From: Pirellulales bacterium
GTDB lineage: Bacteria; Planctomycetota; Planctomycetia; Pirellulales; JAICIG01
Length of the DNA stretch: 64,000 bases
Direction: 5' to 3'
Assembly (NCBI GenBank): GCA_035532215.1
Contig: DATKRK010000301.1
Coordinates: 1,181-65,180 of the forward strand
Position numbers and translations under genes: made by a program. The notes beneath the pieces are model-generated. The model had not been told where the DNA came from. It was given only the letters and a program-made list of their open reading frames with translations, and searched no databases. This document shows, in pieces, positions 1-64,000 of this stretch (positions are counted from its first letter, which is position 1; every line of letters starts with the position of its first letter).

Positions 1-1
1 G

Positions 2-199
2 CAGGAGCAGCACCCCAGTTACCTGGCGTATTTCGGCGCCGCAATTCCCGATGAGGAACTGAGATATCGACCGATTTCCGGCGCCGACCGGAGGTACTTT
101 GCGCACGCCGCATCCAACAGCCGGATGCCTCCCATCGAGGCCGCCTGCGACGAAAACGGCGACCTTGCGAATCAGCAACTACGGCGGGCTAGCGCGTGA
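2..199 (+). CDS. 3' end of an upstream gene (last 65 codons; product unknown)
   Basis: Frame 2 is open from the window edge to TGA at 197-199. Translation ...QEQHPSYLAYFGAAIPDEELRYRPISGADRRYFAHAASNSRMPPIEAACDENGDLANQQLRRASA has mostly G/C third positions like neighbouring genes. It is absent from the ORF track because it has no in-window start. Confidence 0.4.
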   Translation, partial: QEQHPSYLAYFGAAIPDEELRYRPISGADRRYFAHAASNSRMPPIEAACDENGDLANQQLRRASA

Positions 200-381
200 A
201 CCCTGTCAGATAGCACTTGAATTTTCTGGAATCGCTTGGCAACGAAGCGGACGAAACCAAAAAGGCGGCGATGGCGCCAGATTTAACGAAAGCGCGGGTT
301 ACGAACGTCCGAAGCAAATCGATACGGCAAGATTGGCGTCCAGGGGATCGATCGGTTCGGTTGGCAACCTATCTTTAAACG

Positions 382-1578
382 ATGTGGTCTTTCGCTTTAC
401 GAACACTGTTGGCCGACCGCGGCAAGCTTGCGACTGCCTTGGTAGGGGTCGTGTTCTCGGTCGTATTGGTGAACGTGCAAGGCGGCCTGTTTGTCGGCCT
501 GCTGAGAAAGGCCAGTTTGCTTGTAGATTTTGGGCAAGCCGACGTCTGGGTCGGGCACAAGCGGATGCACAACGTGGATTTTCCGCGAGATATTCCGCAA
601 CGTTGGCTTTGGCGAATTCGAGGCGTACCGGGCGTGGCGTCCGCCGAGAGCTACGTGGTCGGTCATAGCACGATGACCCTGCCCAGCGGCGCGTTCGAAC
701 AGGTCGTAGTCGTCGGCAGCGATCCGGCGACTTTGCTGGGCAATGCCTGGACGTCCGGAGACAACAGTCCCGCCGCGGACGGCGATACGCTGTCGCTGCT
801 TGATCCGTCTTTTTATGCCTGGACGTCCGGAGACAACAGTCCCGCCGCGGTTCGCCGTTCCGACGGGATTCTGGTGGACGAATTCGAAAGCGAGAAGCTC
901 GAAAACCCGCGAATCGGCGACGTACGCGAAATCGGCGGACGCCGTGCGAAGATTGTCGGGCACAGTCGGGGCATTGTCGGCTTCTTGGTAACGCCTTACG
1001 TGTTCACGACGCTCGGACGCAGCTTGCAATATCTCGGCAAACCGCCAGACAAGTGTTCTTATTTTCTGGTCAAGCTGGAACCGGGAGCGAACGCCGAAGA
1101 AGTATGCGCCGCGATCAACCGCTGCGCCCCCGAATTGGATGCCTTGCCCCGCAACGCCTACGCCCGTAAAAGCGTCAATTACTGGCTCACTCGCACGGGG
1201 CTGGGCATCAGTTTCGGGGCAGCGACGTGCTTGGGGCTGTTGGTCGGCCTGATCATCGTGGCGCAAACGCTCTACGCTTCGGTCCTCGACCGCTTGAGCG
1301 AATTCGGCGCGCTCAAGGCGATCGGCGCTCGCGAGCGGCAGATTTACGTCGTGCTATTTTTTCAAGCCAGCACAATGGCCCTGGCAGGCGCGGCCATCGG
1401 ACTAGCGTTCGTGTGGGCGATCGAGCGAGGGTTTGCGACGCCGCATGCGCCCATCGTCGTGCCCTGGTGGATGTCGTTCGGCAGTTGCGCCCTGGTGTTG
1501 GCGATCTGCCTGGGCTCGTCGCTGCTTCCGTATCTCCGCATCCGGAAAGTGGACCCCATGATTGTTTTGCAGACTTGA
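382..1578 (+). CDS. ABC exporter permease, FtsX/MacB/DevC-like
   Basis: 398-aa ORF with an N-terminal TM helix (LATALVGVVFSVVLV), a large extracytoplasmic loop and a C-terminal FtsX-type TM bundle (GISFGAATCLGLLVGLIIVAQTLYASVLDRLSEFGALKAIGA). The cognate ATPase starts 12 nt downstream. The loop contains an in-frame duplication (see findings). Confidence 0.85.
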   Translation: MWSFALRTLLADRGKLATALVGVVFSVVLVNVQGGLFVGLLRKASLLVDFGQADVWVGHKRMHNVDFPRDIPQRWLWRIRGVPGVASAESYVVGHSTMTLPSGAFEQVVVVGSDPATLLGNAWTSGDNSPAADGDTLSLLDPSFYAWTSGDNSPAAVRRSDGILVDEFESEKLENPRIGDVREIGGRRAKIVGHSRGIVGFLVTPYVFTTLGRSLQYLGKPPDKCSYFLVKLEPGANAEEVCAAINRCAPELDALPRNAYARKSVNYWLTRTGLGISFGAATCLGLLVGLIIVAQTLYASVLDRLSEFGALKAIGARERQIYVVLFFQASTMALAGAAIGLAFVWAIERGFATPHAPIVVPWWMSFGSCALVLAICLGSSLLPYLRIRKVDPMIVLQT

Positions 1579-1590
1579 GATCGGAATCGA

Positions 1591-2325
1591 ATGCCTCACG
1601 ACACGATCGTCGCGCGCGACCTGTACAAAGGCTACCAACGCGGCGGAACGCTGACCCCCGTGCTCTGCGGCGTCAATCTGACGGTCCGCGGCGGCGAATT
1701 CACTTATCTGGTCGGTCCCTCGGGCAGCGGTAAGACCACTTTGCTCTCCATCCTGGGCTGCATTTTGACTCCCGATTTCGGAGATTTGCGGATTCTTGGA
1801 GAGGATCTGCTGCAACTCAGCGAGGCGCAGCGAGCGGACTTGCGCCGAGAACGAATCGGCTTCGTATTTCAACGCTTTCACTTGATTCGGGGCTTGAACG
1901 CCGCGGAAAACGTCGCAGTTCCGTTGACGCTCGGCGGCGTGGCGCCCCGAGCGGCTCGGCAGCGATCGTTGGAACTGCTTGAAGCCGTGGGCTTGGCGGA
2001 CCGAGCCAAATCACATCCCGCCCGACTGAGCACCGGACAGTGCCAGCGGATCGCCTTGGCCCGAGCGCTTGCAGCGGGCCCCGATCTGATTCTGGCCGAC
2101 GAGCCGACCGCCTCGCTGGACGCAGAAAACGGACAGGAAGCCATGCGTCTGCTGCGCCGGCTGACGGCGGAACAGGGCAAGACGGCGGTGGTAGTCACGC
2201 ACGATCATCGAATCTTCGAATTCGCCGATCGCATCCTACACTTGGATGCGGGCCGGATTCGCGGCGTTTCGACGGATGATGCTCCGGAATTTCGCCAACG
2301 GTCGTTATCGGCCGCAGGAGGATAA
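1591..2325 (+). CDS. ABC transporter ATP-binding protein (MacB/LolD/DevA-like)
   Basis: Walker A GPSGSGKTT, signature LSTGQCQRIALARA, Walker B LILADEPTASLD, H-loop VVVTHD. Confidence 0.95.
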   Translation: MPHDTIVARDLYKGYQRGGTLTPVLCGVNLTVRGGEFTYLVGPSGSGKTTLLSILGCILTPDFGDLRILGEDLLQLSEAQRADLRRERIGFVFQRFHLIRGLNAAENVAVPLTLGGVAPRAARQRSLELLEAVGLADRAKSHPARLSTGQCQRIALARALAAGPDLILADEPTASLDAENGQEAMRLLRRLTAEQGKTAVVVTHDHRIFEFADRILHLDAGRIRGVSTDDAPEFRQRSLSAAGG

Positions 2326-2329
2326 TGAG

Positions 2330-3385
2330 ATGCTAAAAGTCGTGTTGGCGACGCTGGGCATCGCCGTCTTGGCCGCGCTAGGAGTGGTCATCGACGCGGA
2401 CTCTCGTCAAAGCTCCCGGGTCGAGCCCGAGGAATCGTCGTCGAACTGGATTTACGCACCCGGCCGCGTCGAAGGCGCCACCGAGGAAATCGAGTTGCGC
2501 CCTCAACTTCGCGACCGGATCGTCGAAATACTCGTGCGAGAGGGGGACGTCGTCGACGCCGGAACGGTCTTGCTGCGACTCGATGGGACGACCCAGCATC
2601 ACGAGTGTGCCATGGCCGAGGCCGAGTTGGAGATTGCCTCGGCGGAACTCGAAAAACTCGAAAACGGGGCCCGCTACGAGGAGCTTCGCGAGGCGCAGGC
2701 GGAACTTCGGGCGATGGAGGCGCGGCTTACCGGAGCTCAAGACCGATTGAAGCGCACGGGCAACCTGCGGCAGCGCGGAGCGACCAGCCAACTCGACGTG
2801 GTGGCCGATTCAACGGAAGTCCAAACGCTCTCCGCGCAGGTCGAGGCGGCTCAAGCGCGGCTTGACTTGCTGCAGGCCCCGCCGCGCGATGATGATTTGC
2901 GCCGCGCGCGCGGGCGAGTCGCCGGCGTTCGAGCCCGCTTGAACCTGGCGCGTCGCGACCTGGAAAAGACGTCGCTCCAAGCGCCGTGCGCCGGGCAGGT
3001 GCTGAAAGTCCATCCTAAGGTCGGCGAACTGGCAGGGCCGGATACCGCGGAGCCAGCCGTGATCATGGCCGACACTTCGGCGACGTGCGTGCGTGCGTTC
3101 GTCGAGGAACTCGACGCCCCGCGGATGACCGCCGGCTTGCCCGTGACCGTCGACGCCGATGGCCTGCCGGGTCGGTATTTTCGGGGCCGCGTAACGCGAC
3201 TCGCTCCGCGGATGAGCCGCAAACGGCTTTGGACCGACGACCCCGCCGAGCAATTCGACAGCAAGGTCCGCGAGCTCTGGATCGAATTGGAAGATGCGAA
3301 AGCTCTGATCGTGGGCCTTCGGGTCGATGTGCGAATTCAATTAAACCCGCCGCCAGAAAAGGCAAGCCAAGGATTACCGCGATGA
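2330..3385 (+). CDS. HlyD/DevB-type periplasmic adaptor (membrane fusion protein)
   Basis: The ATG at 2330 follows GGAGGA and lies 4 nt after the ATPase stop. The product has an N-terminal TM (MLKVVLATLGIAVLAALGVV), a coiled-coil segment (AELEIASAELEKLENGARYEELREAQAELRAMEARL...) and a beta-barrel C-terminus. The track ORF start at 2246 overlaps the ATPase and is rejected. Confidence 0.85.
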   Translation: MLKVVLATLGIAVLAALGVVIDADSRQSSRVEPEESSSNWIYAPGRVEGATEEIELRPQLRDRIVEILVREGDVVDAGTVLLRLDGTTQHHECAMAEAELEIASAELEKLENGARYEELREAQAELRAMEARLTGAQDRLKRTGNLRQRGATSQLDVVADSTEVQTLSAQVEAAQARLDLLQAPPRDDDLRRARGRVAGVRARLNLARRDLEKTSLQAPCAGQVLKVHPKVGELAGPDTAEPAVIMADTSATCVRAFVEELDAPRMTAGLPVTVDADGLPGRYFRGRVTRLAPRMSRKRLWTDDPAEQFDSKVRELWIELEDAKALIVGLRVDVRIQLNPPPEKASQGLPR

Positions 3386-4545
3386 CGCCGCAGAGTGTTG
3401 CCGAGCAGGCCCTTGGTTTTGCCGAACGCCCCGCGGGCGAATCGGGCGCCATTCGGCCGGCCAGCGACTTGCTGGTCGTGGAATTGGTGCGAGCCGCAAC
3501 GCTGGCGCCTTCGCCCGACAATAATCAGCCTTGGCGCTTCGAATTCCGCGAGGGGCGATTGTTGGTTTTCGCGGATGCCAGCCGGGGATTGCCGTCGGAC
3601 ACGGACGGCATGTTCTGCCTGTTGGCGTTAGGGGCCGCTGTCGAGAATATTTGCCTTGCGGCCCGCGCGATGGGGTATGCGCCGACCGTCAAATGCCTTG
3701 TGGAGAAACCGCCGCTCGGCGCCGCCGCAGCCTGCCCGCCGGTCGCCGAGGTCACATTTCAGCCGTCCGATGCCGAACGCGACCCGCTGGTCGACCAACT
3801 AACGCTTCGCTGCACCTGCCGGCGGCCGTTTGACGTGCGCGCGATCGGGCCGGAAAAACTAGCCCGACTGTCTGCCGCAGCCGCCGAGGCGGGCGACGTG
3901 CGCGTCGATTGGCTGTTGAGACGCGAAGAGCTCGATTCCGTGGCGCAGTTGGTGGCTGCCGGCGATCGCATTCGTTTCGAATATCAACCGTTCCACGCCG
4001 AGTTGTATCGGCAATTGCGTTTCCGTCGTGCCGAGGCCGAACAGACGCGCGACGGCTTGGACCTGCGCACGCTCGAACTACCTCCAGGCGGCGGCCTGAT
4101 GTTGCATCTGCTGCGTTCATGGACGTTTTTGTCGGCGCTCAATCGGCTGGGGTTTAGCCGTTTGCTAACGTTGTCGGCGGCAAAACTCGTGCGTTGCTCC
4201 GGCGCCATTGGCGCACTCAGTGTACCTGAGTGCGAGGGCGCTGCCGCCATGGCCCATTACCTGGCCGCGGGACGGGCGTTCCAGCGGCTTTGGCTGACGA
4301 CGCACAGCGAAGGCCTGGCGCTGCATCCCCTAGGCAGTCTCCCGATCTTCATGCGCCCCAGCGCGCAGCGAGCGGCTTTGCCGCGACATCGACGGTTGGC
4401 CGAAAAGATCACGCGGGAGTTTGCGGCGCTTGTGCCGGAGACCAGCCAACGAGTCACGACGATTCTCTTTCGAATTGGGCATGCCAAGCCGCCTGACGTC
4501 CGGTCCTTGCGTCGAAGTCCCGAGGACGTACTAGAACAGTTCTGA
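3382..4545 (+). CDS. nitroreductase-fold protein, double-domain (Acg / Rv1355c C-terminal-like)
   Basis: The ATG at 3382 overlaps the adaptor stop (ATGA). It carries the motif LAPSPDNNQPWRFEF typical of the nitroreductase superfamily. A 387-aa length fits a tandem nitroreductase-like fold. The track ORF start at 3085 lies inside the adaptor gene. Confidence 0.6.
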   Translation: MTPQSVAEQALGFAERPAGESGAIRPASDLLVVELVRAATLAPSPDNNQPWRFEFREGRLLVFADASRGLPSDTDGMFCLLALGAAVENICLAARAMGYAPTVKCLVEKPPLGAAAACPPVAEVTFQPSDAERDPLVDQLTLRCTCRRPFDVRAIGPEKLARLSAAAAEAGDVRVDWLLRREELDSVAQLVAAGDRIRFEYQPFHAELYRQLRFRRAEAEQTRDGLDLRTLELPPGGGLMLHLLRSWTFLSALNRLGFSRLLTLSAAKLVRCSGAIGALSVPECEGAAAMAHYLAAGRAFQRLWLTTHSEGLALHPLGSLPIFMRPSAQRAALPRHRRLAEKITREFAALVPETSQRVTTILFRIGHAKPPDVRSLRRSPEDVLEQF

Positions 4546-4584
4546 TCCGGAGCCGGGTTTTACGGCGACAGAGGAGTTTTTTGC

Positions 4585-5517
4585 ATGGCAACTGTTTTCG
4601 AGCCTTCCAGCGGCATTCAGGCGGAGAGGGCTGACGACGCCGCCTGGCGCTACGAAGAAGCGTTCAGCCGCAACCTGGGATTGATCTCGCCTGAAGAGCA
4701 GTCGAGGCTGCGACGATCCCACGTCGCGATCCCTGGCATGGGCGGAGTAGGCGGCATGCACCTGTTGACGCTGGCTCGTATGGGCATCGGGCGATTTACG
4801 ATTGCCGATCCCGACGCGTTCGAGATGGCGAACTTCAACCGCCAGGCAGGCGCCCACGTCCACACCTTGGGTCGCGGAAAGGCCGAGGTGATGGCCGAAC
4901 AGGCCCTGGCGGTCAATCCGGAACTCGAGCTGCGAGTTTTTCGGGAAGCGGTCACCGAGGAGAATATCGACCAGTTCCTCCACGGCGTCGACTTAGTCGT
5001 CGATGGGATCGACTTCTTCGCTATCGACGCCCGCCGCCTGTTGTTTCGCGAGGCGCGGCGTCGCGGCATCTGGTGCGTCACGGCCGGCCCGATCGGATTC
5101 AGCGCGGCTTGGCTGGCGTTCGATCCGGAGGGCATGAGTTTCGACGAGTATTTCGATCTTTGCGACGACCAGCCTCGTATCGAGCAACTGATCGCCTTTG
5201 CCGTCGGCCTAACTCCCAAGGCGACGCACCTGCGGTATCTCGACTTGTCGCGGGTCAATCCCGATTCGGGCGCCGGTCCTTCGGCGTCGCTGGCCTGTCA
5301 GCTTTGCAGCGGTGTGGTCGCCGCCGAATCGCTGAAGATCTTGCTGGGACAACAAGACGTTCGTCCGGCACCCTATTATTTCCAGTTTGATGCATGCCGC
5401 CGAAAGCTAGTCCGCGGCGTATTGCGCAGAGGAAACCGGGGTCCCATGCAGAGGGCCAAGCGAGCGTATCTTCGCCGCCGACTTAGCGCCCCTCGCCGCG
5501 GCGAGCGAGAGGCGTAA
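4585..5517 (+). CDS. ThiF/MoeB/HesA-family E1-like adenylyltransferase
   Basis: Nucleotide-binding loop HVAIPGMGGVGG, followed by FTIADPDAFEMANFNRQ and DLVVDGIDFF, the E1-like Rossmann pattern. Confidence 0.85.
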   Translation: MATVFEPSSGIQAERADDAAWRYEEAFSRNLGLISPEEQSRLRRSHVAIPGMGGVGGMHLLTLARMGIGRFTIADPDAFEMANFNRQAGAHVHTLGRGKAEVMAEQALAVNPELELRVFREAVTEENIDQFLHGVDLVVDGIDFFAIDARRLLFREARRRGIWCVTAGPIGFSAAWLAFDPEGMSFDEYFDLCDDQPRIEQLIAFAVGLTPKATHLRYLDLSRVNPDSGAGPSASLACQLCSGVVAAESLKILLGQQDVRPAPYYFQFDACRRKLVRGVLRRGNRGPMQRAKRAYLRRRLSAPRRGEREA

Positions 5518-5558
5518 GTCCCCCGATTTCATCACGCTCCGCTCCGCGCATACAAAGA

Positions 5559-5590
5559 CCCAGTTCCGAGCACGAGGGCTCGGAACTGGG
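5559..5590. terminator. stem-loop between convergent genes (13-bp perfect stem, 6-nt loop)
   Basis: cccagttccgagc (5559-5571) pairs with gctcggaactggg (5578-5590). It lies between the ThiF stop (5517) and the PEP-CTERM gene stop (5619). On the minus strand it is followed by tctttgta. Confidence 0.5.
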
Positions 5591-5618
5591 CCAAATTCGG
5601 AAACAACGCGGGGGCGTC

Positions 5619-6569
5619 TTAGCCTGCTCGGCGCCGCCGGAACAAGCAGAGCGAAGTCCCCATCAGCCCCCAAAGGGCCAGCGAGGCGGGCTCCGGAACC
5701 GCATGCACTTGAACCGGATCTTGCGTTACCAGCGGCCACTGACTGGTGATGCCAAAGTCTCCGTTGGCCGTCGTGCTGCCTTTAATTATCACTTGGTTCA
5801 GGATGCCGTTGAGTTGTGCATTCGAGAAGCCAAAATTGTCGGCAGCCGCACTCGGCGGCACGTGCTGGTCCGGAATGAAAGTCAGCCCTGTGTTGTTGAA
5901 GATCATGCCCAGCGACCCGGTGAACGTCGTGGTGGCGTTGGCGTTGGCGGCCACCGTATTCGGACCTAGGGCCTGCCAATAGTAGCCGCTGCCCCACGTT
6001 CCCGTAGCCCCGACGCCGGCGTAAAATGTGCCAGTCTCGGCGTTGGCGATGCCCTGCGCAATCGTACCCCCGTCGCTGAAATTCACTGTGTTTCCGACGA
6101 ACAGTCCGATCATCGTGTTTTGCAAATTCGACGAAGTGCCGCCAGCCGCCTGCACATTCGACAAAACGGCGAGTGTGTTGGCAAACGAAGTCGTGGGAGT
6201 GATTTGGAAGCTCGTGGCGCCGTCTGAGCCTGCAACAGCGTTCACCGTGACGTCATACACACCCGTCAATTGAAAACCAACGGGTGAAAGGCTGTTGTTA
6301 CCGCTAGTCGTTTGGGACGTGGTCACGTTCAAAATACCGATGAAGCGATCACCAACGCCGATCGTGGCGTTACTCGAAAGCTCGTTACCGCTCGAGTCAA
6401 CGACCTCTTCAAAGCTGGTAATCTTGAACTGTGTGATTTGGTTTCCGCCGGTTTGGTAAAGATCGCCGACGCTCGAGACAGGGCCGGCCAACGACAGCGA
6501 AGGCAGCGCAAAAACCGCGGCGCTGTAAATCAGTGTTCGCAGCGCAGCTCTTGTATTCAAAAACCTCAT
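5619..6569 (-). CDS. PEP-CTERM sorting-domain protein (exosortase cargo)
   Basis: The C-terminus VPEPASLALWGLMGTSLCLFRRRRAG is PEP motif + TM + basic tail. The start was moved to the ATG at 6569, giving signal peptide MRFLNTRAALRTLIYSAAVFALPSLSLAGP. The body is T/S/N/G-rich. Confidence 0.85.
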   Translation of the reverse strand: MRFLNTRAALRTLIYSAAVFALPSLSLAGPVSSVGDLYQTGGNQITQFKITSFEEVVDSSGNELSSNATIGVGDRFIGILNVTTSQTTSGNNSLSPVGFQLTGVYDVTVNAVAGSDGATSFQITPTTSFANTLAVLSNVQAAGGTSSNLQNTMIGLFVGNTVNFSDGGTIAQGIANAETGTFYAGVGATGTWGSGYYWQALGPNTVAANANATTTFTGSLGMIFNNTGLTFIPDQHVPPSAAADNFGFSNAQLNGILNQVIIKGSTTANGDFGITSQWPLVTQDPVQVHAVPEPASLALWGLMGTSLCLFRRRRAG

Positions 6570-6722
6570 GATCAAAATCCCTCGTAAGAAAAACCCGTCC
6601 AGCCACCTGGGTCGCCGAGCGCCGCGCAGCGCTCTTGCAGAGCGACTCACCAAGTGGTCCGGCCCGATTCTGCGCCTGCATGTCGGGAAGGCGCAAATTG
6701 AAATCGGCCGTCAAACCACGGA

Positions 6723-7250
6723 CTAAAGAGGGATTGCGCGAGGAGGCCGGAAGAAGCGGTCTTCCAGAGGAGAGGGAAGCGAGATACGGCTGCAGAGAGT
6801 GAGCCGCGAAACTAAATTGCTCTGCGCCGTGGTCGGCGCTTCGCTGGCAAGAGCTGCCAAGCCGGCGCTGGGGCCGACACTTGGCGGTTGAGATCCAGCG
6901 CCCCCAGCGTTGTTCGTCACGCTCGGCGGCAAGGAGGGTTGCTGGCGGTCGCGGATAAGAGGCATCGCCGGCTGCGGATCGACGGGCCGCTGCGGGGCAG
7001 CCATTTCGCCGCTCAGCACCGCATCACAGTTGACGATCACGCCCGCAGTGGCATCGCCAAGCGATACCAGCCAAACGACCAACGCGGCCCCGGCGACGCA
7101 CATGGCGCGAAAGCCAGAGGCTCGGCAGGATCGGTGCTCGCGGTGGCAGGTCATTGCGGCTTTGACTCCGGCCTCGCACTTGGAGGCCCTGGAACCCAAT
7201 AGTCCAACAGTGCCGATCATAACCAGCGAAGCGGCCGCGTCAAGCATCAT
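6723..7250 (-). CDS. hypothetical protein (possible membrane-anchored, Pro/Ser-rich)
   Basis: 175-aa ORF with acceptable G/C third-position bias and a hydrophobic segment MCVAGAALVVWLVSLG. No recognisable domain. Overlapping + strand ORFs look worse. Confidence 0.35.
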   Translation of the reverse strand: MMLDAAASLVMIGTVGLLGSRASKCEAGVKAAMTCHREHRSCRASGFRAMCVAGAALVVWLVSLGDATAGVIVNCDAVLSGEMAAPQRPVDPQPAMPLIRDRQQPSLPPSVTNNAGGAGSQPPSVGPSAGLAALASEAPTTAQSNLVSRLTLCSRISLPSPLEDRFFRPPRAIPL

Positions 7251-7380
7251 TTCGAAAAAATGGAAAAAACCGCAGGGACGCCCAGTCGCGGCTTTTGACC
7301 GGGCCAGGCAGTGATGCCTGAGATCGAATGTCCATTATTTCCGGCGCCCGCGTGCGTCGCCCCGCAGCCTCCCGCACTAA

Positions 7381-7510
7381 CCCGGATTATTCATCAGCCC
7401 ACGCCAACCCGAAGCGCAAGCGAGGCGGAGCAACGCACTTACCTCGCTGGCGCTTCGGGTTTGTATGGAGCGCTTTGTCAAGTAATAGCTGGGCTGATGA
7501 ATAATCCGGG
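7381..7510. repeat. 130-bp nested-palindrome element
   Basis: Outer perfect 20-bp inverted repeat: cccggattattcatcagccc (7381-7400) with gggctgatgaataatccggg (7491-7510). Inner 20-bp inverted repeat: aacccgaagcgcaagcgagg (7406-7425) with cctcgctggcgcttcgggtt (7442-7461), 1 mismatch. Confidence 0.75.
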
Positions 7511-7581
7511 CTAACGCTGCGGCTCTTGAAGAACGCCTACGCCAAAGGATCGGGCGCGTGCCATAGGGCCTATTTTCAGAT

Positions 7582-7875
7582 GTGACTGCGAAGTCCAACT
7601 CGGCCTTCGATCTGCCCTTTCCAAGAGGGGATGTTGATTGGTTTCTCACGCGACAGCTCGCTGGAGTTTACCTGCCGCCGACGAAATACGCACAACGGCG
7701 TATCGACAGCGCCGGATTCGGTCGTATCATGGCCCGCAGTTCAATTGAGTTCCGGAAGAAATACGGGGCCGTGGCGCGCGGCGAAAGAAAAAACGGGAGC
7801 TTGACGGCACTGGGGCGCCAATTAGTATGGGACTCGTTGCATCGGCAAGCCCAACCGAGAGGGGTAAGCAGGTAA
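7582..7875 (+). CDS. hypothetical small protein (weak)
   Basis: 97-aa GTG-initiated ORF in an otherwise gene-free 665-bp stretch. Codon bias is moderate and no motif was recognised. Confidence 0.2.
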   Translation: MTAKSNSAFDLPFPRGDVDWFLTRQLAGVYLPPTKYAQRRIDSAGFGRIMARSSIEFRKKYGAVARGERKNGSLTALGRQLVWDSLHRQAQPRGVSR

Positions 7876-8067
7876 ATTCGAGCGATATAGAAACGAGCAT
7901 CCGGCCGTAGAGGGTGCATGCCGCAGAGGTGCGGCCGCCCAGGCTGGCAGGCAGACGAACAAGCATTCGCTGCTTGAGGTTAGATGCGTGCCGAGACGGC
8001 ACGATATGGGCGGCGCTCATTTGCGAGGCGTCGCTTGTGGCACTAAGCGCCGGGTGAACATTTCTCT

Positions 8068-8096
8068 GTCACCCATGGGGACGGAGTCCGCCCGAG
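8068..8096 (+). repeat. 29-nt motif copy 1 (gtcacccatggggacggagtccgcccgag), 80 nt upstream of the exosortase start
   Basis: Identical 29-mer also at 18910-18938. It contains CCATGG and the small palindrome GGAC-gga-GTCC. Confidence 0.8.
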
Positions 8097-8175
8097 TGAG
8101 GCAGCGTTTGGCAGACAGCGTGTTCTGGTTCCGTCCCTGTCGTGTTTTGCTCTCTTCCCGAGTGACGATTCGTCC

Positions 8176-9219
8176 ATGAAACGTGGAAATAGGCGCAAAA
8201 CGGCGTCGGTTCGGGATGTTGTCGCCCGAAGTTCGCGGTCTGCAGCGTGGGAAATCGCTCGACCTCAGGGCGATGTGGCAAGCGAATTGGTCGATGCCGC
8301 GGCGAACGCGGAGGCCTGGCGCGCAAAGATCGGAAACCCGGTCTTTTTAGCGGGTATCGCTATCGTCGCCGCCACGTTTGGTTGGTCCTACTGGCCAATC
8401 GCCTGCGAACTGGTTCGCATCTGGAATCACGAGCCCGACTACTCGCACGGGTATTTTGTCGTTCCGGCGGCGCTGTATTTTCTTTGGTTTCGCCGCGGCA
8501 GTCTGCCGGCGCCCAGCGATCGGCTGCAATGGGGCGGAATGGTTTTGCTGGTGTTGAGTGGGGCGATACGCTTTGCCGGCAGTCTTTGGTATATCGACGC
8601 ACTCCAAGCTTGGTCGATTCCGTTTTGGGTGGCCGGTACCTGCTGGCTCTTTGGCGGTTGGCGACTGCTATGGTGGAGCCTGCCCTCGGTTGGTTTTCTG
8701 GCGTTCATGATTCCGCTGCCCTTTCGGGCGGAACATTTGCTCAGTTTTCCGTTGCAACGCGTGGCCACGAAGCTCAGTTGCTGGCTGTTGCAGTCGCTCG
8801 GGCGTCCCGCTGTGGCCGAGGGCAATGTGATTTATTTGAACGACATCACCCTGGGCGTCGCCGAGGCGTGTAGCGGGCTGCGCATCTTCATGTCGATTGC
8901 CGCGTTGGCTTACATTTACATGGTGCTAGCCAAACGCGATTGGTGGATGAAGGCGATCCTGTGCGCCAGCGTGTTGCCTGTCGCCTTGTTGACCAATGCC
9001 GTGCGGATCGTCGCCACAGCGCTTCTGCACGAATGGGTTTCCGGCGAGGCTGCCCATAAGTTTTCTCACGATTTAGCGGGCTGGCTGATGGCGCCGCTGG
9101 CCGCCGGACTGTTGGGGCTAGTGAGTTGGTACCTCGGCCGGCTGTTGGTCGATGTGGAAATCGTTTCTCCAGGCGAACTGATGTTCGGAGTACATGGCGA
9201 CGGCAAAAGCAAACGATAA
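8176..9219 (+). CDS. xrtA: exosortase (XrtA/EpsH-like)
   Basis: N-terminal motif WNHEPDYSHGYFVVP, catalytic-Cys motif GVAEACSGLR and Arg motif LTNAVRIV in a polytopic membrane protein. The neighbourhood (EpsI, PEP-CTERM-locus-type glycosyltransferase, deacetylase, AsnB-type and FemAB-like genes) matches the XrtA-type system as I recall it. Confidence 0.9.
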   Translation: MKRGNRRKTASVRDVVARSSRSAAWEIARPQGDVASELVDAAANAEAWRAKIGNPVFLAGIAIVAATFGWSYWPIACELVRIWNHEPDYSHGYFVVPAALYFLWFRRGSLPAPSDRLQWGGMVLLVLSGAIRFAGSLWYIDALQAWSIPFWVAGTCWLFGGWRLLWWSLPSVGFLAFMIPLPFRAEHLLSFPLQRVATKLSCWLLQSLGRPAVAEGNVIYLNDITLGVAEACSGLRIFMSIAALAYIYMVLAKRDWWMKAILCASVLPVALLTNAVRIVATALLHEWVSGEAAHKFSHDLAGWLMAPLAAGLLGLVSWYLGRLLVDVEIVSPGELMFGVHGDGKSKR

Positions 9220-9349
9220 GCCTACCGTTCTGCTTTTTCCGTCCCATGGCGGGGCCCCTTCAAGATTGATCGCGACAGGAAACTGACGCGTTTCCGCCGC
9301 CTTTAAACACCGCAGCCGCGCAGTTACCGATATTACCGAGCCGAATTCC

Positions 9350-11650
9350 ATGCACGAACCCGGAAAACAGCCGTCGGCGGGCGTTTTGGCGCCTATCGCA
9401 GCACGAGGGCATTTGGCTTCGTGGTCCACGGCGCCCGCCGTACATTCGGTCGCGGCGTTCAGCCTCGGAGACGTTTGGCGCACGGCACGACGCTGGTGGT
9501 GGCAGTGTACTTTTGCAGGTCTAGTGCTGGCAACCGCGGCCTGTGCTGCCGTGTGGTTCCTTTTCGAACCGGTTTATGTGGCGTCGTCCTGGTTGCTCAT
9601 CAAGAGCCAGCAGCCGCATATCGTGTACGCGACAAGCGGCGATTCTCGCTTGTTCGCAGAAACGCAATTGCAAACGATCCGCAGCCCGGTTGTGCTATCC
9701 AGAGTGCTTGCCAGCCAGCCCGAGATCGCCAAGTCGCCGGAAGGCGAACGATTTAACTCGCACCTGACATGGCTTCAGCAAGGGCTCCGCGCCAACTACG
9801 TGGGCCAGTCGGAACTTTGCGAAATCAGCTTTCGGGCGAGTAATTCTTCGATGGCCGCCAAAGTCGCGAACGCCATCATCGAGTCCTATTTGACGCTGCA
9901 TCGGGATAAAACCGGAGAGCAGGCGAGTCGCATCGTCGAGCTGTTAAACGAGGAGAAACGCAGCCGGGAACAAGAGGTGGAATATCTGCGCAACCAAGTG
10001 CGCGATCTGGCGCGCAAGATTACCGGCCACGAGCCGGCGTTCGTCGGCGGCGATCGGGACTTAGTATTGCACGAGTCCCCCTTGAGTCAGTTCGAGCAGC
10101 AGCGCAATCAAGCCGAAGTGGAAAAAGCTTATCTAGAGGCGAAGCTAACCGCTTACCGCGAATCGGTTGAAGCCGACGATGACGAAATACCGGCCGCTGA
10201 TTTGGAGAAGGCCCTCGCTGCACACCCGGGCATTCAGCGATTGCAGTCGCAGATCGCTATGTTGAAGGCGCAGCACGCAGAATATAAGCGTGTCGCACGT
10301 GGGAAGAGCGCCGATCGTTTGCCGCAACTTGTCGAGCGTATCGAGGAAGCCGAAGGATATCTGACGCGCCATTCCGATGAATTGCGCCCCGATGTCGAGA
10401 AGGAATTGCGGAAGGCCCTCAAGGAAGGTGCGGTCCGGGCCATCGCCGGGCTGAAGATGAACATCCGGAACCAACAGGAACTGATGAATCTGTGGCAGTC
10501 GAAAGTCGACGAGCACCGCAAGGAGTTGGAAAAAACGGGCGACGAAACGTTGCAGTTGGAATTCGCGCGAGCCGACTTGCTGCGTTCGGAGGAAGTGTTG
10601 GATCGCATTTCCGATCGGATCATGGCTTTGCGAACCGAACGAAAGGCGCCGGAGCGAGCGGAAATACTTCAACTTGCCGCTCCTCCCGCCGCCCCGTTAG
10701 AGGCGTTGCCGTATAAGAAGCTTGGAATGGCCGCCTTGGGAGCGTTTTGCATTCCTTTCGGCTTGGCATTCCTCTGGGAACGATGGGTCCGGCGGATTTC
10801 CGACGCGGGGCAAGTATCTATGGAAGCGAATCTGCCAGTGCTGGCCGAAATCTCGGCTTTACCGACGCGAAGCAGCATGGCGAGTCGGCTTACCGCCAAC
10901 CGTTTTGCACGCGACAGAGCCACGTTCGAAGAAAGCATCGACGCTTTGCGCGTGAACTTGATGCTGGCGCCAGAATCCAAGGATCTGCGAACGCTCGTCG
11001 TGACGAGCGCGGTGAGTCGAGAAGGAAAAACAAGTTTGGCGGCTTCCTTGGCGGCCAGCTTGGCGAGGTCTTTGCGACAGCCAACCTTGTTGATCGATGC
11101 CGATATGCGGGCGCCCGACTTGCACGAGATGTTCGACGCCGCGTTGGAGCCCGGCTTGGCAGGCGTACTGGATGGCGCATGCAGCCTTGACGACGCCTTG
11201 ATTACTGACGTCAATCGAAACGTGCATTTCTTGCCGGCGGGACGTCTGACGGTCAGCCCGCATCTGCTGTTACACAGCAGTCGATGGACGTCTTTGCTAT
11301 CCCAGGCGAGCTCGCGCTATCGCTATGTGATCATCGACGCGCCCCCGGTGCTCGCCGCCAGCGAGTCGCTCATCCTGGCGAGCGCGGCGGAAGGCACTTT
11401 GGTGTGCGCCATGCGGGATATCAGCCGCGGTCCTCAGTTGCGTACGGCCTGCGAGCGATTGAGAAATGCGGGAGCGCGAATTCTAGGCACCATCATCAGC
11501 GGCGTTCCAACACAAACATGGGCCTATAAATACGGCGGCTACGGTTATGGCCGGGAGCTTTACGCCGAAGGTTCCGGCGCCGTTTCGGATGAGGCGTCCT
11601 ATTCAAAGGAAGGGCATCCTGAGCCCGGGGAAGCGCGCCAAGGTTTCTAA
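9350..11650 (+). CDS. fused polysaccharide chain-length determinant / BY-type tyrosine autokinase (GumC/Wzc-like)
   Basis: N-terminal TM plus a long coiled coil and a second TM (LGMAALGAFCIPFGLAFLW). C-terminal P-loop VVTSAVSREGKTS, Walker A' LLIDADMRAP, Walker B YVIIDAPPVLA, Tyr cluster WAYKYGGYGYGRELY. Confidence 0.9.
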   Translation: MHEPGKQPSAGVLAPIAARGHLASWSTAPAVHSVAAFSLGDVWRTARRWWWQCTFAGLVLATAACAAVWFLFEPVYVASSWLLIKSQQPHIVYATSGDSRLFAETQLQTIRSPVVLSRVLASQPEIAKSPEGERFNSHLTWLQQGLRANYVGQSELCEISFRASNSSMAAKVANAIIESYLTLHRDKTGEQASRIVELLNEEKRSREQEVEYLRNQVRDLARKITGHEPAFVGGDRDLVLHESPLSQFEQQRNQAEVEKAYLEAKLTAYRESVEADDDEIPAADLEKALAAHPGIQRLQSQIAMLKAQHAEYKRVARGKSADRLPQLVERIEEAEGYLTRHSDELRPDVEKELRKALKEGAVRAIAGLKMNIRNQQELMNLWQSKVDEHRKELEKTGDETLQLEFARADLLRSEEVLDRISDRIMALRTERKAPERAEILQLAAPPAAPLEALPYKKLGMAALGAFCIPFGLAFLWERWVRRISDAGQVSMEANLPVLAEISALPTRSSMASRLTANRFARDRATFEESIDALRVNLMLAPESKDLRTLVVTSAVSREGKTSLAASLAASLARSLRQPTLLIDADMRAPDLHEMFDAALEPGLAGVLDGACSLDDALITDVNRNVHFLPAGRLTVSPHLLLHSSRWTSLLSQASSRYRYVIIDAPPVLAASESLILASAAEGTLVCAMRDISRGPQLRTACERLRNAGARILGTIISGVPTQTWAYKYGGYGYGRELYAEGSGAVSDEASYSKEGHPEPGEARQGF

Positions 11651-11659
11651 CGAGGCGCA

Positions 11660-14600
11660 TTGATTCAGAGTTCGATGCAAACTGCGACCATCAACCGCGG
11701 CGTGGGCCAACCGGCTAAACAGGCTAGACTGCGCCGGCGGGTCTTGAACATTCGGCTATTGGTGCGAAGCGCCGCCGCGACGGCGGTTATGGCGATATTG
11801 GCTTATTTTTGGCATGGGTTCCAAATAGACCGCAATGCAACCGCGTTACTGGACCGTGCGGCCCAAATGGAACAGAGCGAGAATTGGCTCGGGGCAGCGC
11901 AAAGCATCCACCGCTTCTTGCGCTTGCGTCCTGACGATGTCGATGCCAAGATTCGCCTGGCTGAAGATTTCGATCAGGCTGCCGCGACGACGCGTGACAA
12001 AACACGGGCCGTGGAATTATATGCTACCGCGATCGGCCTGGCGCCGGAACGAGCGGATCTGCGGAATCGCCATCTGACGTTGCTCTTGGAATCGGGCGAT
12101 TACTCGGCGGCCCTGCGGTACGCCGACGAAATGCTGGAACGTGAGCCGGAAGGGGCTCCTGCATTGCGGGTCCGCGCGCTTGCCCAGCTTGATCAATTGC
12201 AGATTCGCGGCGACGTGGCCGCGAATGAGGTCGCCAAGTCGCTTGAGGCGGCTATCGAGCTAAATCCAAACGATATCCAACTCGGCGCCAACCTGGCCCG
12301 CCTTTACAGAGCGAGTCTTCAATCGGGCGACCAAGGGGATCAGGTCATGGATCGTCTTGTCGAGCGGGCGGGCGACCAGGCCGCAGCGTTGCTCGCAAGA
12401 TACGCCTACCGCAGGCAATTTGGGTTGCCCGGCGCCGACGACGACCTCGACCTGGCTCTGGCAAAAGATGTGGATGCAAAGGACCTGGACATTCGTTTGG
12501 CGGCTGCGATCCGAGCCCAAGAGGCAGAGGACTGGGGGCAGTCCCTGAAATACTATCAAGACGCGGTCAGAATCGACAAAAGAGACCGGCGAGGTTACTT
12601 GGGCTTGGGCTTGGCATATCGTGAGCAAGGCAAGATCAAAGAGGCGCTCGTCGCTTGGCGGTCAGGGCTGTCGAATATAGGCGGACCCGATTTAGTGATG
12701 CTGACTCAAATCGCCGCGGCCGAGATTGAACTGCGGCAATGGGAGGCGGCCCAAAAAAACCTGAAGAGCATCGAACGGTTGGTTGAAGGCATCTTCGGTC
12801 GGGAGCAATCGGCTTGGCTGGCAACGATCGATTCTCTGCAAGCGGAGATGCTCATCGCCCAAGACGAGTGCCGAGAGGCGATACCGCTTCTGAAGAAGGC
12901 GATTATGCTCCGACAAGCGGGCGCCGAAACGAAAGCGAGCATTGCCGCAGACGCGAAGTTCTATGCCGCGTTGGGCCAATGCCATGCCAGGCTGATGCAG
13001 TGGGATCAGGCCGCGACGAGCTATCAGAAGGCCGCGGACTTGCGACCTTCGGAAACAGTTTATCGAATTTCGGCTGCGGCAGCATGGGCTTCGGCCGGAC
13101 GCTTAGATGAAGCTTCGCGACAATATGAACAAGCTTTGTCCGGCGATCGCGGGACAGCGAGTGCGTGGGGCGCCTACGCCCAGGTCGCGTTTCGACAGCA
13201 ACTTACTGCGTTGGAGCCCAACTGGCCGGAATTCGAACGAATTCTGGCCCAGGCGCAAGCCAAGACCGCCGACTCCAACGCCGGGCCGGAGGAAATCTTG
13301 GCTCTGAAGTTGCTCGATGCCGAATTTCTGCTGCACCGACAAAAATTCGAAGAAGCGTTTGCGCTGCTTAAGACGGTAGAAACTGAATTCGCAGCTGCAC
13401 CGGAGTTAGCCGCGCGATTGATCTTCGATTACGAGCGTCTGGGCCGGCAAAACGACGCCGACCGCGCGCTTGGCGAATTTGAAAAGAGGCCCGAAAACAG
13501 CTTGCGGTCCGTTTACGTTTGGGCGGATCTTTTGACAAGCAGGAAGCAATTTGACAAGGCGGAACGCCGTCTGTCAGATGCGTTGGCCGCGAAACTAACC
13601 AATGAAGAGCGGTTTGGCCTCGTTTACCGGCTCGCCATCCTCGATCTTTCCCAGGGCAAGAGCGACGCGGCGCGGAAAAAGCTTGAAGAACTCGCCGGCG
13701 CCGCACCTAAAGATCGACGCGTGCCAGCCTTGCTTGCGGAAATGGCGCTTGCGCGAGGCGATTTGCCGAATGCGGAGAAGTGGGAGCAGCGACTTCGTGA
13801 TATTCTAGGGGAAGAGGATGCGCTGTGGCGATATTATCGCGCCCAGCGTCTGATATATCAGTTCGCGAAAACAGCTCCAGACGATCAAAAAGCAAGACAG
13901 CGGCTGATTGATGAAGCCACTAAGCTGCAGGCAGAGGCGGAGCGGCTTCGCCCTAACTGGGGAGCAGCCTATTTGCTCAAGGCGAAATTGGCGCTGTTGG
14001 GCAGGCAGCCTGATTCCGAAGCGGCGGTTCGCGCCTATATCCAATCGATCCGGCTTGGCGAAACGCGTTTGCAAGTGTATGAGTCTCTGATCTCCCTGCT
14101 TTATCAGCAAAATCGCATCGCGGAAGCGGCAACTTATTTGAATCGACTGCGTGACGCGACGGAACTGCCGGCAGAGTTGACCACGATGGCGATGGCCATT
14201 GATGTTCGACAAGGCAATCTAGCTCGCGCTCTCGAATCGGCGCGGCGTGAGGTGGAACAGCATCCAGACGACGCTACGCGTCGCTTATGGTTGGGGCAGT
14301 TGTTAGCGCTTGAGTCGCCGGCCGATGACGACGCGGAAAAAGGCAAGCAAAAAGAAGAAGCCGAAGCTCAGATTAAACGAGCCAAGGAGTTATCGCCTAA
14401 GGACTTGCGTACGTGGTCTGCGTTGTTGTCATTTTATGCTGGCACGAAGCAGGTCGACGCCGGCCGCAAATTGCTCGCTGAACTCGAACAAAGCGACACG
14501 GTCGCTGATAGCGAACAAGCCTTCGTTTTAGCCCAAGGTTATGCTCTTTTGGGCGACCGCGACCGAGCTAAGTCGCTGTATCTTGACGCCGTTAAGAGGA

Positions 14601-16048
14601 ACACGGATTCCGTATACGTCCAATTGCAAGCCGCTGGCTATTTCCTACAAACGGATCTTGACTTAGCAAAGCAATGCGTCAACCGAGTCCTGCAACTCGA
14701 ACCGAATCACGAAACGGCACGAAACCTTTCGGCATTGTTGCGGTTCAGCGAGGGTGGAACCGAGGAGGAGCTGGAGGAAGTTTACAAGTTACTCGATAGG
14801 AACCGTGACGACGACGCACTCAGCGTTTCGGGGCAACGCCTGAAAGCACTAATGCTTGTGCGGCGTGGCGGCGAGAACTCTCGCCGCCGTGCTCGTGAAG
14901 TCCTAGAAGCCTTAGTGGATGTCGAGGGGACGCCAACAGACATAGACCGTCTGCTATTGGCTCGGCTCTACGAGGCGCAAGGACAAACAGTTGCCGCAGC
15001 CGAGCAATTGAAGGCCTTGGTAAACCGGGATAAGCCCTCTGCCAGCCACTTGGTGGCGTATGTCGACTTTTTGCTGCGAACCGAACAGGCAACGGAGGCT
15101 GGCTACTCGCTTGACCAGCTTGCGAAGCTTGAACCCGAGGGTGCGAATTGGCGAACCTTAACGCTCCGGGCGCGATGGCTGAAGGCCCGTGGCGAAGCCC
15201 CCAAGATTCCCCCTTTGGTTCAACGATTTCTCAACCAAACGCTGGCAAATGCGAACGATCCCGCTCAGCAAGCTACGCTGTGGCTCAACGCCGGCAAGCT
15301 TTATTCTTCGCTAAGTCTGGAGCCGGAGGCTGAATCTTCTTATCGCGAGGCCGTGCAACTCGAGCCCAGAACGCTGCCGGCGCTCGCAATGTGGTTGGCG
15401 CAGCATGGGAAGTCTGCCGAGGCCATTCGTTCGTGCATTGCTTCGGCAAAATCGGATCTGACCTCTCAGACAGCCAGGACGCTCAGCAGTATTCTAGTTA
15501 TTGCACCCCTGCCCGCCGAATTGCGCACCGATGCGGAGGCCGTACTATCTGCCGCTCTCGAGCGGCATCCCGAGGACGCTCAACTGCTCTTCGACATCGC
15601 AACCTTGCGGCTGTTCAAAGGCGACAACGGCCAAGCGATCCGTCTACTGCGGCAAACGCTCCAATTCGACCCGAAAAACTTGCAGGCGATGAACAATCTG
15701 GCGATCTTGCTTGCCGGTCAACCGCAAGGCCATGCGGAAGCGATCGAGTACATTGATCGGGCAATCTCATTAGCAGGCATGCATCCTGAGTTGCTGGACT
15801 CGAAAGCGTGGATTCTGCTCTGCCACGGTGAAGCAGCGGCAGCCGAGACGTTGCTCCACGACGCCCTCTCCATTCCGCCTGGCGATGCTCGCCATCACTT
15901 CCATCTGGCACTGGCTTGCCAATTGCAAGGCAAGCTCGACGACGCCCGGAATTCGCTTCAAAAGGCGAGAGACGGCAAGTTGCCGGTCAACCTGCTAATG
16001 CCGGACGAGCTTTCGCGTTTACACTCGCTCGAGCAAGCGCTCCGCTGA
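11660..16048 (+). CDS. giant TPR-repeat protein (PrsT-like, PEP-CTERM-system associated)
   Basis: 1462-aa ORF with an N-terminal TM (AATAVMAILAYFW), then tens of TPR-like helical repeats (for example AIRLLRQTLQFDPKNLQAMNNLAILLA). The track start is TTG 11660; ATG 11675 is an alternative. Confidence 0.85.
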   Translation: MIQSSMQTATINRGVGQPAKQARLRRRVLNIRLLVRSAAATAVMAILAYFWHGFQIDRNATALLDRAAQMEQSENWLGAAQSIHRFLRLRPDDVDAKIRLAEDFDQAAATTRDKTRAVELYATAIGLAPERADLRNRHLTLLLESGDYSAALRYADEMLEREPEGAPALRVRALAQLDQLQIRGDVAANEVAKSLEAAIELNPNDIQLGANLARLYRASLQSGDQGDQVMDRLVERAGDQAAALLARYAYRRQFGLPGADDDLDLALAKDVDAKDLDIRLAAAIRAQEAEDWGQSLKYYQDAVRIDKRDRRGYLGLGLAYREQGKIKEALVAWRSGLSNIGGPDLVMLTQIAAAEIELRQWEAAQKNLKSIERLVEGIFGREQSAWLATIDSLQAEMLIAQDECREAIPLLKKAIMLRQAGAETKASIAADAKFYAALGQCHARLMQWDQAATSYQKAADLRPSETVYRISAAAAWASAGRLDEASRQYEQALSGDRGTASAWGAYAQVAFRQQLTALEPNWPEFERILAQAQAKTADSNAGPEEILALKLLDAEFLLHRQKFEEAFALLKTVETEFAAAPELAARLIFDYERLGRQNDADRALGEFEKRPENSLRSVYVWADLLTSRKQFDKAERRLSDALAAKLTNEERFGLVYRLAILDLSQGKSDAARKKLEELAGAAPKDRRVPALLAEMALARGDLPNAEKWEQRLRDILGEEDALWRYYRAQRLIYQFAKTAPDDQKARQRLIDEATKLQAEAERLRPNWGAAYLLKAKLALLGRQPDSEAAVRAYIQSIRLGETRLQVYESLISLLYQQNRIAEAATYLNRLRDATELPAELTTMAMAIDVRQGNLARALESARREVEQHPDDATRRLWLGQLLALESPADDDAEKGKQKEEAEAQIKRAKELSPKDLRTWSALLSFYAGTKQVDAGRKLLAELEQSDTVADSEQAFVLAQGYALLGDRDRAKSLYLDAVKRNTDSVYVQLQAAGYFLQTDLDLAKQCVNRVLQLEPNHETARNLSALLRFSEGGTEEELEEVYKLLDRNRDDDALSVSGQRLKALMLVRRGGENSRRRAREVLEALVDVEGTPTDIDRLLLARLYEAQGQTVAAAEQLKALVNRDKPSASHLVAYVDFLLRTEQATEAGYSLDQLAKLEPEGANWRTLTLRARWLKARGEAPKIPPLVQRFLNQTLANANDPAQQATLWLNAGKLYSSLSLEPEAESSYREAVQLEPRTLPALAMWLAQHGKSAEAIRSCIASAKSDLTSQTARTLSSILVIAPLPAELRTDAEAVLSAALERHPEDAQLLFDIATLRLFKGDNGQAIRLLRQTLQFDPKNLQAMNNLAILLAGQPQGHAEAIEYIDRAISLAGMHPELLDSKAWILLCHGEAAAAETLLHDALSIPPGDARHHFHLALACQLQGKLDDARNSLQKARDGKLPVNLLMPDELSRLHSLEQALR

Positions 16049-16073
16049 CTCCAAACTGGCGCCGCTATTTCAG

Positions 16074-16769
16074 ATGACAGAAACTGTTGCTAATCGCCGA
16101 ATGCGCATGAGTGTCGCAATGGCAGGCTTATTATCGGTTGTTGGATTAACCGTTGCGTCCGGCGGGGTCTCCGGTTGGTTGGATAATCGCTGGGGCCAGC
16201 CTGTCGACCTATTGGCGGCAGGAAAGAATCTGGAACGGGCGCCAAGCCAGGTCGGCGACTGGCTTCTGGAGAACTCAAAGCCATTGAGTGCCGAGGTTAC
16301 GGACGTTCTGCAATGTAGCGGAAGCACGCAGCGCGTTTACCGCAACCAGAAGACCGGCGATGTGGTTACTTTGGCGCTGATCGTCGGCCCTCCCGGCCCG
16401 ACCTCCGTGCATACCCCAGAAGTTTGTTATTCTAGTCGCGACTACAAGACCATTTCGGCGCCCCAGCGGTTTCGAGCCATTGACGCGGGCTCCCGTTTCT
16501 GGGGGATGACCCTGGAAGCGACCGATCTCGAAGGCGGAAGGTTGAGCGTGGCTTACGCCTGGAATGACGGACACGGGTGGGTCGCCCCCGATCAACCTCG
16601 GTTTCAATTCGGCGGCGCCAAGTTGCTCTACAAACTGCAATTAGCCGCCCCCATGGATCGCGGTAATCCAGCCGAAAAGAGTAACCCCTGCCAAACTTTT
16701 CTGCGTGAATTCTTACCAGCGCTGGACTCTGTTCTTTTCCAGCAGCAGTCGTCAGCAGAGAAAACATGA
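16074..16769 (+). CDS. epsI: EpsI-family exosortase-associated protein
   Basis: N-terminal TM, then the SVHTPEVCYSSRDY motif (the H-x-P-E-x-C-Y pattern of EpsI-family proteins). Its position in the locus also fits. Confidence 0.8.
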   Translation: MTETVANRRMRMSVAMAGLLSVVGLTVASGGVSGWLDNRWGQPVDLLAAGKNLERAPSQVGDWLLENSKPLSAEVTDVLQCSGSTQRVYRNQKTGDVVTLALIVGPPGPTSVHTPEVCYSSRDYKTISAPQRFRAIDAGSRFWGMTLEATDLEGGRLSVAYAWNDGHGWVAPDQPRFQFGGAKLLYKLQLAAPMDRGNPAEKSNPCQTFLREFLPALDSVLFQQQSSAEKT

Positions 16770-17779
16770 TTAAACGATTGCGACCTTCTCCTCTTAAAAC
16801 GACCATTCCGGGAGCTAACAACATGAGTTTTGCCATTCGCCAGGCCCGTCGGCGAGAGCGATTAGCTATCGAAGACGACGTCTGCGCCGACGCTTCCTCT
16901 CGGAGTGTTGCGGCCGCCTATTTCGAATGGAAAGACTATGGCGGGAGATGCCTGGCGATCGTGCTTTTCATTGCCGGGTTGCCCATCATGGCTGCTACAA
17001 TGTTGTTGGTGCGATTGACGTCTCGTGGCCCCGCGATCTACCGTCAAATCCGCGTTGGTCGGAACGGACGAACATTCAGGATGTACAAGATCCGCACGAT
17101 GCGAGTCGATGCCGAAGCCGCTACTGGTCCAGTGTGGACTCAGCTACACGACCCGCGTATCACTCGCGTCGGATGGTGGCTCCGTAAACTCCATCTCGAC
17201 GAGTTGCCCCAAATAGTCAATGTACTTCGAGGCGAAATGGCCCTCATCGGCCCTCGTCCGGAGCGTCCCGAGTTTACTCGTCGCTTGGCGTTGGAAATCC
17301 CTGGCTATCTCGATCGACTGGCCGTGCGTCCGGGCATCACTGGCCTCGCTCAAATTAACCTCCCGCCCGATACAGACACTGAAAGCGTGCAGCGCAAGCT
17401 TGTTTTGGATCTCCTCTACGTGTGCGAAGGGAGTCTTTCGCTCGACCTCAAGATTCTGGCTTGCACCTTCGCACGACTTTTCGGCATCAAAGGTCGCCGT
17501 ATCACGCGATTATTTCGGCTCGATTATACATTCCACCTGTCGCAGCCGATTTCATTGGCTTCCCCATCGGCGAAAGGAAACGCGAATCTCCCTTTCGATG
17601 CATACCGCGACAACGGGCAGGTGAACGGCACATTGCACGCGTCTGCTCGTGGAGAGGCGATCAAGGGCGAGAGAAACCGGGGCGACGACGGGTTTACAAG
17701 CGATGCCCAATGTCGGCTAGATTGCGCCGTCGAGGGGAGCGAAGCGCCGATGAATCCGCAACGACGACTCCCGCGTTGA
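16766..17779 (+). CDS. undecaprenyl-phosphate sugar phosphotransferase (bacterial sugar transferase, WbaP/EpsB-like priming enzyme)
   Basis: RLTSRGPAIYRQIRVGRNGRTFRMYKIRTM...DPRITRVGWWLRKLHLDELPQIVNVLRGEMALIGPRPERPEF. The ATGA overlap with the epsI stop supports 16766; ATG 16823 is an alternative. Confidence 0.9.
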   Translation: MIKRLRPSPLKTTIPGANNMSFAIRQARRRERLAIEDDVCADASSRSVAAAYFEWKDYGGRCLAIVLFIAGLPIMAATMLLVRLTSRGPAIYRQIRVGRNGRTFRMYKIRTMRVDAEAATGPVWTQLHDPRITRVGWWLRKLHLDELPQIVNVLRGEMALIGPRPERPEFTRRLALEIPGYLDRLAVRPGITGLAQINLPPDTDTESVQRKLVLDLLYVCEGSLSLDLKILACTFARLFGIKGRRITRLFRLDYTFHLSQPISLASPSAKGNANLPFDAYRDNGQVNGTLHASARGEAIKGERNRGDDGFTSDAQCRLDCAVEGSEAPMNPQRRLPR

Positions 17780-17841
17780 GGGTTGGAGATGCTTGACTCT
17801 TCGCCGTCTGAACGCCCCGCGTTGACAACGCATACGATAAT

Positions 17842-18762
17842 ATGGAAATCTTGAACGCATTAACCGTCGACGTCGAGGACTATTACCACGTCTCGGCCTT
17901 CGAGCGACACATCACCCGCGAACGTTGGCACGATTTCGACAGTCGCGTCGAGGCCAGCACGCGGCGATTGCTCGACATTCTGGCGGAAGCCGACACTCGC
18001 GCCACGTTTTTCGTCCTGGGCTGGGTCGCACGGCGCCATCCGGAACTGGTGCGGGAAATCCATGACGCAGGGCACGAGCTAGGCTCGCATAGCTTTTGGC
18101 ATAGGCTGGTGTTCGAACTTTCTCCCGAAGAATTCCGGAATGACCTGCGCGACTCTCGAGCGGTCCTGGAAGACGCCGCGGGACAGCCAATCACGGCTTA
18201 TCGGGCGCCTAGCTTTTCCATCACCCGTCGCTCGCAATGGGCGCTTGAGATTCTGGCCGAAGAGGGGTTCAATGTTGATTCCAGCATCTTTCCGATTCGG
18301 CACGATCGCTACGGCATCCCTGATGCGAATCCGCATTTGCACGAGATTTCGACGCCGGCCGGGCCTTTGCAGGAGTTTCCGCCTTCGGTCGTTCGTTTTG
18401 CACGCATGAACTTTCCTGTCTCCGGCGGCGGATACTTTCGGCTGTACCCGCTTTCTTGGACCGTCCGCGGCCTATCTCGCGTCAACGGCAAGGGGCGGCC
18501 GTTCATGTTTTATATTCACCCTTGGGAATTGGACCCCGATCAACCCCGGCTGGCCGCCGGCTCTCGGCTATCTCGGGCGCGGCATCGAGTGAACCTGGCG
18601 TCGACTGCGGAAAAGTTGAGGCGCCTGTTGGGACGATTTCGCTTTGGCCGCATGGACGAATCGATCGAAGCAACGCTCCGCGCAAACAACGGCGGCTCGG
18701 GCGGCGGCGAACGATGTTTACGAAAGGCAACGAAGCGTTGCGAAAGCGCCACGATCGAATGA
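17842..18762 (+). CDS. polysaccharide deacetylase (XrtA-system type, NodB fold)
   Basis: LTVDVEDYYHVSAFE..., ATFFVLGWVA, GHELGSHSFWH, RAPSFSI. Confidence 0.9.
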   Translation: MEILNALTVDVEDYYHVSAFERHITRERWHDFDSRVEASTRRLLDILAEADTRATFFVLGWVARRHPELVREIHDAGHELGSHSFWHRLVFELSPEEFRNDLRDSRAVLEDAAGQPITAYRAPSFSITRRSQWALEILAEEGFNVDSSIFPIRHDRYGIPDANPHLHEISTPAGPLQEFPPSVVRFARMNFPVSGGGYFRLYPLSWTVRGLSRVNGKGRPFMFYIHPWELDPDQPRLAAGSRLSRARHRVNLASTAEKLRRLLGRFRFGRMDESIEATLRANNGGSGGGERCLRKATKRCESATIE

Positions 18763-18909
18763 CAGGCATCGGACGACTGGAGCGGTCGGTGCGCTCGTAG
18801 CGACTACAAATGCGGCTCAATTGTTTTCTTCGCACCTCCGCCGCGCGGCGGCAAGTGCTTTGCATAACAGCGTCCGGTCGATGAGCAGATGGTTGGCTGG
18901 CGAGCTACA

Positions 18910-18938
18910 GTCACCCATGGGGACGGAGTCCGCCCGAG
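18910..18938 (+). repeat. 29-nt motif copy 2 (identical to 8068-8096)
   Basis: Exact match read in sequence. It lies in the gap between the deacetylase and the next glycosyltransferase, 29 nt before the hairpin element. Confidence 0.8.
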
Positions 18939-18967
18939 CTCTGTCCCCAGCCCATCAGTTCGCGGTC

Positions 18968-19078
18968 AGCATCGAGGATTAAATAACCTCCCAAATTCGG
19001 GCAAAGTCGCCGCAAATCCGCCCCACTATTGGGGTTCCGAGCGGGTGTGTGTAGGGAAGTTATTTAATCCTCGATGCT
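18968..19078. repeat. 111-bp inverted-repeat (MITE/REP-like) intercistronic element, copy 1
   Basis: 25-nt arms agcatcgaggattaaataacctccc (18968-18992) and gggaagttatttaatcctcgatgct (19054-19078), 24/25 complementary. The right arm is identical to that at 37637-37661. Confidence 0.8.
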
Positions 19079-19080
19079 CA

Positions 19081-20388
19081 GTGAAGTCGAGATTTAAGCA
19101 GATCGGCTTCCATCAGATTCCCGACGTTATTTCCTGTTCGACCTGCCTGACGCCGCCTCACTTGAATCTCTTGTACCTAGTTCATCGAATTCCCTACCCG
19201 CCAAACCGCGGTGATCGAATTCGTTCGTATCATTTGTTGAGGTTCCTCGCGGCGCGGTACGACGTGTATTTGGCTTGCCTGGCCGATGAGCCGGTACCGC
19301 CGGCACACGAGGCGGCGCTCCGGGAGTTTTGTCGGCGGCTCGCCATCGTTCCGTTGGGACGCAAAACTCGCTGGCTTAATGCGGCTGCAAAACGGATCCT
19401 GGGCCGATCAGCCACTGAAGGGCTTTTTGAGTCGCCAGCGTTACGAAGAATCGTAAGCGACTGGGCCGGTCAAACGCGATTCGACGTCGTCTTCGCATTC
19501 TGTTCAAGCATGGTCCCCTACCTCGAATTGCCGGCCCTGCGCGATGTCCCGGCGCTCATCGACTTTGTCGACGTCGACAGCCAAAAGTGGTTCGATTATG
19601 CCGAGACCGCGACCGGGTTGAAGCGCGCCCTCTTTGCCAGCGAGGGCCGCCGCGTGCGGCGACTCGAAATCGACGCGGCGCGCCGCGCTCGCGCTGTAGC
19701 AGTCGTTAGCGAAGCGGAGGCGGAACTTTGCCGCGAGCATTGCGCTCCGACTCCGGTTTATGGAATCGGCAACGGCGTCGACCTCGACTATTTCGGCGCC
19801 GTCTCGCCCCCGGAAGATTCGGCAGACCAGCCCCATTGCGTATTTGTCGGCGCCCTGGATTATCGGGCGAACGTGGACGGCATCACGTGGTTTTGCCGCG
19901 AGGTCTGGCCCGAAATGCGGCGGCGATATCCACAAGCTACGTTCACCGCGGTAGGCCGTAACCCGTCGGCAGTCGTATGCCGACTGGCCGATTTGCCGGG
20001 CGTACAGGTCGTTGCCGACGTGCCCGACGTGCGGCCTTACCTGGCACGTGCGTCGGCGGTCGTGGCGCCCTTGAGAGTCGCTCGCGGTATTCAAAACAAG
20101 GTGCTCGAAGCCCTGGCGGCGCGCCGCGCCGTTGTTGCTTCGAGCGGCGCTTTGGACGGGCTCGACGTAGAAGCGGGGCGTCATGCTTTGTGCGCTGATT
20201 TGCCCAGCGAATGGATTACGGCCTTGTCGCGGCTGTTCGACGACGCCGCCTTGCGAAACGAGTTCGGCGCTTCCGGCCGCGCCTTCGTCGAATTGCACCA
20301 TGGCTGGGCGCCCCGGCTGGCGCCGTTCGGCGATTTGCTTTCGAACTTAATCACCCAGCGGCGTGCCGTCGCAGCCAGTTGCCAATGA
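19081..20388 (+). CDS. glycosyltransferase, PEP-CTERM/EpsH1-system-associated type (GT4-like)
   Basis: LLYLVHRIPYPPNRGDRIRSYHLLRFLA is the characteristic N-terminus of this family. There is no ATG: candidate starts are GTG 19081 (3 nt after the repeat) or TTG 19162 (giving M-NLLYLVH). The track start 18889 reads through the repeats and is rejected. Confidence 0.85.
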   Translation: MKSRFKQIGFHQIPDVISCSTCLTPPHLNLLYLVHRIPYPPNRGDRIRSYHLLRFLAARYDVYLACLADEPVPPAHEAALREFCRRLAIVPLGRKTRWLNAAAKRILGRSATEGLFESPALRRIVSDWAGQTRFDVVFAFCSSMVPYLELPALRDVPALIDFVDVDSQKWFDYAETATGLKRALFASEGRRVRRLEIDAARRARAVAVVSEAEAELCREHCAPTPVYGIGNGVDLDYFGAVSPPEDSADQPHCVFVGALDYRANVDGITWFCREVWPEMRRRYPQATFTAVGRNPSAVVCRLADLPGVQVVADVPDVRPYLARASAVVAPLRVARGIQNKVLEALAARRAVVASSGALDGLDVEAGRHALCADLPSEWITALSRLFDDAALRNEFGASGRAFVELHHGWAPRLAPFGDLLSNLITQRRAVAASCQ

Positions 20389-21290
20389 CACAAGACCTAA
20401 CCCTCATTCCGCCCGCAGATACTCCCTCGGTTTCCCCCGAAGCCGCTACGCCCGCCTCGGCGCCCGAGTTACCCGTCACGATCATCGAGCGGCGGCCGGG
20501 CTGGAAATTCGTCGACCTGGGCGAAATGTGGCGCTACCGCGAGTTGCTCTATTTTCTCGTCTGGCGCGACGTGAAGGTTCGCTATAAGCAAACCGTCCTC
20601 GGCGCCGCTTGGGCCATCCTGCAACCGTTGACGATGATGATCGTGTTCAGCCTGTTTCTCGGCCGACTGGGCAACATGGCGCACGGCGACTGGCCGTATC
20701 CATTGTTCGTGTTCGCGGGCTTGCTGCCTTGGACATTTTTTGCGACCGCCATCGCTCAGGCGGGCTCGAGCGTTATCGGAAACCAGAACCTGGTCACCAA
20801 GGTCTATTTTCCGCGGCTGTTCATCCCCTTGGGCGCGGTTGGCGCGGCGCTGGTCGATTTGGCGATCGCCTGCGGGATGCTTGCGGTGTTGATGCTCTAC
20901 TACGGCGTCTGGCCGGCGGGCGCCGTGGTATTGCTTCCAGTATTGGTGTTGATGTTGGCCGTGGCGGCGACAGGCGTGGGCGTCATGCTCTCGGCCCTCA
21001 CGGTGGCATACCGCGACTTCCGCTACGTGGTTCCTTTCCTGGTGCAGATCTGGATGTTCGCCACGCCCACCATCTACATGCAAGCCGACAAAGTCGTCAG
21101 CCCCAAGTGGCACAGCGTGCTTCCGCTCAACCCGGTCTTCGGCCTGATCCTCAATTTTCGCCAGGCCGCGCTCGGCGGCCCCCTCGACTGGTACGCCTTT
21201 ACTGTTTCGTCGGCCGTTTCGCTCGTGCTGCTCTTAGTCGGCTGCTTGTATTTCCGCAGAGTAGAGCGAAGCTTCGCGGATATCATTTGA
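20385..21290 (+). CDS. wzm: ABC-2 type polysaccharide export permease (Wzm-like)
   Basis: The ATG at 20385 overlaps the upstream stop (ATGA). YRELLYFLVWRDVKVRYKQTVLGAAWAILQP is the ABC-2 signature, followed by 6 predicted TM helices. Confidence 0.85.
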   Translation: MTQDLTLIPPADTPSVSPEAATPASAPELPVTIIERRPGWKFVDLGEMWRYRELLYFLVWRDVKVRYKQTVLGAAWAILQPLTMMIVFSLFLGRLGNMAHGDWPYPLFVFAGLLPWTFFATAIAQAGSSVIGNQNLVTKVYFPRLFIPLGAVGAALVDLAIACGMLAVLMLYYGVWPAGAVVLLPVLVLMLAVAATGVGVMLSALTVAYRDFRYVVPFLVQIWMFATPTIYMQADKVVSPKWHSVLPLNPVFGLILNFRQAALGGPLDWYAFTVSSAVSLVLLLVGCLYFRRVERSFADII

Positions 21291-21326
21291 AACCAGTAGC
21301 CCAGGTTCTGCGAGGACATATACACC

Positions 21327-22250
21327 ATGCCGCCATTTTCAACACCCGCAGTCGCCCATGCCACACAAACAACGGTTTCCTCCATTCTCCGTCGCGCTCG
21401 GCTGACGTTTGAAGATACGATCCGCAACACGCGGTTGGCTGAGCATCCGCCGAGCCATGTGCTAGTCGTGATGCCCGCGTACAACGCTGCAAGGACTTTA
21501 GAGCAGACGGTGGCCGATATTCCGACCAATGCGCTCACCGAGATTGTTGTCGTCGATGACTGTAGTCGCGACGAGACCGTGCAAGTGGCGGAGCGGCTGG
21601 GGCTGCACGTCCTTCGCCATGCCAACAATCGAGGTTATGGAGGAAATCAGAAAACTTGCTATGAGTATGCACTGTCCACCGCAGCGGACGTCATCGTCAT
21701 GCTACACCCCGACTACCAATACGATAGCCGCGTGGTTCCCCTTGCGGTCAAGCTAATCGAGTTGGGTATCTGCGATGTCGTACTTGGGTCGCGTATCCGG
21801 ACACGTGCCGAGGCTTTGGCCGGCGGCATGCCGCTGATCAAGTACATTGCCAACCGCGTTTTGACCACGATTCAGAATATTAGCCTGGGCCAGAATCTCG
21901 CCGACTTCCACAGCGGCTTTCGGGCCTACCGCCGCGAGGTTCTTGAACGAGTGAATTCCGACGTTTGCAGCGACGATTTTGTCTTCGACGGCCAGTTTTT
22001 AGTCCAATGCGTGAACCTTGGATTCCGGCTGGGCGACCTACCGGTGCCGGTGCGATACTTTGATGAGGCGTCGAGCATCAATTTCCGCCGTAGCGCGATC
22101 TACGCCCTCGGCTGTCTATATTGGATCGCTCGCTGGCATTTGCACCGGCTCCGAGTATGGCGCAGCCCCTTGTTCACGGAACTCGAGGAGAATAAAGAGC
22201 AGGCCTCGTCCGGAGAGTCGCGGCCAGGGCGGCCTCGCCAACCTCGCTGA
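21327..22250 (+). CDS. glycosyltransferase family 2
   Basis: [16 protein letters not shown]...[11 protein letters not shown]...MLHPDYQYD. Confidence 0.9.
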
Positions 22251-22281
22251 TCGTCGTACGGTCGGAAGTGCTTCATCTACA

Positions 22282-23721
22282 ATGACTGGCGCCCGGATGA
22301 ATATGAAAGCGGCCGTCATACCAGCCCTCGTCTGCCTGGCGGTCAACGCCGCTTTGTTCGCCGCTGTCGCCGTCCGGCGGCCGCAGTATCTCGCCGATTA
22401 CGGTCAAAACGCCAATCCGGATGCCAAGCACTACGTGCTGCTCGGTCGCAATCTCATCGAGCATCACCACTACTCGCGCTCGTCCGGCCCCCCCTACCAG
22501 CCTGACATGCTTCGCACGCCGGTTTATCCGCTGTTCGCCGGGTTTCTGGATTTGCTCGGCGGAGCGGGGTGCATCTATGTCATGCAGGCGCTGTTGCAAG
22601 CAGTCTCGTGTTTAATCTTGTTCCAAATTGTCTCGCGGTGCTTCGGTCCAGTCGCCGGGGGGACGGCTGCGCTGCTGTTCGCCACGGATCTGATGCTGGC
22701 GGCTTCGAATTTCGAGGCGATGTCTGAGCCGCTGTGTAGCTTTCTCGTAGTGGCAGGATTGTTTTACTGGTTGAAAGCGTTTCATGCCGAATTTAGCTCG
22801 ACCGGGAGCTTTTGGTCGGCGGCGGCATCAGGCATATTCCTCGCCGCTGCCATCCTGACGCGTCCCGCCACGCTTTACCTGACGGGGCTGTTTGCTGTCG
22901 TAACCATTTTGGCGCCCGCGGAACGCGTCAGCGGGCGACAGCGTGGTTTGATGGCCGCCGTCATACTCGCTTCATCATTCGCGCCGGCCGGTCTTTGGAT
23001 TGCCCGCAACTATGCGGTGCATTCCCTTGCGCGGTTGAGCCCAGTGGATGCTACCATCATGGTTTACTTCGCAGGCGCCGGGGCATACCAGGTGGAGCGC
23101 GGAATCACCCTCGAGCAAGCGCAAGAGGCGATCTCCGAGGAGTTTCACCTACCGCCACATGTCGTCGTGCAAAACGACTTCAAGTCGAAGCGCACCGTCG
23201 CGGAAATGGACGCAGCCCTGCGCCGCGCCCGCTGGCCGGTGTTACTTAAGTATCCCAAGGCTCTGGTCATCTCATCCACGCTCGGCGTGGCCAAGGCGCT
23301 CGTGTCACATAACGTCGGCAACTGGGCTAACTTGTTGGCTCTGAAGTGGTCGCCTCCAGGCATGGGGAACCTGCTGCGGCTTCGAGGCGAGGGATTCCAA
23401 GCGTTGCTAGGGAACCCGCCCCTGCTTGTGGCCGTGTTCGCGTGGGAGTTACTGCACACGGCGGCAGTGCTCCTGTTGGCATTGATTGGAATCCTGTTCT
23501 CGCTGAAGCGCAGGGCGTTTCAACTCGCGCCGGCAGTGCTGCTGGCTGGATTCGCTTACTTCATTGTCATGATCGCGCCGTTCGGATTGGAAGCCTATTA
23601 TCGTTGCCGGGCTCCAGCAGCTCCATTTCTTTGTGCCTTTGCCGGTTGCGGCGCGGCTGCGCTCGTTAACGCACTAAGTCGGCGAAAAGAAAGCCTTACG
23701 CCCTCGCCCCTGAGTACATGA
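22282..23721 (+). CDS. polytopic GT-C-like glycosyltransferase (ArnT/PMT-like)
   Basis: About 12 predicted TM helices, with a first-loop sequence NPDAKHYVLLGRNLIEHHHY...YQPDMLRTPVYPLF reminiscent of the ArnT/PMT_2 family. The start was chosen after the upstream stop; ATG 22297 and 22303 are alternatives. Confidence 0.6.
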   Translation: MTGARMNMKAAVIPALVCLAVNAALFAAVAVRRPQYLADYGQNANPDAKHYVLLGRNLIEHHHYSRSSGPPYQPDMLRTPVYPLFAGFLDLLGGAGCIYVMQALLQAVSCLILFQIVSRCFGPVAGGTAALLFATDLMLAASNFEAMSEPLCSFLVVAGLFYWLKAFHAEFSSTGSFWSAAASGIFLAAAILTRPATLYLTGLFAVVTILAPAERVSGRQRGLMAAVILASSFAPAGLWIARNYAVHSLARLSPVDATIMVYFAGAGAYQVERGITLEQAQEAISEEFHLPPHVVVQNDFKSKRTVAEMDAALRRARWPVLLKYPKALVISSTLGVAKALVSHNVGNWANLLALKWSPPGMGNLLRLRGEGFQALLGNPPLLVAVFAWELLHTAAVLLLALIGILFSLKRRAFQLAPAVLLAGFAYFIVMIAPFGLEAYYRCRAPAAPFLCAFAGCGAAALVNALSRRKESLTPSPLST

Positions 23722-25019
23722 AGGGACTGCTGTTTACTTATGCCCTGACTTACGGGGGAGCGGTTGTCTCGCTCTTCAGTCCATGGTACGGGTTGTTGGT
23801 TTACGTTTGTTTCGCGATCATCAGGCCCGACTGGCTGTGGTTCTGGGCGGTGCCTCCCGGAAATTACAGTCGCATCGTCGCCATCGGGCTGCTTGCGGGC
23901 TGGTTCTTTCGAGGATTTGGCGATTGGCGTTTTGGCCGCGCGACGCCCAGCGTAGCATGTATAGCAGCGTTCATGTTCTGGACGGCGGCGAGCGCCGCCG
24001 GCGCCGTAGGCGATTCAGAGGCGGCGTGGCGCTTTGTCGAGGACCTCTCGAAAATCGTCTTGCCCTTTGTTGTCGCCATGACGCTCATCGAGTCAGTCGC
24101 CCAGCTCAAGCAATTGGCGTGGGTTATCGTGCTGAGCACAGGCTACGTGGCGTTCGAACTTAACCTGTCGTACTACCAGGGGTACAACCGGGCTCGAGAG
24201 GAGGGCCTCGGGCCGCTGGACAACAACGGCGCAGCCTTAATGATGGTCACCGCTGCCAGCGTAGCGCTGTTCCTCGCACTCGGCGAATCCCGTTGGTGGC
24301 GTCGCTTCTTGGCACTCGCGGCAGCCGGATTGATGGTCAATTGTGCCATGTTTTGCTTCTCGCGAGGCGGAATTCTAGCGCTGATCGTGACTGCGGTTGT
24401 CGGCTTCCTCGTAGTTCCCAAGCGAGGCGTACACTATTTACTCTTCCTGTTGGCGGTGCTTGCCGGATTTCGCCTGGCAGGCCCCGAGGTCGTAGATCGC
24501 TTTATGACGGTGTTTGCCGAAAAGGAAGAACGCGACGCGTCGGCCAGCAGTCGCATGGAGCTTGCGGCAAATTGCCTGGAACTCATGAAGGAACATCCTT
24601 TGTTCGGTATCGGTCCCATGCAGTTTCCGTTTGTATCTCATCGGTTCGGATGGCCGGAGGGAAAGCAAGCTCACACCATGTGGCTGCAAGTCGGCGCCGA
24701 ACAAGGAGTCCCCGGACTGGGATTGTTGTTGGGCTTTTACGGCGCCACGATAATCGGTCTCTGGAGATTCAGACGCCAACTGCTGGAGCGCGACCCATGG
24801 CTGCTCGACGTAGCGAGGATGGTCACGGCGTCCCTGGCAGGGTTTGGAGTCGCGGCGCATTTCTTGAGCGTGCAAACCGTTGAATTGCCTTACTACATCG
24901 CACTTTTAGGCGCGGGAGCCTTGAAGTGCGCAACATCGACCGGGGGCGCTCGCCTGGAAACGACGACGCGCGGAGGCAATTCCACCGTCTTTCTGCACAG
25001 TATTGCGGCGCCTTTATAA
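23718..25019 (+). CDS. O-antigen ligase/polymerase-like membrane protein (Wzy_C domain)
   Basis: Polytopic protein with CAMFCFSRGGILALIVTAVVG, the Wzy_C-type loop and helix pattern. Its ATGA overlaps the upstream stop. Confidence 0.8.
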   Translation: MKGLLFTYALTYGGAVVSLFSPWYGLLVYVCFAIIRPDWLWFWAVPPGNYSRIVAIGLLAGWFFRGFGDWRFGRATPSVACIAAFMFWTAASAAGAVGDSEAAWRFVEDLSKIVLPFVVAMTLIESVAQLKQLAWVIVLSTGYVAFELNLSYYQGYNRAREEGLGPLDNNGAALMMVTAASVALFLALGESRWWRRFLALAAAGLMVNCAMFCFSRGGILALIVTAVVGFLVVPKRGVHYLLFLLAVLAGFRLAGPEVVDRFMTVFAEKEERDASASSRMELAANCLELMKEHPLFGIGPMQFPFVSHRFGWPEGKQAHTMWLQVGAEQGVPGLGLLLGFYGATIIGLWRFRRQLLERDPWLLDVARMVTASLAGFGVAAHFLSVQTVELPYYIALLGAGALKCATSTGGARLETTTRGGNSTVFLHSIAAPL

Positions 25020-25141
25020 ATATATCTTATCGGAATGCAATTGCTTTTCGATTGACGCGAATGCACTTCGAACGAGTTTGCCTTGATACACTTCACTTTG
25101 AAATGAACATGCCGCGCGGCTCAGCCCAAACGTAAACTGAT

Positions 25142-26449
25142 ATGGAATCAACTATTCGCGTTCAAGGCCTCTCGAAGCAATATCGCCTCGGCGCCTCGCA
25201 AGGCGCCGGCTACCGGACGCTGCGCGAGTCGCTCTCGCACGCCGCCCAGCGAACGTGGGGCCGCGTCCGGCGCGTTTCACGTTCAGCGGACGCTAGCGAA
25301 GCCGCCACGCCCGACCGCTTCTGGGCCCTCGACGACGTGTCGTTCGACGTTCAGCCGGGCGAAGTGGTGGGCATCATCGGCCGCAACGGAGCGGGCAAAT
25401 CGACGTTGCTCAAGATTCTCAGCCGGATCACCGAGCCCACCCACGGCCGCGCAACCATCCGCGGCCGCGTCGGCAGCCTGCTCGAAGTCGGCACCGGCTT
25501 TCATCCCGAGCTGACCGGCCGCGAAAACATCTACATGAACGGCAGCATCCTCGGCATGGGCCGCCGCGAGATCGCCCGACGGTTCGACGAGATCGTCGCT
25601 TTCGCCGAGACCGAGCAGTTTCTCGACACGCCGGTGAAGCGATATTCGAGCGGGATGTACGTCCGCTTGGCGTTTGCCGTGGCAGCGCATCTTGAGCCAG
25701 AGATCCTTATAATAGATGAAGTCCTTGCGGTTGGCGACGCCTCGTTTCAGAAGAAGTGTCTAGGAAGGCTCGATGAGGTTGCACGCGGGGGACGGGCGGT
25801 ACTCTTTGTTAGCCATAACATGGCCGCCGTTATACAGGTATGTAACCGTGCATTAATGCTTAAGCGAGGTCGCGTCGACTCCGACGGCGCGCCGGCCACG
25901 ATTGTTCGACGCTATCTTTCATTGCAGAAATCTGCCCAAGATGATGAGGTAAATCTCGCCGTCCAACGGCGACCTTGCACAGTACGAGGTACGGCAATAC
26001 TTGACTCGTGCCGATTGGAGACGCCAAGCGAAGGCGATCCGTGGACGATGCCATATGGCGGTGTACTCGCATTCCGCGTCGGCGTCACTGTTCGCGCCGC
26101 TCTCGAGGATCTTGAACTCGGAATCGGCCTCTTTACAGCTTCGGGGTTTGAGGTTGCATCGGTACTGAGTACTGACGTGCTACAGTCGCGACCGATCGCG
26201 CCCGGCTGCTATGTCTTCTCTGTTTCATACCCGCGATTGTGCCTTATGCCGGGTTCTTACTACCTGGGGATCGGACTGCGATCGCGTGGCGCGTTCGAGG
26301 ATTATATTCCCGATGCGGTCCACTTTGAGATTCAATTGAATGAACGGTCTGCTCGGAATAACATCCATCTGCGAAAGGGATCGGTCGTTCCAGAGTTTAA
26401 ATGTACCATGTCACGTTGTTACACAAGCAACGTGGGCAATTCGGAGTAA
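25142..26449 (+). CDS. wzt: polysaccharide ABC exporter ATP-binding protein with C-terminal extension (Wzt/TagH-like)
   Basis: Walker A GIIGRNGAGKSTLL, signature YSSGMYVRLAFAVA, Walker B ILIIDEVLAVGD, then a C-terminal domain of about 190 aa as in Wzt glycan-binding modules. Confidence 0.9.
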   Translation: MESTIRVQGLSKQYRLGASQGAGYRTLRESLSHAAQRTWGRVRRVSRSADASEAATPDRFWALDDVSFDVQPGEVVGIIGRNGAGKSTLLKILSRITEPTHGRATIRGRVGSLLEVGTGFHPELTGRENIYMNGSILGMGRREIARRFDEIVAFAETEQFLDTPVKRYSSGMYVRLAFAVAAHLEPEILIIDEVLAVGDASFQKKCLGRLDEVARGGRAVLFVSHNMAAVIQVCNRALMLKRGRVDSDGAPATIVRRYLSLQKSAQDDEVNLAVQRRPCTVRGTAILDSCRLETPSEGDPWTMPYGGVLAFRVGVTVRAALEDLELGIGLFTASGFEVASVLSTDVLQSRPIAPGCYVFSVSYPRLCLMPGSYYLGIGLRSRGAFEDYIPDAVHFEIQLNERSARNNIHLRKGSVVPEFKCTMSRCYTSNVGNSE

Positions 26450-26452
26450 GTT

Positions 26453-27127
26453 ATGATTCGCCTGCCGAGAATAAAGCGTCGCCAACTTAAGTATCCCTGG
26501 CTGCCTAGTTGGGCTGACATCCGGAAGGAAAGTGTTGTCCATCCCCATGTCGAACAAGAATGCGCCCACTTGTTTGACGCCTTCAACACCGGAACCACAG
26601 AGCTTGAAGTGTTGAATTGGTTGCACGCTACAATCATGGCTTTGAAGCCGCGGCTGGTACTCGAAACCGGGGCAGCAAATGGGCTCGGTACAATAGCGCT
26701 TGCAAGCGCCTGTCGCGCTAATGGCTTCGGAAAGGTCCACTCGGTGGAGCTTGACGGCTCGCTCTGCGATGCTCTAGCGTCAAAGCTAGCGGCTCAGCAT
26801 CTTCGCGAGTATGTGGATATACATTGTTCAGATTCGCGCGACTTCCTGAGGAAGAATGAGCGAGTGTTCGATATTGGTTTTTTCGACAGTATGTGTGAAA
26901 TTCGAGCAGAAGAGTTTCGTATTTGCCTCGATCGCGGAACGGTTCAACAACTAGCCATGTTTCATGACACGTCCCCTATAAGGTGCGAGAGCCTCAAGGG
27001 GTGGCCGTCTGATGAGCAGCATGCCGAGTATCGTGAGCAGCTTCGCGAGTTCGCAAGTCACCCTCGATGTTCCGGAATGTTCGAGTCGACGTTGTCTAGG
27101 GGATTCGTGTGCCTCTTTCTTCGTTAA
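26453..27127 (+). CDS. class I SAM-dependent methyltransferase (O-methyltransferase-like)
   Basis: LVLETGAANGLGTIALA (motif I region), HSVELD, FFDS. Starts 4 nt after the wzt stop, inside the lower-GC patch. Confidence 0.6.
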   Translation: MIRLPRIKRRQLKYPWLPSWADIRKESVVHPHVEQECAHLFDAFNTGTTELEVLNWLHATIMALKPRLVLETGAANGLGTIALASACRANGFGKVHSVELDGSLCDALASKLAAQHLREYVDIHCSDSRDFLRKNERVFDIGFFDSMCEIRAEEFRICLDRGTVQQLAMFHDTSPIRCESLKGWPSDEQHAEYREQLREFASHPRCSGMFESTLSRGFVCLFLR

Positions 27128-27196
27128 GAGGCCGTAACAAAACCCTCCGGGAGCCCTGGGAAAGCTGGGTAAACATCCGGTTTTGTTACGGCCTCT
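27127..27196. terminator. 70-nt long hairpin immediately after the methyltransferase stop
   Basis: agaggccgtaacaaaacc (27127-27144) pairs perfectly with ggttttgttacggcctct (27179-27196). There is no T-tract, so terminator function is uncertain. Confidence 0.45.
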
Positions 27197-27344
27197 AAGG
27201 GTTGAGCGTCCTTCCAATCTCGACGCTAATCTTCACGTGATTGCCGCCGCCTTCGAACGCGTCGGGATGGGCGGTAGTGGCTTATATCGGCTGCGCTGAG
27301 CGTCGCTAGGCCAATTAGGGGGTGTTAGATCTTCGCTGCTACGG

Positions 27345-28262
27345 ATGCGATTGCTCAAACAGTTCGTGCGTAAGGCGTACGCTGGCACGACCCTTCGATT
27401 TGGGGGTGGCTTGGGAGACCAGCTTCTGTGCACCACGGTCGCGCATGAGCTTTCGGTGCGAGGCCACGGGCGGATTTGGATCCTTTCGGAACATCCAGAA
27501 ATCTTCCGAGGAAATCCCGCTGTTACGGGAAGCGTCCCTCCAAAGAGTATTCGAGCAGGGGTAGTTGAGAAGCTCACGGGTTATGAACGTTCATTTTATT
27601 TGCAGTATGATATGCGCGATGTGCGAGCGGATGTATCGTGCCCGCCGACCGAACACATAATTGCAACTATGTGTCGGCAGGCGGGGGTTAGAGGTGATGT
27701 TAGGATCCGACCTTATCTATTCCTAAACAAGTCGGAAATAGCTGTTGCCGGATCCTACCGTGGATATTTGGCAATTCAGAGCAGCGGATTGAGAGCTAGG
27801 CACCCGATTCCGAACAAAGAATGGTATCCAGACCGATTTGCGGAGGTAGCTAAAACGTTGTTAAAGCGCCGCGATATAGTGCAGATCGGATCCGCTTCCG
27901 ACCCGGCCGTGCCTTGCTCAATTGATTTGCGGGGAAAGACGAGTATTCGAGAGTTGGCAGCGGTGCTGGCTAACGCGAGACTGTTGGTCGGTCTGGTAGG
28001 CTTTCCAATGCACTTGGCTAGGGCGGTTGGCTGCCCTGCGGTTGTTGTATATGGTGGCCGCGAGAGACCGGACCAGTCCGGATATTCGTGTAATGTCAAT
28101 CTCTACAACGCGGTACCGTGTGCCCCATGCTGGGCTTACTCGCGGTGTGATTATGAGCGAAGGTGTATGGCCGAGATTCAACCGTCGGACGTTTTGGCCG
28201 GCGTTGCTGCATTGCTCGAGCGCCCCACGGGCGAGTTGGCGTGTGACATAGTGCAATTGTGA
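27345..28262 (+). CDS. glycosyltransferase family 9 (heptosyltransferase-like)
   Basis: C-terminal pattern LLVGLVGFPMHLARAVGCPAVVVYGGRERPDQSGY...NAVPCAPCW, the GT9 donor-domain signature with the terminal C-x-P-C. Confidence 0.75.
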   Translation: MRLLKQFVRKAYAGTTLRFGGGLGDQLLCTTVAHELSVRGHGRIWILSEHPEIFRGNPAVTGSVPPKSIRAGVVEKLTGYERSFYLQYDMRDVRADVSCPPTEHIIATMCRQAGVRGDVRIRPYLFLNKSEIAVAGSYRGYLAIQSSGLRARHPIPNKEWYPDRFAEVAKTLLKRRDIVQIGSASDPAVPCSIDLRGKTSIRELAAVLANARLLVGLVGFPMHLARAVGCPAVVVYGGRERPDQSGYSCNVNLYNAVPCAPCWAYSRCDYERRCMAEIQPSDVLAGVAALLERPTGELACDIVQL

Positions 28263-29422
28263 GCCACAGAAACGGTACTGCGTATTTGGTCATGAATTGG
28301 TACTTTCTCTATCGGGGACGGTCGACGCCCAGCGGCGGCCACAAGCAAGTCCGGCTGACGGTTGAGCTACTGAACGAATTAGGCGTGCGCGCAGAGTTGC
28401 TGGTCGACGGAGAGATGGCCGATCAGCAGCTTTACGGTCTGGATACGCCGGTGGCTCCCTTCGGTTTCGCGGAGGCCGCTCGTAGAGTTCAGCCGGACGA
28501 CGTCGTGGTTTTCCCTGAAGCAAACTTGCAGCGGTACATTGAGGCGTCTGCAACGTGGGTCTGTCGAAAGGCGGTGACGAATCAAAATGCGTTTTATGCG
28601 ATCCGCAATCGCATTCCGGGAGGATACCGCCAGGCTGGCGTTGAATTCGCCATCGCGAATTCTCGATTCGTGTCGGATGTGACCGCTAGCTATCTGGGCC
28701 TGGCGCCAGAGCGCGTGTTTCTTGTGCCGCATTGGATTGTGCGCGGGCCGTTCGTGCCTGCCGAAGTTGATGGCGAGAAGCGACGCCTGGCAGTGTGCTA
28801 CATGCCGCGCAAGCTGCCGGATATTGTCCGCCGGGTGCGCGAAGCGGTGCAAGAAACAGAGCCCGACGTGCCCTGGGTGGAAATCGATGGCATGCCCGAG
28901 AACGAGGTGGCCCGTTGCTTCAAGACGAACGCCATCTTGTTCTCGTCGCAGGACCAAGAGGGCTGTCCGCTGCCGGCCCTTGAAGCGATGGCCTGCAACT
29001 GCATCATCGCCGGATTTCGCGGGACAGCGAACTTCCCGCATCCTTACGCCACGGGCGAGAACGGGTTTTGGGCTGCTGATCGTTCGGTTTCCGAAGGGGT
29101 CGCCAAGGTGTTGGATGCCATTCGGACCGTGCGAGAGAAGAGTGCGGAATTTGAAAAAGCAAGGGCCGCAGGCCGGTCGACGGTTCGGGCATTTTCCCAC
29201 GCGGCCGTCAGCGCAGCGCTCTCGGAGATGGTGGATGTCGTGACGCAGCAATCCTATGCCGAGCGGCAGATTTCGCCCGCTCCGTTGGATTGGAAGAGCC
29301 GCGCGGGCGTCCGACGGCTGATGCTTGGCGACAGCTATGCGGATTGGCTCGCCAGGACGCGGGCGAAGCTAAGCAGAATCCTTCGGGGGCCCAGCGGCGC
29401 CCGCGAAGAAAGGGTCGTTTGA
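28259..29422 (+). CDS. glycosyltransferase, GT-B fold (GT4-like)
   Basis: FSSQDQEGCPLPALEAMACNCIIAGF is the E-x7-E region. GTG 28259 overlaps the upstream stop (GTGA); ATG 28292 is an alternative. Confidence 0.65.
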   Translation: MSHRNGTAYLVMNWYFLYRGRSTPSGGHKQVRLTVELLNELGVRAELLVDGEMADQQLYGLDTPVAPFGFAEAARRVQPDDVVVFPEANLQRYIEASATWVCRKAVTNQNAFYAIRNRIPGGYRQAGVEFAIANSRFVSDVTASYLGLAPERVFLVPHWIVRGPFVPAEVDGEKRRLAVCYMPRKLPDIVRRVREAVQETEPDVPWVEIDGMPENEVARCFKTNAILFSSQDQEGCPLPALEAMACNCIIAGFRGTANFPHPYATGENGFWAADRSVSEGVAKVLDAIRTVREKSAEFEKARAAGRSTVRAFSHAAVSAALSEMVDVVTQQSYAERQISPAPLDWKSRAGVRRLMLGDSYADWLARTRAKLSRILRGPSGAREERVV

Positions 29423-29430
29423 GAGGGATT

Positions 29431-30267
29431 ATGGAACCGCAAGTCCTTCCTATTTTGATTAAGACCTGGGCCGGTCGGCAGCGGCACGACTTCCGCTATA
29501 TCCGCCGGAGTTTGCCGAGCCTGTTGGCGAGCGCCCTGCCGGAGGGCGCGCGCGTCGTGATTGTCAACGATCAAAGCACCGACCCGCGGCTGGAGCCGTT
29601 TCTGAAACAGTTGGCGGCTGGCGACGCAAGGGTCGAGTTGTGGACGAATCCGGAGCGGATGGGGCCGAACCGGGGCCAAGCCTACAACTTTCCGCGGATC
29701 TTGGAACGCTTTCCCAATGCCAAGCTCTTCGGCCTGTGCGACGACGACATCGTCTACCACCCGGGCTGGCTACAGCGGCTGGTGCGCGTGTCGGAGGAGG
29801 CCGCGGAGGCAGGATTGAGCGGCATTTTCAGCGCGATCAACTTTCCCACTCGGCCGTGCTACGCGTCCGTGCAGTTGCCGACGAGCGAGGTGCTGCTGAA
29901 AGAGCGGCAGGCTGCGTTCAATTGGTTGGTGCCGCGCGACATCTACGAACGGGTGGGGCCGTTTCGCGACGCCGGGGTGGCATTCGATACGGACTACGCC
30001 AACCGGATGGCGCCGCTGGGAATACCGGTCATCTGCCTGAAGCCCAGCTTCGTGCAAAACATCGGTTACCTGGGAGCGTACCAGTCCGACAACAGCCACA
30101 CCGCCAGGGACTACGTTGGCAATGTCGGGTGGTATCTCCGGGCCCACTCGATGGCTTGGACGATGCGCGGGTATGCTGCCCGGCTGGCGCGCGGGGCGAC
30201 GCGCCGCGTTAGTCGGATCGCGCGGGCCTACGCGAGGCCCGCCGAAAGGGCCTCCGGAGGCGAATAA
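29431..30267 (+). CDS. glycosyltransferase, GT-A fold (GT2-like)
   Basis: VVIVNDQSTDPRLEPFL and the DxD-like GLCDDDIVYHPGW. The start was moved to ATG 29431, after the upstream stop. Confidence 0.6.
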   Translation: MEPQVLPILIKTWAGRQRHDFRYIRRSLPSLLASALPEGARVVIVNDQSTDPRLEPFLKQLAAGDARVELWTNPERMGPNRGQAYNFPRILERFPNAKLFGLCDDDIVYHPGWLQRLVRVSEEAAEAGLSGIFSAINFPTRPCYASVQLPTSEVLLKERQAAFNWLVPRDIYERVGPFRDAGVAFDTDYANRMAPLGIPVICLKPSFVQNIGYLGAYQSDNSHTARDYVGNVGWYLRAHSMAWTMRGYAARLARGATRRVSRIARAYARPAERASGGE

Positions 30268-30325
30268 CCGCGCCGTGCGGAATTCGCCCACAGGCGCGGC
30301 GCGAGCTCGGATTTAGGAAAACGCA

Positions 30326-31174
30326 ATGGTCATTGAAAAAGACGAGATTTCCCGCTGGTTCCCGGATACGGTTTATTACAGGCAGCACGCCGAGCGGCTG
30401 GCCTATTCCTTTTCTCGCTTGCCGGCGTTGAAGCCTGGGTTCAGTTGCCTGAGCATTGGGTCATGGGGGGCCGAATCGCCGTTGCTGACGAATGTGCTGG
30501 GGGCGGAGCGCGTCGTTTGCGTGCGGGCGCCGGACCAGGGCGTTCCGCGTCGCGAGCGACGAATCATTCAAGCGCCCAACGCGTTGGGCGAGTGCGAGGC
30601 GGAACTGCACGCATTGAACCTCGAGACCGAGCCGTTGCCAGCCGATCTCGAAGCGTTCGACATGGTCCTGATGTGGGAAGTGATCGAGCATCTCTGCATC
30701 GACCCGGCATTCATGGTTGCACAGGCGATCAAGGCCCTCAAACCGCGCGGCGTGATTTCGATCACGACTCCCAATGCGCTGTGGCACGTCTACACGACGG
30801 CCCAACTTTTCGGCGTCAACGCGCTGGGCCTGAAATTGCAACATCACAAGCCCTTTGCCACTCATTGGAGACTGTACTCTCCCGCTGAGGTCGCCGAACT
30901 GACTGAAAGGATGGGTTGCGAGCTTGGCTGCGTGGATAGCTTTTTGAACGAGGCGCCGTTTTCGCTCAAATCGCGCATCCTGCAACATGCGCTGCAGTTC
31001 ATGCGGCGCAAATCCGGGAACGGACGATGTTCGTTTGGACAATTCGTCTACGTGCTTGCCGAAAAGCATCGGGATGCCGAGATTTACCGTCCCCAGTGGC
31101 TGTATCCCAGGACGGGCGACGAGGGCGGGCAAGTCCACCTCCGTCAGCATGCGCCTGCCGTGACAATCGCCTGA
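30326..31174 (+). CDS. class I SAM-dependent methyltransferase
   Basis: CLSIGSWGAESP (motif I-like), FDMVLMWEVIEHL, LKPRGVISITTPN. Confidence 0.75.
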   Translation: MVIEKDEISRWFPDTVYYRQHAERLAYSFSRLPALKPGFSCLSIGSWGAESPLLTNVLGAERVVCVRAPDQGVPRRERRIIQAPNALGECEAELHALNLETEPLPADLEAFDMVLMWEVIEHLCIDPAFMVAQAIKALKPRGVISITTPNALWHVYTTAQLFGVNALGLKLQHHKPFATHWRLYSPAEVAELTERMGCELGCVDSFLNEAPFSLKSRILQHALQFMRRKSGNGRCSFGQFVYVLAEKHRDAEIYRPQWLYPRTGDEGGQVHLRQHAPAVTIA

Positions 31175-31178
31175 ACGT

Positions 31179-32264
31179 ATGGTTTCTCCGCGAGAACTTG
31201 TTCGCAATGCTTTGTTCGCTTTCGTGCGAAAAATTTCCCGCACCCAGGACGCGAGAGAGATGGCGTGCCAGACGCTCTCTGGGCTGCTCGATGGGCGGCC
31301 GAGGCTGGCAGAGCGAAACGGGCGAGTGCTGTTGACGCAATTGCCATACGACGACCTCGGCCGTGCGACCGAAGGCCAGGCGGCGAATCAGCGCGACGAC
31401 GTTGTGTTCATCACGGCGCGGTTCCGCAGCGGCTCGACGCTGTTGTGGAACCTGTTTCGCAACGTGCCCGGCTGCACGGCTTATTACGAGCCGTTCAACG
31501 AGCGGCGTTGGTTCGACCCCGATGCTCGCGGCAATCGGATTGACCGCACGCACAAACAGGTCGAGGAGTATTGGCGCGAATACGATGGCCTGGACGAACT
31601 AGGCCGCTATTACCGCGAAGCGTGGATCGACAAGAACTTGCTGATGGAAGCCGATTTTTGGGCGCCGGAGATGAAGCGTTACATCGAGTTGCTCATCGAA
31701 CGCGCGCCCGGCCGGCCGGTGCTGCAATTCAACCGCGTCGATTTCCGGCTGCCCTGGCTGCGACGCCATTTTCCCAACGCCAAGTTCATCCATTTGTACC
31801 GGCACCCTCGCGATGAATGGTGTTCGACGTTGATGGGCATTAGGTGCTTTCCGAAGGACGCATCGCCGGCGGAATTCAAGAAGCACGACAAATTCTATTT
31901 GCTGCGGTGGGCGCACGACTTGAAGTTCCATTTTCCGTTCCTGGAGCAGGCGCTCGAGCGGCACCCCTACGAGGCGTTTTATTACATCTGGCGGCTGTCG
32001 TACCTTTATGGCACGGCTTACGCCAATCACTCGATCTGTTTCGAACGGCTCGTCGAGGAGCCGGACGAGGAATTGACGAAATTGCTGGGGTTTACCAAGA
32101 TCGACGCATCATGCCACGACGCCCTGCGCCGCGTGATCGAAAGGCCGCGGATCGGGCAGTGGCGGGATTACGCCGATGATGCGTGGTTCCGCAATATCGA
32201 AGCGCGCTGTGAAGCGGTATTGCAGGAATTCTTGAACCGGGAGGCCGTGTGCGCCCAACGGTGA
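31179..32264 (+). CDS. sulfotransferase-family protein (PAPS-dependent)
   Basis: 5'-PSB-like loop VVFITARFRSGSTLLWN and 3'-PB-like FIHLYRHPRDEWCS. Confidence 0.75.
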   Translation: MVSPRELVRNALFAFVRKISRTQDAREMACQTLSGLLDGRPRLAERNGRVLLTQLPYDDLGRATEGQAANQRDDVVFITARFRSGSTLLWNLFRNVPGCTAYYEPFNERRWFDPDARGNRIDRTHKQVEEYWREYDGLDELGRYYREAWIDKNLLMEADFWAPEMKRYIELLIERAPGRPVLQFNRVDFRLPWLRRHFPNAKFIHLYRHPRDEWCSTLMGIRCFPKDASPAEFKKHDKFYLLRWAHDLKFHFPFLEQALERHPYEAFYYIWRLSYLYGTAYANHSICFERLVEEPDEELTKLLGFTKIDASCHDALRRVIERPRIGQWRDYADDAWFRNIEARCEAVLQEFLNREAVCAQR

Positions 32265-33484
32265 AGGCGATCCGGTCCGTCGCCAGGTTAATTGGGATCG
32301 TTGCGGCGGCGGCGCTCAAGGCCGCGCGTGCTTTGCTATGCGGCGACCGCGAAGCCGCCGCCATGCACGTTCGCGTGCTGACGCTGGCGCTGCTCGACGA
32401 TGCGTCGCAGGCGCTGGTCCGCGCGCAGCGAACGTTCTTTGGCCCGCTGCGGCCGGACGAGATCGATCGCATTTTGATCGTCAAGCTCGACCGGATCGGT
32501 GATATGGTGACGACCACGCCGGTGTTCGATGCGCTGCGAGCAAAGTTCCCCTCGGCCCGGCTCGATATCGTCGCTCATCCGGCGCCGCTGTCATTGCTGG
32601 CCGACGACGAACGGATCGGCCAGCGGATCGCTTACCGTTCGTGGCTTTATCATCCGCTCGCCATCCTGCCGCCGGGACCGCGCACCTGGGGGCTGGTGCT
32701 GCGGCTGATGTGGCGCAGGTATCCGCTCGTAGTCTGTTTGCGGGGCTCGTTTTCCTTCCTGCCGCTCGGCCTGGTCTCGCGGATGACGGCCACGAAGTTC
32801 ATCGAGGGCGAGCCAGTGATTCGGCGGTACTTGCGCTCGATCGAAGAACTGCTCGGCCCGCTGAGTGATCCGCCGCCGCGGCTGCGCGTATCGGCGGAGA
32901 ATCGCCGCTTCGCCGCGGAATTGTTCGCCGGCGGCGAGGCCGACGGCCCGCGGGTCGCGATCCACGCCACTGCCAGCTCGCAGGCCAAAATGTGGCCAGC
33001 CGAGCGGTTCTCCGCGCTGGCTGACGCGTTGCGGGACGAGCATGGCGCGGCGGTACACTTCCTGGGCGCCCCGAGCGATCGGGGCGCGCTGGATGCCATT
33101 GCCCGGCACGCGCGGCACGAGCATGCCTACCATATGTCGCTCAGCCTACCGCAGGTGGCGGCCGTGATTGAAGCTGCGGACGCATTCATCGGCAACGACT
33201 CGGGATTGGCCCACATAGCCGCCGCCGTGGGCACGAGGATGGCGGTGATCTGGGGCGCCCCGAATTTGAGCATGGCTCGCCCCAGGGCCGACGAGCAAAC
33301 TTGTACTATCCTTTATCACGACCTGCCTTGCCGGCAAGGCTGTCCAGAGTTCCGCTGTAACAATCCGAACCGGCTCGAGTGTTTGCTGAGGACGGAAGTC
33401 TTGGATGTGTTCGGTGCGGTCTCCGAACTGCTGGCTCGCGGGGCCGAAGCGACAGAGAAAGAAGCATGCAGCCGGCCGACCTGA
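32249..33484 (+). CDS. glycosyltransferase family 9 (heptosyltransferase-like)
   Basis: ILIVKLDRIGDMVTTTPVFDALRAKFP (GT9 N-domain) and FIGNDSGLAHIAAAVGTRMAVIWG (GT9 C-domain). The GTG start is uncertain. Confidence 0.85.
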   Translation: MRPTVKAIRSVARLIGIVAAAALKAARALLCGDREAAAMHVRVLTLALLDDASQALVRAQRTFFGPLRPDEIDRILIVKLDRIGDMVTTTPVFDALRAKFPSARLDIVAHPAPLSLLADDERIGQRIAYRSWLYHPLAILPPGPRTWGLVLRLMWRRYPLVVCLRGSFSFLPLGLVSRMTATKFIEGEPVIRRYLRSIEELLGPLSDPPPRLRVSAENRRFAAELFAGGEADGPRVAIHATASSQAKMWPAERFSALADALRDEHGAAVHFLGAPSDRGALDAIARHARHEHAYHMSLSLPQVAAVIEAADAFIGNDSGLAHIAAAVGTRMAVIWGAPNLSMARPRADEQTCTILYHDLPCRQGCPEFRCNNPNRLECLLRTEVLDVFGAVSELLARGAEATEKEACSRPT

Positions 33485-34929
33485 GCCGAGTTCGTACGAT
33501 TCCGCTGGAGACGCGGGCCAACAAAGTCGCGCTGGAGCGTTTCGCGCGTCCGCCGCGCGCGGGGGCTTCCTTCGCCGACTTTGCCGCATCGCTGCCCGCG
33601 ATCTTGGCGGGAGAAGAATTCCGCCAGGTCGTCCAAGCGATCACGGCAGCCTGCCGACGCCGGCGGCCCGTGATTCTGGCCATGGGCGCCCACGTCATCA
33701 AGTGCGGGCTGAACCCGGTGGTGATCGACTTGATGCGGCGAGGCGTCGTGACTGGCTTAGTGCTGAACGGTTCAGGGGCGATCCACGACTTCGAGATCGC
33801 GTTGGCGGGCGAGACTTCGGAAGATGTGGCCGCGGGGCTGCGAGACGGAACGTTTGGCATGGTCCGAGAGACGGGCCAGTTGATGAACGAAGGGATCAAC
33901 TGCGTGAAGCAATCGCCCGAGAGTGGGCTGGGGATGCTTCTGGGCCAGCAGTTGGAAGCCATTGGCGCGCCCAATCAGGACCAGAGCCTGCTGGCGATGG
34001 GGAGAAAGTTGGGCGTGCCTGTCACTGTCCACGTGGCGATCGGCGCCGACATCATCCACATGCACCCTTCGGCCGACGGGGCGGCGATCGGCCAAGCCAC
34101 GTTCAACGACTTCCGCATCCTATGCGCTGAGCTAGGCGAGCTATCGGGCGGGGCGTATCTGAACGTCGGCTCGGCAGTCGTTTTGCCCGAAGTGTTTTTG
34201 AAGGCGTTCACGGTGGCCCAGAACTTGGGCGCGGACCTGCACGACTTCACGACCGTCAACATGGACATGATTGCCCACTATCGGCCAGGTGAAAACGTTG
34301 TGCGGCGGTTGGCGCCGATCGGGGGCGGGAGCTACACGCTGCTCGGGCGGCACGAGTTCATGGTTCCGCTGCTGGCTCAAAGCATCGTCGAGTCACTGGC
34401 GGATGATGCGGTCGATTCGGCGGCGGCGCCCTCGGGCTCTGGCGGCAAGCTTGTCGGTTTGGATGAGTTGTTGCGGCTGCGCAACGACTGGCGGAGACAG
34501 GGCCGCCGGGTTGTTTGGACGAATGGCTGCTTCGACTTGTTCCATGTCGGCCACCTCCGCAACTTGCAAGCGGCGCGGCAACACGGCGACGTGCTGGTCG
34601 TAGGCGTCAATAGCGACGCGTCGGTACGGCAACTGAAAGGGCCGGAGCGCCCTGTTATACCGGCAGTGGAGCGTGCAGAAATCATTGCCTCGCTGGGTTG
34701 CGTGGATTGCGTGACAGTGTTTGACGAAGCGACGCCCGAGCCGCTATTGCGGCGACTACAGCCCGATGTTCATTGCAAGGGCGCCGAGTACGCCCCCCCA
34801 TACGGAAAACCGATTCCCGAACGAGAGACGGTCCAGGCGTACGGCGGTCGCATCGAGTTTATCCCGCTGGTGCCTGGCATATCGACTACGGATGTTCTGG
34901 AGCGGATAAGGCTGGAAGCGAAAGACTGA
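33466..34929 (+). CDS. fusion: N-terminal deoxyhypusine-synthase-like domain + C-terminal heptose-1-phosphate adenylyltransferase (RfaE domain II / HldC-like)
   Basis: C-terminus VVWTNGCFDLFHVGHLRNLQAARQHGDVLVVGVNSD carries the HxGH cytidylyltransferase-fold motif. The N-terminal part of about 345 aa (VILAMGAHVIKCGLNPVVIDLMRRGVVTGLVLNGSGAIHDFEIAL) parallels the DHS-family pattern by eye. The start was moved to ATG 33466. Confidence 0.8.
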   Translation: MQPADLSRVRTIPLETRANKVALERFARPPRAGASFADFAASLPAILAGEEFRQVVQAITAACRRRRPVILAMGAHVIKCGLNPVVIDLMRRGVVTGLVLNGSGAIHDFEIALAGETSEDVAAGLRDGTFGMVRETGQLMNEGINCVKQSPESGLGMLLGQQLEAIGAPNQDQSLLAMGRKLGVPVTVHVAIGADIIHMHPSADGAAIGQATFNDFRILCAELGELSGGAYLNVGSAVVLPEVFLKAFTVAQNLGADLHDFTTVNMDMIAHYRPGENVVRRLAPIGGGSYTLLGRHEFMVPLLAQSIVESLADDAVDSAAAPSGSGGKLVGLDELLRLRNDWRRQGRRVVWTNGCFDLFHVGHLRNLQAARQHGDVLVVGVNSDASVRQLKGPERPVIPAVERAEIIASLGCVDCVTVFDEATPEPLLRRLQPDVHCKGAEYAPPYGKPIPERETVQAYGGRIEFIPLVPGISTTDVLERIRLEAKD

Positions 34930-34943
34930 CGGAGTTGAGGTAC

Positions 34944-35921
34944 ATGGCGACCCAAAACGATATTGTCGAGATTGCCGAGCGCTTCCGCGGCCGGCGGATT
35001 CTGGTTGTGGGTGATGTGATGCTAGACGAGTACATATGGGGAAGCGTCGAGCGCATCTCGCCCGAAGCGCCGGTACCGGTGGTTCAGGTGCAGCGGCGGA
35101 GCCACGTTCCCGGTGGGGCCGCAAACACGGCCGCCAACGTGGCCAGTCTTGGCGGTCTACCGATATTGGGCGGCGTAGTAGGCCACGACCTCTACGCGGA
35201 ACTGCTTCGCGAGAAGCTCGGGGAAAGCAGCGTGGAAGCCTCGGGGTTAGTTGCCGACGCGCAGCGCCCCACGACCTGCAAGACGCGCATTGTCGCCCAC
35301 GACCAACAGATCGTGCGAGTCGATTGCGAACAGCGAAATACGTTGCCGGCCGATGTCGAGGAGTCGTTGCTTGCGTGGGCCCGCGAGCAGATCAAAGATG
35401 TGGATGCCTGTATCCTTTCGGACTATGCGAAAGGAGTCGTCTCGCCGCGGCTGGCCCAGGGACTGATCCAGGCGGCCCGCGCCGCCGGCAAGCCGTTGAT
35501 CGTGGACCCTAAGCCCGACGGCTTCGCGAAGTACCGGGGGGCTACGCTGGTTAAGCCTAACCTGCTGGAGGCCGAGCGCGTCTGCAATCGTCGCCTCGAT
35601 GGGGATGAGCAGTTGCGCGCGGCAGGGAGCGCGTTGTGTGAATTGCTGGAGGGTAGCGCTGTGTTGATCACGCTCGGCTCGCGCGGCATGATGCTCTTCC
35701 GCCCCGGTGTGGCGCCGGTCGGCGCGGCGGCCACCCAGCAGCAGGTTTTCGATGTGACCGGCGCCGGTGATACCGTAGCCAGCGCGCTGGCAATGGGTCT
35801 GGCAGCCGGCATTTCGCTCGACGAAGCGGCGCGCCTGGGCAATCGCTGTGCGGGAATCGCCGTCGGCAAGGTGGGGACGAACACGGTTACGCTTGACGAG
35901 TTGCTGGCTGATCATTGTTGA
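34944..35921 (+). CDS. heptose-7-phosphate kinase (RfaE domain I / HldA-like, PfkB family)
   Basis: ILVVGDVMLDEYIWGSVERISPEAPVPVV and the PfkB motif DVTGAGDTVASAL. The start was moved to ATG 34944. Confidence 0.85.
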   Translation: MATQNDIVEIAERFRGRRILVVGDVMLDEYIWGSVERISPEAPVPVVQVQRRSHVPGGAANTAANVASLGGLPILGGVVGHDLYAELLREKLGESSVEASGLVADAQRPTTCKTRIVAHDQQIVRVDCEQRNTLPADVEESLLAWAREQIKDVDACILSDYAKGVVSPRLAQGLIQAARAAGKPLIVDPKPDGFAKYRGATLVKPNLLEAERVCNRRLDGDEQLRAAGSALCELLEGSAVLITLGSRGMMLFRPGVAPVGAAATQQQVFDVTGAGDTVASALAMGLAAGISLDEAARLGNRCAGIAVGKVGTNTVTLDELLADHC

Positions 35922-36649
35922 TCGGGCGTGATTTCATTCGGGACAACCTGGTGATCAAGGGCTTTTTGAAATCGTTTGCTAATGTTGTAGCGACAGTTGT
36001 CGTGCTGCCCTGTTGGGCGGCGTACTGGATTTCGGCGGCCGCGTTAGGACCAAGGGAGGCCTTTGCCGGCTGGTCGCAGGCATTCAGCCTGCTGCCAGGT
36101 CTGTGTGGCGTGTACCTGCGGCGGGCATTTTACAAGTTGGTCTTGGCTGAATGCGGTGACGGAGCCTGCATCACTTTCGGCACGGTCATCTCGCACCCAT
36201 CGGCGCGAATCGGCCGCAACGTCTACGTAGGGGCCTTTTGCGTGCTGGGCGACGTGACGCTGGAAGAAGACGTGTTACTTGGTTCAAATGTGTCGATCAT
36301 TAATGGCGGCCGGCAACATGGAATCGAGCGACTCGACCTTCCCGTGCGCGAACAGCCCGGAGAGTGGCCCCGCGTAACGATCGGCCGCGACAGTTGGATC
36401 GGCGACCGCGCGTTGGTGATGGCCGACGTCGGCCGGCATTGCGTGGTGGCGGCCGGCGCCGTCGTTACCAGGTCCGTGCCGGATTATACGATAGTTGCCG
36501 GTGTACCGGCGCGCATCATCGGCCGTCGTGGCGCTGCGAGCGGCGAACCGAACCCGATTGAGCAGACCGCGGCCATCGTCAACGCACATCAGGTACGTGG
36601 CGAAGTCGCTCCAATCAGCGTCCGGAACATACCACCGGTCAACCGCTGA
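35915..36649 (+). CDS. membrane-anchored hexapeptide-repeat (LbH) acyl/acetyltransferase
   Basis: Two N-terminal hydrophobic helices, then hexapeptide repeats VGAFCVLGDVTLEEDVLLGSNVSIING...IGDRALVMADVGRHCVVAAGAVVTRSVPDYTIVAGVPARIIG. The TTG start is uncertain. Confidence 0.8.
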   Translation: MLIGRDFIRDNLVIKGFLKSFANVVATVVVLPCWAAYWISAAALGPREAFAGWSQAFSLLPGLCGVYLRRAFYKLVLAECGDGACITFGTVISHPSARIGRNVYVGAFCVLGDVTLEEDVLLGSNVSIINGGRQHGIERLDLPVREQPGEWPRVTIGRDSWIGDRALVMADVGRHCVVAAGAVVTRSVPDYTIVAGVPARIIGRRGAASGEPNPIEQTAAIVNAHQVRGEVAPISVRNIPPVNR

Positions 36650-36726
36650 GACAACATAAGAACGCAAGCGCATCGCAAAGGCATGTTCGCCAGCCATAAC
36701 AACTCAAGCACTTTCTGGGATGTATA

Positions 36727-37548
36727 ATGCCTTCTGACCTTGAACAGTTGCGATCGACCCAACTTCGAGAACGGATCGATTCTGAGCGCAGTTATCATGA
36801 CGATTACTACCGAGCCCTCCAAGAGCCTCTCGCCATCCCATTCGATCTGGCAAACAGCACACAACGGCGTCCGCATAACCTGACGTGGGCTTTTTACGAC
36901 GCCATCTTGGAGCACTTCGGCCGCCAACTTAATGGTAAGCGGATCCTAGAAATCGGCTGTGGAACCGGCTCCGTGACACTAAACCTATCAAGGAACGGCG
37001 CTTATGTCGACGCATTCGACGTTAGCGAGGAAGCGGTGGCTATTTGCATGCGGCGCGCTGCTTACAATAACGAGGAGAAGGCAAAGTTCCTCGTATCGGC
37101 CATGGAGGATTTAGATCAGCCTGAGAATTACTATGATGCAGTTGTGGGGCACATGGTGCTGCATCATCTCGATATTTCAGCGGCGATGGAAAAGGTCTAT
37201 CGGTACCTCAAACCGGGCGGCTTGGGCGTTTTCGCCGAATGGAAGGAGTATGCTGTTGTTGACCGTGTGCGACGCACAGCATTGCTACAATGGCTGTTCC
37301 GACCTGGCGGCGTGACGGGGTATGCGACCGAGTACGAGCGAAAACTTTCACGTCGCGACTTTCAGGTGATTCGCCGCCGGTTCCCTAATTTGACCGTCGA
37401 ATGCCGCTACTGTCTGCGAGGAAAAGTCGAATACTTCAGCCCCAGGATCGCGGCAAAGCTCGAACGATTCGACTGTCGGCTCTTGCAACTGCTTCCATGC
37501 CTCAATCCATTCACCGACGGCGCCGTGTTGTGTGTGACAAAAGAGTAA
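36727..37548 (+). CDS. class I SAM-dependent methyltransferase
   Basis: ILEIGCGTGSVTLNLSRNGAYVDAFDVSEEAV, YDAVVGHMVLHHL, LKPGGLGVF. Spot line counts give a locally lower GC of about 48-57%. Confidence 0.85.
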   Translation: MPSDLEQLRSTQLRERIDSERSYHDDYYRALQEPLAIPFDLANSTQRRPHNLTWAFYDAILEHFGRQLNGKRILEIGCGTGSVTLNLSRNGAYVDAFDVSEEAVAICMRRAAYNNEEKAKFLVSAMEDLDQPENYYDAVVGHMVLHHLDISAAMEKVYRYLKPGGLGVFAEWKEYAVVDRVRRTALLQWLFRPGGVTGYATEYERKLSRRDFQVIRRRFPNLTVECRYCLRGKVEYFSPRIAAKLERFDCRLLQLLPCLNPFTDGAVLCVTKE

Positions 37549-37661
37549 GCATCCAGGATTAAATAACCTCCCAAACTCAAATGTCGTTGGGGTCGTAAAC
37601 CAGCCTTGCGAAAGCGGTTGCAGCGGAAGCAGTATGGGGAAGTTATTTAATCCTCGATGCT
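37548..37661. repeat. 114-bp inverted-repeat (MITE/REP-like) intercistronic element, copy 2
   Basis: Arms agcatccaggattaaataacctccc (37548-37572) and gggaagttatttaatcctcgatgct (37637-37661). It starts on the last base of the upstream TAA and ends 12 nt before the next ATG. Its interior is unrelated to copy 1. Confidence 0.8.
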
Positions 37662-37673
37662 AAAGGCCCAATC

Positions 37674-38801
37674 ATGGCATTTAAGGGCAGCGGTACGAAA
37701 GCACTGATCGTTGAACGCATGGCACTACGAACCATCCTAGTTGGCTGCGGTGCGGTGGCCGGGACGCTTTACCGCAAGCCTTTGCAAGAACTGGAACGCC
37801 AGAGCGTGCTGCGCGTCGTCGCGCTCGTTGACAGTAAGCTGGATCACGCCGAGGCAATGCGCTCACGGTTCAGATCGGCCAGCGTCTGGAACGATTTAGC
37901 CCTAGCGTTGCAATCGCAGCAGCCGGACTTGACTCTGATTCTCAGCCCGCCGCATCTGCACTGCGACCAAGCGGTTCTGGCTCTGGAGCACCAAAGCCAT
38001 GTACTTTGTGAAAAGCCGATGGCGGCGTCGACCGCTCAATGCGCCGAAATGATTCGCGTCGCACGGGAAAGCAAGCGTGTTCTAGCTATCGGCATGATCC
38101 GCCGGTTTTTTCCCGCTTTCGCGCAACTCAAAACATTACTCGACACGGGCGAATTGGGAGAGATTCGCTCCTTTTGCTATCGTGAGGGCCGGGTGTTCGA
38201 CTGGGACGTCCGGACGCCCGCGCTCTTCGCCCGACAGCCTTCCGGCGGCGCCGGGCTGTTGTTCGATATCGGCTCGCACGCCCTGGACTACTTGCACTGG
38301 TTGTTTGGCGATTTGAGCGTGGTCTCGTATGCGGACGATGGCTACGACGGCGTGGAGGCCAATGCCTTACTCGAGCTGGCCGCGCCAAGCTGCCGTGGCA
38401 GGATGCAATTATCCTGGGATTCGCCCTTGCTGTGTGAGCTGCGCGTGACCGGCACAAAGGGCGAGGCCATCCTGCGTGTCGATCACCTCGACAAGCTCGC
38501 AGTCAAATGGAAAGGAGATTTCCAGGAAGTCGCGGTTCATCACTGCTATCCCGCAGATGTGCGCAATCCTAGTCTCAAGGCGATTGCACCAAGACTTTAC
38601 GCCGAAAGCATCTACTGTCAGCTAATCCAGCTCGTCCGCGCCATCGAATTGGCAGAGGCGCCCGCCGTGGACGGAGTCCAGGGGCAAGCCTGCGTCAGCC
38701 TCATCGAGGCGGCACGTCGTCGTGCCCGGCCGCTTGACGTTCCCTGGCTCGATCCCGAGCAGCAAGCGATGCATCAAGCTCTTCACTGGACGAACGCATG
38801 A
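37674..38801 (+). CDS. Gfo/Idh/MocA-family NAD(P)-dependent oxidoreductase
   Basis: ILVGCGAVAG...VVALVD (Rossmann) and the family motif VLCEKPMA. ATG 37719 is an alternative start. Confidence 0.85.
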   Translation: MAFKGSGTKALIVERMALRTILVGCGAVAGTLYRKPLQELERQSVLRVVALVDSKLDHAEAMRSRFRSASVWNDLALALQSQQPDLTLILSPPHLHCDQAVLALEHQSHVLCEKPMAASTAQCAEMIRVARESKRVLAIGMIRRFFPAFAQLKTLLDTGELGEIRSFCYREGRVFDWDVRTPALFARQPSGGAGLLFDIGSHALDYLHWLFGDLSVVSYADDGYDGVEANALLELAAPSCRGRMQLSWDSPLLCELRVTGTKGEAILRVDHLDKLAVKWKGDFQEVAVHHCYPADVRNPSLKAIAPRLYAESIYCQLIQLVRAIELAEAPAVDGVQGQACVSLIEAARRRARPLDVPWLDPEQQAMHQALHWTNA

Positions 38802-39919
38802 GCGGGCCGATCGCAGTCATTGGGGCGGGCGGTTTCGTCGGAACTCGCCTCATCGAATCGCTGGTTCTCGACGGCGACGCCGAAATCCGGGCCATCGTCC
38901 GCGCCTATCGGAGCCTGGCCGGCCTGTCGCGGTTCGGCTCCGCCGTCACTTGGAGAATAGCGGACGCAGAGAACCCGGCGGCGCTCGTGCCGGCGCTGCA
39001 AGGGGCAAGCGTGGCGGTCAACCTTACCACCGGTCCGCAGGCCAGTATTGTCCGCTCGACGCGCAGCATCCTGGAGGCGTGCCTGGCTGCCAAAGTCCCG
39101 CGACTCATTCATTTGAGTTCGGCCGTGGTGTTTGGCGAGGTCGCCTCGCCGGCCATCGACGATGACTCCCCGCCGCTGAGGCGCCATTGGATGCCGTACG
39201 CGCGTGCCAAGGCCGCGGCGGAAGTCTGGCTGCGAGAGCGTTTGCACTCGACGCCCTGCCAAGTCGCCGTCTTGCGCCCGGGCATCGTGTGGGGAGTGCG
39301 CTCGCCCCATACGCTGCAGGCTGTCAAGGCGCTTTGGAATAAAAACGCCTATCTCGTGGGCCGCGGAGACGGAATATTCAATTCGATTTATATCGATAAC
39401 TTGGTGGCATGCATCCGCGCCTGCGGCGCGCATCAGGGACCAGTTGCAGGCTTCTACAATATTGCCGATCGAGAGACCATCACCTGGCGCGAGTTTTATG
39501 CAGCACTTGCTTCCTCATTCGATTACGATATGGATCAGATGCCTGCGGTCAGTGGCGAATATTTCCCCTGGTCAACGCGCGCAGTGATCGAATACATCCA
39601 ATTGTTGCCTGGGGTCAATGGGCTCTACCATCGCTTAAAGACCGCTTTGCCGGACGCTCTCAAATCACGCCTCAAGGCTCTATTGGCGGGCAGTTACGCC
39701 TACGGACAGGCGGCGAGCGCCTACCGTCGGAATCCCGTCGTGGATCGCGAGGTCTGGCATCTGCAAAAAGTGAGGCGCAAGCTTCCAACGGCGAAATTCA
39801 GCGAACATTTCGGTTTCACGCCGCCGGTGACGTTTGAGGATGGCGTCCGCCGCACCATGGCCTGGATAGAGTTTCTGGGTTATGAATCCTTGTCCCGTCA
39901 GTTAGTAAGGGCCAGCTAG
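38798..39919 (+). CDS. NAD-dependent epimerase/dehydratase (extended SDR)
   Basis: IAVIGAGGFVGTRLIESL and a YxxxK-type centre (MPYARAKAAAE). Its ATGA overlaps the upstream stop. Confidence 0.85.
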   Translation: MSGPIAVIGAGGFVGTRLIESLVLDGDAEIRAIVRAYRSLAGLSRFGSAVTWRIADAENPAALVPALQGASVAVNLTTGPQASIVRSTRSILEACLAAKVPRLIHLSSAVVFGEVASPAIDDDSPPLRRHWMPYARAKAAAEVWLRERLHSTPCQVAVLRPGIVWGVRSPHTLQAVKALWNKNAYLVGRGDGIFNSIYIDNLVACIRACGAHQGPVAGFYNIADRETITWREFYAALASSFDYDMDQMPAVSGEYFPWSTRAVIEYIQLLPGVNGLYHRLKTALPDALKSRLKALLAGSYAYGQAASAYRRNPVVDREVWHLQKVRRKLPTAKFSEHFGFTPPVTFEDGVRRTMAWIEFLGYESLSRQLVRAS

Positions 39920-41146
39920 ATGGGCGTGCTCGGAAACCGCAGGAAAAAGATTAACGTCGTCCATTTGAGGAGCAGCCGGGGTACAGGCGGCGGGCCCGAT
40001 AAGACACTTCTCTTTTCCGCACTTGAGGGAGACCGTGAAGCATTTAACATGCACGTAGTCTATCTCAAGAGCGAAAATGACCCTGAGTTTGATCTCGATG
40101 AACGTGCCAGAAAGCTCGGCGTCGAGAGCTTCACTGCGATAGGCGAGCGGTCGCGATTCGATTTGCGCGCAATTAAAACGCTGTTGGGCGTGCTTCGGGA
40201 CAAGCAAGCCGATATCCTGAGCTGCCATTGTTACAAATCGGATTTGTACGGTCTGATCCTATCTCGCCTTTACCCGATGAAACTACTTGCAACAGTTCAC
40301 GGGCCCATTCCCGAAAAGGCGCACCGGTGGTCGCGGTCCAACTGGAAGGTGCGTTTTATTTATGACCAGCTCGACCTGCGCTTGTTGCGTTACTTCGATC
40401 ATGTGATCATCGTAGCAGAATCAATGCACCAGGCTGTCATGCGTTACGGCGTCAAGCCGCAGAGAATTACCTGCGTGCGAAACGCCATCGACGCCAACTA
40501 TTTTTGTAAGACGGGCAGTGGAGATCTGAGACGCCGTTTGAATATCCCCACGGAGGCTCGCGTCATCGGGGCGGTTGGTCGCCTCGACCAGCAGAAAGAC
40601 TACCCAAACTTGATGGCCGCCGCGCGGATTCTTCTCGCTGAAGGTCACAACGTGTTCTTCGTCGTCGCCGGCCTAGGGCCCCAGGAGCGGGAGTTGCGGG
40701 AGCAAGTGCATGCCCAAGGCATTGACCAGCGGTTTCTTTTTTTGGGCCATTTTCAGGACGTTCGCGAAGTCTTCGAGATAATGGACGTTTATGTTTTGCC
40801 CTCCATAACCGAGGGACTTCCAAATACAGTGCTCGAGGCGATGGCCTTGAACGTGCCCGTAGTTTCTACTCAGGTGGATGGCGTAGGAGAGGTGCTCACT
40901 CAAGAGCGAGAAGGCTTACTGGTCCCCAACCGCGACTCGACGCGGCTGGCGGCGGCCATTCGTAGGTTGCTGTTGGATCCCGTTTTAGCTCGGGAACTGG
41001 CAGAGGCGGCGCGTGCCAGGATCGAGCGCGATTTCAGCTTCGCGACCCGCATGCGCCGGGTGGAGAGTATCTATCGCGAGCTCTTAGGCGCGGGCGGCCC
41101 GCCGCCTAGGTATGAGAGCGCGGGCCTGGCAGAAGCCCAGACGTAA
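39920..41146 (+). CDS. glycosyltransferase family 4 (GT-B)
   Basis: VLPSITEGLPNTVLEAMALNVPVVSTQVDGVGEVL. Paralogous to the gene at 48403-49524. GC is lower than its surroundings. Confidence 0.9.
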   Translation: MGVLGNRRKKINVVHLRSSRGTGGGPDKTLLFSALEGDREAFNMHVVYLKSENDPEFDLDERARKLGVESFTAIGERSRFDLRAIKTLLGVLRDKQADILSCHCYKSDLYGLILSRLYPMKLLATVHGPIPEKAHRWSRSNWKVRFIYDQLDLRLLRYFDHVIIVAESMHQAVMRYGVKPQRITCVRNAIDANYFCKTGSGDLRRRLNIPTEARVIGAVGRLDQQKDYPNLMAAARILLAEGHNVFFVVAGLGPQERELREQVHAQGIDQRFLFLGHFQDVREVFEIMDVYVLPSITEGLPNTVLEAMALNVPVVSTQVDGVGEVLTQEREGLLVPNRDSTRLAAAIRRLLLDPVLARELAEAARARIERDFSFATRMRRVESIYRELLGAGGPPPRYESAGLAEAQT

Positions 41147-41259
41147 ATCCAGTTTGTCTTTTTGCGGCTGAGCGGGCGCCACCGCTGGGTTGTCGACGGT
41201 ACGCATGAGGTCATTTAATCCATCGGCTGTGTTGGTTCATCTAATTGTAGGTCGCTCGA

Positions 41260-43200
41260 ATGTGTGGCATCGCAGGAATCTTGTACGCTGACGCAGCGCG
41301 GCCGATTGACCGCGCTACGCTAAAGCGCATGGCCGACGCCATCGCCCATCGCGGGCCCGATGCGGAAGGGTATTGGAGCGCGCCGGGCGTGGGGCTGGCC
41401 CACCGCCGGTTGTCGATCATCGATCTGGCGGGCGGCGATCAACCGATCGGCAATGAGGATGGTTCCATTCAGGTCGTATTCAACGGCGAGATTTACAACT
41501 ACCGCGAGTTACGCGACGAGTTGCTCGCCCGCGGCCACCGCTTCCGCACCAACAGCGACACTGAAGTGCTGGTGCATTTGTACGAGGAGCGGGGCGAGCA
41601 ACTGGTCGAACGGCTGCGTGGGATGTTCGCCTTCGCCCTCTGGGACTCGCGCCAGCGGCAACTGCTGTTGGGACGCGATCGCGTGGGAATCAAACCTCTC
41701 TACGTTTATCGCGACGGCGAGAAACTGCTTTTCGGATCGGAATTGAAGGCGATTCTCGCTTGTCCTGGCGTGCCTCGCGAGGTGGATGCGGAGGCGCTCG
41801 AGGACTACTTGGCGTTGGGCTTCGTGCCCGGCGGCAAAGCCATCTTCCGCAGGACGGAGAAGCTGCCGCCCGCACACGTGCTGGTGGTGAAGCCCGACTC
41901 GCTTGGCTCTCAGGCGCGGCGTTACTGGCAACTGCACTTCGAGGCCGACCACCGGCTGAGCGAAGGCGAGTGGCGCGAGGCGATCCAAGCCAAAGTGGCC
42001 GAGACCGTAAAGAGACATTTGATCGCCGACGTACCAGTGGGCGCATTTCTGAGCGGTGGATTGGATTCGAGCTTGGTGGTGTCGGAAGCGGCCCAGTTCT
42101 CGGCGAAGCGCTCTGGAGTTGCGCCGGGATCTTCCCCAGCGCCGCTTCAGACGTTTTCAATGGGATTTCGCGAGACGGAGTTCAGCGAATTGCCGTTTGC
42201 CGTCCAGGTCGCCGAGCGATTCGGCACGCGGCACGTCGAGGAAATCGTAACGCCCGACGCAGTGAAATTGGTCGATGAGTTGGCATACTACTACGACGAA
42301 CCGTTCGCCGACTCGTCGGCCGTGCCGACGTTTCTGGTGTCCCGATTGGCGAGGCGGAACGTGAAGGTGGTCCTATCGGGCGACGGAGGCGACGAGGGCT
42401 TTGGCGGTTATGCGCGCTACGCCCACGATTTGTGGGAGGCCGGTTTGCGAGGACGGCTGCCGCGTTGGCTGCGACAAGGCGCACTAGGACCTTTGGCGCG
42501 CGTTTGGCCGAAGTTGGATTGGCTTCCTCGCCCGCTCCGGGCCAAGATGCTGTTGCACAACTTAGCGTTAGAAGCCGACGCGGCTTATGCCAACACGGTC
42601 ACGCTCTGTCGCATGCCGTTGCGGCGGCGTTTGCTGGCGACCGACATTGCCGCGCAACTCAACGGACATTTGCCGGAAATCTGCGTGCTTCGTGGGTTTG
42701 CGACGGCCCCCGCGGGCGACGCCTTGGCTGGCATGCAGGCGGCCGACATCGGATTGCTTTTACCCGATGATTTTCTGACCAAGGTCGACCGGGCAAGCAT
42801 GGCTAGCGGCTTGGAAGTGCGGCCGCCGCTGGTCGACCACGAGTTGCTGGAGTTGGCGGCCCGCGTGCCCTCGAAATGGAAGGTGCGGCGGGGCGAGACG
42901 AAGTGGATTCTGAAACGTTGCTACGACAGTCGGCTGCCTCGCGATGCCGTGTGGCGGGCGAAACACGGATTTGAGATTCCAGTGGACGCCTGGCTGCGGG
43001 GGCCGCTCAGGGACATGTTCGAATCGAGCGTGTTGGCGCCAAACAGTCGAGTCGCCGAGTTGGTTGATCAGCCGACCGTGGCACGGCTCTACCGCGCGCA
43101 TTTGGCCAAAGTTGGGCGGCACGGCGGGATCCTGTGGGCTATGCTGGCATTGGCCCGCTGGGCGGACCGTTACTTGAGCAACAGCGCCGCAGCGGGGTAA
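41260..43200 (+). CDS. asnB: asparagine synthase (glutamine-hydrolysing) family amidotransferase, XrtA/PEP-CTERM-system type
   Basis: Ntn start MCGIAGILY, PP-loop FLSGGLDSSLV, 646 aa. Confidence 0.95.
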   Translation: MCGIAGILYADAARPIDRATLKRMADAIAHRGPDAEGYWSAPGVGLAHRRLSIIDLAGGDQPIGNEDGSIQVVFNGEIYNYRELRDELLARGHRFRTNSDTEVLVHLYEERGEQLVERLRGMFAFALWDSRQRQLLLGRDRVGIKPLYVYRDGEKLLFGSELKAILACPGVPREVDAEALEDYLALGFVPGGKAIFRRTEKLPPAHVLVVKPDSLGSQARRYWQLHFEADHRLSEGEWREAIQAKVAETVKRHLIADVPVGAFLSGGLDSSLVVSEAAQFSAKRSGVAPGSSPAPLQTFSMGFRETEFSELPFAVQVAERFGTRHVEEIVTPDAVKLVDELAYYYDEPFADSSAVPTFLVSRLARRNVKVVLSGDGGDEGFGGYARYAHDLWEAGLRGRLPRWLRQGALGPLARVWPKLDWLPRPLRAKMLLHNLALEADAAYANTVTLCRMPLRRRLLATDIAAQLNGHLPEICVLRGFATAPAGDALAGMQAADIGLLLPDDFLTKVDRASMASGLEVRPPLVDHELLELAARVPSKWKVRRGETKWILKRCYDSRLPRDAVWRAKHGFEIPVDAWLRGPLRDMFESSVLAPNSRVAELVDQPTVARLYRAHLAKVGRHGGILWAMLALARWADRYLSNSAAAG

Positions 43201-43256
43201 CAGCCGTCGTCGCCCCCGCAAAACATCGAAATCCCAGGGTAAAATAGCTTTAAAAC

Positions 43257-45926
43257 GTGGCCGAAAACACCCCAACACAGATCGTGAACTCGACAAGCGT
43301 CGAGAACAATCCCGTCGCCGTTCCAGGTGGGGCAATGCAGGAATCGGTAACGATTCGCGTCCGCCGCCGCACTTCAGGAACGGAGCCGCTGACGTTCGGC
43401 GTGCCTTGGCCTAAAGGCGCGCTACGCGATGTCGACAAGCTCGCGCTGCTCGACGAGTCTGGTTCTCCGTTGCCGCTGCAGACGCAGTCGCTCGCTCGTT
43501 GGTCGGACGGCAGCGTCAAGTGGCTGCTGGTCGATTCGCTGATCGAAAATCGACCTGAACAAGCGGCAAACCTGGTGTTGACGGCGCGCGATAGGTGCGA
43601 CCGCGAGTTTCCCTCTGGCGACGTTGCCAGGGGGATTAAGGTCCAAACAACGAAGCAACGGTTTCAAGTTGCCGTTGGGGAAACATTCTTTGAAGTCGCC
43701 CGGAGCGGTACGGGACCGATCGGGCAGGCCCTGTCGGCCGCTGTCGTGCAACCGGCTTGTTTGTCGGTTGTCTTGCGGCTCACCGATGTCCGCGGTCGGA
43801 GATGCGAGGCACGGGTGGAACGGTCGCAACTGGAGACGTTAGGCCCGGTGCGAACGACGATTTTGCTGGAAGGGGTCTTTGCACGCTGCCGAGGGCTGCG
43901 GTTCCGCTGTCGTCTGTGCTTTTTCGGGACCAGGGGGCTTGTGCGAGTCCGTTTAACGCTGCACAACCCGAATCGGGCCCGACACCGCGGCGGGCTCTGG
44001 GATCTGGGCGATCCCGGATCGATTCTGTTCCGCGATTGCTCTTTGTTGGTCTTAATGCCTAAGGGCGACGAGCGAGTGGTTTGGCGCACGGAGTCGGAAG
44101 CGAAGCCAAGCACGGCTGAATCAGGAGTTGAGATCTACCAGGACTCGAGCGGCGGCGAAAATTGGCGCAGCCCTAACCACGTCAATCTTAAAGGCCGCGT
44201 ATCGTGCCGCTTTCGCGGCTACGAAGTGCGAACAAGTTCCGATGTGACTCGCGGGCTGCGAGCCAGTCCCGTGCTGGCCTGGAGCGACGGTGTCAGCGCG
44301 GTGTCGGCGGCGATTCCCGAATTCTGGCAGCAGTTTCCCAAGCTCCTTGCCGCTGAGCCCGGGCAGCTCCGGTTCGGCTTGTTCCCCGATGCATGGGACG
44401 ACCTGCACGAGTTGCAAGGCGGCGAGCAAAAGACGCACGCGGTTTGGTTGCACTTTGGGCCGCATGACGCAGATCCGCTGAGCTCCTTGGCCTGGGTTCA
44501 TGCGCCGAGCCAAGCTGCGGCTGACCCGTACTGGATCGAGCGCAGTGAAGCAGTCAAGCCCTTTATATCCGTACTGAACGAGCCCAGGTTGCAAGCATTG
44601 CTCACGGAGGCAGCCGCTGGCGAGAAAAGTTTCGCGGCGCGGCGAGAAGTGGTTGATGAGTATGGTTGGCGGCACTATGGCGAAGTGTACGCGGACCATG
44701 AGAACGCATACTACCAAGGCTCCAAGCCGGTTGTCTCTCACTACAACAACCAGTACGATCTGGTCTACGGCATGCTGTTGCAGTGGCTGCGAACGGGCGA
44801 CCCGGCCTGGCGCGATCTGGCGGATCCGCTAGCCCGCCACATCATCGATGTGGATATCTATCACACCACGCAAGATCGCTCTGCCTACAATGGCGGATTG
44901 TTTTGGCATACCGACCACTATCTAGATGCCGCGACTGCGACGCATCGCACTTTTTCTCGCGAGAATCTTCCATGCGGAGGCGGCCCATACGGCGGCGGTC
45001 CGGGAAACGAACACAACTACACGACCGGCCTCTTGCACTATTATTACGTGACCGGCGACCGACAAGCGATGGATGCCGTACTCGGCTTGGCCGACTGGGT
45101 AGTTCGAATGGACGACGGTTGGCGGAATATCTTGGGACTGGTCGATGAAACTTCTACTGGTCGAGCAACGGCGACTGGCGAAGCGAAATACCACGGGCCG
45201 GGACGCGGAGCCGGCAACTCGATCAATGCGTTGCTCGACGGCTGGCTGGCCAGCTCGCATCGTTCCTATCTGGACTATGCAGAAACGCTGATTCGGCGCG
45301 TGGTCCATCCAGAAGACGACATTTCGAGTCGCGAGCTGCTCGACATCGAGCGGCGCTGGAGCTATCCGGTGTTTTTCACCGCCCTGGCAAGATATCTTGA
45401 CCTGAAGGCGGAGGCCGGCGAACTCGACGAAATGTATGCTTACGCTCAAGCGTCGCTAGTTCGCTACGCGGTGTGGATGCAGGAGCATGAGCGGCCTTAT
45501 CTCGACCGGCGAGAGGAATTGGAGTTTCCGACCGAGACCTGGGCCGCGCAGGAATTGCGGAAAGCAAATGTCCTGCGCATGGCATCCGGTTTCGTCGACG
45601 ACGTCAAGCTGCGGATGAAGTTATTCCAATGCGGCGCCGCGCTGGCCGAGCGAGCCTGGGACGATCTCATGAAGTTCGAATCGCGTCTTTGCACGCGACC
45701 GCTGGCGATCCTAATGATTGAAGGACTTCGCGACAGTCTTTTCCGATCGCAGTTGCCGTCGCAAAACCCTCGATGCGCCCCGTTGGATCGTCTCGCGCCG
45801 CCTGTCGAATTTCTTGGGCAAAAGGAGCGCTTCGAAAACAGCCTTCGAAGGCCGGCGGGCTTGGTGCGCATGGCCGCGAGGGCAGTAAACCCTGCGCGCT
45901 GGCTGCACGTGCGCTGGAGGACGTAG
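43257..45926 (+). CDS. large uncharacterised protein; N-terminal RIFT-barrel-like (YetA/PcRGLX-like) region + alpha/alpha-toroid-like C-terminal region
   Basis: LTFGVPWPKGALRDVDKLALLDESGSPLPLQTQSLARWSDGSVKWLLVD resembles the N-terminus of YetA/exo-rhamnogalacturonan-lyase-like proteins (by eye). Later NGGLFWHTDHY and GNEHNYTTGLLHYYYVTGD. No signal peptide. GTG start; ATG 43335 is an alternative. Confidence 0.55.
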   Translation: MAENTPTQIVNSTSVENNPVAVPGGAMQESVTIRVRRRTSGTEPLTFGVPWPKGALRDVDKLALLDESGSPLPLQTQSLARWSDGSVKWLLVDSLIENRPEQAANLVLTARDRCDREFPSGDVARGIKVQTTKQRFQVAVGETFFEVARSGTGPIGQALSAAVVQPACLSVVLRLTDVRGRRCEARVERSQLETLGPVRTTILLEGVFARCRGLRFRCRLCFFGTRGLVRVRLTLHNPNRARHRGGLWDLGDPGSILFRDCSLLVLMPKGDERVVWRTESEAKPSTAESGVEIYQDSSGGENWRSPNHVNLKGRVSCRFRGYEVRTSSDVTRGLRASPVLAWSDGVSAVSAAIPEFWQQFPKLLAAEPGQLRFGLFPDAWDDLHELQGGEQKTHAVWLHFGPHDADPLSSLAWVHAPSQAAADPYWIERSEAVKPFISVLNEPRLQALLTEAAAGEKSFAARREVVDEYGWRHYGEVYADHENAYYQGSKPVVSHYNNQYDLVYGMLLQWLRTGDPAWRDLADPLARHIIDVDIYHTTQDRSAYNGGLFWHTDHYLDAATATHRTFSRENLPCGGGPYGGGPGNEHNYTTGLLHYYYVTGDRQAMDAVLGLADWVVRMDDGWRNILGLVDETSTGRATATGEAKYHGPGRGAGNSINALLDGWLASSHRSYLDYAETLIRRVVHPEDDISSRELLDIERRWSYPVFFTALARYLDLKAEAGELDEMYAYAQASLVRYAVWMQEHERPYLDRREELEFPTETWAAQELRKANVLRMASGFVDDVKLRMKLFQCGAALAERAWDDLMKFESRLCTRPLAILMIEGLRDSLFRSQLPSQNPRCAPLDRLAPPVEFLGQKERFENSLRRPAGLVRMAARAVNPARWLHVRWRT

Positions 45927-45950
45927 TTGAGGCGCGCGACTGCCATCACC

Positions 45951-47117
45951 ATGACTTCGGAACCAGCGTTGGCACGGCCGCAAAGCGACGCTCCCACTCG
46001 GCGCCCGACGGTCTGCCATTTGTTGCACAGCTTGACGGTTGGCGGCGCCGAGGTTCTGGCAATGCGCTTTGCACAAGGCCTGCACAGTCGATTCCGCTTT
46101 GTGTTTGCGTGTCTGGACGAATTGGGCCCCCTGGGAGAACGGTTGCAAAGCGAGGGGTTCGCAGTATACGTGTTGGGACGACGGCCGGGACTTGACTGGC
46201 AATGTTCGCGGCGGTTGAGGGCGCTGTTGCGCCGGGAGAATGTGGAACTTATTCACTCCCACCAGTACACGCCGTTCTTTTATGCTGCGATGGCTCGCTG
46301 GCCGCTGAAAGATTGGCCAATTGTGTTCACGGAGCACGGACGGACGTTCCCCGATTACCCCAGAAGAAAACGGATCGTAGCCAACCGCCTGCTGCTCGGA
46401 AAACGCGACCGAGTCGTCGGCGTCGGCCGCGCAGTACGGGAGGCGCTGATCGCCAACGAAGGCTTGCCCGCGAAGCGGGTCGACGTGATTTACAACGGCG
46501 TCGATTTGGCGCCCTTTAGAGCAAGCGCCAAGCGTGGTCGTGCAGCGGCGCGGAAGGAGCTTCTGTGGGCTCCAGAAGAGTTCGTGGTGATCCAGGTGGC
46601 GAGGCTGGATCCGCTGAAAGATCATCTCACGGCGATACGTGTCATGGCTCGCGTGCGAGAGGCTTGTTCGCATGCGCGTTTGGTCCTGGTGGGCGAAGGA
46701 GCGGAACGCGCATCGATCGAGGCGGAAGTGAAAAGGCTGGCTTTGACGGCTCATGTGACGCTGCTCGGGCAGCGGCATGACGTTCCGAGGTTGTTGGCAG
46801 CATCTGACCTGTGCCTCTTGTCCAGCCGGAGCGAGGGGATACCGCTAACGTTGATCGAGGCCATGGCTGCCGGAGTTCCGGTCGTTGCAACGAACGTCGG
46901 GGGAGTCGGCGAGGTGATCAATGACGGCGAGACGGGATTGCTTGCGCCAAGCGGGGACGACGAGGCGTTGGCGGCTGCTGTTCTGCGCATTACGAGAGAA
47001 GCATCGTTGAGGGACCGGTTGGTGGCTGCGGCATATCTGAAGGCAAACAAAGGCTATTCCGAAGAGAAAATGCACGGCGCATATGCAAGGCTTTATGAGG
47101 AGGTGCTCGGTGAATAA
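45951..47117 (+). CDS. glycosyltransferase family 4 (GT-B)
   Basis: VCHLLHSLTVGGAEVLA and LLSSRSEGIPLTLIEAMAAGVPVVATNVGGVGEVI. The ATG at 45951 is preferred over the track TTG at 45927. Confidence 0.9.
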   Translation: MTSEPALARPQSDAPTRRPTVCHLLHSLTVGGAEVLAMRFAQGLHSRFRFVFACLDELGPLGERLQSEGFAVYVLGRRPGLDWQCSRRLRALLRRENVELIHSHQYTPFFYAAMARWPLKDWPIVFTEHGRTFPDYPRRKRIVANRLLLGKRDRVVGVGRAVREALIANEGLPAKRVDVIYNGVDLAPFRASAKRGRAAARKELLWAPEEFVVIQVARLDPLKDHLTAIRVMARVREACSHARLVLVGEGAERASIEAEVKRLALTAHVTLLGQRHDVPRLLAASDLCLLSSRSEGIPLTLIEAMAAGVPVVATNVGGVGEVINDGETGLLAPSGDDEALAAAVLRITREASLRDRLVAAAYLKANKGYSEEKMHGAYARLYEEVLGE

Positions 47118-48309
47118 CGCCGAGGGCCGGCGTTCGCCTCTGTTGGTGTTTGCCGACGACTGGGGACGGCACCCCTCGAGTTGCCAACACCTCGTGCGGG
47201 AACTACTGCCGAGGCGCGAGGTGCGCTGGGTCAATACGATCGGCATGCGCCCGCCCCGGATGGATGCCGCTACGCTACGGCGAGCCGCGCAAAAACTGCA
47301 TGATTGGACCAAGCCGCGCCGCCGGAGCGCTGCCGGAATGCCGACGGGGTTGCAAGTGTGCAATCCGCGCATGTGGCCCTGGTTTCGCAGACGCTTCGAC
47401 CGACGCTTGAACCGACGGCTGCTCGTGAGTCAACTGCGCGGCGTAATCCAAGCCTTAGCCGAGTCGCCGATCGGGGTCACCACGTTGCCGATCACGGCCG
47501 ACTTGATGGGGGCGTTGCCCGTCGTTCGCTGGGTTTACTATTGCGTCGACGATTTCAGCCAGTGGCCAGGCCTCGATCAAAAGCCGTTGGCGGAGATGGA
47601 ACGGGAGGTCGTGCAGCGCGCCGATCGCATTATTGCGGCGAGCGAAGCGCTCCGAGAGCGGATTGCAGGTTGGGGCCGAGAGTCGCACTTGTTGACGCAC
47701 GGCGTGGACCTCGAACATTGGCGCCTCGGCGACTCGCGACCGAGCGAGGCGCTCAAGGAGTTAGAACGGCCGCTCGTTTTGTTTTGGGGACTGATCGACC
47801 GACGCATTGACGTCGAATTCGTACGGCGGGCCGCCTCGGCATTAACACAGGGAACTGTTGTGCTGCTGGGTCCGGAACAGGATCCGGCCCCAGACTTGTA
47901 TCGCTCGCCGCGCGTGGCCAGAGTGCCGGCAGTCGGATACGATGAGCTGCCTGTACTGGCGCGAGAAGCGGCGGCGTTGATTATGCCTTATGCAGATCAG
48001 CCGGTCACGCGGGCAATGCAACCCTTGAAGTTGAAGGAGTATTTGGCGACAGGCAAACCGGTCGTCGCCCGCGACTTGCCCGCGGTTTGCGAATGGGCCG
48101 ACTGCCTTGATGTGGTGGCCACAGCGGACGAATTCGCCGCTGTCTTGCGACAGCGGCTCGATGGGTTGTTGCCCGAAAGCCAAATGCTGGCCCGAAGGCG
48201 GTTGGCCGAGGAAAGTTGGGCGGCTAAAGCTCAACGCTTCGAAGAAGTGCTCACTGGAAGCGACGAGGGGGCGATTGCGGTTGCTGCGCCGCGAGGGAAC
48301 GCCCAGTGA
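47083..48309 (+). CDS. glycosyltransferase, GT-B fold (TuaH-like)
   Basis: LLVFADDWGRHPSSCQHLVREL and the C-terminal QPLKLKEYLATGKPVVARDLP. The start is uncertain (ATG 47083 or 47095, GTG 47110). Confidence 0.65.
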   Translation: MQGFMRRCSVNNAEGRRSPLLVFADDWGRHPSSCQHLVRELLPRREVRWVNTIGMRPPRMDAATLRRAAQKLHDWTKPRRRSAAGMPTGLQVCNPRMWPWFRRRFDRRLNRRLLVSQLRGVIQALAESPIGVTTLPITADLMGALPVVRWVYYCVDDFSQWPGLDQKPLAEMEREVVQRADRIIAASEALRERIAGWGRESHLLTHGVDLEHWRLGDSRPSEALKELERPLVLFWGLIDRRIDVEFVRRAASALTQGTVVLLGPEQDPAPDLYRSPRVARVPAVGYDELPVLAREAAALIMPYADQPVTRAMQPLKLKEYLATGKPVVARDLPAVCEWADCLDVVATADEFAAVLRQRLDGLLPESQMLARRRLAEESWAAKAQRFEEVLTGSDEGAIAVAAPRGNAQ

Positions 48310-48402
48310 GCGCCTCGCACCGAGTAGCGTGCTCCGAAAACGGTCCTGCAGGAAGCGTGCCCGTGGTCGCCGCCGTGACGGACGGCCAAGAGACTGACAG
48401 AC

Positions 48403-49524
48403 GTGGGGTTGTCCTCCATGCGCGCGTGGTTACTAAATCGGGTGGGGGGGCCCGACAAGACAATCCTGAATTCTCCAAGGTTCTTGGAGCCATACGGCTA
48501 TCGTGCCATCTGCGCTTATATGCATCCGCCCGGCGACCCGGGATTCGATACGCTGCGCGGGCGGGCTGTTGCCCTGGGCGCTCGCTTGGAAAGCATTCCT
48601 GACAGGCAGGCGCTCGACTGGCGCGTGTTGCGCGAAATGCTGCGATTGTGCCGGCGCGAGCGAGTGGCGATCTGGCACGGGCACGACTACAAGAGTAACC
48701 TGCTGGGGATTTTGCTGGCTCACTTTTGGCCCATGCGGCTGATCACGACCGCTCACGGCTGGGTGGAGCAAACGGCGCGCACGCCATTTTACTATGCCGT
48801 CGATCGCTGGGCGCTGCGGCGTTACGAGCGCGTGATTTGCGTTTCGGAGGACTTGTTCCAGCAGTGCATGGAGGCGGGCGTGCCCCGCTCCGCCTGCCGA
48901 TTAATCGAAAACGCCATTGATACCGAGCAATTCAGTCGAACGGCGGATCGCGATGAGGCCAAGCGTCGGCTGGGATTCACGCTGGGACGAATATTGATTG
49001 GCGCCGTCGGGCGCCTTTCCGGCGAGAAAGGTTTCGATCGACTGATTGCAGCAGTCGACCGTTTGCTGAATGAGGGGCTCGACCTTGAACTGTGCATTGT
49101 CGGCGAAGGCGGCGAGCGAGGCAACCTGGAGCGACTGATTGCGAAGCTCAGGCGGCAGGATCGCATTCGCTTGGCGGGGTTTCAGTCCGACACGCTCGAA
49201 TGGTACCACGCGATGGACGTGTATGCCCTGAGCAGCCTGCGCGAAGGGCTTCCCAACGTGCTGCTGGAGGCGATGGCGCTCAAAGTGCCCGTAGTAGCGA
49301 CGCGCGTAGCTGGCGTGCCCAAGTTGGTACGCGATGGCGAGAATGGCCTACTTGCAGAAGCGGACGATGTCGAGGGACTGTGCCGAGCGTTGCGAACGCT
49401 TGCGAGCGAAGGGGCGCTACGATTACGACTGGGCGAGGCGGGCCGGGCTACGGTGGAAAAAAGCTACAGCTTCGCGGTCCGCATGGAAAAGATTCGGTCG
49501 ATTTACGACGAACTGCTGGGCTGA
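48403..49524 (+). CDS. glycosyltransferase family 4; the N-terminus is apparently displaced by a frameshift in a G7 run (intact reading would start near 48306-48375)
   Basis: ALSSLREGLPNVLLEAMALKVPVVATRVAGVPKLV. Frame 0 upstream encodes ...GVVLHARVVTKSGGG, which aligns with paralog 39920 (INVVHLRSSRGTGGGPDKTLL) and joins PDKTILNS only if one G of 48444-48450 is removed. Confidence 0.85.
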   Translation: MGLSSMRAWLLNRVGGPDKTILNSPRFLEPYGYRAICAYMHPPGDPGFDTLRGRAVALGARLESIPDRQALDWRVLREMLRLCRRERVAIWHGHDYKSNLLGILLAHFWPMRLITTAHGWVEQTARTPFYYAVDRWALRRYERVICVSEDLFQQCMEAGVPRSACRLIENAIDTEQFSRTADRDEAKRRLGFTLGRILIGAVGRLSGEKGFDRLIAAVDRLLNEGLDLELCIVGEGGERGNLERLIAKLRRQDRIRLAGFQSDTLEWYHAMDVYALSSLREGLPNVLLEAMALKVPVVATRVAGVPKLVRDGENGLLAEADDVEGLCRALRTLASEGALRLRLGEAGRATVEKSYSFAVRMEKIRSIYDELLG

Positions 49525-49528
49525 GCAC

Positions 49529-50515
49529 ATGTACTTCACTGTAACTGTTGATACCGAGGAGGAGTGGGACTGGGGGGACGGCTGGCCTACCAGTCGGCCG
49601 CAGGTTACAAACATTCAGGCGTTGCCCAGGTTCCAGCAGCTTTGCGCGCGATACGGCGCGAGGCCGACTTACTTCGTCAACCTCGCAGTGCTCGAGGATC
49701 CGAAGGCCTGCGCGGTGATCCTTGACTTGGCGTCGCGCGACGACTGCGAAATCGGGATGCACATTCACCCGTGGAACACTCCGCCTATCTTGGATCATCG
49801 GCCCGCCACCGCCCGCGACACGTTTCTTCACAACCTGCGAGAGGACCTGATCACTGCAAAGCTGACCAGCGTCTACAACCGGTTTCTTGAACTCGGCTTG
49901 CGACCGACAAGCTTCCGCGGAGGCCGCTATTCAAGCGGCGGCCAGGTTACCCAGTTCTTGCAAGATCATGGCTTCAAGGTGGATGCCTCGGTACTGCCCA
50001 TGACCACCTGGCCTGACGACGGGGCTCCGGATTATCGGCGGCGAGACCTGCTGCCTCGACGTCTTGCGCCGTCGCGCGAGGGCGAACTGCCGCTTTGGGA
50101 AATTCCCTTAACCTTGGGCTTTACGCGTAAGCCGCTAGCATTCTGGCGCCGGTGGTACGAGGCCATCGAAGCGAGTTGGCTGAGCAAACTGCGCTTGATT
50201 GGAATCGGAGAGCGATTGGGCATCGTTCGTCGCGTCTGGCTGAACTTCGAGTCCCCACTGGGGGAACACATGCTGAAGTTCCTTCCGCTGCTCCGGAAAA
50301 TGCAAGTGCCCTGCGCATGCTTCACGGTCCACAGCTCGTCGCTGGTGGCGGGGCCGGGACCGTACACCCGCACGTCGCAAGACGAAGATCGGATCTTCCG
50401 ACAAATAACTGGCGCCTTTCAATGGGTCGCCACTAACGCGGATTTCATTCCTACGACTATGACCGACCTAGCCCATCAACTGGAGGGCGAATACCATGCG
50501 TGTACTAGGAATTAG
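49529..50515 (+). CDS. polysaccharide-deacetylase-like protein (WalW/WbmS-type)
   Basis: MYFTVTVDTEEEWDWGDGW...ARPTYFVNLAVLEDP...EIGMHIHPWNTPP. The start was moved to ATG 49529, just after the upstream stop. Confidence 0.6.
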   Translation: MYFTVTVDTEEEWDWGDGWPTSRPQVTNIQALPRFQQLCARYGARPTYFVNLAVLEDPKACAVILDLASRDDCEIGMHIHPWNTPPILDHRPATARDTFLHNLREDLITAKLTSVYNRFLELGLRPTSFRGGRYSSGGQVTQFLQDHGFKVDASVLPMTTWPDDGAPDYRRRDLLPRRLAPSREGELPLWEIPLTLGFTRKPLAFWRRWYEAIEASWLSKLRLIGIGERLGIVRRVWLNFESPLGEHMLKFLPLLRKMQVPCACFTVHSSSLVAGPGPYTRTSQDEDRIFRQITGAFQWVATNADFIPTTMTDLAHQLEGEYHACTRN

Positions 50516-52370
50516 CCCTTTGGATAAAGACTCGACGGCCTCCTTCCTGGAAGACGGACGCGTCGTGTTCGCCTGCGCCGAAGAACGACTCTCGAGAGTC
50601 AAGCTGCAGGACGGATTCCCGCATCGTGCCGTTCGATTGGGACTGGAACGCACCGGGTGGGATCCGGCATCCATCGATGTCGTGGCCTACGCGTTCTTCG
50701 ACGGCGACGAGGAGGCCAGGCTGATCGGGGCGGCGGTGACACTTGACGGCGAAAGGCACTCGCCAACTGCGACCAGCTCATCGTTGAAGAGACTAAGAGA
50801 AGCCCGACAGGGCTATCGAATGGACCGCAGCATGCGCGTGCATGGCATCGAAAGCGAACGAGACGAGTTTGTGCCTCCAAAGCCATTGGCCAAGCGCATG
50901 GTCTATGAGCTGCTGTCAAGGCTTCCGCGACTTGATCACTGGGCCCACCGGCGCTTATTGCGAACATGGGAGCGTGAAGCGGCCGCTGATCATCGGTTGC
51001 GAACGCAGCAACTCGAAGCGGGATTGGCAGAGTACGGCCTGACAGGCAAGCTGCGTCGCTTCCAGCATCACGACACACATGCTGCTAACTCGTTCTTCGC
51101 CTCGGGCTACGACGAGGCATTGCTGGTCACCTTCGACGGCTACGGTTCAGGTAAATGCGGCGGAATCTACGTCGGCGATAGCAGCGGCATCCGCCTACTG
51201 CACCGGTTCGACTTTCCCAATTCGCTCGGCAATTTCTACGAGCATGTGACCAGCGGTCTGGGATTCCGCGCCGGACGGCACGAGGGCAAAATCGTCGGGC
51301 TGGCCGCGTACGGCAACCCCGACATTCTGAAGCCGGCCCTTTTGGAGCGATTCGATTGCCGTGACGGCGACATCGTGATGAAAGGAAGCCAGAACTACTT
51401 CTTTACGCGGGCCCTCGCGCAGCATTTTGCCAAGCGCGACGTGGCCGCCGCTTATCAGCGAGTCCTAGAGGAGGTCGGGGCCAAAGCGGTCGCCTATTGG
51501 CTCAAGCAGACGGGTATAAGAAACGTAGCAGTTTCCGGCGGCGTCCACGCGAATGTGAAGTTCAACCAGCGGATTCGGGAGGTCGATGGGGTGGAGTCGG
51601 TATTCGTCTATCCAAACATGGGAGATGGCGGTTGCGGAACAGGCGCCGCGATGCTCGCATTTGAACCATCGAGCTTCCGCCAGCGGCCGGTAGCCAACGT
51701 ATACCACGGTCCCGACTACTCGGAGGATGAAATCGCGGCCGAGTTGAACAAGAGCGGCCTAGCGTTCGATCGTTCGGACACCATTGAAGTGCAGGTGGCT
51801 CGCTTGCTGGACGACAACCGGATTGTGGGGCGGTTCGAGGGTCGCATGGAGTACGGGCCGCGAGCCTTGGGCAACCGTTCGATTCTCTATCCCGCGGGCG
51901 ATCCCGAGGTCAATCAATGGCTTAACCATCAACTGGGACGCACGGAGTTCATGCCTTTTGCGCCAGCGGTGCTGCAGAGCGAGGCGCATCGTCTGTTCAA
52001 GAACCTCGAGGGGTGCGAAAAGACGGCTGAATTCATGACAATTACCTTTGATTGCACCGACGAAATGATTCGCATGTGTCCCGCCGCCGTCCACGTCGAC
52101 GGCACGGCCCGGCCACAGCTCGTCAGCGAGCGCACAAATCCGAGCTTTCATCGAATTCTTTGCAGCTACTATGAGTTGACCGGAATACCCGCCGTCATCA
52201 ACACGAGTTTCAACATGCACGAAGAACCCATCGTCTGCTCGCCGGCGGATGCCGTACGCGCCTTTTTGCAAGGCAGACTCGACTATCTCGCCATCGGTCC
52301 GTTTCTCGTTCCACATCCGCGGTTGAGCGACATCGAGCGAGAGCGAGAAAGCCTTGCCGTCAAGGCGTAG
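50496..52370 (+). CDS. carbamoyltransferase (NodU/CmcH family)
   Basis: MRVLGISPLDKDSTASFLEDGRVVFACAEERLSRVK is the Carbam_trans N-domain pattern, and FMPFAPAVL...NTSFNMHEEPIVCSP is the C-domain pattern. Confidence 0.9.
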   Translation: MRVLGISPLDKDSTASFLEDGRVVFACAEERLSRVKLQDGFPHRAVRLGLERTGWDPASIDVVAYAFFDGDEEARLIGAAVTLDGERHSPTATSSSLKRLREARQGYRMDRSMRVHGIESERDEFVPPKPLAKRMVYELLSRLPRLDHWAHRRLLRTWEREAAADHRLRTQQLEAGLAEYGLTGKLRRFQHHDTHAANSFFASGYDEALLVTFDGYGSGKCGGIYVGDSSGIRLLHRFDFPNSLGNFYEHVTSGLGFRAGRHEGKIVGLAAYGNPDILKPALLERFDCRDGDIVMKGSQNYFFTRALAQHFAKRDVAAAYQRVLEEVGAKAVAYWLKQTGIRNVAVSGGVHANVKFNQRIREVDGVESVFVYPNMGDGGCGTGAAMLAFEPSSFRQRPVANVYHGPDYSEDEIAAELNKSGLAFDRSDTIEVQVARLLDDNRIVGRFEGRMEYGPRALGNRSILYPAGDPEVNQWLNHQLGRTEFMPFAPAVLQSEAHRLFKNLEGCEKTAEFMTITFDCTDEMIRMCPAAVHVDGTARPQLVSERTNPSFHRILCSYYELTGIPAVINTSFNMHEEPIVCSPADAVRAFLQGRLDYLAIGPFLVPHPRLSDIERERESLAVKA

Positions 52371-52388
52371 AAGTACGTTTGGATCTCG

Positions 52389-52478
52389 ATGAAAGGCAAG
52401 AAGCACAACGCGGAACAGATCGTCAAGAATCTCTACGAAGCGGACGCGACGCTTGCTGACGGCAAGACGATCGGCTAG
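52389..52478 (+). pseudogene. remnant of an IS3-family transposase OrfA N-terminus
   Basis: The 29-codon ORF MKGKKHNAEQIVKNLYEADATLADGKTIG* resembles IS3/IS911 OrfA N-termini (xxFSxEQIvxiLrEaexxxaxGktv); VCQ follows in frame after the stop. No intact transposase or inverted repeats are seen. Confidence 0.45.
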
Positions 52479-52496
52479 GTCTGCCAAACTTCATCT

Positions 52497-52823
52497 ATGA
52501 GTCAACGTCCCACCACGTTCGGGCAACTGCTCCGACGTCTTGTATCGCCTCGCGCCGCTGCTTCCCAGAATCATGGACCTTTGATCGCCACGGCGACGGA
52601 GGTCGCCGCGCCGTCTGACGCAGACAAATCGCCGCTGTGGGTGATCCTGCACAGCATCACTGATTCAGACGTGCGGCTGATTCACCCCCGTCCCGTGGCC
52701 GCGAGCGAATTGGCGATACAGATCCAGGGGGATAGCGGAGAGATCCTCCGCGTCACGCTGGCGATGGCCGGATCGCAGAAAATGGGCGAGTTATACGAAT
52801 CGACAGCCCAATTTCTACAGTAG
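52497..52823 (+). CDS. hypothetical small protein
   Basis: 108-aa ORF in the same frame as the IS remnant, with reasonable codon bias and no recognised motif. Confidence 0.35.
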   Translation: MSQRPTTFGQLLRRLVSPRAAASQNHGPLIATATEVAAPSDADKSPLWVILHSITDSDVRLIHPRPVAASELAIQIQGDSGEILRVTLAMAGSQKMGELYESTAQFLQ

Positions 52824-52971
52824 AATAATACGGCAAATACAAGCCGCTGGCCGCGTTGGCGGGCGTTTGTTGCTCGCGATCGTCACTTCATTGCAGTGCG
52901 GCGAACCCCAGGCCGGGCGTTGGATGGCCAAGACGCTGCTATCCAAAGTCCCTGATCCAATTGATATCCTG

Positions 52972-53565
52972 ATGCAAATCGTACCGACTGAACTCGAAGG
53001 CGTGGTGATCGTCGAGCCAAAAGTCTTCGCCGACCCACGCGGCCTCTTCTTGGAAACCTGGAACGCCGAGCGCTACGCCGAAGCGGGCCTGCCCGCCGCG
53101 ATGGTCCAGGATAACTTGTCCAGCTCCGCGCGGGGCGTGCTGCGCGGCCTGCATTATCAGTCCCCCGAACCGCAAGGAAAGCTTGTCTACGTCCTCGCCG
53201 GCGCCGTGCTCGACGTGGCGGTTGACATTCGCTTCGGCTCGCCGACGTTCGGCCGCTGGACGGGCGTGGAACTATCCGCGGACAACCATCGCCAGCTCTT
53301 CGTTCCCGCGGGTTTTGCTCACGGTTTCTGTGCGACCAGCGAGCAGGCGCTGGTGGCCTACAAGTGTACGCACCCCTATCGCCCGCAGTACGACCGAGGC
53401 GTCGCCTGGAACGACCCCGAAATCGGCATTCGCTGGCCGACGGGCGCTCCGCTCCTTTCGGAAAAAGACTCCCGGGCGCCGTGGCTTTCGGACATCCCCG
53501 CCGAGTTGTTGCCGCGCTGGACGCCGGCCGAAACCGCCCGCCTCGGCTGTAAAGAGCAGGCATGA
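52972..53565 (+). CDS. rfbC: dTDP-4-dehydrorhamnose 3,5-epimerase
   Basis: MQIVPTELEGVVIVEPKVFADPRGLFLETW...LRGLHYQ...KLVYVLAGAVLDVAVDIR...FVPAGFAHGF. The start was moved to ATG 52972 to match the family N-terminus. Confidence 0.9.
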   Translation: MQIVPTELEGVVIVEPKVFADPRGLFLETWNAERYAEAGLPAAMVQDNLSSSARGVLRGLHYQSPEPQGKLVYVLAGAVLDVAVDIRFGSPTFGRWTGVELSADNHRQLFVPAGFAHGFCATSEQALVAYKCTHPYRPQYDRGVAWNDPEIGIRWPTGAPLLSEKDSRAPWLSDIPAELLPRWTPAETARLGCKEQA

Positions 53566-54626
53566 TCTTGTCGGCCTCCCAACGCATGGAAATCGAAGTC
53601 AGCGACGCCGCGCCCGCGGAGGACCAGATCCTTCGGCTATGCCGCTTGCCCGAGACTGCCGAGCTGCCGCCCAGCCGATTGCCCGCCTGGCCGGCGGTGT
53701 TGCGCGACGGACTGGGCCATCAGCCCTATTGGCTCACGGCGCGAGAAAATGGGCGCGTGGCGGGCGTTTTGCCGCTGTCGTTCGTTCACAGCCGGTTGTT
53801 CGGCCGCTTTCTCGTCAGCCTGCCCTATTTGAACTCGGCGGGCGTCGCGGCGACGAACGAGCAGGCTGCTACGATGCTCGTCGATCGGGCGGTGTCGCTG
53901 GCCGACGAATTGGACGTCCGCTACCTGGAACTACGCCAAGAACGGCGAATCGAGCACCCGGCGCTCGGCAGCGAAACCGCGAGCAAGGTCCACATGCGGC
54001 TGGCGCTGCCTGACTCGGCCGATTCGCTTTGGAATCAGCTCAAAGCCAAGGTGCGCAATCAGGTCCGCAAAGGCCGCGAGCCGGGCTTCGCCGTCGCTTG
54101 GGGAGGCGCGGAACGGCTCGACGAGTTTTACGCCGTTTTCAGCCGCAACATGCGCGACCTGGGCACGCCGGTCTACGGGCGCGGACTGTTTGCGGCGATC
54201 GTCAAACATTGCCCAGACGCGGCGGAGTTTTGCATCGTTTCGCACGACCAAAAGCCGATCGCCGCGGCGTTACTCGTGCATGGCGGCGGCATCACCGAAG
54301 TGCCCAGCGCCAGTTCGCTGCGCGAGTACAATTCGGCCAACGCCAACATGCTGATGTACTGGCATTTGCTAGAGCGGGCCATCGAGCGCGGCCAGAGCGT
54401 GTTCGATTTCGGCCGCAGCACGGTCGATGGCAACACGTATCGCTTCAAAAAGCAGTGGGGCGCCGAGCCCCATCCCGCCATTTGGCAATATTACGTGCGC
54501 CGCGGCGCCGTCGGCGACATGCGGCCCGAAAGCGCCCGCTACCAGCGCATGATCCGCCTCTGGCAGCGGCTGCCGGTGTGTGCCACGCGCTGGCTCGGCC
54601 CGGTGATCGTGCGCGGGATTCCGTAG
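53562..54626 (+). CDS. FemAB-related (GNAT-fold) protein, PEP-CTERM-system-associated type
   Basis: Size and the C-terminal FDFGRSTVDGNTYRFKKQWGAEP pattern. Its ATGA overlaps the rfbC stop. Confidence 0.8.
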   Translation: MILSASQRMEIEVSDAAPAEDQILRLCRLPETAELPPSRLPAWPAVLRDGLGHQPYWLTARENGRVAGVLPLSFVHSRLFGRFLVSLPYLNSAGVAATNEQAATMLVDRAVSLADELDVRYLELRQERRIEHPALGSETASKVHMRLALPDSADSLWNQLKAKVRNQVRKGREPGFAVAWGGAERLDEFYAVFSRNMRDLGTPVYGRGLFAAIVKHCPDAAEFCIVSHDQKPIAAALLVHGGGITEVPSASSLREYNSANANMLMYWHLLERAIERGQSVFDFGRSTVDGNTYRFKKQWGAEPHPAIWQYYVRRGAVGDMRPESARYQRMIRLWQRLPVCATRWLGPVIVRGIP

Positions 54627-54702
54627 CAGCGATTGATTCGCTCCTGATCCCGGAAGGGCGGGGCTTCGCGGTTGCACTGGGTACTGGGCCGCCGTCATCT
54701 TC

Positions 54703-54840
54703 GTGGCGCTGATCGCGGCGGCGTATTACCTGATCAGCCGCCGCGAAGCGGCTCAAGTGCTCGAAGAGGTCGAGCACGACGCGGCACATGCCGGCCCCGC
54801 GCAAGCGGAGGCGGGCCTCATCGCGATCGCGAACTCTTGA
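54703..54840 (+). CDS. possible small membrane protein or gene remnant
   Basis: This frame is open over 54637-54840 with strong G/C third-position bias and encodes ...GYWAAVIFVALIAAAYYLISRREAAQVLEEVEHDAAHAGPAQAEAGLIAIANS*. The only canonical start is GTG 54703, inside the hydrophobic helix. Confidence 0.3.
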   Translation: MALIAAAYYLISRREAAQVLEEVEHDAAHAGPAQAEAGLIAIANS

Positions 54841-55192
54841 CGGGGCCATCGATCGCCTTGGCTTCAAATCGTCTCGCGTCGGCATCTGCGGTTGCGTGAT
54901 GTCGCCTTTCGAGCGAGTCGCGCCGTCGGCGCCGCTGACTTTGTCTTACTGAAGCGGCGAGTTGGACTCGCTTCACGGCTCTTCATCCTCTTTCTGCTAT
55001 GGCGGCTCCTTTTGTCCCGCGCCCAAGCGAGCAACGGTCGTCCCCGACCCCTTGGACCAGACAGCCGGGTGCAGTTAATCTAAAAGCTCAGGCCCCGGAA
55101 GTCGCCGGGTACCCGGCTCACTCGGACGGCGAAGGTCCGGCGGCGCCCTCGGGGTCGAGTGCTTTTAGGCGTCACGCGAAGATCGGTCGAGT

Positions 55193-58100
55193 ATGAACTT
55201 TCATAAGCGCCTGAACCCCGCAACGGATCGCAGGGATGCGCCAGGGGACGTCTGCGGGCGTCGTCGCGCGCTGGCGGCGCAGGCCCTTTCGCTCGCGCTC
55301 GTGCTGCTGGCCGCGACCGGTTGCAATCCCCCGCCGAACGCCGGCCCGCGGTTTCTGCGGCAGATTGAGTGGGTCGGTCGCGGCACGTGGCTCAAGGCCG
55401 ATACGCACGTGCATACGCAGTTTTCCGACGGGGCCCATACCGTCTCGGAAGTCGCCGCCAAGGCCTCGGAGTTCGGCTGCGATGTGCTGGCGATCACCGA
55501 CCATGCCGATCGCGAATTGGGCGCCGGCACGCATGAGTATATCGAGGCCATCGCCGCGGCCCGCCGCGAGTTTACCGAACTGACGATTCTGGCCGGCATC
55601 GAGTGGAACATCCCGCCTTGGGGCGGCGACGAACACGCCGTGGTGCTGTTGCCGCCCGGCGATCGCGAAGGGCAATTGCTGGCCGAGTTCAAGGCGCGGT
55701 TCGACGACCTGGGGCGCGAGGAACACGACCCTGCGCTGGCCGACGAAGGGCTCGAATGGCTGGCTGGTCAGGCGGCGGAGGGCGTCGGCCCCGTAGCGAT
55801 TTACGAGCACCCCGGCCGCAAGCGACCGCGCGCCGGGCAGGTCCTCGGCGAATTGCGGCGTTGGCGGGCCGTGAACGACGTGATGGTCGGCTTTTCCGGT
55901 GCACCGGGGCATCAGGCCATGCAGCCCTTGGGCGCGTATCGCGGGACGCTCAAGCCGGTCGATCGCTGGGACCCGGCGGCGGCCAGCGTAGGCGACGCCT
56001 GGGACCGCTTGCTCCAGCAGGGCATCGATGTCTGGGCCGCGTATGCGCCGTCTGATTTTCACGACGACCGCGGCGACGGCTTGGGCGATTATTGGCCGGG
56101 CGAGTTTTCCGAGACTTGGCTTTACGCCCCCGAGCGCTCGGCGGCCGGCGCCCTGCAAGCGCTGCGGGCCGGAACGTTCTTCGGCGTACACGGCCACATC
56201 GCCCGCGACGTGGAGTTGCGCGTTGAAGCCACCGGCTTGCCTCGCGCCGCGGTTGCAGGCGAAGCGATCGAAGCGGCGCCGGGAACCGAGTTGACCGTCG
56301 AACTATCAATGCTGACCGCCGACGTCGATTGGCAGGGCCGGCCCAGCCGCATCGACGAGATCGAGCTGATCGGCATCACGCCGAGCGGCGCGAAAACGCT
56401 GGCCAGTTGCCCGCCTGACGCTGGCGGCCGTACGCGATTGATAACCATCGATACGCCAGCCGACGGAATCGTACTCAGAGCCCGCGGCCGGCGGATCGTC
56501 GAAGACGGCCCCGATTTGATGTTCTATACCAACCCAATCCGCGTGACGACGACCGCAGGCTCGAATCGGCGTCTCGATCGATTCGCCGCTTCCGGCGTCA
56601 ATCGATTCGCGGCGAGCGCCGCCGCCCGGCCAGCGCCGCAGGGCGATTCGCCGTCGGCGCGCAGCGCCAATCGGTCGCTGTTGCAGTTCTTGTTTCGACC
56701 GGTGGCGCTAGTCAACGTGGGCGGCTTAGCGATCGGCGGCGCAGTGCTGCTCTTGTTGGGAGGGACGCGGCGCAGCGCGCGCGGCGCTCCCGCGAATCGC
56801 CCGGCTTCGGGCGCAATCGATTCCGGCGCGCCAGCTCCTGCGCGGACGACGGTCGCCGCCCCGCGACCCGGCCACTTCTTCTTCGCCTGGCTGGGCTTCG
56901 CGGCGTTCGCGGTTTACGGATCGTGGGTGCCGCTCAATTTTCGGCCCTTGCCGTGGGCGGAAGCCGTGACTCGCTTTCGAGCGATACCTTTCTTGCACCT
57001 GTCGATCGGATCCCGCGCCGACTGGGTTGCGAATATTCTACTGTTCGTGCCGATCGGCTTTTGCGGCTTGGGCGCGTGCGTCTGCGATCGCCGCGGTCGG
57101 CTGTTGAAAATGGGCGCGACCCTGGCCGTGATTGGCCTTTGCGTGGCGCTGAGCGTATCCGTCGAATTCAGCCAGCTCTGGTTTCCCGGGCGAACGGTCT
57201 CGCAGAACGATATCGTGGCGGAAACGATGGGCGGCACGGCCGGAGCCGCGTTATGGCTGTTCGTCGGCGAGCGGTTAACCGCCTGGCTTCGCTCGTTCGC
57301 CGTCCGCAAGGACAGCGGGCGGCAGTTTGATTGGCTGCTGCAAGCGTATCTGCTGGGGCTCGTTCTGTATTCGTTGTTCCCCCTTGACCTGACGATCAGT
57401 CCGGCCGAACTCTGGCATAAATACCGCGAGGGCAAGTTCCGCCTGCTTCCGTTCGCCGACGTGCAGTTTACCGTCGAAGGCTGCTTCGCGCTGGCCAGCG
57501 ACGTCCTGCTGTTCCTGCCGGTCGGCATGCTGGCCCCGACCGCCTTTCGCAGTCCTGACCGCCCGGTCCGTTCGCTCTTCCGAAGCCTTATCGCCGGCTT
57601 GGCAGTGGCGGGGGGGATTGAACTCGCCCAGACGTTCGTCTATAGCCGTTACGTCGACGTGACGGAGTTGATTACAGCCGCAATCGGCATCGCAGCGGGC
57701 GCCGCCTGGCGGCGAAGACGGCTCGCGCGGCCGGGCGATTCGCCGTTGTCCCGGACGAGCCGAAGGTGGTTGTGCGCCGTGCATCTGCTGGCATTTGTCG
57801 CCTATGCGGCGTTTTTGGCCGCGTTTTTCGTGCTGCCGTTCGATTTCATCGAAGATGCCGCGCGAATTGAGCCCCGCTGGCAGAATTTCTTCGGCGTCCC
57901 GTTGAGTAGTTTATATTTCAGCACGGAATACAACGCCCTGACACAAGTCTTGCGCAAAGGGCTGCTGTTTGCGCCGCTGGGTTATCTCGCCGTTCGCATC
58001 ACCGCCTTGGGGCGCCTGGGCGGCTGGGCGCGGATGGCGGCGCTGGCGTTGTGTTTGGGCGCGGCTTTCGCTTTGGCGTTTGGCATCGAGTACGCCCAGA

Positions 58101-58993
58101 TCTGGCGCGACGACACGACGGCCAACTTTACGGACGTGCTGCTTTGCACCTTCGGCGCCGCCGCGGCGCTGGCCTTGACGCTGCGCGTCGAAAACGCGTC
58201 GCAGCACGCCCCTAGGCGGTCTTCGTCGACCGCGCCCGAGCCAGCAGCGACGAATCGCGGGCTGGCCCGGCTCCCCCTTGCCAGCGCCGGCTGGATACTA
58301 ATGGCAGGGGGCGTGCTGCTGGTCGGCTCCGGGCTGAGCGCCGCGTGGGGCGGCGCCAATTGGCAAGGAGTTGGCCGCCCTGCGAGCGAGGCGGATACGG
58401 CGTCCCCTGGATCGTATACTTCGCCCTCGTCCGATCCGAACCTGGTCTTCACGCGTCTGCCCGCCGAACCTCATCGCGCGCCGGAACTGACGGCGATTGA
58501 ATTGCCGACGTTTGCGGGAGCCTATGCGATCTGGGGCGCCAGCGGGCGCGACGATCGCGGGCATATCTGGCTGGGCGTCAGCGCGGCGGGCGTGGAGCAG
58601 CCTTCGGCCCATCTCATGGAACTGGATCCTGACAGCGGCGCCGTGTTCGATCGCGGCGACGCGCTGGACCAACTGCGCCGGGCCGGCCTGCTGCGGCCGG
58701 GCGAGGGGCAGATGAAAATCCATTCCAAGATCGTCCAGGCAGCCGATGGCACGCTCTATTTCGCCTCGATGGACGAACAGGGGGAAAGCGACTCGGCCCG
58801 ACGTCTGCCACGCTGGGGTTCGCACTGCTGGCGGCTGCGCCCCGGCGACGAAACTTGGGAGCACCTGTTCGCGGCGCCCGAGGGCCTGATCGCCGTCGCC
58901 GAAGCAGGAACGCAGGTCTACGCCTTGGGATATTTCGACCATGTGCTCTATCAAACCAGATCCGGGTTCGTCGTCGATTGGGCGATGACCTGA
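55193..58993 (+). CDS. 1266-aa fusion: signal/lipobox + PHP-family phosphoesterase domain + three VanZ-like membrane modules + C-terminal beta-propeller-like domain
   Basis: LVLLAATGC (lipobox-like). PHP motifs DTHVHTQFSDG and LAITDHA. VanZ-like motifs occur three times (LLFVPIGF...EFSQLWFPGRTVSQNDIVAETMGGTAGA; LLFLPVGM...ELAQTFVYSRYVDVTELITAAIGIAAGA; LLFAPLGY...EYAQIWRDDTTANFTDVLLCTFGAAAA). The C-terminus reads DGTLYFASMDEQ...QVYALGYFDHVLYQ. Confidence 0.8.
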   Translation: MNFHKRLNPATDRRDAPGDVCGRRRALAAQALSLALVLLAATGCNPPPNAGPRFLRQIEWVGRGTWLKADTHVHTQFSDGAHTVSEVAAKASEFGCDVLAITDHADRELGAGTHEYIEAIAAARREFTELTILAGIEWNIPPWGGDEHAVVLLPPGDREGQLLAEFKARFDDLGREEHDPALADEGLEWLAGQAAEGVGPVAIYEHPGRKRPRAGQVLGELRRWRAVNDVMVGFSGAPGHQAMQPLGAYRGTLKPVDRWDPAAASVGDAWDRLLQQGIDVWAAYAPSDFHDDRGDGLGDYWPGEFSETWLYAPERSAAGALQALRAGTFFGVHGHIARDVELRVEATGLPRAAVAGEAIEAAPGTELTVELSMLTADVDWQGRPSRIDEIELIGITPSGAKTLASCPPDAGGRTRLITIDTPADGIVLRARGRRIVEDGPDLMFYTNPIRVTTTAGSNRRLDRFAASGVNRFAASAAARPAPQGDSPSARSANRSLLQFLFRPVALVNVGGLAIGGAVLLLLGGTRRSARGAPANRPASGAIDSGAPAPARTTVAAPRPGHFFFAWLGFAAFAVYGSWVPLNFRPLPWAEAVTRFRAIPFLHLSIGSRADWVANILLFVPIGFCGLGACVCDRRGRLLKMGATLAVIGLCVALSVSVEFSQLWFPGRTVSQNDIVAETMGGTAGAALWLFVGERLTAWLRSFAVRKDSGRQFDWLLQAYLLGLVLYSLFPLDLTISPAELWHKYREGKFRLLPFADVQFTVEGCFALASDVLLFLPVGMLAPTAFRSPDRPVRSLFRSLIAGLAVAGGIELAQTFVYSRYVDVTELITAAIGIAAGAAWRRRRLARPGDSPLSRTSRRWLCAVHLLAFVAYAAFLAAFFVLPFDFIEDAARIEPRWQNFFGVPLSSLYFSTEYNALTQVLRKGLLFAPLGYLAVRITALGRLGGWARMAALALCLGAAFALAFGIEYAQIWRDDTTANFTDVLLCTFGAAAALALTLRVENASQHAPRRSSSTAPEPAATNRGLARLPLASAGWILMAGGVLLVGSGLSAAWGGANWQGVGRPASEADTASPGSYTSPSSDPNLVFTRLPAEPHRAPELTAIELPTFAGAYAIWGASGRDDRGHIWLGVSAAGVEQPSAHLMELDPDSGAVFDRGDALDQLRRAGLLRPGEGQMKIHSKIVQAADGTLYFASMDEQGESDSARRLPRWGSHCWRLRPGDETWEHLFAAPEGLIAVAEAGTQVYALGYFDHVLYQTRSGFVVDWAMT

Positions 58994-60912
58994 ATCGGAT
59001 AGGTCCCGCCTTGCGTGCCAGACGCCGGAGTGACGGTCACTTTTCCAGTATGGTCGATCGTCACTGTCCAACCCGGCGGCGCGTTGGCCGTCAGGTTGTA
59101 TGTGTCGGCGAAACTGGTTTGGACGTTGGCGTCGAACGAGACCGGCGTATTCTGGTCCGTCGAAAGCGCAGCGGGGCTTGGCGCCACCGTCAGCAAGTTG
59201 GCCACATTGCCGTTGAGCGTCACGGCGTCCGTGCCATCGCCATTGGCCGAAACATCGATCGTGCCGTCATAGCCGGTCAACGTCGTTTCGTTAGCGGTGT
59301 CGAGGGGCGCTCCGCCCACGCTCAAATTGCCGGTCCCCGGCCCAAGCTGAACCGTGCCGCCGCTGGCCGTAATCGAAACTGAGCCGGCGAAATTGGGCGA
59401 CGTCGTCAGTCCGCTGCCCGAGAGCGAGGCCGAATTGGTTGCGATCGTATACGTGCCCGCGGGCAGCGGTTGGCCGTTGAGCGTCAGCGCTCCGTCGGGT
59501 ACGGTCAGCGATATCGATAGGTTTCCAGTGGCGGTCGCGGAATAACTTTCCCAATTGCCGCTGGCGCCGACGTTAGATTCGGCCGGACCGTAGAACGACA
59601 AGCTGCCGCTGCCATTGATCGCGTACGAGCCGTTTCCAACTATCAATACGGCAGAGGCTGCCGTGGTCGAAACTGCAACTTCGCCTGTACCTAGATTTGC
59701 GCCCCCCAGGGCCCGCCAACGCGGCAGCAGACGCGTGGAGCGAGGATGCAAGAAAACCGGCGGCTACGTCGCTCGCCCAGGATGCTGTGATTTGGCCCGC
59801 AGCCACTGCGCGAGGCGCTGACAGGGCGCCGCGGACTTGGCCGGCCGCCTGAGTCGGACTGAGTCCAGTTTTCCTACCGGCCGAATTCGGAGGCGTATTC
59901 GGAAAGGGAACGTTCAGACCTGTTGTCATCGTCGCCAATGGCGGGTCGATAGGCAACCGCGGAGCAACAAACGCGTCGAAGCCGGCATTCAGGACTGTGG
60001 AGATGATGCCGGCGATTAAAATCTCCTCGATAAAGAATCCGACCAGAGCCCCAAACAAGAGACCCTCCACGATGCCTTTGGCAATGTCTACGTTTGTCGG
60101 CCCTCCCTTGGCGGCGGTGGATAGTTGAGTGAAGACAACGCCCGTGCCGTAGATGGCGACATAGAGCGCAATGCCTTGATATTCGCCGCTCTGGCTCTCG
60201 GCAATTGTTTCCCCAGTGACGGGATTGAAGTCGAACCAAGCGACCGTGGGCGTCCCGTCGACCTGAACCGACTTTGTCGGGACGACCACGGTCAGACCGC
60301 TCTGGATCGCTGCCGTGATTCGGGCGGTGGCGTCGGGCGTGCTGGCCAACAGCGCGGGAGCGATCGCCGTCGAGCGCAGCGTGGCGGGCGCGGTCGTCCA
60401 AAAACCATGCCTGCGTCGAGCGTGCCGTAGGCCGCAGCCCCCGTGTCGAGCGTCGTGGGAATTGGATCGGCGAGGGACACCGTGAGCGTCACGCTCGCGC
60501 GATCGTATGGCTGGATCGTCCCCAAGCTCCAGGCCAACTGCTGGCCGTTCTGGTCGGGCAGTTGCGACGCGCTGGAAAATGTCACGCGCGAAGCGAGCGT
60601 ATCCGTCAAGAGTACGCCCGTAATTGGATTCGCCGCCTGGTTGTAGACCGTGAGCGTGAGCGTCTTCTGGTGATTCTGCACGTCGGGGACGTCATAGGCC
60701 GAAAGGGTGCGGCCGACGACGATCGTCGGCGGGGCGGCGCCGCCGATATCGAGCATCAGCCGCGGTTCCAGCGGTTGAAACAGGGAAGTTCGCATCTCGA
60801 GCGAGCCGAAAAGCGCTTCGCGTCGCCTTCGCCTTGCCGCCGGCGATCCGCTCCCGAAACGCCCCCACGCATTACGTCGCCCCCGGAATCTTCTCATGAA
60901 GCGCCATGACAT
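58951..60912 (-). pseudogene. secreted surface/adhesin-like protein gene interrupted by two compensating frameshifts and apparently lacking its 3' end
   Basis: Three consecutive minus-strand ORFs (60292-61170, 59573-60349, 58951-59751) read as one protein: MSWRFMRRFRGRR...LEPRLMLD signal-like N-terminus, a DUF11-like repeat (TLTLTVYNQAANPITGVLLTDTL...), then Gly/Thr/Asn-rich beta-strand repeats. The frame changes occur at the A5 run 60400-60404 and the C6 run 59702-59707. Confidence 0.7.
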
Positions 60913-61775
60913 CGTTCTCCGTACAGGCTCTCGCAGCCGATGACCGTAACCGCAAACAGATGCACCCCACATTCGTCCTCTGTCAAATTGACGCGAAACC
61001 AAGCCATCCATGACCTCCCTGCCAACGCCTCGCCATCCTCCTCGACGGCGACAGAATAGCCTTGTACAACAAATTGAAAAGCAGCGGAACACTTCATTCA
61101 TCGCCGCGAGGGGTATAAAGTCGCCTGCACATGATGCTCGAATGGCGTTCGCGGAGGGCCGGCGGCGCATTCAAGCGCGGCGAGCGCGGCCGCCGCGTCC
61201 AAGCCGGGCGCATGACCTCCGCCGAATCTCTTGAAGCGGCCCCCGAGGATCGCGCGCTGGCGGTCGAGTGCGAACCGCTGTCTAGCGCGTGGGACTATTG
61301 CGGCGGGATGAGAGCCGCCGCCAGGCGAACGTCGCGACGCGGCAGACGCCGCTGGGCATCAAGTCGCCTTTTTTTCGCTTGGCTGCGGATGGCGGTTTCC
61401 GCTTCGCCGGGCAGAGAACGCTTTGGATCGACTCGCCGCGCACGTGGCTGCGTCGGCGCGGGCCTGGTTCGGATCGTCAGCCGGAAAGGCTCCCTGCGCA
61501 ATTCGAAGGCGCCGGCCGCGAGCCGCCGGGTCGCCCGCCCGGCGGCTCGATGGTTCAATGACACCAAGTTGCCAAAGAGCGACGCATCCGAAGTTAGGCT
61601 CGGGGATATCGAAGCCGCTGGGAGCGGCAGGCCCTCCGCCCGCCGCCCCGAGCCGAGACCGGCGACGGCGGCCCCCGCGCGGGCTCCGTGCGCAGGATGC
61701 GCCTTGGCCCGTGGCACATCCGCCCCAGGCGATCGCGTGCTGCACGACGCAGGACATGCGCCGCGACGAGGCCGA

Positions 61776-62096
61776 CTAGGCCAGCTTTTCGCCGAGTCTG
61801 GCGAGATTGCCGAACGCGGAGGCCGCCGACTTGAGCAGCTTGAGCCTTTCGCCCGGATCGGCGATTTCCAACGCTGCCGGCCTTGCGGCGTTCACGACGA
61901 GGCCGCTCAGCTCCAGCGATTCGGCGCCAGCCGCGCTCAACAGCGCCTGCTTCGGATCGGGTTTTTCCAACGCACTTGCCGACAACTCCTGCAGGCGTTG
62001 GGCCTTGCGCGTCTGCAGGTCTGGCCGCGTCTCGGCCGGCGTCGATTCCGCCGTAGCGGCGGATTCGGCATTTCTGTTCGGAGCGATGTCCGACAT
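61776..62096 (-). CDS. hypothetical acidic/Ala-rich protein
   Basis: The ATG at 62096 is preceded by GGAGGT. 106 aa, MSDIAPNRNAESAATAESTPAETRPDLQTRKAQRLQEL..., with good codon bias and no recognised domain. Confidence 0.5.
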   Translation of the reverse strand: MSDIAPNRNAESAATAESTPAETRPDLQTRKAQRLQELSASALEKPDPKQALLSAAGAESLELSGLVVNAARPAALEIADPGERLKLLKSAASAFGNLARLGEKLA

Positions 62097-62101
62097 AACT
62101 A

Positions 62102-62505
62102 TTACCTCCTGTAATGGAAAGTAGAGAAACAGAGACATTCAATAACTTCGCCGAACATGGGGCTCCTCCTCTGCTCGACGGCTTTGAGCGGCGTCGGCGG
62201 CGCAGGCGCAGGCCGTGCAAATACAGCCCTTGCTCCGCCAACACGGCCCCCAAGCGTTCCGGGAGCTGGCGAAAAAAGATTTTGACCAGCGCCAGCACGG
62301 CTCGCAGTCGACGGACCGCGCGACGATCGCCTTGCAGCTCCGTCAACTCGCGAGCCAGCCGGGCGGCCGCGTCCGGGCAAGTGAGGATCCGCCGCTCGAG
62401 GCTCGATGGCGCCGGCGGGAACTGTCCCGGCGGCGATTGCTCCCCGCTCGCCTCGTCCCACAGCCGCTCGTAGATTCTGCGAGAACTTGCGGTGGCGTCA
62501 GGCAT
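62102..62505 (-). CDS. hypothetical protein, 3' reading frame ambiguous
   Basis: The ATG at 62505 overlaps the upstream stop by 8 nt. About the first 105 codons (MPDATASSRRIYERLWDEASGEQ...LVKIFFRQLPERLGAVLAEQGLYLHGL) look coding. That frame then runs on without a stop across the next gene, while a second frame with better codon bias (...LKAVEQRRSPMFGEVIECLCFSTFHYRR*) ends at 62102. Confidence 0.35.
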
Positions 62506-63376
62506 CGCTTGCGCCTCCTGCGGCGACGCCTAGCTCGCGGGCCGGCAGATCGGGAAATTTTTGGTGCAACTGCTCCAGCACCTCTGGCCCGGGCGGGACG
62601 CCGGTCTGCTGCCAAGTCATCAATTCGTGGGCTCTCAATTCGCCGCTGCCAGTGAAATACGGCCTCTCTTCGGGGGGCATATCCTCCGGTTTCGAGCGCG
62701 GGCCGAACTTCGCGCATGCAAGGATCTCTCTGACCATGCGTTCGTATTCATAGAGAGTGTCGTCGCGCTGGGTGGCGGCTTGCCGGCGAACGCGCTGCAC
62801 CAGTCCCTCCAGCGCCACCTTATCGCTGACGGCGGGTTGCGCGAGCAGCGCCACATGCTTCAGAAACACGACCAGGCCATCGTTGCTCTGATCGATGTGG
62901 GGGAGCACGTCGGCGAGCTTCTCGGTTTGCGGACGCGGGATCCCCAAGATCCCTGCGAGGACGCGGGGACCGCCGAGGTAAGCGGCCAGCTTCACGGCGG
63001 CTTCCGCGGGACTCGCGGCGGCCGACAACGAGGCGCCGGCAAGGATGACGCGGCGGACAATATAATCAGGCCGCGCGAGACGATTCCAAACGTCGAAAAA
63101 GCACGCATGATACGCCCCGATCTCGGCGGCCGGCAGCCCCGAGCGCGCGAAGATCTGCGAGAGCGGCGCTGCGGCCAGCAGATAGGCCTCGACCACCGAT
63201 CGTAGCGCATCGCCGCCGGCGTGCAGCTCGAGCGCCGTAGCGATCGCAGAGTCGCGGCAATCACCTGCGGCTTGAGCGAGGGTTCCCGCGCCTCGCCGGC
63301 GCGATCTCAGATAGCCGAGCAGTCGCCGGGTCGCCAGATCGTCGCTGCGGAGCGATGCAGGCCGGTGACTGGCCAA
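62498..63376 (-). CDS. hypothetical protein
   Basis: 292-aa ORF with good codon bias (…AYHACFFDVWNRLARPDYIVRRVILAG…YEYERMVREILACAKFGPRSKPEDMPPEERPYFTGSG…). It has a TTG start, and an overlapping upstream ORF (63261-63518) may be its true N-terminus in another frame. Confidence 0.55.
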   Translation of the reverse strand: MASHRPASLRSDDLATRRLLGYLRSRRRGAGTLAQAAGDCRDSAIATALELHAGGDALRSVVEAYLLAAAPLSQIFARSGLPAAEIGAYHACFFDVWNRLARPDYIVRRVILAGASLSAAASPAEAAVKLAAYLGGPRVLAGILGIPRPQTEKLADVLPHIDQSNDGLVVFLKHVALLAQPAVSDKVALEGLVQRVRRQAATQRDDTLYEYERMVREILACAKFGPRSKPEDMPPEERPYFTGSGELRAHELMTWQQTGVPPGPEVLEQLHQKFPDLPARELGVAAGGASDA

Positions 63377-64000
63377 GCAGCTCGAGCGCCCGCCGATAAC
63401 GCCAGTCGGGCGGCCGTAGCAAGTTCAAAAAAGATGTCAGCGTGCCGCGCAGCATGCAGTCCTCCATGACTGTTCGATCGTCGGGCATCCGTGCCGACGG
63501 CGCGTCGATTACTCCCATAACCTATACGCCGAACTTCGGAAAAGATCTAGTCTCCTGCGCCAAATATGTTTGTCTTTTCTCAGCCGCAAGCCAGCGCGAG
63601 AGCGAAACAATTCCAGCCGTCTCTTGGCGCCCAGCCGCCACGCGCCGGCGAACAATTTGCTTGCGTAGAATCCTAGATCCGCGTTGGCGAGTTTGCAATT
63701 TGGCGACCGCGCCGTTTGGCAAGCTGCGAAGGCGAGGAGGTCGGCGTTGGAAAAAATCCTCATGCTAGCATGCGAGGCCGCTCGCGCTGGCCCGCTGGCG
63801 CCAAGGATCGTGCTCGTCGCCCATGCCGATGGGCCGCGTTGCCTTGGCTTAATATTTGGCGGAAATGCGGCACATTAGGCGAAGGCAACGGTTTACGTCC
63901 GCCGTAGCGGGTCGCCGTTTGAGTCTTGAGCGCGTCGATCCGCGCGCCGGCCGTGCTAGAAATCAGCCCTGCTGCCAATTGGCCCTGCCCGTTCCAGTTG

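Follow-up and report, generated by a model that had tools for sequence, protein, structure and literature searches.

We propose, with a probability of roughly 0.6, that genes 30326-36649 of a 64,000-nucleotide stretch of Pirellulales DNA (the whole stretch analysed, hereafter the window) form a co-transcribed cytoplasmic cassette, which builds and decorates a side residue in an exosortase-type polysaccharide locus that also has a Wzm/Wzt export module. All six genes lie on the plus strand with spacings of +4, -16, -19, +14 and -7 nt, which fits translational coupling and the single operon assumed in the first-pass annotation; a promoter and terminator scan gave signals at background level only. 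Their GC content is 0.59-0.66 and their GC3 0.70-0.79. All genes named in that annotation were found on the plus strand at or near the positions it gave, with domain profiles in agreement, and its acetyl-, methyl- and carbamoyltransferase and AsnB-type calls (including 26453, 36727, 50496 and 41260) hold at the domain level. The block and the modification genes outside it are as follows.

30326-31174 (+): class I SAM-dependent methyltransferase, 282 aa (Methyltransf_23 36.9 bits, cut-off 27)
31179-32264 (+): soluble PAPS-type sulfotransferase, 361 aa, N-terminal extension helical (Sulfotransfer_3 53.3 bits, cut-off 27)
32249-33484 (+): GT9-family glycosyltransferase, 411 aa, candidate heptosyltransferase (Glyco_transf_9 96.3 bits)
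33475-34380 (+): GSU2086-family domain, N-terminal ~300 aa of gene 33466-34929 (NF052581 392 bits, cut-off 250)
34480-34929 (+): HldC-type heptose-1-phosphate adenylyltransferase domain, C-terminal part of the same gene (TIGR02199, CTP_transf_like)
34944-35921 (+): HldA heptose-7-phosphate kinase (TIGR02198 371 bits, cut-off 345; PfkB 160 bits)
35915-36649 (+): left-handed beta-helix (hexapeptide) acyltransferase with one N-terminal hydrophobic anchor (Hexapep 48 bits)
36727-37548 (+): class I SAM methyltransferase, 273 aa (Methyltransf_25 75 bits; Methyltransf_11 72 bits)
26453-27127 (+): Methyltransf_24 methyltransferase, candidate chain-end capping enzyme (Methyltransf_24 35.8 bits)
50496-52370 (+): NodU/CmcH-family carbamoyltransferase (Carbam_trans_N 123.5 bits; Carbam_trans_C 193.5 bits)

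The sulfotransferase and the other modification enzymes

The sulfotransferase call had been offered together with its own refutation test, a profile search and an alignment of catalytic residues. The protein scores well above the Sulfotransfer_3 cut-off, and stays below that of Sulfotransfer_1 (18.6 bits, cut-off 22). It contains the strings RFRSGSTLL and YRHPRDEW, and residues R81-F82-R83-G85-S86-T87 and R208-P210-R211-W214-S216 are invariant in an alignment of 30 homologues. These 5'-PSB and 3'-PB motifs align with their counterparts in the CurM sulfotransferase and in Teg12/Teg14. In a Foldseek search with the AlphaFold (AF2) model (pLDDT 83.6), all of the top 50 PDB fold matches are sulfotransferases, so that the call stands on profile, motif and fold. 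Neither a signal peptide nor a hydrophobic segment was detected in the protein. Because residues 1-27 are conserved among homologues, we prefer the start at 31179 over the deposited start, M28. No PAPS-synthesis genes are present in the window.

Could the target of this enzyme be something other than a glycan, for instance a lipid, a small molecule or tyrosine residues in a PEP-CTERM protein that is secreted? The four best Foldseek matches are tyrosylprotein sulfotransferases, NCBIfam offers no curated model for the family, and the literature searched yielded no characterised member. However, the E-values of tyrosylprotein sulfotransferases, cytosolic SULTs, Stf and the CurM sulfotransferase against the model all lie within about one order of magnitude, and the fold therefore does not discriminate between substrates. 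Moreover, the gene is surrounded by glycosyltransferases in 80 species, usually at most 300 nt from a GT4, Wzy_C or GT2 gene, and here it overlaps the start of the GT9 gene by 16 nt. We thus regard a non-glycan target as very unlikely.

The methyltransferase that opens the block stops 4 nt ahead of the sulfotransferase start; it has a degenerate motif I (LSIGSWGAE) and no predicted membrane segment. The acyltransferase at the other end carries a single N-terminal hydrophobic stretch (aa 12-44), in keeping with the membrane anchor described earlier, and its best named models are sugar or polysaccharide O-acetyltransferases, all below their cut-offs. The methyltransferase at 36727-37548 has lower GC (0.538) and GC3 (0.595) than the genes of the block, and that at 26453-27127, which begins 3 nt past wzt, likewise has a low GC content (0.524).

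Heptose genes and the GSU2086-HldC fusion

Profiles for Glyco_transf_9, TIGR02198 and TIGR02199 bear out the reported placement of a GT9 beside genes for ADP-heptose activation. The NCBIfam matches of the GT9 are all LPS heptosyltransferases, yet it falls under the cut-offs of every heptosyltransferase I, II and III equivalog model; its N-terminus is weakly hydrophobic. HldA passes its equivalog cut-off. The HldC domain, which occupies the last ~150 aa of its gene, scores 171.4 bits against TIGR02199, just under the cut-off of 181.5, and 62 bits against CTP_transf_like; its nearest solved structure is 5x9q (E 2e-27). The two activation enzymes named in the first-pass annotation are hence present as HldA and HldC domains, but gene 33466-34929 is a fusion whose GSU2086-family domain had been missed. 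GmhA, GmhB and HldD were not found within the window.

The GSU2086-family domain has no Pfam match. Its AF2 model (pLDDT 86.4, pTM 0.85) points to a deoxyhypusine-synthase-like fold for this uncharacterised family: all top Foldseek matches are deoxyhypusine synthases, with TM-scores of 0.53-0.64 at 12-17% identity. More than 8,000 homologues exist at ~70% identity, and the fusion to HldC recurs in 12 of the 120 top homologues. Elsewhere, the neighbourhoods of the family are enriched in SIS_2 (GmhA-type, 17), PfkB (9), GT9 (6) and HldC (4) among 113 adjacent ORFs. In Geobacter, hldE, GSU2086 and gmhA form an operon, and the three genes have matching Tn-seq phenotypes (PMC5585712). This unexplained domain, tied to heptose genes, is the most interesting by-product of our analysis.

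Locus setting, distribution and export

The surroundings of the block include the following genes.

8176-9219 (+): exosortase, EpsH family (TIGR02602 151 bits, cut-off 105.6)
20211-21290 (+): Wzm-type ABC-2 permease (ABC2_membrane 53 bits; galactan-export Wzm model E 1.6e-17)
21327-22250 (+): polyprenyl-phosphate-sugar synthase-like GT2 (PpgS, AglJ and dolichyl-P-hexose transferase models, E 1e-18 to 1e-24)
22018-23721 (+): GT-C/PMT_2 membrane glycosyltransferase (PMT_2 26.6 bits; multiple hydrophobic segments)
23718-25019 (+): Wzy_C/O-antigen-ligase-like membrane protein (Wzy_C 71 bits)
25142-26449 (+): Wzt, ABC-transporter ATPase carrying a carbohydrate-binding domain at its C-terminus (ABC_tran 84.6 bits; Wzt_C 33.9 bits, cut-off 30.4)
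27345-28262 (+): second, divergent GT9-like glycosyltransferase (Glyco_transf_9 42.7 bits)
41260-43200 (+): XrtA/PEP-CTERM-type AsnB amidotransferase (TIGR03108 726 bits, cut-off 817; Asn_synthase 320 bits)

The exosortase itself (162 bits with the XrtA-specific model, under its cut-off of 208) and exosortase-system markers on both sides of 20211-37548 support the earlier assignment to an exosortase-type EPS locus, as judged from gene content: on the upstream side these are a deacetylase (TIGR03006) and stp1 (TIGR03087), on the downstream side the amidotransferase and FemAB (TIGR03019). The Wzm/Wzt(Wzt_C)/ligase-like module (20211-26449), which adjoins the block, was absent from the first-pass annotation; with it, the locus might produce more than a single glycan. 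The GT2 and GT-C enzymes of the module would act as a pair that attaches a sugar on the non-cytoplasmic side.

For the sulfotransferase family, more than 1,800 homologues were found. A one-genome-per-species collection gave at least 142 matches, spread over Planctomycetota, Acidobacteriota, Verrucomicrobiota, delta- and gammaproteobacteria and other groups, and the family sits mostly inside exosortase-type polysaccharide loci. For 80 species (80 loci), we counted the homologues of window genes that lie up to 10 kb from the sulfotransferase. The commonest neighbours are hallmark genes of exosortase-type loci: GT4s (41-46 loci), AsnB (33), Wzy_C (27), FemAB (25), stp1 (22), PcRGLX (18), the deacetylase (15) and the acetyltransferase (14). 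The order Xrt-Wzc-EpsI-deacetylase-stp1-WzyC-ST (ST, sulfotransferase) recurs in Planctomycetaceae and FemAB-AsnB-GT4-ST in gammaproteobacteria. Carbamoyltransferase homologues (52-53% identity) lie 0.2-5.4 kb from the sulfotransferase in L034 and L058. According to these data, the sulfotransferase is an accessory gene found widely in exosortase-type loci.

Of the 80 loci, just 2 have a GT9 at most 10 kb from the sulfotransferase, and none has HldA or HldC there. In L006, L009, L012, L017 and L031, an acetyltransferase homologue (51-68% identity) follows the sulfotransferase 1.2-2.2 kb further downstream. The order is ST-GT4-acetyltransferase in L009, L012 and L031, and ST-GT9-GSU2086-acetyltransferase in L006, where the GT9 after the sulfotransferase is 56% identical to ours; this indicates that in this lineage the GT9 and heptose-supply genes take the place of the GT4. 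L088 has the order WzyC-Wzt(Wzt_C)-...-GT9-GSU2086-HldC-HldA-Hexapep-AsnB-PcRGLX without a sulfotransferase, and a GT9 also precedes GSU2086-HldC-HldA in L005. The distribution of the sulfotransferase is thus independent of that of the heptose module, the series GT9-GSU2086-HldC-HldA-acetyltransferase recurring with and without the sulfotransferase, and the products of the two therefore need not share a residue, or even a polymer. The view that combining sulfate, carbamoyl and heptose chemistry is unusual did not survive this comparison, given the species matches across several phyla and the module orders recurring in L088 and L006. Because similar clusters occur in many bacteria, a decorated sugar polymer is a solid but fairly ordinary prediction.

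Segment 20211-37548 might be read as an LPS O-polysaccharide/core module rather than as part of the exosortase-type EPS locus, with a heptose-containing chain that is built on undecaprenyl diphosphate, leaves the cytoplasm by way of Wzm/Wzt and is ligated to lipid A-core by a WaaL-like action of the Wzy_C protein. GT9 and ADP-heptose genes are classic LPS inner-core functions, the GT9 matches noted above are in line with this, and Wzm, Wzt with Wzt_C and an O-antigen-ligase-family protein are all present. The Geobacter hldE-GSU2086-gmhA genes are likewise listed among envelope/LPS-related genes (e.g. lptA) in an electrode-growth Tn-seq table (PMC5585712). On the other hand, exosortase markers flank the segment on both sides, the L088 order continues directly into AsnB-PcRGLX, and the Wzy_C protein is matched best by the model of the exosortase-A-associated O-glycosylation ligase (TIGR03097, 137 bits, under its cut-off of 188). 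Both GT9s, including the low-GC gene 27345-28262 (0.545), fall under the LPS equivalog cut-offs, and the window contains no Kdo or lipid A genes. An LPS module is therefore unlikely.

Since a Wzt with a terminal-cap-binding domain lies nearby, some modifications could be chain-end caps and not along-chain decorations. At least one of them (methyl, possibly sulfate) would then be a single non-reducing-end cap, absent from the individual repeats, which ends chain growth and is read by the C-terminal domain of Wzt, as is established for E. coli O8/O9a (PMC9445017, PMC3482155). Wzt_C is also found on the Wzt of the P0137 contig and of L088, the position of methyltransferase 26453-27127 directly behind wzt is suggestive, and between wzm and wzt relatives carry a methyltransferase gene and, in a single instance, a sulfotransferase gene. 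However, profile searches detected no WbdD-like kinase or coiled-coil terminator, and Wzt_C is just 3.5 bits over its Pfam cut-off. In addition, 70 of the 80 sulfotransferase loci have no Wzt within 10 kb, so that the general role of the sulfotransferase family cannot be Wzt-cap formation. We consider such a cap improbable.

We therefore favour the cytoplasmic cassette, which might operate as follows. HldA would phosphorylate D-glycero-D-manno-heptose-7-phosphate and the HldC domain would adenylylate heptose-1-phosphate to ADP-heptose, as their enzyme families suggest, with the isomerase and phosphatase steps necessarily encoded outside the window; the GSU2086 domain possibly performs an NAD-dependent step on heptose or its nucleotide. 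The GT9, judging from its family and the adjacent donor-synthesis genes, would place heptose on a polyprenyl-linked glycan at the inner membrane face. The soluble sulfotransferase, to which family and cofactor motifs assign PAPS, would O-sulfate a sugar of this lipid-linked intermediate, the membrane-tethered hexapeptide transferase would acetylate it with acetyl-CoA and the methyltransferases would methylate it with SAM; enzyme families indicate these chemistries, and acceptors and positions are our inference. As PAPS, acetyl-CoA and SAM are all cytoplasmic, the marks would be added before export, which would proceed either by way of Wzm/Wzt together with the ligase-like protein or via the Wzc-type machinery that belongs to the locus. 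In this scheme all marks may sit on one and the same polymer.

Comparison with known systems

Deletion studies link the xss cluster of Synechocystis sp. PCC 6803, with the sulfotransferases XssA and XssE, to the sulfated EPS synechan (PMC8205485). By family and setting the two systems are alike, as both have Pfam-type PAPS sulfotransferases among glycosyltransferases in an extracellular-polysaccharide cluster; xss, however, is a plasmid-borne cyanobacterial Wzx/Wzy system without exosortase, GT9, ADP-heptose genes or Wzm/Wzt. Pontiella sulfatireligans F21, of the PVC superphylum, produces sulfated exopolymers and has a putative cluster for a sulfated glycosaminoglycan-like EPS (PMC7356697). 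Its gene content is similar in combining a PF13469 sulfotransferase with a methyltransferase, GT2/GT4 and a polyprenyl-phosphate-sugar synthase, whereas it has neither a heptose module nor an exosortase context, and its polymer is mainly N-sulfated.

E. coli O9a/O8 O-antigens are made by an ABC-transporter-dependent route with the terminator WbdD and a carbohydrate-binding domain on Wzt (PMC3482155, PMC9445017). Wzm, Wzt with Wzt_C, methyltransferases and a ligase-family protein stand in one array here as well, but no homologue of the kinase-methyltransferase WbdD was found and the array lies inside an exosortase/Wzc-type locus. The ADP-heptose pathway of the LPS core comprises GmhA, HldA/HldE, GmhB, HldC and HldD, and its GT9 heptosyltransferases are WaaC, WaaF and WaaQ. 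Our locus shares with it an HldA above the equivalog cut-off, an HldC-type domain and a GT9 alongside; it differs in being an EPS-type locus with a GT9 under the LPS equivalog cut-offs, a fused HldC and no GmhA, GmhB or HldD nearby. As in the Geobacter sulfurreducens hldE-GSU2086-gmhA operon (PMC5585712), the GSU2086 family is tied to ADP-heptose genes, although there it stands alone in an envelope/LPS setting, whereas here it is fused to HldC within an EPS locus.

Gene content of the block and identity of the sulfotransferase

All six genes at 30326–36649 pass family HMMs at the coordinates of the first-pass annotation, in the following order:

30326–31174, + strand: Methyltransf_23 methyltransferase (36.9 bits)
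31179–32264, + strand: sulfotransferase, ST (Sulfotransfer_3, 53.3 bits)
32249–33484, + strand: GT9 glycosyltransferase (PF01075, 96.3 bits vs. cut-off 22)
33466–34929, + strand: GSU2086 domain (392 bits) and HldC domain (TIGR02199, 171.4 bits) in one gene
34944–35921, + strand: HldA (TIGR02198, 371.2 bits vs. equivalog cut-off 345)
35915–36649, + strand: Hexapep acyltransferase with one hydrophobic stretch, at the N-terminus

The spacings between consecutive genes are +4, −16, −19, +14 and −7 nt, as is typical where translation of neighbouring genes is coupled. A promoter and terminator consensus scan of 20000–39000 gave no signal over the shuffle background, so that the operon boundaries are drawn from gene spacing. 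The tailoring genes at 26453 and 36727 (methyltransferases) and 27345 (a second GT9-like gene) have low GC (0.52–0.545) and GC3 (0.55–0.60), while the GC3 of the genes around them is 0.65–0.79; this composition suggests that they were acquired more recently.

Our best-supported model, to which we assign a probability of roughly 0.6, is that the block acts as a cytoplasmic tailoring cassette; the figure overlaps with those for the readings weighed below, namely an LPS or O-polysaccharide destination, end caps and a non-glycan substrate. The model builds on established enzyme families, cofactor motifs, coupling and synteny. HldA and the HldC domain would make ADP-heptose, with the other pathway steps encoded elsewhere, GT9 would move the heptose onto a lipid-linked glycan, and PAPS-, acetyl-CoA- and SAM-dependent marks would be put on before export. 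The acceptors and positions of these marks, and their presence on one polymer, are what we infer. The first-pass interpretation, a sulfated, methylated, acetylated and carbamoylated glycan containing heptose, stands as regards enzyme families, motifs and coupling; it erred on the rarity of the combination and on a simple enzyme at 33466–34929, and it overlooked the export module upstream of the block.

The sulfotransferase call had been tied to the Sulfotransfer models and to the catalytic residues. The protein passes Sulfotransfer_3 (cut-off 27) and misses only the sister model Sulfotransfer_1 (18.6 bits, cut-off 22); no curated NCBIfam model matched the family. According to an alignment of 30 homologues (53–66% identical), R81, F82, R83, G85, S86 and T87 of the 5′-phosphosulfate-binding loop ARFRSGSTLLW are invariant, as are R208, P210, R211, W214 and S216 of the 3′-phosphate-binding motif LYRHPRDEWCS (YRHPRDxWCS). 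Three candidates for the catalytic base, E104, E108 and H125, are likewise invariant; E104 is located 21 residues past R83, a spacing like that of the base in tyrosylprotein sulfotransferase. A direct sequence search against PDB chains returned chance-level matches only, and a profile search gave weak ones (E 0.9–2.4), with known sulfotransferases aligned on the correct motifs: the 5′ loop with SPRSGSTLL of the CurM sulfotransferase (4gox), and the 3′ motif with LVRNPRDMLLS of Teg12/Teg14 and LVRHP of the CurM enzyme. It is the fold search that settles the identity. With the AlphaFold (AF2) model (pLDDT 83.6), all of the best 50 PDB matches are sulfotransferases (probability 0.97–1.00, modest TM of 0.30–0.51), spanning tyrosylprotein sulfotransferases, cytosolic SULTs, mycobacterial Stf1/Stf9 and the CurM enzyme. 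Judged by motifs and predicted fold, 31179–32264 thus encodes a genuine PAPS-type sulfotransferase, acceptor aside.

Residues 1–27 are conserved among the homologues, and we therefore prefer the first-pass start, ATG 31179, to the deposited start at M28. The protein lacks any hydrophobic segment and so should act in the cytoplasm, where PAPS is made; no ATP sulfurylase or APS kinase for PAPS supply was found among all large ORFs of the 64-kb window. The window derives from a metagenome-assembled Pirellulales bacterium (Planctomycetota), and the protein is 100% identical to a GenBank entry annotated “MAG TPA: sulfotransferase [Pirellulales bacterium]”, and copies were also found in JGI and Logan assemblies.

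The exosortase-type locus, its relatives and the export module

Between about 8.2 and 54.6 kb nearly every large ORF lies on the + strand and is of polysaccharide-synthesis type. The genes that define the setting are the following (bits; second value, cut-off):

8176–9219, + strand: exosortase, EpsH family (TIGR02602, 151 vs. 105.6)
9350–11650: Wzc-like tyrosine kinase
11660–16048: PrsT-like TPR protein (PrsT model, 202 vs. 312)
16074–16769: EpsI/DUF3485 (45.8)
Also in the locus: priming phosphoglycosyltransferase
Also in the locus: XrtA-system deacetylase (TIGR03006, 361 vs. 276, over cut-off)
Also in the locus: stp1 glycosyltransferase (TIGR03087, 423 vs. 317, over cut-off)
Downstream part: XrtA-associated FemAB protein (TIGR03019, 367 vs. 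260, over cut-off)
Downstream part: XrtA-type AsnB amidotransferase (726 vs. 817)
Downstream part: several GT4s, a carbamoyltransferase and RmlC

The presence of the TIGR02602 exosortase, EpsI and the TIGR03006, TIGR03087 and TIGR03019 proteins bears out the first-pass description of an exosortase locus. The XrtA-specific exosortase model (162 vs. 208 bits), PrsT, the system amidotransferase and the PEP-CTERM motif (19.7 vs. 20.7) are all under cut-off, and by these scores the locus is therefore exosortase-type, yet no strict XrtA equivalog. The borderline C-terminal PEP-CTERM motif belongs to a 344-aa ORF at 5619–6653 (− strand, opposite to the exosortase and 1.5 kb upstream of it); this ORF is a candidate exosortase substrate. 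Further upstream, 3085–4545 (Acg/nitroreductase-like FMN domain) and 4585–5517 (ThiF/E1-like adenylyltransferase) resemble the two halves of the Rv1355c family and are adjacent to each other, downstream of a DevBCA-type ABC exporter (382–3385). Immediately downstream of the polysaccharide locus, a 1,266-aa ORF (55193–58993) has both a PHP phosphoesterase domain and three membrane domains of VanZ-like type.

How common is such a sulfotransferase? In the protein collection, clustered at 90%, more than 1,800 proteins belong to the family, and identity is 53–68% for all of the best 120; a scan of one genome per species yielded 142 confirmed matches. The carriers belong to Planctomycetota, Acidobacteriota, delta- and gammaproteobacteria (Paraglaciecola, Colwellia, Hahella, Alteromonas, Marinobacter, Thalassotalea), Verrucomicrobiota, Nitrospirae and Ca. 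Uabimicrobium, and the family is well conserved across phyla (41–68% identity). Paraglaciecola chathamensis S18K6, Hahella ganghwensis DSM 17046, Colwellia sp. 75C3 and Ca. Uabimicrobium amorphum are examples of cultured carriers. We searched the surroundings of the best 80 of the 142 loci with all window proteins.

Homologues of window proteins within ±10 kb of the sulfotransferase (loci out of 80)
GT4s: 41–46
AsnB amidotransferase: 33
Wzy_C protein: 27
FemAB: 25
stp1: 22
Unnamed protein of ORF 49334–50515: 20
PcRGLX: 18
Deacetylase: 15
Hexapeptide transferase: 14
Wzt: 10
GT9: 2
GSU2086: 1
HldA/HldC: 0

The order Xrt-Wzc-EpsI-deacetylase-stp1-WzyC-ST recurs in Planctomycetaceae, and PcRGLX-GT4-(49334-like)-FemAB-AsnB-GT4-ST in marine gammaproteobacteria. 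These recurrent neighbours and gene orders identify the sulfotransferase, at the level of gene context, as an accessory that is widespread among exosortase-type polysaccharide loci; that it acts on a substrate other than a glycan is, in our estimate, highly unlikely. With a family of this size, this many species-level matches and such recurrent orders, the earlier claim of an unusual combination does not hold. A tie of the sulfotransferase to the GT9/heptose module was ruled out by the counts for GT9 and HldA/HldC.

Two little-known proteins accompany these loci. The 889-aa PcRGLX-like protein (43257–45926), which follows the AsnB amidotransferase and has a RIFT-barrel N-domain and a weak GH127-like match, has homologues close to the sulfotransferase in 18 of the 80 species; they follow AsnB in two relatives' loci (L012, L088) and on a related planctomycete contig from JGI (P0137); it is a conserved, uncharacterised part of such loci. 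The 393-aa protein at 49334–50515 overlaps the carbamoyltransferase start and matched no Pfam or NCBIfam model. Elsewhere its homologues typically lie directly upstream of FemAB (…-49334-like-FemAB-AsnB-GT4-ST) or are paired with a carbamoyltransferase (loci L034, L058).

Upstream of the block lies the export module:

20211–21290: Wzm permease (ABC2_membrane, 53 bits)
Upstream of the block: Wzt ATPase (ABC_tran, 84.6 bits; Wzt_C, 33.9 bits vs. cut-off 30.4)
Upstream of the block: Wzy_C ligase-like protein
26453, 3 nt after wzt: methyltransferase
Upstream of the block: second GT9-like gene, a GT4 and a GT2

Flanked by wzm and the ligase-like gene, 21327–23721 encodes a polyprenyl-phosphate-sugar synthase-like GT2 and then a multi-spanning PMT_2/GT-C protein. 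Elsewhere, a GT2 and GT-C pair serves to attach a sugar to glycans outside the cytoplasm; the pair here has no GtrA-like flippase in sight.

From their domain matches, Wzm and Wzt with its Wzt_C carbohydrate-binding domain make up an ABC-transporter-dependent export set. Because Wzt_C reads a chain-terminating modification in ABC-transporter-dependent O-antigen systems (PMC9445017, PMC3482155), two alternatives have to be weighed. The region could make an LPS-linked or O-polysaccharide glycan, or a separately exported one, as Wzm, Wzt with Wzt_C and the Wzy_C ligase-like protein would allow; an LPS or O-polysaccharide destination seems unlikely to us. Alternatively, some of the marks could be single end caps, a reading that the Wzt_C domain favours and to which we nevertheless give little credence. 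The stand-alone methyltransferases at 26453 (directly after wzt), 30326 and 36727 are options for a chain terminator, and domain searches found no WbdD-like kinase or coiled-coil terminator. Sulfate is unlikely to be a general Wzt export cap, Wzt being near the sulfotransferase in only 10 of the 80 loci. Cytoplasmic tailoring before export is our preferred model.

Heptose supply and the GSU2086 domain

By its equivalog score, HldA belongs to the ADP-heptose pathway, and TIGR02199 is by far the best match of the HldC domain, slightly under the cut-off of 181.5 bits. The scanned large ORFs of the window include no GmhA isomerase, GmhB phosphatase or HldD epimerase, the last being needed for L,D-heptose, and the NCBIfam matches of the SDR at 38798 (E ≤ 1e-5) do not include an HldD model; the three genes may lie elsewhere in the genome. 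GT9 is under the equivalog cut-offs of LPS heptosyltransferases I, II and III and of the autotransporter heptosyltransferase (scores/cut-offs of 88/170, 84.9/134.6, 72.4/185 and 20/200). It adjoins the HldA/HldC genes in the window and also in loci L005 and L088, an adjacency that makes ADP-heptose its candidate donor. Given these GT9 scores and the absence of GmhA, GmhB and HldD from the window, the description of the glycan as heptose-containing draws on family membership and adjacency, and is well motivated.

The heptose module recurs in the relatives' loci. L088 (WzyC-Wzt(Wzt_C)-GT2-GT4-MT-GT4-GT9-GSU2086-HldC-PfkB-Hexapep-AsnB-PcRGLX, MT being a methyltransferase) has the window's architecture without the sulfotransferase. 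GT9, GSU2086, HldC and HldA occur together in L005, next to EpsI, Wzc and EpsH, again in L086, and on the P0137 contig, which adds three sulfotransferases and is a richer version of the window's design. These three differ from one another, and one lies between a ligase-like gene and wzt, along with a GSU2086-HldC fusion and HldA. In the nearest relative (L003/L006), whose sulfotransferase is 68% identical, the order is GT2-ST-GT9-GSU2086-Hexapep with HldA/HldC not nearby, and Gemmataceae and Isosphaeraceae MAGs (L009, L012, L031) have ST-GT4-Hexapep. From these orders we infer a sulfotransferase–glycosyltransferase–acetyltransferase cassette in which, in this Pirellulales lineage, GT9 and the heptose-supply genes would fill the position of GT4.

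The label of ADP-heptose activation enzyme given to 33466–34929 is correct for the last ~150 residues, which are HldC-type, and wrong for residues 33–334 (33475–34380), which match the NCBIfam “GSU2086 family” (392 bits). Pfam gave no match on residues 1–334. A search gave more than 8,000 homologues at about 70% identity, sometimes labelled “deoxyhypusine synthase” by JGI, and the fusion to HldC is present in 12 of the best 120. The domain is modelled confidently (pLDDT 86.4, pTM 0.85), and Foldseek matches the model to deoxyhypusine synthases (E 2e-8 and above, TM 0.53–0.64, 12–17% identity). A profile search of PDB sequences found no relative and no deoxyhypusine synthase. The predicted fold is thus deoxyhypusine-synthase-like, and the domain is not a member of that sequence family.

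The Geobacter sulfurreducens GSU2086 gene lies between hldE and gmhA, and all three have similar Tn-seq scores (PMC5585712); beyond this Tn-seq mention, our searches found no literature on GSU2086, or on deoxyhypusine synthase with heptose. Of the 113 ORFs that flank its homologues across 80 metagenome loci, DUF3108 is the commonest (26), followed by GmhA-type SIS_2 (17), PfkB (9), GT9 (6) and HldC (4). Of 39 informative loci, 10 have HldA downstream at a distance of ≤2.5 kb. These counts indicate that the link between GSU2086 and heptose genes is real, though not universal.

Could the domain replace a known step of the pathway? Substitution for GmhA was ruled out, GmhA-type SIS being the most frequent functionally annotated neighbour and Geobacter having both. 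Replacement of GmhB or HldD was also considered, and here we weighed the fusion of HldC to a HAD domain in L005 and the SDR epimerase just upstream on the P0137 contig. Because the chemistry of the deoxyhypusine synthase fold is NAD-dependent, an oxidation- or epimerisation-type step on heptose is a reasonable guess from the modelled fold. More specifically, we tentatively propose, as a possibility short of even odds, an unrecognised heptose nucleotide-sugar enzyme, probably NAD-dependent, that is either a non-orthologous replacement (e.g. of the 6-epimerase) or the maker of a modified heptose. If so, the heptose of this glycan and that of Geobacter LPS would come from a variant of the pathway that thousands of bacteria share. 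ADP-heptose is an innate-immune agonist as well. As a very large, highly conserved family tied to ADP-heptose genes, GSU2086 is a more novel lead than the block itself.

Sulfated polysaccharides in known systems

Sulfated microbial polymers are relevant to marine carbon and sulfur cycling, as substrates of many planctomycete sulfatases, and are also of interest as heparin-like biomaterials. If our model is right, the surface polymer of this Pirellulales bacterium carries sulfate and heptose, and the sulfotransferase family would serve as a marker of sulfated exopolysaccharides of exosortase type in at least 142 species, with cultivable Paraglaciecola, Colwellia, Hahella, Alteromonas and Marinobacter strains as tractable hosts for tests. 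It would also widen the view, taken in the work on synechan, that sulfated bacterial polysaccharides are essentially cyanobacterial (PMC8205485). Some planctomycete MAGs carry sulfotransferase genes (PMC9723792), and marine bacteria with natively sulfated EPS include a deep-sea hydrothermal-vent isolate with 10% sulfate (PMC2901825); the combination of this sulfotransferase family with exosortase loci was not found in the literature searched. The cyanobacterial EPS cluster for synechan encodes sulfotransferases (PMC8205485), and the PVC bacterium Pontiella has one in its EPS cluster and makes sulfated exopolymers (PMC7356697). The window shares with both a sulfotransferase gene inside an EPS cluster. 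The sulfotransferase-bearing EPS cluster and the GT9/ADP-heptose glycan module both belong to known systems, and the combination is not rare.

What the first reader, a model, noticed from the sequence alone, without database searches (positions are those of the whole stretch)
33466..34929. Heptose-1-phosphate adenylyltransferase fused to a roughly 345-aa deoxyhypusine-synthase-like domain, with the RfaE kinase half as a separate gene
In most bacteria I know of, RfaE/HldE is kinase + adenylyltransferase in one protein, or two small proteins (HldA, HldC). Here the adenylyltransferase module (TNGCFDLFHVGH...) is the C-terminus of a 487-aa protein. Its N-terminal two-thirds (VILAMGAHVIKCGLNPVVIDLMRRGVVTGLVLNGSGAIHDFEIALAGETSEDV) resembles, by eye, the Rossmann-like core pattern of the deoxyhypusine-synthase family rather than any heptose-pathway enzyme. 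The kinase (34944-35921) follows as its own gene. No GmhA isomerase or GmhB phosphatase is visible in the window. The extra domain could supply a missing pathway step or divert the nucleotide-heptose into a modified sugar. That last point is speculation.
Basis: partly seen in the sequence, partly recalled or inferred. Interest (0 to 1): 0.6.

Follow-up and report, generated by a model that had tools for sequence, protein, structure and literature searches.

The report
Unknown DHS-like domain fused to HldC
This gene joins a normal ADP-heptose-making enzyme (HldC) to a widespread but uncharacterised protein family that looks like deoxyhypusine synthase and sits beside, or is fused to, heptose-pathway genes in many bacterial phyla, so the textbook heptose pathway probably has an unrecognised extra component.

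Summary
Bases 33466-34929 (+) are one 487-aa ORF, recovered identically in independent assemblies.

- **C-terminus (aa 339-482):** an HldC-type heptose-1-phosphate adenylyltransferase.
- **N-terminus (aa 4-305):** matches NCBIfam NF052581 "GSU2086 family protein" (E 1e-117). Its AlphaFold model matches deoxyhypusine synthase best (Foldseek TM about 0.6, 15% identity).
- **Kinase:** HldA is the next gene. I found no GmhA or GmhB in the 64 kb.

The N-domain is neither a true DHS nor an oddity of this genome. Thousands of roughly 315-aa homologues exist. They lie directly next to GmhA, HldA or HldC in at least ten phyla. They also occur fused to GmhA, HldA, HldE, HldC and a DUF89 phosphatase.

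A GmhB phosphatase sits beside the domain in a syntenic sister locus and in Geobacter, so the domain is unlikely to be the missing phosphatase.

My best guess (about 0.35) is a nucleotide-cofactor enzyme that converts a phosphorylated heptose intermediate, possibly a C6 epimerase doing HldD's job. No paper in the searchable library describes the family. Interest is moderate to high. I class it as a new variant of a known kind.

The parts
33466..34929 (+). Fusion gene, 487 aa: GSU2086-family (DHS-like) domain, linker, then HldC adenylyltransferase
   Evidence: ORF. Domain hits. Identical product on independent assemblies. Continuous reading frame.
33475..34380 (+). N-terminal domain (aa 4-305), GSU2086 family, with a deoxyhypusine-synthase-like alpha/beta fold
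   Evidence: NF052581 at 392.7 bits, E 1.3e-117. AF2 pLDDT 80, pTM 0.78. Foldseek best matches are DHS 7cmc, 8put and 1dhs. Residues conserved in at least 95% of 105 diverse family members include H76, K79, H107, D108, E110, T117, S118, E119, H189, D215, S236, E242, K246, D267, Y272, R273, R281 and E297.
34381..34479 (+). Inter-domain linker (aa 306-338), partly disordered and poorly conserved
   Evidence: pLDDT below 50 for aa 315-326 and pTM 0.57 for the whole protein, consistent with two independently folded domains. These alignment columns are variable.
34480..34911 (+). [quoted passage not shown]
   Evidence: TIGR02199 at 171.6 bits and PF01467 E 6.5e-17. 5x9q HldC E 2e-27. The FDLFHVGH (HxGH) and GISTT motifs are visible in the sequence.
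34944..35921 (+). HldA, heptose-7-phosphate kinase (RfaE domain I) as a separate gene 14 nt downstream
   Evidence: TIGR02198 at 372 bits, above the 345 cutoff, and PfkB E 8e-47. GGAG/GAGG lies upstream of the ATG.
32249..33484 (+). GT9 heptosyltransferase-like gene whose stop overlaps the fusion gene's start by 19 nt. It is the likely consumer of the ADP-heptose.
   Evidence: PF01075 E 2.4e-27. Heptosyltransferase I/II/III models hit below their cutoffs. The same GT9 then fusion order appears in L095.
27345..28262 (+). Second GT9 heptosyltransferase-like gene in the same cluster
   Evidence: PF01075 on the called gene at L001 3880-4797, which maps to window 27345-28262.
35918..36649 (+). Hexapeptide-repeat acyltransferase overlapping the end of hldA (operon context)
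   Evidence: Hexapep E 5.6e-13. Gene call. A hexapeptide gene also lies downstream of hldA in the sister loci, immediately after it in L095.

Best explanation
**Shown by tool results.**
- The gene encodes a two-domain protein of nucleotide-heptose synthesis.
- The C-terminal 150 aa are an ordinary HldC (heptose-1-P + ATP gives ADP-heptose).
- The N-terminal 305-315 aa belong to the large, strongly conserved GSU2086 family.
- That family is a very remote relative of deoxyhypusine synthase. It keeps the DHS-type alpha/beta nucleotide-binding core but lacks a conserved lysine at the position of DHS Lys329.
- The family is a recurrent, unrecognised companion of the pathway enzymes GmhA, HldA, GmhB and HldC.

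**Inferred.**
- All four canonical activities (isomerase, kinase, phosphatase, nucleotidyltransferase) are found beside it or fused to it, so it supplies a further activity.
- Every characterised relative of this fold (DHS, the AgrE/ArgZ C-domain) uses bound NAD+ for a transient oxidation.
- The only cofactor-dependent step of the E. coli pathway, the SDR epimerase HldD, was never seen next to it.

**Proposal.** The domain binds NAD(P) or the ADP-sugar in its DHS-like cleft. It performs a redox-neutral conversion of a phosphorylated heptose intermediate, most likely inversion at C6 (D-glycero to L-glycero). This could happen on ADP-heptose made by the fused HldC, or earlier on heptose-7-P made by GmhA. 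The product feeds the adjacent GT9 heptosyltransferases of this exosortase-type polysaccharide locus.

**Confidence split.** About 0.9 that it is a genuine heptose-pathway component. About 0.35 for the epimerase-type mechanism.
For: **Membership and fold:**

**Family size and conservation.**
- At least 8000 proteins match in the homologue search.
- 459 confirmed loci were found in GTDB species genomes.
- Identity is 31-62% across 105 representatives, with about 30 invariant residues.

**Neighbourhood.**
- 35 of 88 loci examined have GmhA, HldA or HldC on the same strand within about 2.5-3.5 kb. That includes 28 of 45 sources outside Gemmatimonadaceae.
- Gene orders seen: GmhA>X (12), HldC-GmhA>X (4), X>HldC>HldA (7), X>HldA(>HldC) (5), X>HldC>GmhB>HldA (2).
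- Taxa include Planctomycetota, Chthonomonadaceae, WOR-3, Binatia, Chloroflexota, Desulfobacteraceae and relatives, Acidobacteriota, Latescibacteria and Omnitrophota.
- In Omnitrophota the domain sits with KdsB-KdsA-KdsD.

**Fusions.** X-HldC, HldC-X, X-HldA, X-HldA-HldC, GmhA-X, X-SIS, DUF89 phosphatase-HldC-X.

**A phosphatase coexists with X.**
- L095: GT9 > X-HldC > GmhB > HldA.
- L088: X > HldC-GmhB > HldA.
- Geobacter: gmhB-hldE-GSU2086-gmhA.
- L090: HAD > X > PfkB > SIS.

**Genetics.** Tn-seq in Geobacter gives GSU2086 the same electrode-growth defect as hldE and gmhA: -3.2 against -3.1 and -3.7.

**No HldD nearby.** No HldD-like gene was detected in any neighbourhood or in the window. 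The SDRs tested near X are not HldD.

**DHS-type nucleotide-loop motifs recur.** GAHVIKCGL...NGxxxIHDxE aligns with DHS TANLVSTGL...TTGGTIDHDLA. Pfam DS and ArgZ-like hits cover this stretch in many members.
Against: - No biochemical data exist and the cofactor is unproven.
- The residue-level alignment to DHS is statistically weak (hhalign probability 0.5-4%). Conservation of the NAD contacts therefore cannot be asserted.
- In the low-confidence global alignment, several putative cleft positions are basic in the domain (H76, K79, H107). That would also suit a phosphosugar rather than NAD.
- The most conserved partner is GmhA, the first step, not HldC.
- One member sits in a cluster without any HldC (L090). 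That does not fit an enzyme acting on ADP-heptose, though it does fit one acting on a heptose phosphate.
- In the P0005 locus an SDR 'Epimerase/GDP_Man_Dehyd' gene overlaps the start of an X-HldC gene. If that SDR is HldD, X is not its substitute. No DNA was available to check.
- I could not test whether genomes with X lack HldD.
- The Geobacter Tn-seq phenotype may be a polar effect on hldE.
- In 36 Gemmatimonadaceae loci no heptose gene is adjacent; the order there is GT2-DUF3108-X.
Confidence: 0.35

Rival explanations
1. The domain is a non-HAD heptose-1,7-bisphosphate 7-phosphatase. It would replace GmhA-pathway partner GmhB, so that fusion plus HldA would cover kinase, phosphatase and adenylyltransferase.
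For: - No GmhB-like gene in the 64-kb window.
- Only one partial GmhB-like hit, about 9.6 kb upstream in L025, within 10 kb in the 80 GTDB loci.
- Clusters such as L065 (X>HldA>HldC...GmhA), L089 (HldE'>X>SIS) and the triple fusion X-HldA-HldC (P0124) contain every step except a phosphatase.
- Many invariant His, Asp, Arg and Lys residues.
- Geobacter gmhB insertions are tolerated, and gmhB is not among the electrode-defect genes.
Against: - A bona fide GmhB lies directly beside X or X-HldC in L095, L088 and Geobacter.
- A HAD lies beside X in L090 and a DUF89 phosphatase is fused in P0132 and P0206.
- Redundant phosphatases in one operon or one polypeptide are unlikely.
- The fold family is known for nucleotide-cofactor chemistry, not hydrolysis.
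- From E. coli knowledge, gmhB is often unlinked and partly dispensable, so its absence from a cluster says little.
Confidence: 0.1
2. The domain works at the GmhA step without redox chemistry. It might set the anomer or isomer of heptose-7-phosphate before HldA, or clear wrong or damaged heptose phosphates (metabolite repair).
For: - GmhA is the commonest immediate neighbour, always upstream on the same strand, in 17 loci.
- GmhA-X pairs stand alone in Desulfonema and relatives.
- Gene and fusion orders GmhA>X>HldA, GmhA-X, X-HldA and X-HldA-HldC follow that pathway order.
- The SIS partnership survives in divergent plasmid copies.
- The family is fused to a 'damage-control' DUF89 phosphatase.
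Against: - The E. coli pathway needs no such step (established knowledge).
- Fusion to HldC in either order is the most frequent fusion.
- No known mutarotase or repair enzyme has this fold.
Confidence: 0.2
3. The domain is not an enzyme. It is a nucleotide- or ADP-heptose-binding regulatory or scaffolding subunit that assembles or controls the heptose enzymes.
For: - Fused or adjacent to every pathway enzyme without a fixed partner.
- Very high conservation, 50-70% identity between phyla, is typical of proteins with many interaction surfaces.
- DHS relatives are tetramers (established knowledge), and a tandem X-X protein exists (P0131).
Against: - The roughly 30 invariant residues are mostly polar or charged (His, Asp, Glu, Lys, Arg, Tyr). 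They cluster near the ends of the predicted beta-strands, the usual active-site location.
- Standalone occurrence far from heptose genes in Gemmatimonadaceae.
Confidence: 0.12
4. The domain does DHS-like amine or other tailoring chemistry. It would divert nucleotide-heptose into a modified sugar specific to this exopolysaccharide locus.
For: - DHS, homospermidine-synthase-like and AgrE relatives all act on amines.
- The window is a richly decorated glycan locus with sulfotransferase, methyltransferases, a carbamoyltransferase, AsnB and acetyltransferases.
- The plasmid copy in Solidesulfovibrio lies among radical-SAM and nonulosonate genes.
Against: - The family accompanies core LPS-precursor genes (KdsA/KdsB/KdsD, and gmhA alone) in many phyla with no such tailoring genes nearby.
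- No conserved lysine at the DHS Lys329 position.
- Conservation is too uniform for a strain-specific decoration.
Confidence: 0.1
5. The fusion is an assembly or gene-calling artefact, and the two halves are really separate genes.
For: In Fimbriiglobus the same two modules are separate adjacent genes.
Against: - An identical ORF occurs in at least four independent assemblies.
- Ten orthologous fusions of 63-85% identity exist, plus an independent one in Latescibacteria.
- The frame is uninterrupted.
Confidence: 0.01

Closest known systems
[quoted passage not shown]
   Same: The C-terminal 150 aa align end to end with HldC (E 2e-27 to 5x9q). They carry the HxGH and ISTT nucleotidyltransferase motifs and are followed by the matching kinase gene.
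   Different: The partner domain is neither the kinase (as in HldE) nor absent (as in HldC). The three heptose nucleotidyltransferase architectures listed by Tang and colleagues are mono-domain, kinase/NT and isomerase/kinase/NT. None of them includes it (PMC11573728). The protein scores 171.6 bits, just under the 181.5 cutoff, as do standalone HldC proteins of this clade. Its motif is LVPGISTT, with Ile where the promiscuity motif (F/L)xxGRSTT has Arg. By inference it is ATP-specific.
GSU2086 family (NCBIfam NF052581), prototype Geobacter sulfurreducens GSU2086
   Same: Full-length match above the curated cutoff (392.7 against 250 bits). It shares all family-invariant residues and the same association with heptose genes.
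   Different: Most members are free-standing proteins of about 315 aa. Here the domain is fused N-terminally to HldC. The family has no assigned function. [quoted passage not shown]
Deoxyhypusine synthase (Pfam PF01916; PDB 1dhs, 7cmc, 8put)
   Same: Same overall fold (Foldseek probability 1.0, TM 0.52-0.64). Similar beta1-loop and beta2-loop motifs. The low-confidence global alignment also lines up RPxExV and PLL stretches. Some databases already call relatives 'deoxyhypusine synthase family protein'.
   Different: - 11-17% identity.
- Pfam DS 13.6 bits against a cutoff of 27.
- The family profile finds no PDB sequence.
- hhalign probability below 5%.
- No conserved Lys at the catalytic Lys329 position.
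- Genomic partners are heptose enzymes, not the translation factor or polyamine genes.
AgrE/ArgZ C-terminal domain and LOR/SDH-like proteins (PF21570; PDB 6lrh, 3c2q)
   Same: These are the second-best structural matches. PF21570 recurs weakly over the first beta-alpha-beta unit, E down to 8e-8 in family members. The AgrE structure 6lrg is a ternary complex with ornithine and NAD+.
   Different: Only the N-terminal 60 residues of the profile match. The substrates there are amino acids. No link to sugars is known.
HldD (RfaD/GmhD), ADP-L-glycero-D-manno-heptose 6-epimerase (SDR; TIGR02197)
   Same: This is the proposed functional analogue. It is the one nucleotide-cofactor step of the E. coli pathway and the only canonical step never seen beside the domain.
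   Different: No sequence or fold relationship. The analogy is by elimination and fold chemistry only, and is untested.
GmhB (HAD-IIIA heptose-1,7-bisphosphate 7-phosphatase; TIGR00213 / NF006506)
   Same: This is the pathway step that looks missing from the window and from most clusters that contain the domain.
   Different: No HAD motifs or hits in the domain. Genuine GmhB coexists with the domain in L095, L088 and Geobacter.

Membership tests
HldC / RfaE domain II adenylyltransferase | Nucleotidyltransferase alpha/beta fold with an N-terminal (H/T)xGH motif and a C-terminal ISxT motif | tested here: met
   FDLFHVGH at aa 356-363 and GISTT at aa 471-475. PF01467 covers aa 351-479.
HldC / RfaE domain II adenylyltransferase | Score at or above the curated TIGR02199 cutoff (181.5 bits) | tested here: inconclusive
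   171.6 bits over the full model, 3-143 of 144. Standalone HldC proteins of the same clade score 163-179 bits. The Latescibacteria fusion scores 195 bits.
HldC / RfaE domain II adenylyltransferase | Genomic pairing with the heptose-7-phosphate kinase | tested here: met
   HldA (TIGR02198, 372 bits) starts 14 nt downstream.
HldC / RfaE domain II adenylyltransferase | Catalyses heptose-1-P + ATP to ADP-heptose | not testable with these tools
   Needs an enzyme assay.
HldE (bifunctional kinase/adenylyltransferase) | PfkB kinase domain and adenylyltransferase in one polypeptide | tested here: not met
   No PfkB hit in the 487-aa protein. The kinase is a separate ORF.
GSU2086 family (NF052581) | Full-length match above the curated cutoff (250 bits) | tested here: met
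   392.7 bits, aa 4-305 against model positions 2-300 of 301.
GSU2086 family (NF052581) | Family-invariant residues present | tested here: met
   All positions conserved in at least 95% of 105 members are present in the window protein, including G74, H76, K79, H107, D108, E110, T117, S118, E119, H189, D215, E242, K246, D267, Y272, R273, R281 and E297.
GSU2086 family (NF052581) | Association with nucleotide-heptose genes (my operational criterion; the family has no defined function) | tested here: met
   Fused to HldC and followed by HldA here. 35 of 88 loci have GmhA, HldA or HldC adjacent.
Deoxyhypusine synthase (PF01916) | DHS-type fold | tested here: met
   Foldseek top hits 7cmc, 8put and 1dhs, probability 1.0, TM 0.52-0.64.
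Deoxyhypusine synthase (PF01916) | Sequence membership (Pfam gathering score 27 bits) | tested here: not met
   13.6 bits, E 0.041, covering only aa 50-117. The family profile finds no PDB DHS. hhalign probability 0.5-4%.
Deoxyhypusine synthase (PF01916) | Catalytic lysine (human Lys329) forming the enzyme-imine intermediate | tested here: not met
   The only conserved lysines in 105 members are K79 and K246. The segment that aligns with DHS 320-330 reads YRPxxNVVxRP with no Lys. Caveat: that alignment has low confidence.
Deoxyhypusine synthase (PF01916) | Binds NAD+ | not testable with these tools
   The loop motifs resemble those of DHS, but no ligand modelling or assay was possible.
GmhB (HAD-IIIA phosphatase) | HAD fold, DxDxT motif, and a match to TIGR00213 or NF006506 | tested here: not met
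   No HAD model hits the protein. Genuine GmhB genes sit beside orthologues.
HldD (SDR heptose 6-epimerase, TIGR02197) | SDR Rossmann fold with a GxxGxxG motif and a YxxxK catalytic pair, plus a TIGR02197 match | tested here: not met
   No SDR or TIGR02197 hit in the protein. A functional analogy is proposed, not membership.

The most novel reading that the evidence does not exclude
The GSU2086/DHS-like domain is a true enzyme catalysing a step of nucleotide-heptose biosynthesis that the textbook scheme (GmhA, HldA/HldE, GmhB, HldC, HldD) does not contain, or that it performs with an unrelated protein. One example would be a non-SDR, NAD-dependent C6 epimerase acting on heptose phosphates or on ADP-heptose. 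If so, in Planctomycetota, Acidobacteriota, Desulfobacterota, Chloroflexota, Binatia, Omnitrophota and other phyla, LPS-core and glycan heptose is made by a pathway variant with a new enzyme family.
Probability: 0.45. Interest if true: 0.8.

Novelty: new variant of a known kind. Interest (0 to 1): 0.6.

Why it matters
The ADP-heptose route has been treated as fully solved since the early 2000s. It now draws attention both as an antibiotic target and as the source of the ALPK1 innate-immune agonists.

A strongly conserved protein family is tied to this route by neighbourhood in about ten phyla and by at least seven different fusion architectures. That implies an overlooked activity in a large part of bacterial diversity.

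Identifying the activity would do three things:
- complete pathway reconstructions for poorly studied phyla;
- add a new chemistry to the deoxyhypusine-synthase fold, so far known only for amine substrates;
- tell us which heptose stereoisomer or nucleotide these organisms expose.

The fusion in this window gives a compact construct for testing coupled activity with HldC.

Tried and rejected
**Rejected.**
1. **Assembly artefact.** Ruled out.
2. **True DHS.**
   - Pfam DS is below threshold.
   - The family profile against PDB sequences finds nothing.
   - hhalign against verified human and vertebrate DHS is weak.
   - There is no conserved Lys at the DHS Lys329 position.

**Made unlikely.**
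3. **GmhB substitute.** GmhB lies next to X in L095, L088 and Geobacter.

**Found nothing.**
4. **GmhA, GmhB or HldD in the window and loci.**
   - E. coli seeds found GmhA in many loci but never in the window.
   - They found no GmhB or HldD in the 80 loci or the window.
   - Extra GmhB, DUF89 and HAD seeds gave only a partial GmhB hit in L025.
5. **Phage homologues.** None found.
6. **Literature.**
   - No paper in the searchable library combines 'deoxyhypusine synthase' with heptose, hldE, gmhA or rfaE.
   - GSU2086 appears in one Tn-seq paper only.
   - Searches for Planctomycete or Geobacter HldD information led nowhere.

**Could not be completed.**
7. **Does Geobacter have hldD?** The supplementary gene tables were truncated before the relevant genes.
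9. **Full-length AF2 model.** It shows two independent domains (pTM 0.57) and gives no hint of a fixed inter-domain channel.

**Artefacts of my own analysis.**
10. Apparent GmhA-X fusions in L036 and L055, and an HldC-containing 696-aa ORF in L065, were artefacts of my naive ORF caller: different reading frames or N-terminal read-through.

Full report

Yes. The + strand carries an ORF from 33379/33466 to 34929. Alignments with 34 homologues start at the ATG at 33466 (MQPxDLSRVRT...). A purine-rich GAAAGAAG precedes that ATG, and the start overlaps the stop of the upstream GT9 gene by 19 nt. The frame is uninterrupted through the inter-domain region. The next gene starts 14 nt after the stop, behind GGAG/GAGG.

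The identical 487-aa product is encoded on a JGI 76-kb contig, two Logan assemblies of different sequencing runs, and an NCBI Pirellulales MAG. Ten further fusions of 63-85% identity exist. An independent fusion of 47% identity occurs in a Latescibacteria MAG. An assembly artefact is excluded.

**2. The two halves.**

*C-terminal half.*
- Pfam finds only CTP_transf_like at aa 351-479.
- NCBIfam finds rfaE_dom_II at aa 339-482. The score is 171.6 bits against a cutoff of 181.5, and free-standing HldC proteins of the same clade score 163-179 bits.
- The closest solved structure by sequence is Burkholderia HldC 5x9q (E 2e-27).
- The HxGH and ISTT motifs are present.
- The motif reads LVPGISTT. 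It has Ile where the promiscuity motif (F/L)xxGRSTT of Tang and colleagues has Arg (PMC11573728). By inference this is an ATP-specific, ADP-heptose-forming enzyme.

*N-terminal half.*
- It matches NCBIfam NF052581 "GSU2086 family protein" over aa 4-305 (392.7 bits, cutoff 250, E 1e-117).
- It has no Pfam family above threshold. DS, the deoxyhypusine synthase model, scores only 13.6 bits.
- An AlphaFold2 model of aa 1-345 has pLDDT 80 and pTM 0.78.
- Foldseek finds deoxyhypusine synthases as its best PDB matches: 7cmc, 8put and 1dhs, with E 2e-7 to 1e-6, probability 1.0, TM 0.52-0.64 and 11-17% identity. LOR/SDH-like 3c2q and the AgrE/ArgZ C-domain follow.

*Whole protein.* The full-length model shows two separately folded domains joined by a disordered linker (aa 315-326, pTM 0.57).

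*Neighbouring gene.* The downstream gene is a clear HldA kinase (TIGR02198, 372 bits).

**3. It is not a deoxyhypusine synthase.**

- A profile of the family finds no PDB sequence.
- I verified my copy of human DHS against the PDB and compared profiles. hhalign gives probability 0.5-4%.
- The low-stringency alignment is colinear. GAHVIKCGL aligns with TSNLISSGI, YRPxENV with ARPDEAV, and VPLL with FPLL. phmmer independently aligns the beta1-alpha1-beta2 stretch with archaeal DHS 8put.
- Across 105 diverse members only two lysines are conserved, K79 and K246. Neither lies in the segment corresponding to the DHS catalytic Lys329 loop.
- It is a remote relative that keeps the nucleotide-binding core and has a different active site.

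**4. What the domain belongs to.**

The family is large.
- The homologue search saturated at 8000 proteins. Most are free-standing, about 315 aa long, and 65-75% identical to the window domain. They include Abditibacteriales, Tectimicrobiota and Gemmataceae.
- 459 confirmed loci were found in GTDB species genomes.
- About 30 residues are conserved in at least 95% of sequences that share only 31-62% identity. Most of these are His, Asp, Glu, Lys, Arg or Tyr.

Gene neighbourhoods are the key evidence. I examined 88 loci.
- GmhA lies immediately upstream on the same strand in 17.
- HldC and/or HldA lie immediately downstream in 14.
- In all, 35 loci carry at least one heptose gene within about 2.5-3.5 kb. 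The background expectation is well below 1%.
- Taxa covered include Planctomycetota, Chthonomonadaceae, WOR-3, Binatia, Chloroflexota, Desulfobacteraceae and relatives, Thermodesulfobacteriaceae, Acidobacteriota, Latescibacteria and Omnitrophota.
- In Omnitrophota the order is X-HldA-KdsB-KdsA-KdsD, an LPS inner-core precursor operon.
- In Geobacter sulfurreducens the order is rmlA-gmhB-hldE-GSU2086-gmhA. Transposon insertions in GSU2086 give the same electrode-growth defect as those in hldE and gmhA (PMC5585712). Polar effects on hldE cannot be excluded.
- Two plasmid copies keep the link. One is [AT-kinase]-X-SIS in Solidesulfovibrio. The other is HAD-X-PfkB-SIS in a Chloroflexota plasmid.
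- The exception is Gemmatimonadaceae. All 36 loci read GT2-DUF3108-X-DAO-LipA-PDH with no heptose gene nearby.

Fusions give the same message. Seven architectures join the domain to pathway enzymes, and an eighth is a tandem repeat:

| Architecture | Examples |
|---|---|
| X-HldC | this window, P0121-123, P0168, L033 |
| HldC-X | P0125, P0130, P0169, P0196 |
| X-HldA | P0252 |
| X-HldA-HldC | P0124 |
| GmhA-X | P0126 (P0303 also carries a SIS domain) |
| X-SIS | P0255 |
| DUF89 phosphatase-HldC-X | P0132, P0206 |
| tandem X-X | P0131 |

**5. Which function?**

*Phosphatase.* The window lacks GmhA and GmhB. A substitute phosphatase is therefore tempting, and most clusters indeed lack a phosphatase. 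But the syntenic sister locus L095 carries a bona fide GmhB. Its fusion is 65% identical and its flanks match: GT9 upstream, then HldA, hexapeptide transferase, AsnB and PcRGLX downstream. GmhB (NF006506, 156 bits) sits between X-HldC and HldA. L088 has X followed by an HldC-GmhB fusion and HldA. Geobacter has gmhB in the operon. L090 has a HAD next to X. P0132 and P0206 carry a DUF89 phosphatase in the same polypeptide. Redundant phosphatases are unlikely, so I rate this rival at about 0.1.

*A further activity.* Isomerase, kinase, phosphatase and nucleotidyltransferase all coexist with X, so X should add another activity. The characterised relatives of the fold use bound NAD+ for transient oxidation. 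The only cofactor-dependent canonical step, the SDR epimerase HldD, was never detected near X, and the SDRs I could test nearby are not HldD. I therefore favour a redox-neutral conversion of a phosphorylated heptose, most simply C6 epimerisation. It could act on ADP-heptose, which fits the HldC fusions and the DUF89-HldC-X order. It could instead act on heptose-7-P, which fits the dominant GmhA>X>HldA order and the HldC-less cluster L090.

*Status of this proposal.* This is inference with confidence about 0.35. Weak points:
- The cofactor is unproven.
- The residue mapping to DHS is unreliable.
- Putative cleft residues are basic.
- An unclassified SDR overlaps an X-HldC gene in the P0005 locus.
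- I could not profile HldD presence across genomes.

Alternatives are a non-redox helper at the GmhA step or metabolite repair (0.2), a regulatory or scaffold subunit (0.12), and amine-type tailoring (0.1).

**6. Context in the window.**

The gene lies in a single-strand cluster of roughly 45 kb with the features of an exosortase-associated polysaccharide locus. In order it contains:
- exosortase EpsH, an AAA_31-domain protein (766 aa), a 1462-aa TPR protein and EpsI;
- the priming transferase, a deacetylase and ABC-2/Wzt export;
- a Wzy_C protein and two GT9 genes;
- several GT2 and GT4 genes;
- sulfotransferase, methyltransferases and acetyltransferases;
- a Gfo/Idh/MocA oxidoreductase and an SDR;
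- AsnB, a carbamoyltransferase and an RmlC-like isomerase.

The ADP-heptose made here probably feeds the GT9 enzymes of this glycan.

**7. Novelty.**

- No paper in the searchable library links a DHS-like protein to heptose genes.
- GSU2086 occurs in one Tn-seq paper as a hypothetical protein.
- The recent survey of heptose nucleotidyltransferases recognises only three architectures, none with this domain.
- The family is catalogued (NF052581) but unnamed as to function.
- I class the finding as a new variant of a known kind. It is a fourth HldC architecture whose partner is an uncharacterised, pathway-linked enzyme family.
- Interest is about 0.6, and would be higher if the domain proves to be a new pathway enzyme.

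Noticed in passing
window 8176-54626 (+ strand): The whole central part of the window is one co-directional exosortase/EpsI-type polysaccharide locus. It contains EpsH (8176-9219), an AAA_31-domain protein (9350-11650), a 1462-aa TPR protein, EpsI, Bac_transf, a polysaccharide deacetylase, ABC-2/Wzt_C export, Wzy_C, many GTs, sulfotransferase, carbamoyltransferase (50496-52370), AsnB, a PcRGLX-like protein and an RmlC-like isomerase. Very similar loci flank the fusion's orthologues (L095, L088, P0005).
   Followed up: partly
window 34929-34944 compared with L095 11452-12037: In the syntenic locus L095 a 184-aa GmhB gene sits between X-HldC and HldA. In the window the two genes are only 14 nt apart, so GmhB has been lost here or lies elsewhere in the genome.
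   Followed up: yes
L025 8592-9980; also L028, L029, L031 (Binatia): An HldC-GmhA fusion protein (adenylyltransferase plus isomerase, 463 aa) lies directly upstream of the GSU2086-family gene. This architecture is not among those usually listed for heptose enzymes.
   Followed up: partly
L088 10976-11979: An HldC-GmhB fusion (adenylyltransferase plus HAD-IIIA phosphatase). In this assembly it appears split by a frameshift into 267-aa and 84-aa calls.
   Followed up: partly
L087 327-7198: A cluster with HldE, the DUF89-HldC-X triple fusion, split transketolase, a transketolase-C/transaldolase fusion and GT9, followed on the opposite strand by two large STT3 oligosaccharyltransferases. It has two HldC domains and its own sedoheptulose-7-P supply, and may be an N-glycosylation system that uses heptose.
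   Followed up: no
L089 10336-17941 (Solidesulfovibrio carbinolicus plasmid pDCAR1): A reversed-order HldE (adenylyltransferase N-terminal, kinase C-terminal) is followed by X, SIS and three radical-SAM genes, next to nonulosonate genes and split transketolase. This suggests a heavily modified heptose.
   Followed up: no
L090 9152-12582 (Chloroflexota plasmid): A HAD-X-PfkB-SIS module with no nucleotidyltransferase lies beside a sugar ABC transporter, Gfo/Idh/MocA oxidoreductases and deoC. The family may also work in a catabolic or non-nucleotide context.
   Followed up: no
36 Gemmatimonadaceae loci among L034-L083, e.g. L045 8398-10930: In Gemmatimonadaceae the family gene is always preceded by a GT2 gene and a DUF3108 gene. 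It is followed by a DAO-type FAD oxidoreductase, lipoyl synthase and a 2-oxoacid dehydrogenase complex, with no heptose gene nearby.
   Followed up: partly
P0131 (679 aa) and P0233: Tandem duplication of the GSU2086 domain in one polypeptide. This is consistent with the domain working as a dimer or tetramer, as DHS does.
   Followed up: no
window 55193-58993 (+): A 1266-aa protein combining a PHP phosphoesterase domain with a VanZ-like domain, just downstream of the glycan locus.
   Followed up: no
window 382-5517 (+): FtsX/ABC transporter, a membrane-fusion protein, a faint nitroreductase-like protein and a ThiF-like protein, with a FeeM-like gene just outside the window on the same contig. 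Possibly a small peptide or metabolite export or modification cluster.
   Followed up: no
all 81 sources clustered (80 GTDB loci + window), opposite strand of the X gene: Long antisense ORFs overlapping the family gene cluster across 58-67 of these sources in my naive ORF analysis. They are high-GC shadow ORFs, not genes.
   Followed up: yes

Follow-up and report, generated by a model that had tools for sequence, protein, structure and literature searches.

An exported PHP phosphoesterase domain and three VanZ-type modules are combined in a conserved planctomycete membrane protein encoded at the end of an exopolysaccharide locus

The ORF that follows the EPS locus in the window (the whole 64,000-nt stretch of DNA that was analysed) encodes a genuine conserved planctomycete membrane protein of 1266 aa, in which an exported domain, predicted to be a metal-dependent phosphatase, is joined to three VanZ-type modules (Table 1). 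By analogy with characterised enzymes, and with somewhat less than even confidence, we propose that this protein may act as a periplasm-facing two-step phosphoesterase on the polyprenyl-PP-glycans of the adjacent EPS locus. A preliminary description of this DNA had proposed the PHP and triple-VanZ assignments, a signal/lipobox-like N-terminus and a low-complexity linker; the ORF call returned exactly the same span, all quoted motifs were found in place and each of these assignments was upheld by the analyses below. An origin by assembly-level fusion of separate genes was ruled out, as the PHP–triple-VanZ ORF is matched by relatives that carry the fusion and by three independent assemblies. The fusion is carried by ~30 clusters (50% identity), mostly from Planctomycetota.

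Table 1. Coordinates of the PHP–VanZ gene, its parts and its surroundings in the window.
Feature	Residues	Position	Strand	Evidence
Exosortase-type EPS locus, upstream		8176..54626	+	Pfam scans
PHP–VanZ ORF	1-1266	55193..58993	+	ORF call
Signal peptide with lipobox (…LLAATGC44)	1-44	55193..55324	+	sequence, hydropathy
PHP phosphoesterase barrel	~53-334	55349..56194	+	Pfam, NCBIfam, conservation, AF2, Foldseek
β-sandwich (Ig-like) after PHP barrel	~337-452	56201..56548	+	AF2, PDB match
TM helix TM0, outside to inside	503-524	56699..56764	+	hydropathy, AF2 helix, low-pLDDT flanks
VanZ/lipocone unit 1	559-704	56867..57304	+	Pfam 56.1 bits alone, conservation, AF2 helices
VanZ/lipocone unit 2	708-845	57314..57727	+	Pfam 48.5 bits alone, conservation
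VanZ/lipocone unit 3	854-1004	57752..58204	+	Pfam 41.8 bits alone, conservation
Last TM helix, inside to outside	1029-1053	58277..58351	+	hydropathy, AF2 helix (model residues 985-1009)
β-propeller, N-terminal ~40% (about 3 blades)		58478..58954	+	alignment, tblastn, AF2 of relative, dN/dS
Twelve unrelated codons (TRSGFVVDWAMT) and stop		58955..58993	+	homology end, alignment
Convergent adhesin-like gene (CLIPPER/DUF11), fragmented		58951..61170	-	ORF calls

The N-terminus is positively charged and precedes a hydrophobic core, and the lipobox Cys (C44) is kept in at least 90% of 56 relatives. Pfam PHP (PF02811) matched residues 70-146 with 45.3 bits (cutoff 26.4), and the motifs DTHVHTQFSDG, AITDHA and EWNIPPWGGDEH were located at 70-80, 100-105 and 137-148, respectively. 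The set of nine metal ligands is complete (H72, H74, D79, H104, E137, H206, H240, D288 and H290) and each is kept in 94-98% of the family, i.e. in 58-63 of the 62-64 sequences with a residue at that position. The domain was modelled by AF2 with pLDDT above 90, and Foldseek matched it with probability 1.00, at only 14-22% sequence identity, to 3e38, 2anu, 2yb1, 9etk and 7ug9, indicating a distorted (βα)7 barrel fold. The NCBIfam model NF038032 (CehA/McbA family metallohydrolase) was covered over profile positions 2-312 of 315 with 70.0 bits, under its cutoff of 80; a standalone homologue (P0091) scores 80.0 on the same model. The barrel is followed by a region composed only of β strands (AF2 model residues 293-408, high pLDDT), which had no match in the Pfam scan; the best PDB match, 3e38, is itself a two-domain PHP+β-sandwich protein.

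From these signatures, the PHP domain is predicted to be a phosphoesterase of the trinuclear-metal type, belonging to the general TrpH/TM0559/PolX group. The PHP distorted barrel and trinuclear metal site are common to BVU_3505 (3e38) and TM0559 (2anu), both functionally uncharacterised, and to the more distant Cv1693 (2yb1) and RNase AM/TrpH (9etk, 7ug9), which, unlike the exported domain described here, are nucleotide/RNA phosphoesterases of the cytoplasm. The preliminary description had favoured the TrpH/PolX type over the CpsB/Wzh-type BY-kinase phosphatases, and family scans and Foldseek agree. The CpsB/Wzh tyrosine phosphatases share the PHP fold and a polysaccharide locus with a BY-kinase-like gene, but CpsB is a cytoplasmic protein of ~250 aa whereas the PHP domain here lies behind a signal peptide, carries a β-sandwich and gave no CpsB family match at E <= 1 in Pfam or NCBIfam; this assignment was rejected.

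On the whole protein, Pfam VanZ (PF04892) matched three stretches with a total of 119 bits and, when scanned one by one, all three units scored above the cutoff of 30.1. In the AF2 model, each repeat consists of four long helices and a short linker helix (the H1-H2 'handle'). The three units carry the motifs LLFVPIG (616-622), LLFLPVG (772-778) and LLFAPLG (924-930), and in H3 the motifs EFSQ (658-661), ELAQ (810-813) and EYAQ (966-969), of which the Glu and Gln (E658/Q661, E810/Q813 and E966/Q969) are each conserved in at least 97% of sequences. A polar residue occupies H2 in each unit: N614 in 63/64 sequences, D770 in 42/64 and K922 in 51/62. Unit 1, with four TM helices and the handle, comes closest to the canonical form and shows the highest conservation; its key residues N614 (H2), E658-x-x-Q661 (H3) and S670-x-N672-D673 (H4) are conserved at 95-98%, except N672 at 84%. 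In unit 2, the key residues are D770 (H2), E810-x-x-Q813 (H3), R819 and E825, the last of which is replaced by Asp in 70% of relatives; in unit 3 they are R921-K922 (H2), E966-x-x-Q969 (H3) and T980-D981 (H4). The H4 motif DxDDxxxN of VanZ-1 is absent from all three units (SxNDxxxE, DxTExxxA and NxTDxxxC, respectively), which keep only the central acidic residue, and so is the RKxxH His of VanZ-2 in H2 (VanZ H87 / YfiM H31). As no unit carries the literal DxDDxxxN or the RKxxH His on which the published enzymes were mutated, activity of any VanZ unit is an extrapolation.

An AF2 model was made for residues 45-1060 (pLDDT 85.7) and comprises the PHP barrel, the β-sandwich and the three units of four helices plus handle. 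Disordered low-complexity linkers lie on both sides of TM0 (aa 464-502 and 525-558) and coincide with AF2 regions of pLDDT < 50 (residues 464-505 and 525-545); the loop that follows TM0 is Arg-rich. Overall, 23 K+R were counted in the predicted cytoplasmic loops compared to 12 in the periplasmic loops, the total lengths being equal, and standalone PHP homologues bear N-terminal leaders. The protein is thus predicted to reside in the inner membrane with all putative catalytic parts facing the periplasm; the side on which the PHP domain lies, left for checking in the preliminary description, is the outside according to the signal, the lipobox Cys and the loop charges. In this topology, the conserved polar residues of the VanZ units (N/D/K in H2, ExxQ in H3, Asp/Glu in H4) would be placed on the outer-leaflet side, and the last TM helix would return the chain to the periplasm, exporting the β-propeller region.

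The gene closes a 47-kb polyprenyl-phosphate-based glycan locus, a location already proposed in the preliminary description and borne out by Pfam scans of the upstream genes. The products encoded there include an EpsH exosortase, a BY-kinase-like protein, a TPR protein, a Bac_transf initiating transferase, a PMT_2-like GT-C, Wzy_C, a Wzt ABC ATPase, GT9, several GT4s, AsnB, a PcRGLX-like protein, a carbamoyltransferase, RmlC and a FemAB-like acyltransferase. A gap of 566 bp lies between the PHP–VanZ gene and the upstream locus, which is a point against the function proposed above. Members of the fusion family are usually found at the 3' end of glycan loci, and relatives with 28-49% identity are likewise encoded at the end of such loci, with GT4, AsnB, UbiA, PMT_2, Wzy_C and Bac_transf genes.

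The PHP+β-sandwich subfamily is coupled to lipocones repeatedly. Its fusions to VanZ×3 occur in both orders (in P0080, VanZ comes first and PHP last). It is also fused to Wzy_C (P0065, P0069) and, in Vibrio and Glaciecola, to ClaspCone-1 lipocones (P0073, L043-46), and in one locus (L030) the two are encoded separately, with ~9 kb between the PHP gene and the triple-VanZ gene. Triple-VanZ proteins that stand alone, ~450 aa long, are abundant. The ClaspCone-1 proteins with [PHP]+Ig, reported with SGNH lipase and MBOAT neighbours (PMC12419801), contain a PHP+β-sandwich of the same subfamily (the module described here is 37-43% identical to those of P0073 and L043-46), next to which lie an SGNH/GDSL hydrolase and the same β-propeller domain; their lipocone, however, is the soluble periplasmic ClaspCone-1 and not membrane VanZ units. 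Combined, the module is coupled to three lipocone families, through VanZ-1, ClaspCone-1 and YfiM-1 neighbourhoods, a recurrence of the Rosetta-stone type that would support a joint function.

VanZ has been assigned to the lipocone superfamily (Burroughs, Nicastro & Aravind 2025, PMC12419801), where VanZ-1 is tied to WaaL fusions and to genes for exopolysaccharides other than peptidoglycan, and where its predicted reaction is the cleavage of head groups from lipid carriers. The protein described here resembles the VanZ-1 family and its 'VanZ-1+VanZ-i(+VanZ-i)' arrays in the 4-helix TM core with the handle helix in the H1-H2 linker, the Asn in H2 (unit 1), the ExxQ in H3 (all units), the association with exopolysaccharide genes and Wzy_C/WaaL fusions and the tandem arrangement, which is common (VanZ-1→VanZ-i 834 and VanZ-i→VanZ-i 406 in the network source data). 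It differs in H4, which reads SxNDxxx(E/Q) instead of DxDDxxxN, and in the position of the array, which has an exported PHP+β-sandwich on one side and a β-propeller on the other, a combination not discussed in the text of PMC12419801. The preliminary description had not recognised the architecture as a described one. This holds for the main text of PMC12419801, where the PHP fusion is not discussed, but its source data list VanZ arrays and give PHP as a rare VanZ-1 partner, N-terminal (6) or C-terminal (4), so that the component parts and their combination are already catalogued. New here is that, across phyla, one PHP+β-sandwich module has VanZ, ClaspCone-1 lipocones and the β-propeller as its partners.

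The view of VanZ proteins as mechanistically obscure, held in the preliminary description, is outdated: Llp1, VanZ and YfiM have been reported to be lipid-linked-oligosaccharide (LLO) pyrophosphatases that depend on Ca2+ and set phosphorylated oligosaccharide free (Li et al. 2025, cited in bioRxiv 10.64898/2026.09.16.752124). These enzymes share the superfamily fold, and the H3 Glu and H4 Asp found here fall at the positions of the published catalytic E128 and D143/D147; the published enzymes are single-domain proteins with an essential H2 His (RKxxH) and no PHP partner, whereas unit 3 has R921-K922-G-L-L, that is RK and then Leu. The functional model that fits best is a membrane enzyme of this type with polyprenyl-PP-glycans as substrates, on which basis the activity of the present protein is putative. 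The action on lipid- or phospho-linked envelope intermediates suggested in the preliminary description matches these later published findings and those of PMC12419801.

The two-step mechanism is proposed because of the analogy with the Llp1/VanZ/YfiM LLO pyrophosphatases and the lipocone model. The lipocone units would take in the flipped polyprenyl-pyrophosphate-linked glycan from the adjacent exosortase/Wzy-type EPS locus and, with unit 1 as the likeliest catalyst, would cut the pyrophosphate head group to yield polyprenyl-P and glycan-1-P. The tethered PHP domain would then hydrolyse the leftover phosphomonoester, so that the glycan is freed from its carrier and the lipid recycled, in a dedicated termination or in the salvage of stalled intermediates. 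Several observations count against the two-step reading: the DxDDxxxN and RKxxH motifs are absent as described above, the closest PHP relatives of known function use nucleotides or RNA, and not sugar phosphates, as substrates, and the downstream copies in VanZ arrays are labelled 'VanZ-i' (inactive) in PMC12419801. Judging from the high conservation of ExxQ and of the acidic H4 residue, this label would not be evident for units 2 and 3.

In an alternative reading that we consider unlikely, the lipocone units would act as a transferase or ligase by transesterification, moving glycan or glycan-phosphate from polyprenyl-PP to another glycan, a lipid or an exosortase-sorted PEP-CTERM protein, and PHP would trim a phosphodiester or the released polyprenyl-PP. 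From the parallel with PTDSS1/2, it has been suggested that the terminal transferases still missing in exopolysaccharide synthesis may be VanZ families (PMC12419801), and the exosortase-type locus, the direct Wzy_C/WaaL-type fusions of the PHP module and the 118 VanZ-i→WaaL-ligase cases of the source data agree with such a role. However, hydrolysis is the only biochemistry reported for VanZ-type lipocones (bioRxiv 10.64898/2026.09.16.752124), no acceptor-binding element was identified and a distinct Wzy_C protein is already encoded elsewhere in the window (23718-25016).

The 3' end of the gene raises the question of its integrity. The preliminary description had noted a soluble C-terminal region with blade-like repeats; it is propeller-like, but only the first ~153 of the ~370 residues present in full-length relatives are retained. 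The complete C-terminal domain of a relative (P0006) was modelled by AF2 with pTM 0.84 and gave 739 propeller matches at E <= 1e-3. Homology to full-length relatives ends at base 58954 (…GYFDHVLYQ), and the codons beyond the 58954/58955 junction are read-through into foreign sequence; the same ORF end was reproduced in three samples assembled independently. The convergent adhesin-like gene consists of three overlapping ORFs in different frames, with its terminal stop codon exactly at the junction. The 3' end is a deletion junction at which the gene meets a decayed convergent gene tail to tail.

It follows that this copy may be impaired, and a decaying remnant, inactivated or destabilised by the loss of 60% of the propeller and of the convergent gene's 3' end, is a reading to which we assign a low probability. 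The foreign 12-aa tail, the broken neighbour, a DDE transposase ~8 kb downstream and a partial propeller unable to close the ring of 6-7 blades all speak for decay. Against it, 1254 homologous codons are unbroken with all conserved catalytic-type residues intact, a propeller is naturally missing from about half of the family (forms of ~950 aa), the allele is found in three samples, and dN/dS is 0.12-0.22 on every retained domain, including the propeller fragment (0.16).

Lastly, it is improbable that the PHP ectodomain is the sole enzyme, acting on phospho-substituents of secreted polysaccharide or on extracellular nucleotides or RNA (the type of substrate used by RNase AM and Cv1693), with the triple VanZ as a dead membrane anchor, sensor or lipid-binding scaffold: the inactive label, the departure of H4 from the VanZ-1 consensus in all units, the nucleotide/RNA activity of the closest characterised PHP folds and the existence of exported standalone PHP+β-sandwich proteins without any VanZ are in its favour, but if lipocone chemistry played no part, the coupling to three lipocone families would be difficult to account for. 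Moreover, the intramembrane polar residues of all three units are 90-100% conserved among sequences only 35-80% identical, and the VanZ array has a dN/dS of 0.22; the array is therefore probably more than an anchor.

The ORF closing the exosortase-type locus encodes a 1266-aa protein; its coordinates coincide exactly with those of the preliminary description, and every PHP and VanZ motif quoted there was found in it. Pfam assigned PHP to residues 70-146 (45.3 bits, cutoff 26.4) and VanZ to three stretches. Scanned singly, the VanZ units scored 56.1, 48.5 and 41.8 bits, all above the threshold of 30.1, in agreement with the three consecutive units first proposed. In NCBIfam, the CehA/McbA metallohydrolase domain matched residues 66-449, nearly full-length, at 70 bits (below the cutoff of 80), and weak matches were obtained to the generic PHP enzymes PolX, TrpH-like proteins and RNase RNM. 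As no CpsB-type model of Pfam or NCBIfam matched the protein, a role as CpsB-type phosphatase partner of the BY-kinase was rejected, as had been anticipated. A carbamate hydrolase role was considered, CehA/McbA being the best NCBIfam match and an O-carbamoyltransferase being encoded in the locus; it was set aside because the score is sub-threshold and the carbamoyltransferase occurs in only 1 of the 39 relatives' loci, so that its coincidence with the CehA/McbA match is probably fortuitous. Across 64 aligned relatives that share 35-80% identity with the query, each of the nine canonical PHP metal ligands (H72, H74, D79, H104, E137, H206, H240, D288 and H290) showed 94-98% conservation. The lipobox Cys44 was at least 90% conserved in relatives.

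An AF2 model of residues 45-1060, built from a 56-sequence alignment, was confident (mean pLDDT 85.7, pTM 0.66). From the N-terminus, the PHP barrel is followed by a β-sandwich; a disordered linker then leads to one TM helix, after which come a disordered Arg-rich loop, three repeats, each made of four long helices and a short 'handle' helix, and a final TM helix. By Foldseek, the nearest neighbours of the ectodomain were BVU_3505 (3e38; an uncharacterised two-domain PHP protein) and TM0559 (2anu), followed by Cv1693 and RNase AM, which bears out the general TrpH-like type suggested from the sequence. Periplasmic placement of the PHP domain, of the C-terminal domain and of the polar residues conserved in each of the three VanZ units rests on three observations: the charged n-region with its lipobox, a K+R bias of 23:12 between alternate loops of equal total length, and the N-terminal leaders present on standalone PHP homologues. 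Export of PHP by Tat was rejected, since the RRR of the leader is not conserved in relatives.

VanZ was placed in 2025 within the lipocones, a superfamily of four-helix enzymes predicted to target phosphate-linked head groups of phospholipids and polyisoprenoid carriers (PMC12419801). That study connects VanZ-1 with WaaL fusions and with genes for non-peptidoglycan exopolysaccharides, and proposes that cleavage or transfer takes place at the carrier. Its network source data count VanZ-1→VanZ-i 834 times (VanZ-i being copies labelled inactive), VanZ-i→VanZ-i 406 times and VanZ-i→WaaL-ligase 118 times, with PHP as a neighbour domain of VanZ-1 on the N-terminal side in 6 cases and on the C-terminal side in 4. 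PHP(+Ig) with ClaspCone-1 and in YfiM-1 neighbourhoods is also found there, and the main text mentions PHP once, in the YfiM-1 context. The architecture had been thought undescribed, which is only partly true, VanZ arrays and PHP–VanZ-1 being already in these source data. The literature on exported PHP enzymes acting on undecaprenyl substrates yielded this paper only. The description of VanZ as mechanistically obscure is outdated by the superfamily assignment and by a pyrophosphatase activity assigned only just now: according to a September 2026 preprint, VanZ, yeast Llp1 and E. coli YfiM act as Ca2+-dependent pyrophosphatases on lipid-linked oligosaccharides and their product is a phosphorylated oligosaccharide, with essential residues in helices H2 (K/H), H3 (E) and H4 (D) (10.64898/2026.09.16.752124). 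One rival explanation is that the protein is a transferase instead of a hydrolase.

Unit 1 is the most canonical of the three. Its key residues, R608, D610, N614 and P620 in H2, E658-x-x-Q661 in H3 and R667, S670, N672 and D673 in H4, are conserved at 84-98% (N672 84%, R608 88%, the others 95-98%). Units 2 and 3 keep the ExxQ motif (at least 97%) and an acidic H4 residue (D/E in 50/63 at position 825 of unit 2 and in 61/62 at D981 of unit 3), the H2 position being occupied by D770 and K922, respectively. The literal VanZ-1 H4 motif DxDDxxxN and the VanZ-2 RKxxH histidine, as defined in PMC12419801, are absent from all three units. In a second rival explanation, PHP would be the sole enzyme and the VanZ array non-catalytic.

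A word-indexed search identified ~70 clusters at 90% identity with PHP and VanZ together. When representatives at 50% identity were searched exhaustively with HMMER, 1123 proteins reached E <= 1e-30. Among the best 150 of these, ~30 carry the fusion, more than 100 consist of the VanZ triplet alone (~450 aa, 37-48% identity, all three units matched) and several consist of PHP+β-sandwich alone, also at ~450 aa. The triple-VanZ representatives (P0094-P0207) include variants fused to an OafA/YrhL acyltransferase (P0111, 1340 aa). Relatives are labelled in databases only as 'VanZ family protein', 'glycopeptide antibiotics resistance protein' or 'PHP domain-containing protein'; the generic resistance labels are misleading, probably also for triple-VanZ proteins in Gram-negative EPS loci. 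Among species-representative genomes, the full fusion was found in Planctomycetota MAGs (Pirellulales, Planctomycetaceae and a Kuenenia MAG) and in one Acidobacteriota MAG, and PHP+β-sandwich without the fusion also in Acidobacteriota, Gemmatimonadota, Calditrichia, Poribacteria and Glaciecola. In the fusions, the order of PHP and VanZ differs between relatives. PHP-VanZ3, the exported PHP phosphoesterase fused to the VanZ triplet, is a genuine, conserved and uncharacterised variant inside the VanZ-1/lipocone family but does not make up a categorically new system. What gives the finding its value is the coupling of PHP, lipocone and propeller, together with the testable prediction that head groups are removed from carrier-linked glycans in two steps.

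Relatives of 28-49% identity occupy the same position in glycan loci with GT4, AsnB, UbiA, PMT_2, Wzy_C, Bac_transf, FemAB-like and PcRGLX-like genes. Their PHP-VanZ3 gene often has, a short way upstream, a small VanZ gene of one unit (130-165 aa) and, in two loci (L004 and L008), an unannotated gene of 284-358 aa stands between the two; neither is present in the window. The same two loci carry a trio of HAD phosphatase, UbiA prenyltransferase and PMT_2 GT-C genes. The trio resembles donor pathways for polyprenyl-phosphoribose/arabinose, which suggests that polyprenyl-monophosphate sugars, too, are present in such loci. The non-coding gap upstream of the window gene is unusually long; it gave no match to a σ70-like promoter and holds one weak terminator-like hairpin.

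Features of the window, of relatives' loci (L) and of relative proteins (P)
Feature	Coordinates	Strand	Details
PHP-VanZ gene	55193-58993	plus	
PHP region with CehA/McbA match	55349-56548		
Exosortase (EpsH)/PEP-CTERM-type EPS locus	8176-54626		~47 kb, closed at 3' end by PHP-VanZ gene; EpsH, BY-kinase-like, 1462-aa TPR protein, Bac_transf initiating transferase, PMT_2-like GT-C, Wzy_C, Wzt ABC ATPase, GT9, several GT4s, AsnB, PcRGLX-like 889-aa protein, carbamoyltransferase, RmlC, FemAB-like acyltransferase
O-carbamoyltransferase	50496-52367		
Non-coding gap	54627-55192		566 bp
Terminator-like hairpin	54925-54939		
Split convergent gene	58951-61170	minus	overlapping ORFs 58951-59751, 59573-60349, 60292-61170, different frames
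Stop codon of convergent ORF	58951-58953	minus	
Small upstream VanZ gene	L004 8500-8895; L008 8333-8830 and 12492-12884		also L015, L031, L040
HAD/UbiA/PMT_2 trio	L004 1847-4867; L008 start		
SGNH/GDSL-hydrolase gene	L007 13532-15682		
DDE transposase gene	L001 21658-22392		
VanZ first, PHP last			P0080, gammaproteobacterium
Wzy_C–PHP			P0065
PHP–Wzy_C–VanZ			P0069
PHP–VanZ3–metallopeptidase–ClaspCone-like			P0013
ClaspCone-1–PHP			P0073 and Glaciecola loci, by GGSGF…DLAAD motif
PHP and triple-VanZ as separate genes			L030, one locus

The complete C-terminal domain of the relative P0006 was predicted as an all-β fold (pTM 0.84), and the model matched hundreds of 6-7-bladed β-propellers. Sequence methods gave only sub-threshold Reg_prop matches in Pfam and zero matches in a PDB sequence search. 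In L007, a propeller-less PHP–VanZ3 gene is directly followed by an SGNH/GDSL-hydrolase gene whose C-terminal half shares 47% identity (E 6e-102) with the propeller domain, and a propeller-domain gene immediately adjoins the PHP gene in Acidobacteriota and Glaciecola loci (propeller beside PHP match in L024, L027, L034, L043, L044 and L046). PHP+β-sandwich and propeller therefore form a conserved cross-phylum pair, either joined through VanZ3 or with the propeller fused to an SGNH hydrolase, of which the literature checked apparently holds no description. No second VanZ, PHP, SGNH or propeller gene occurs elsewhere in the window.

The way in which many secreted polysaccharides come off undecaprenyl-pyrophosphate, and in which the scarce carrier lipid is recovered, is poorly understood. 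There is strong genomic evidence that the PHP and VanZ chemistries act consecutively on the same substrate, since the covalent PHP–VanZ fusion is conserved in either domain order and PHP is also fused with Wzy_C or another lipocone family. The best-supported reading of the domains, residues, topology indicators, synteny and coupling observed here is a three-step removal of the head group by lipocone and then PHP, for which we infer what the substrate is, which bond is cut and in what order the steps follow. A flipped polyprenyl-PP-glycan would enter a lipocone unit from the outer leaflet, its pyrophosphate would be cleaved, and the tethered PHP trinuclear site would take the remaining phosphate off the glycan or, if the cut falls on the sugar side, off polyprenyl-PP; the glycan would be freed and polyprenyl-P regenerated. 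The strongest argument for these two enzymatic steps is that one PHP subfamily is repeatedly fused or adjacent to three different lipocone families and to Wzy_C, in whichever order. They predict, in a testable manner, that the product is free glycan and not glycan-1-phosphate. The propeller of intact relatives probably binds the glycan or an SGNH partner. That PHP–VanZ3(–propeller) is the missing dedicated release enzyme of exosortase/Wzy-type EPS pathways, with the lipocone of this one polypeptide detaching the finished polymer from its polyprenyl-pyrophosphate carrier, PHP dephosphorylating its reducing end and the propeller holding it, seems unlikely at present. If this reading is true, the recurrent pairing of PHP+β-sandwich with three lipocone families would represent a general two-enzyme logic for removing carrier-lipid head groups. 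The coupling also points to a partner function for the many exported PHP+β-sandwich proteins that are uncharacterised.

In the window, the gene was correctly read but is 3'-truncated. Close relatives extend ~215-230 residues past '…GYFDHVLYQ', and in tblastn with the C-termini of full-length relatives homology stopped at base 58954; the remainder of the propeller was not found beyond this point in any frame of the window, so that a frameshift hiding it was rejected. After 58954, the ORF runs through 12 unrelated codons to its stop, and the stop codon of a convergent ORF lies exactly at the breakpoint. The blade-like soluble region of the preliminary description is thus a propeller, but an incomplete one: ~153 of ~370 residues are retained, too few to close the propeller. 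A further rival explanation is that this copy has lost its function. Against the closest relative, dN/dS is 0.22 for the VanZ array, 0.16 for the part of the propeller that is left and 0.12 for PHP+β-sandwich.

The same ORF and neighbours were present in three independently assembled samples (JGI 3300031672, SRR8554485 and SRR8554483), and the junction is therefore genomic and not a one-off chimera. An assembly-level fusion of separate genes, raised in the preliminary description, was rejected on this ground and is also ruled out by the ~30 clusters at 50% identity and many MAGs with the fusion. The most economical reading is that a deletion joined the PHP-VanZ gene and the convergent gene tail to tail. 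Fragmentation of the convergent gene was identical in the three assemblies, and its most upstream ORF carries a planctomycete-type 'LEPRxMLD' leader and a CLIPPER/DUF11 match; the convergent gene resembles a large adhesin-like gene that has decayed and that lost its 3' end to the same deletion as truncated PHP-VanZ. No IS element or repeat was found at the junction, with short inverted repeats at chance level only. The longer contig of the same region (L001) carries, ~8 kb downstream of the junction, a DDE transposase gene that may be linked to rearrangements in the region.
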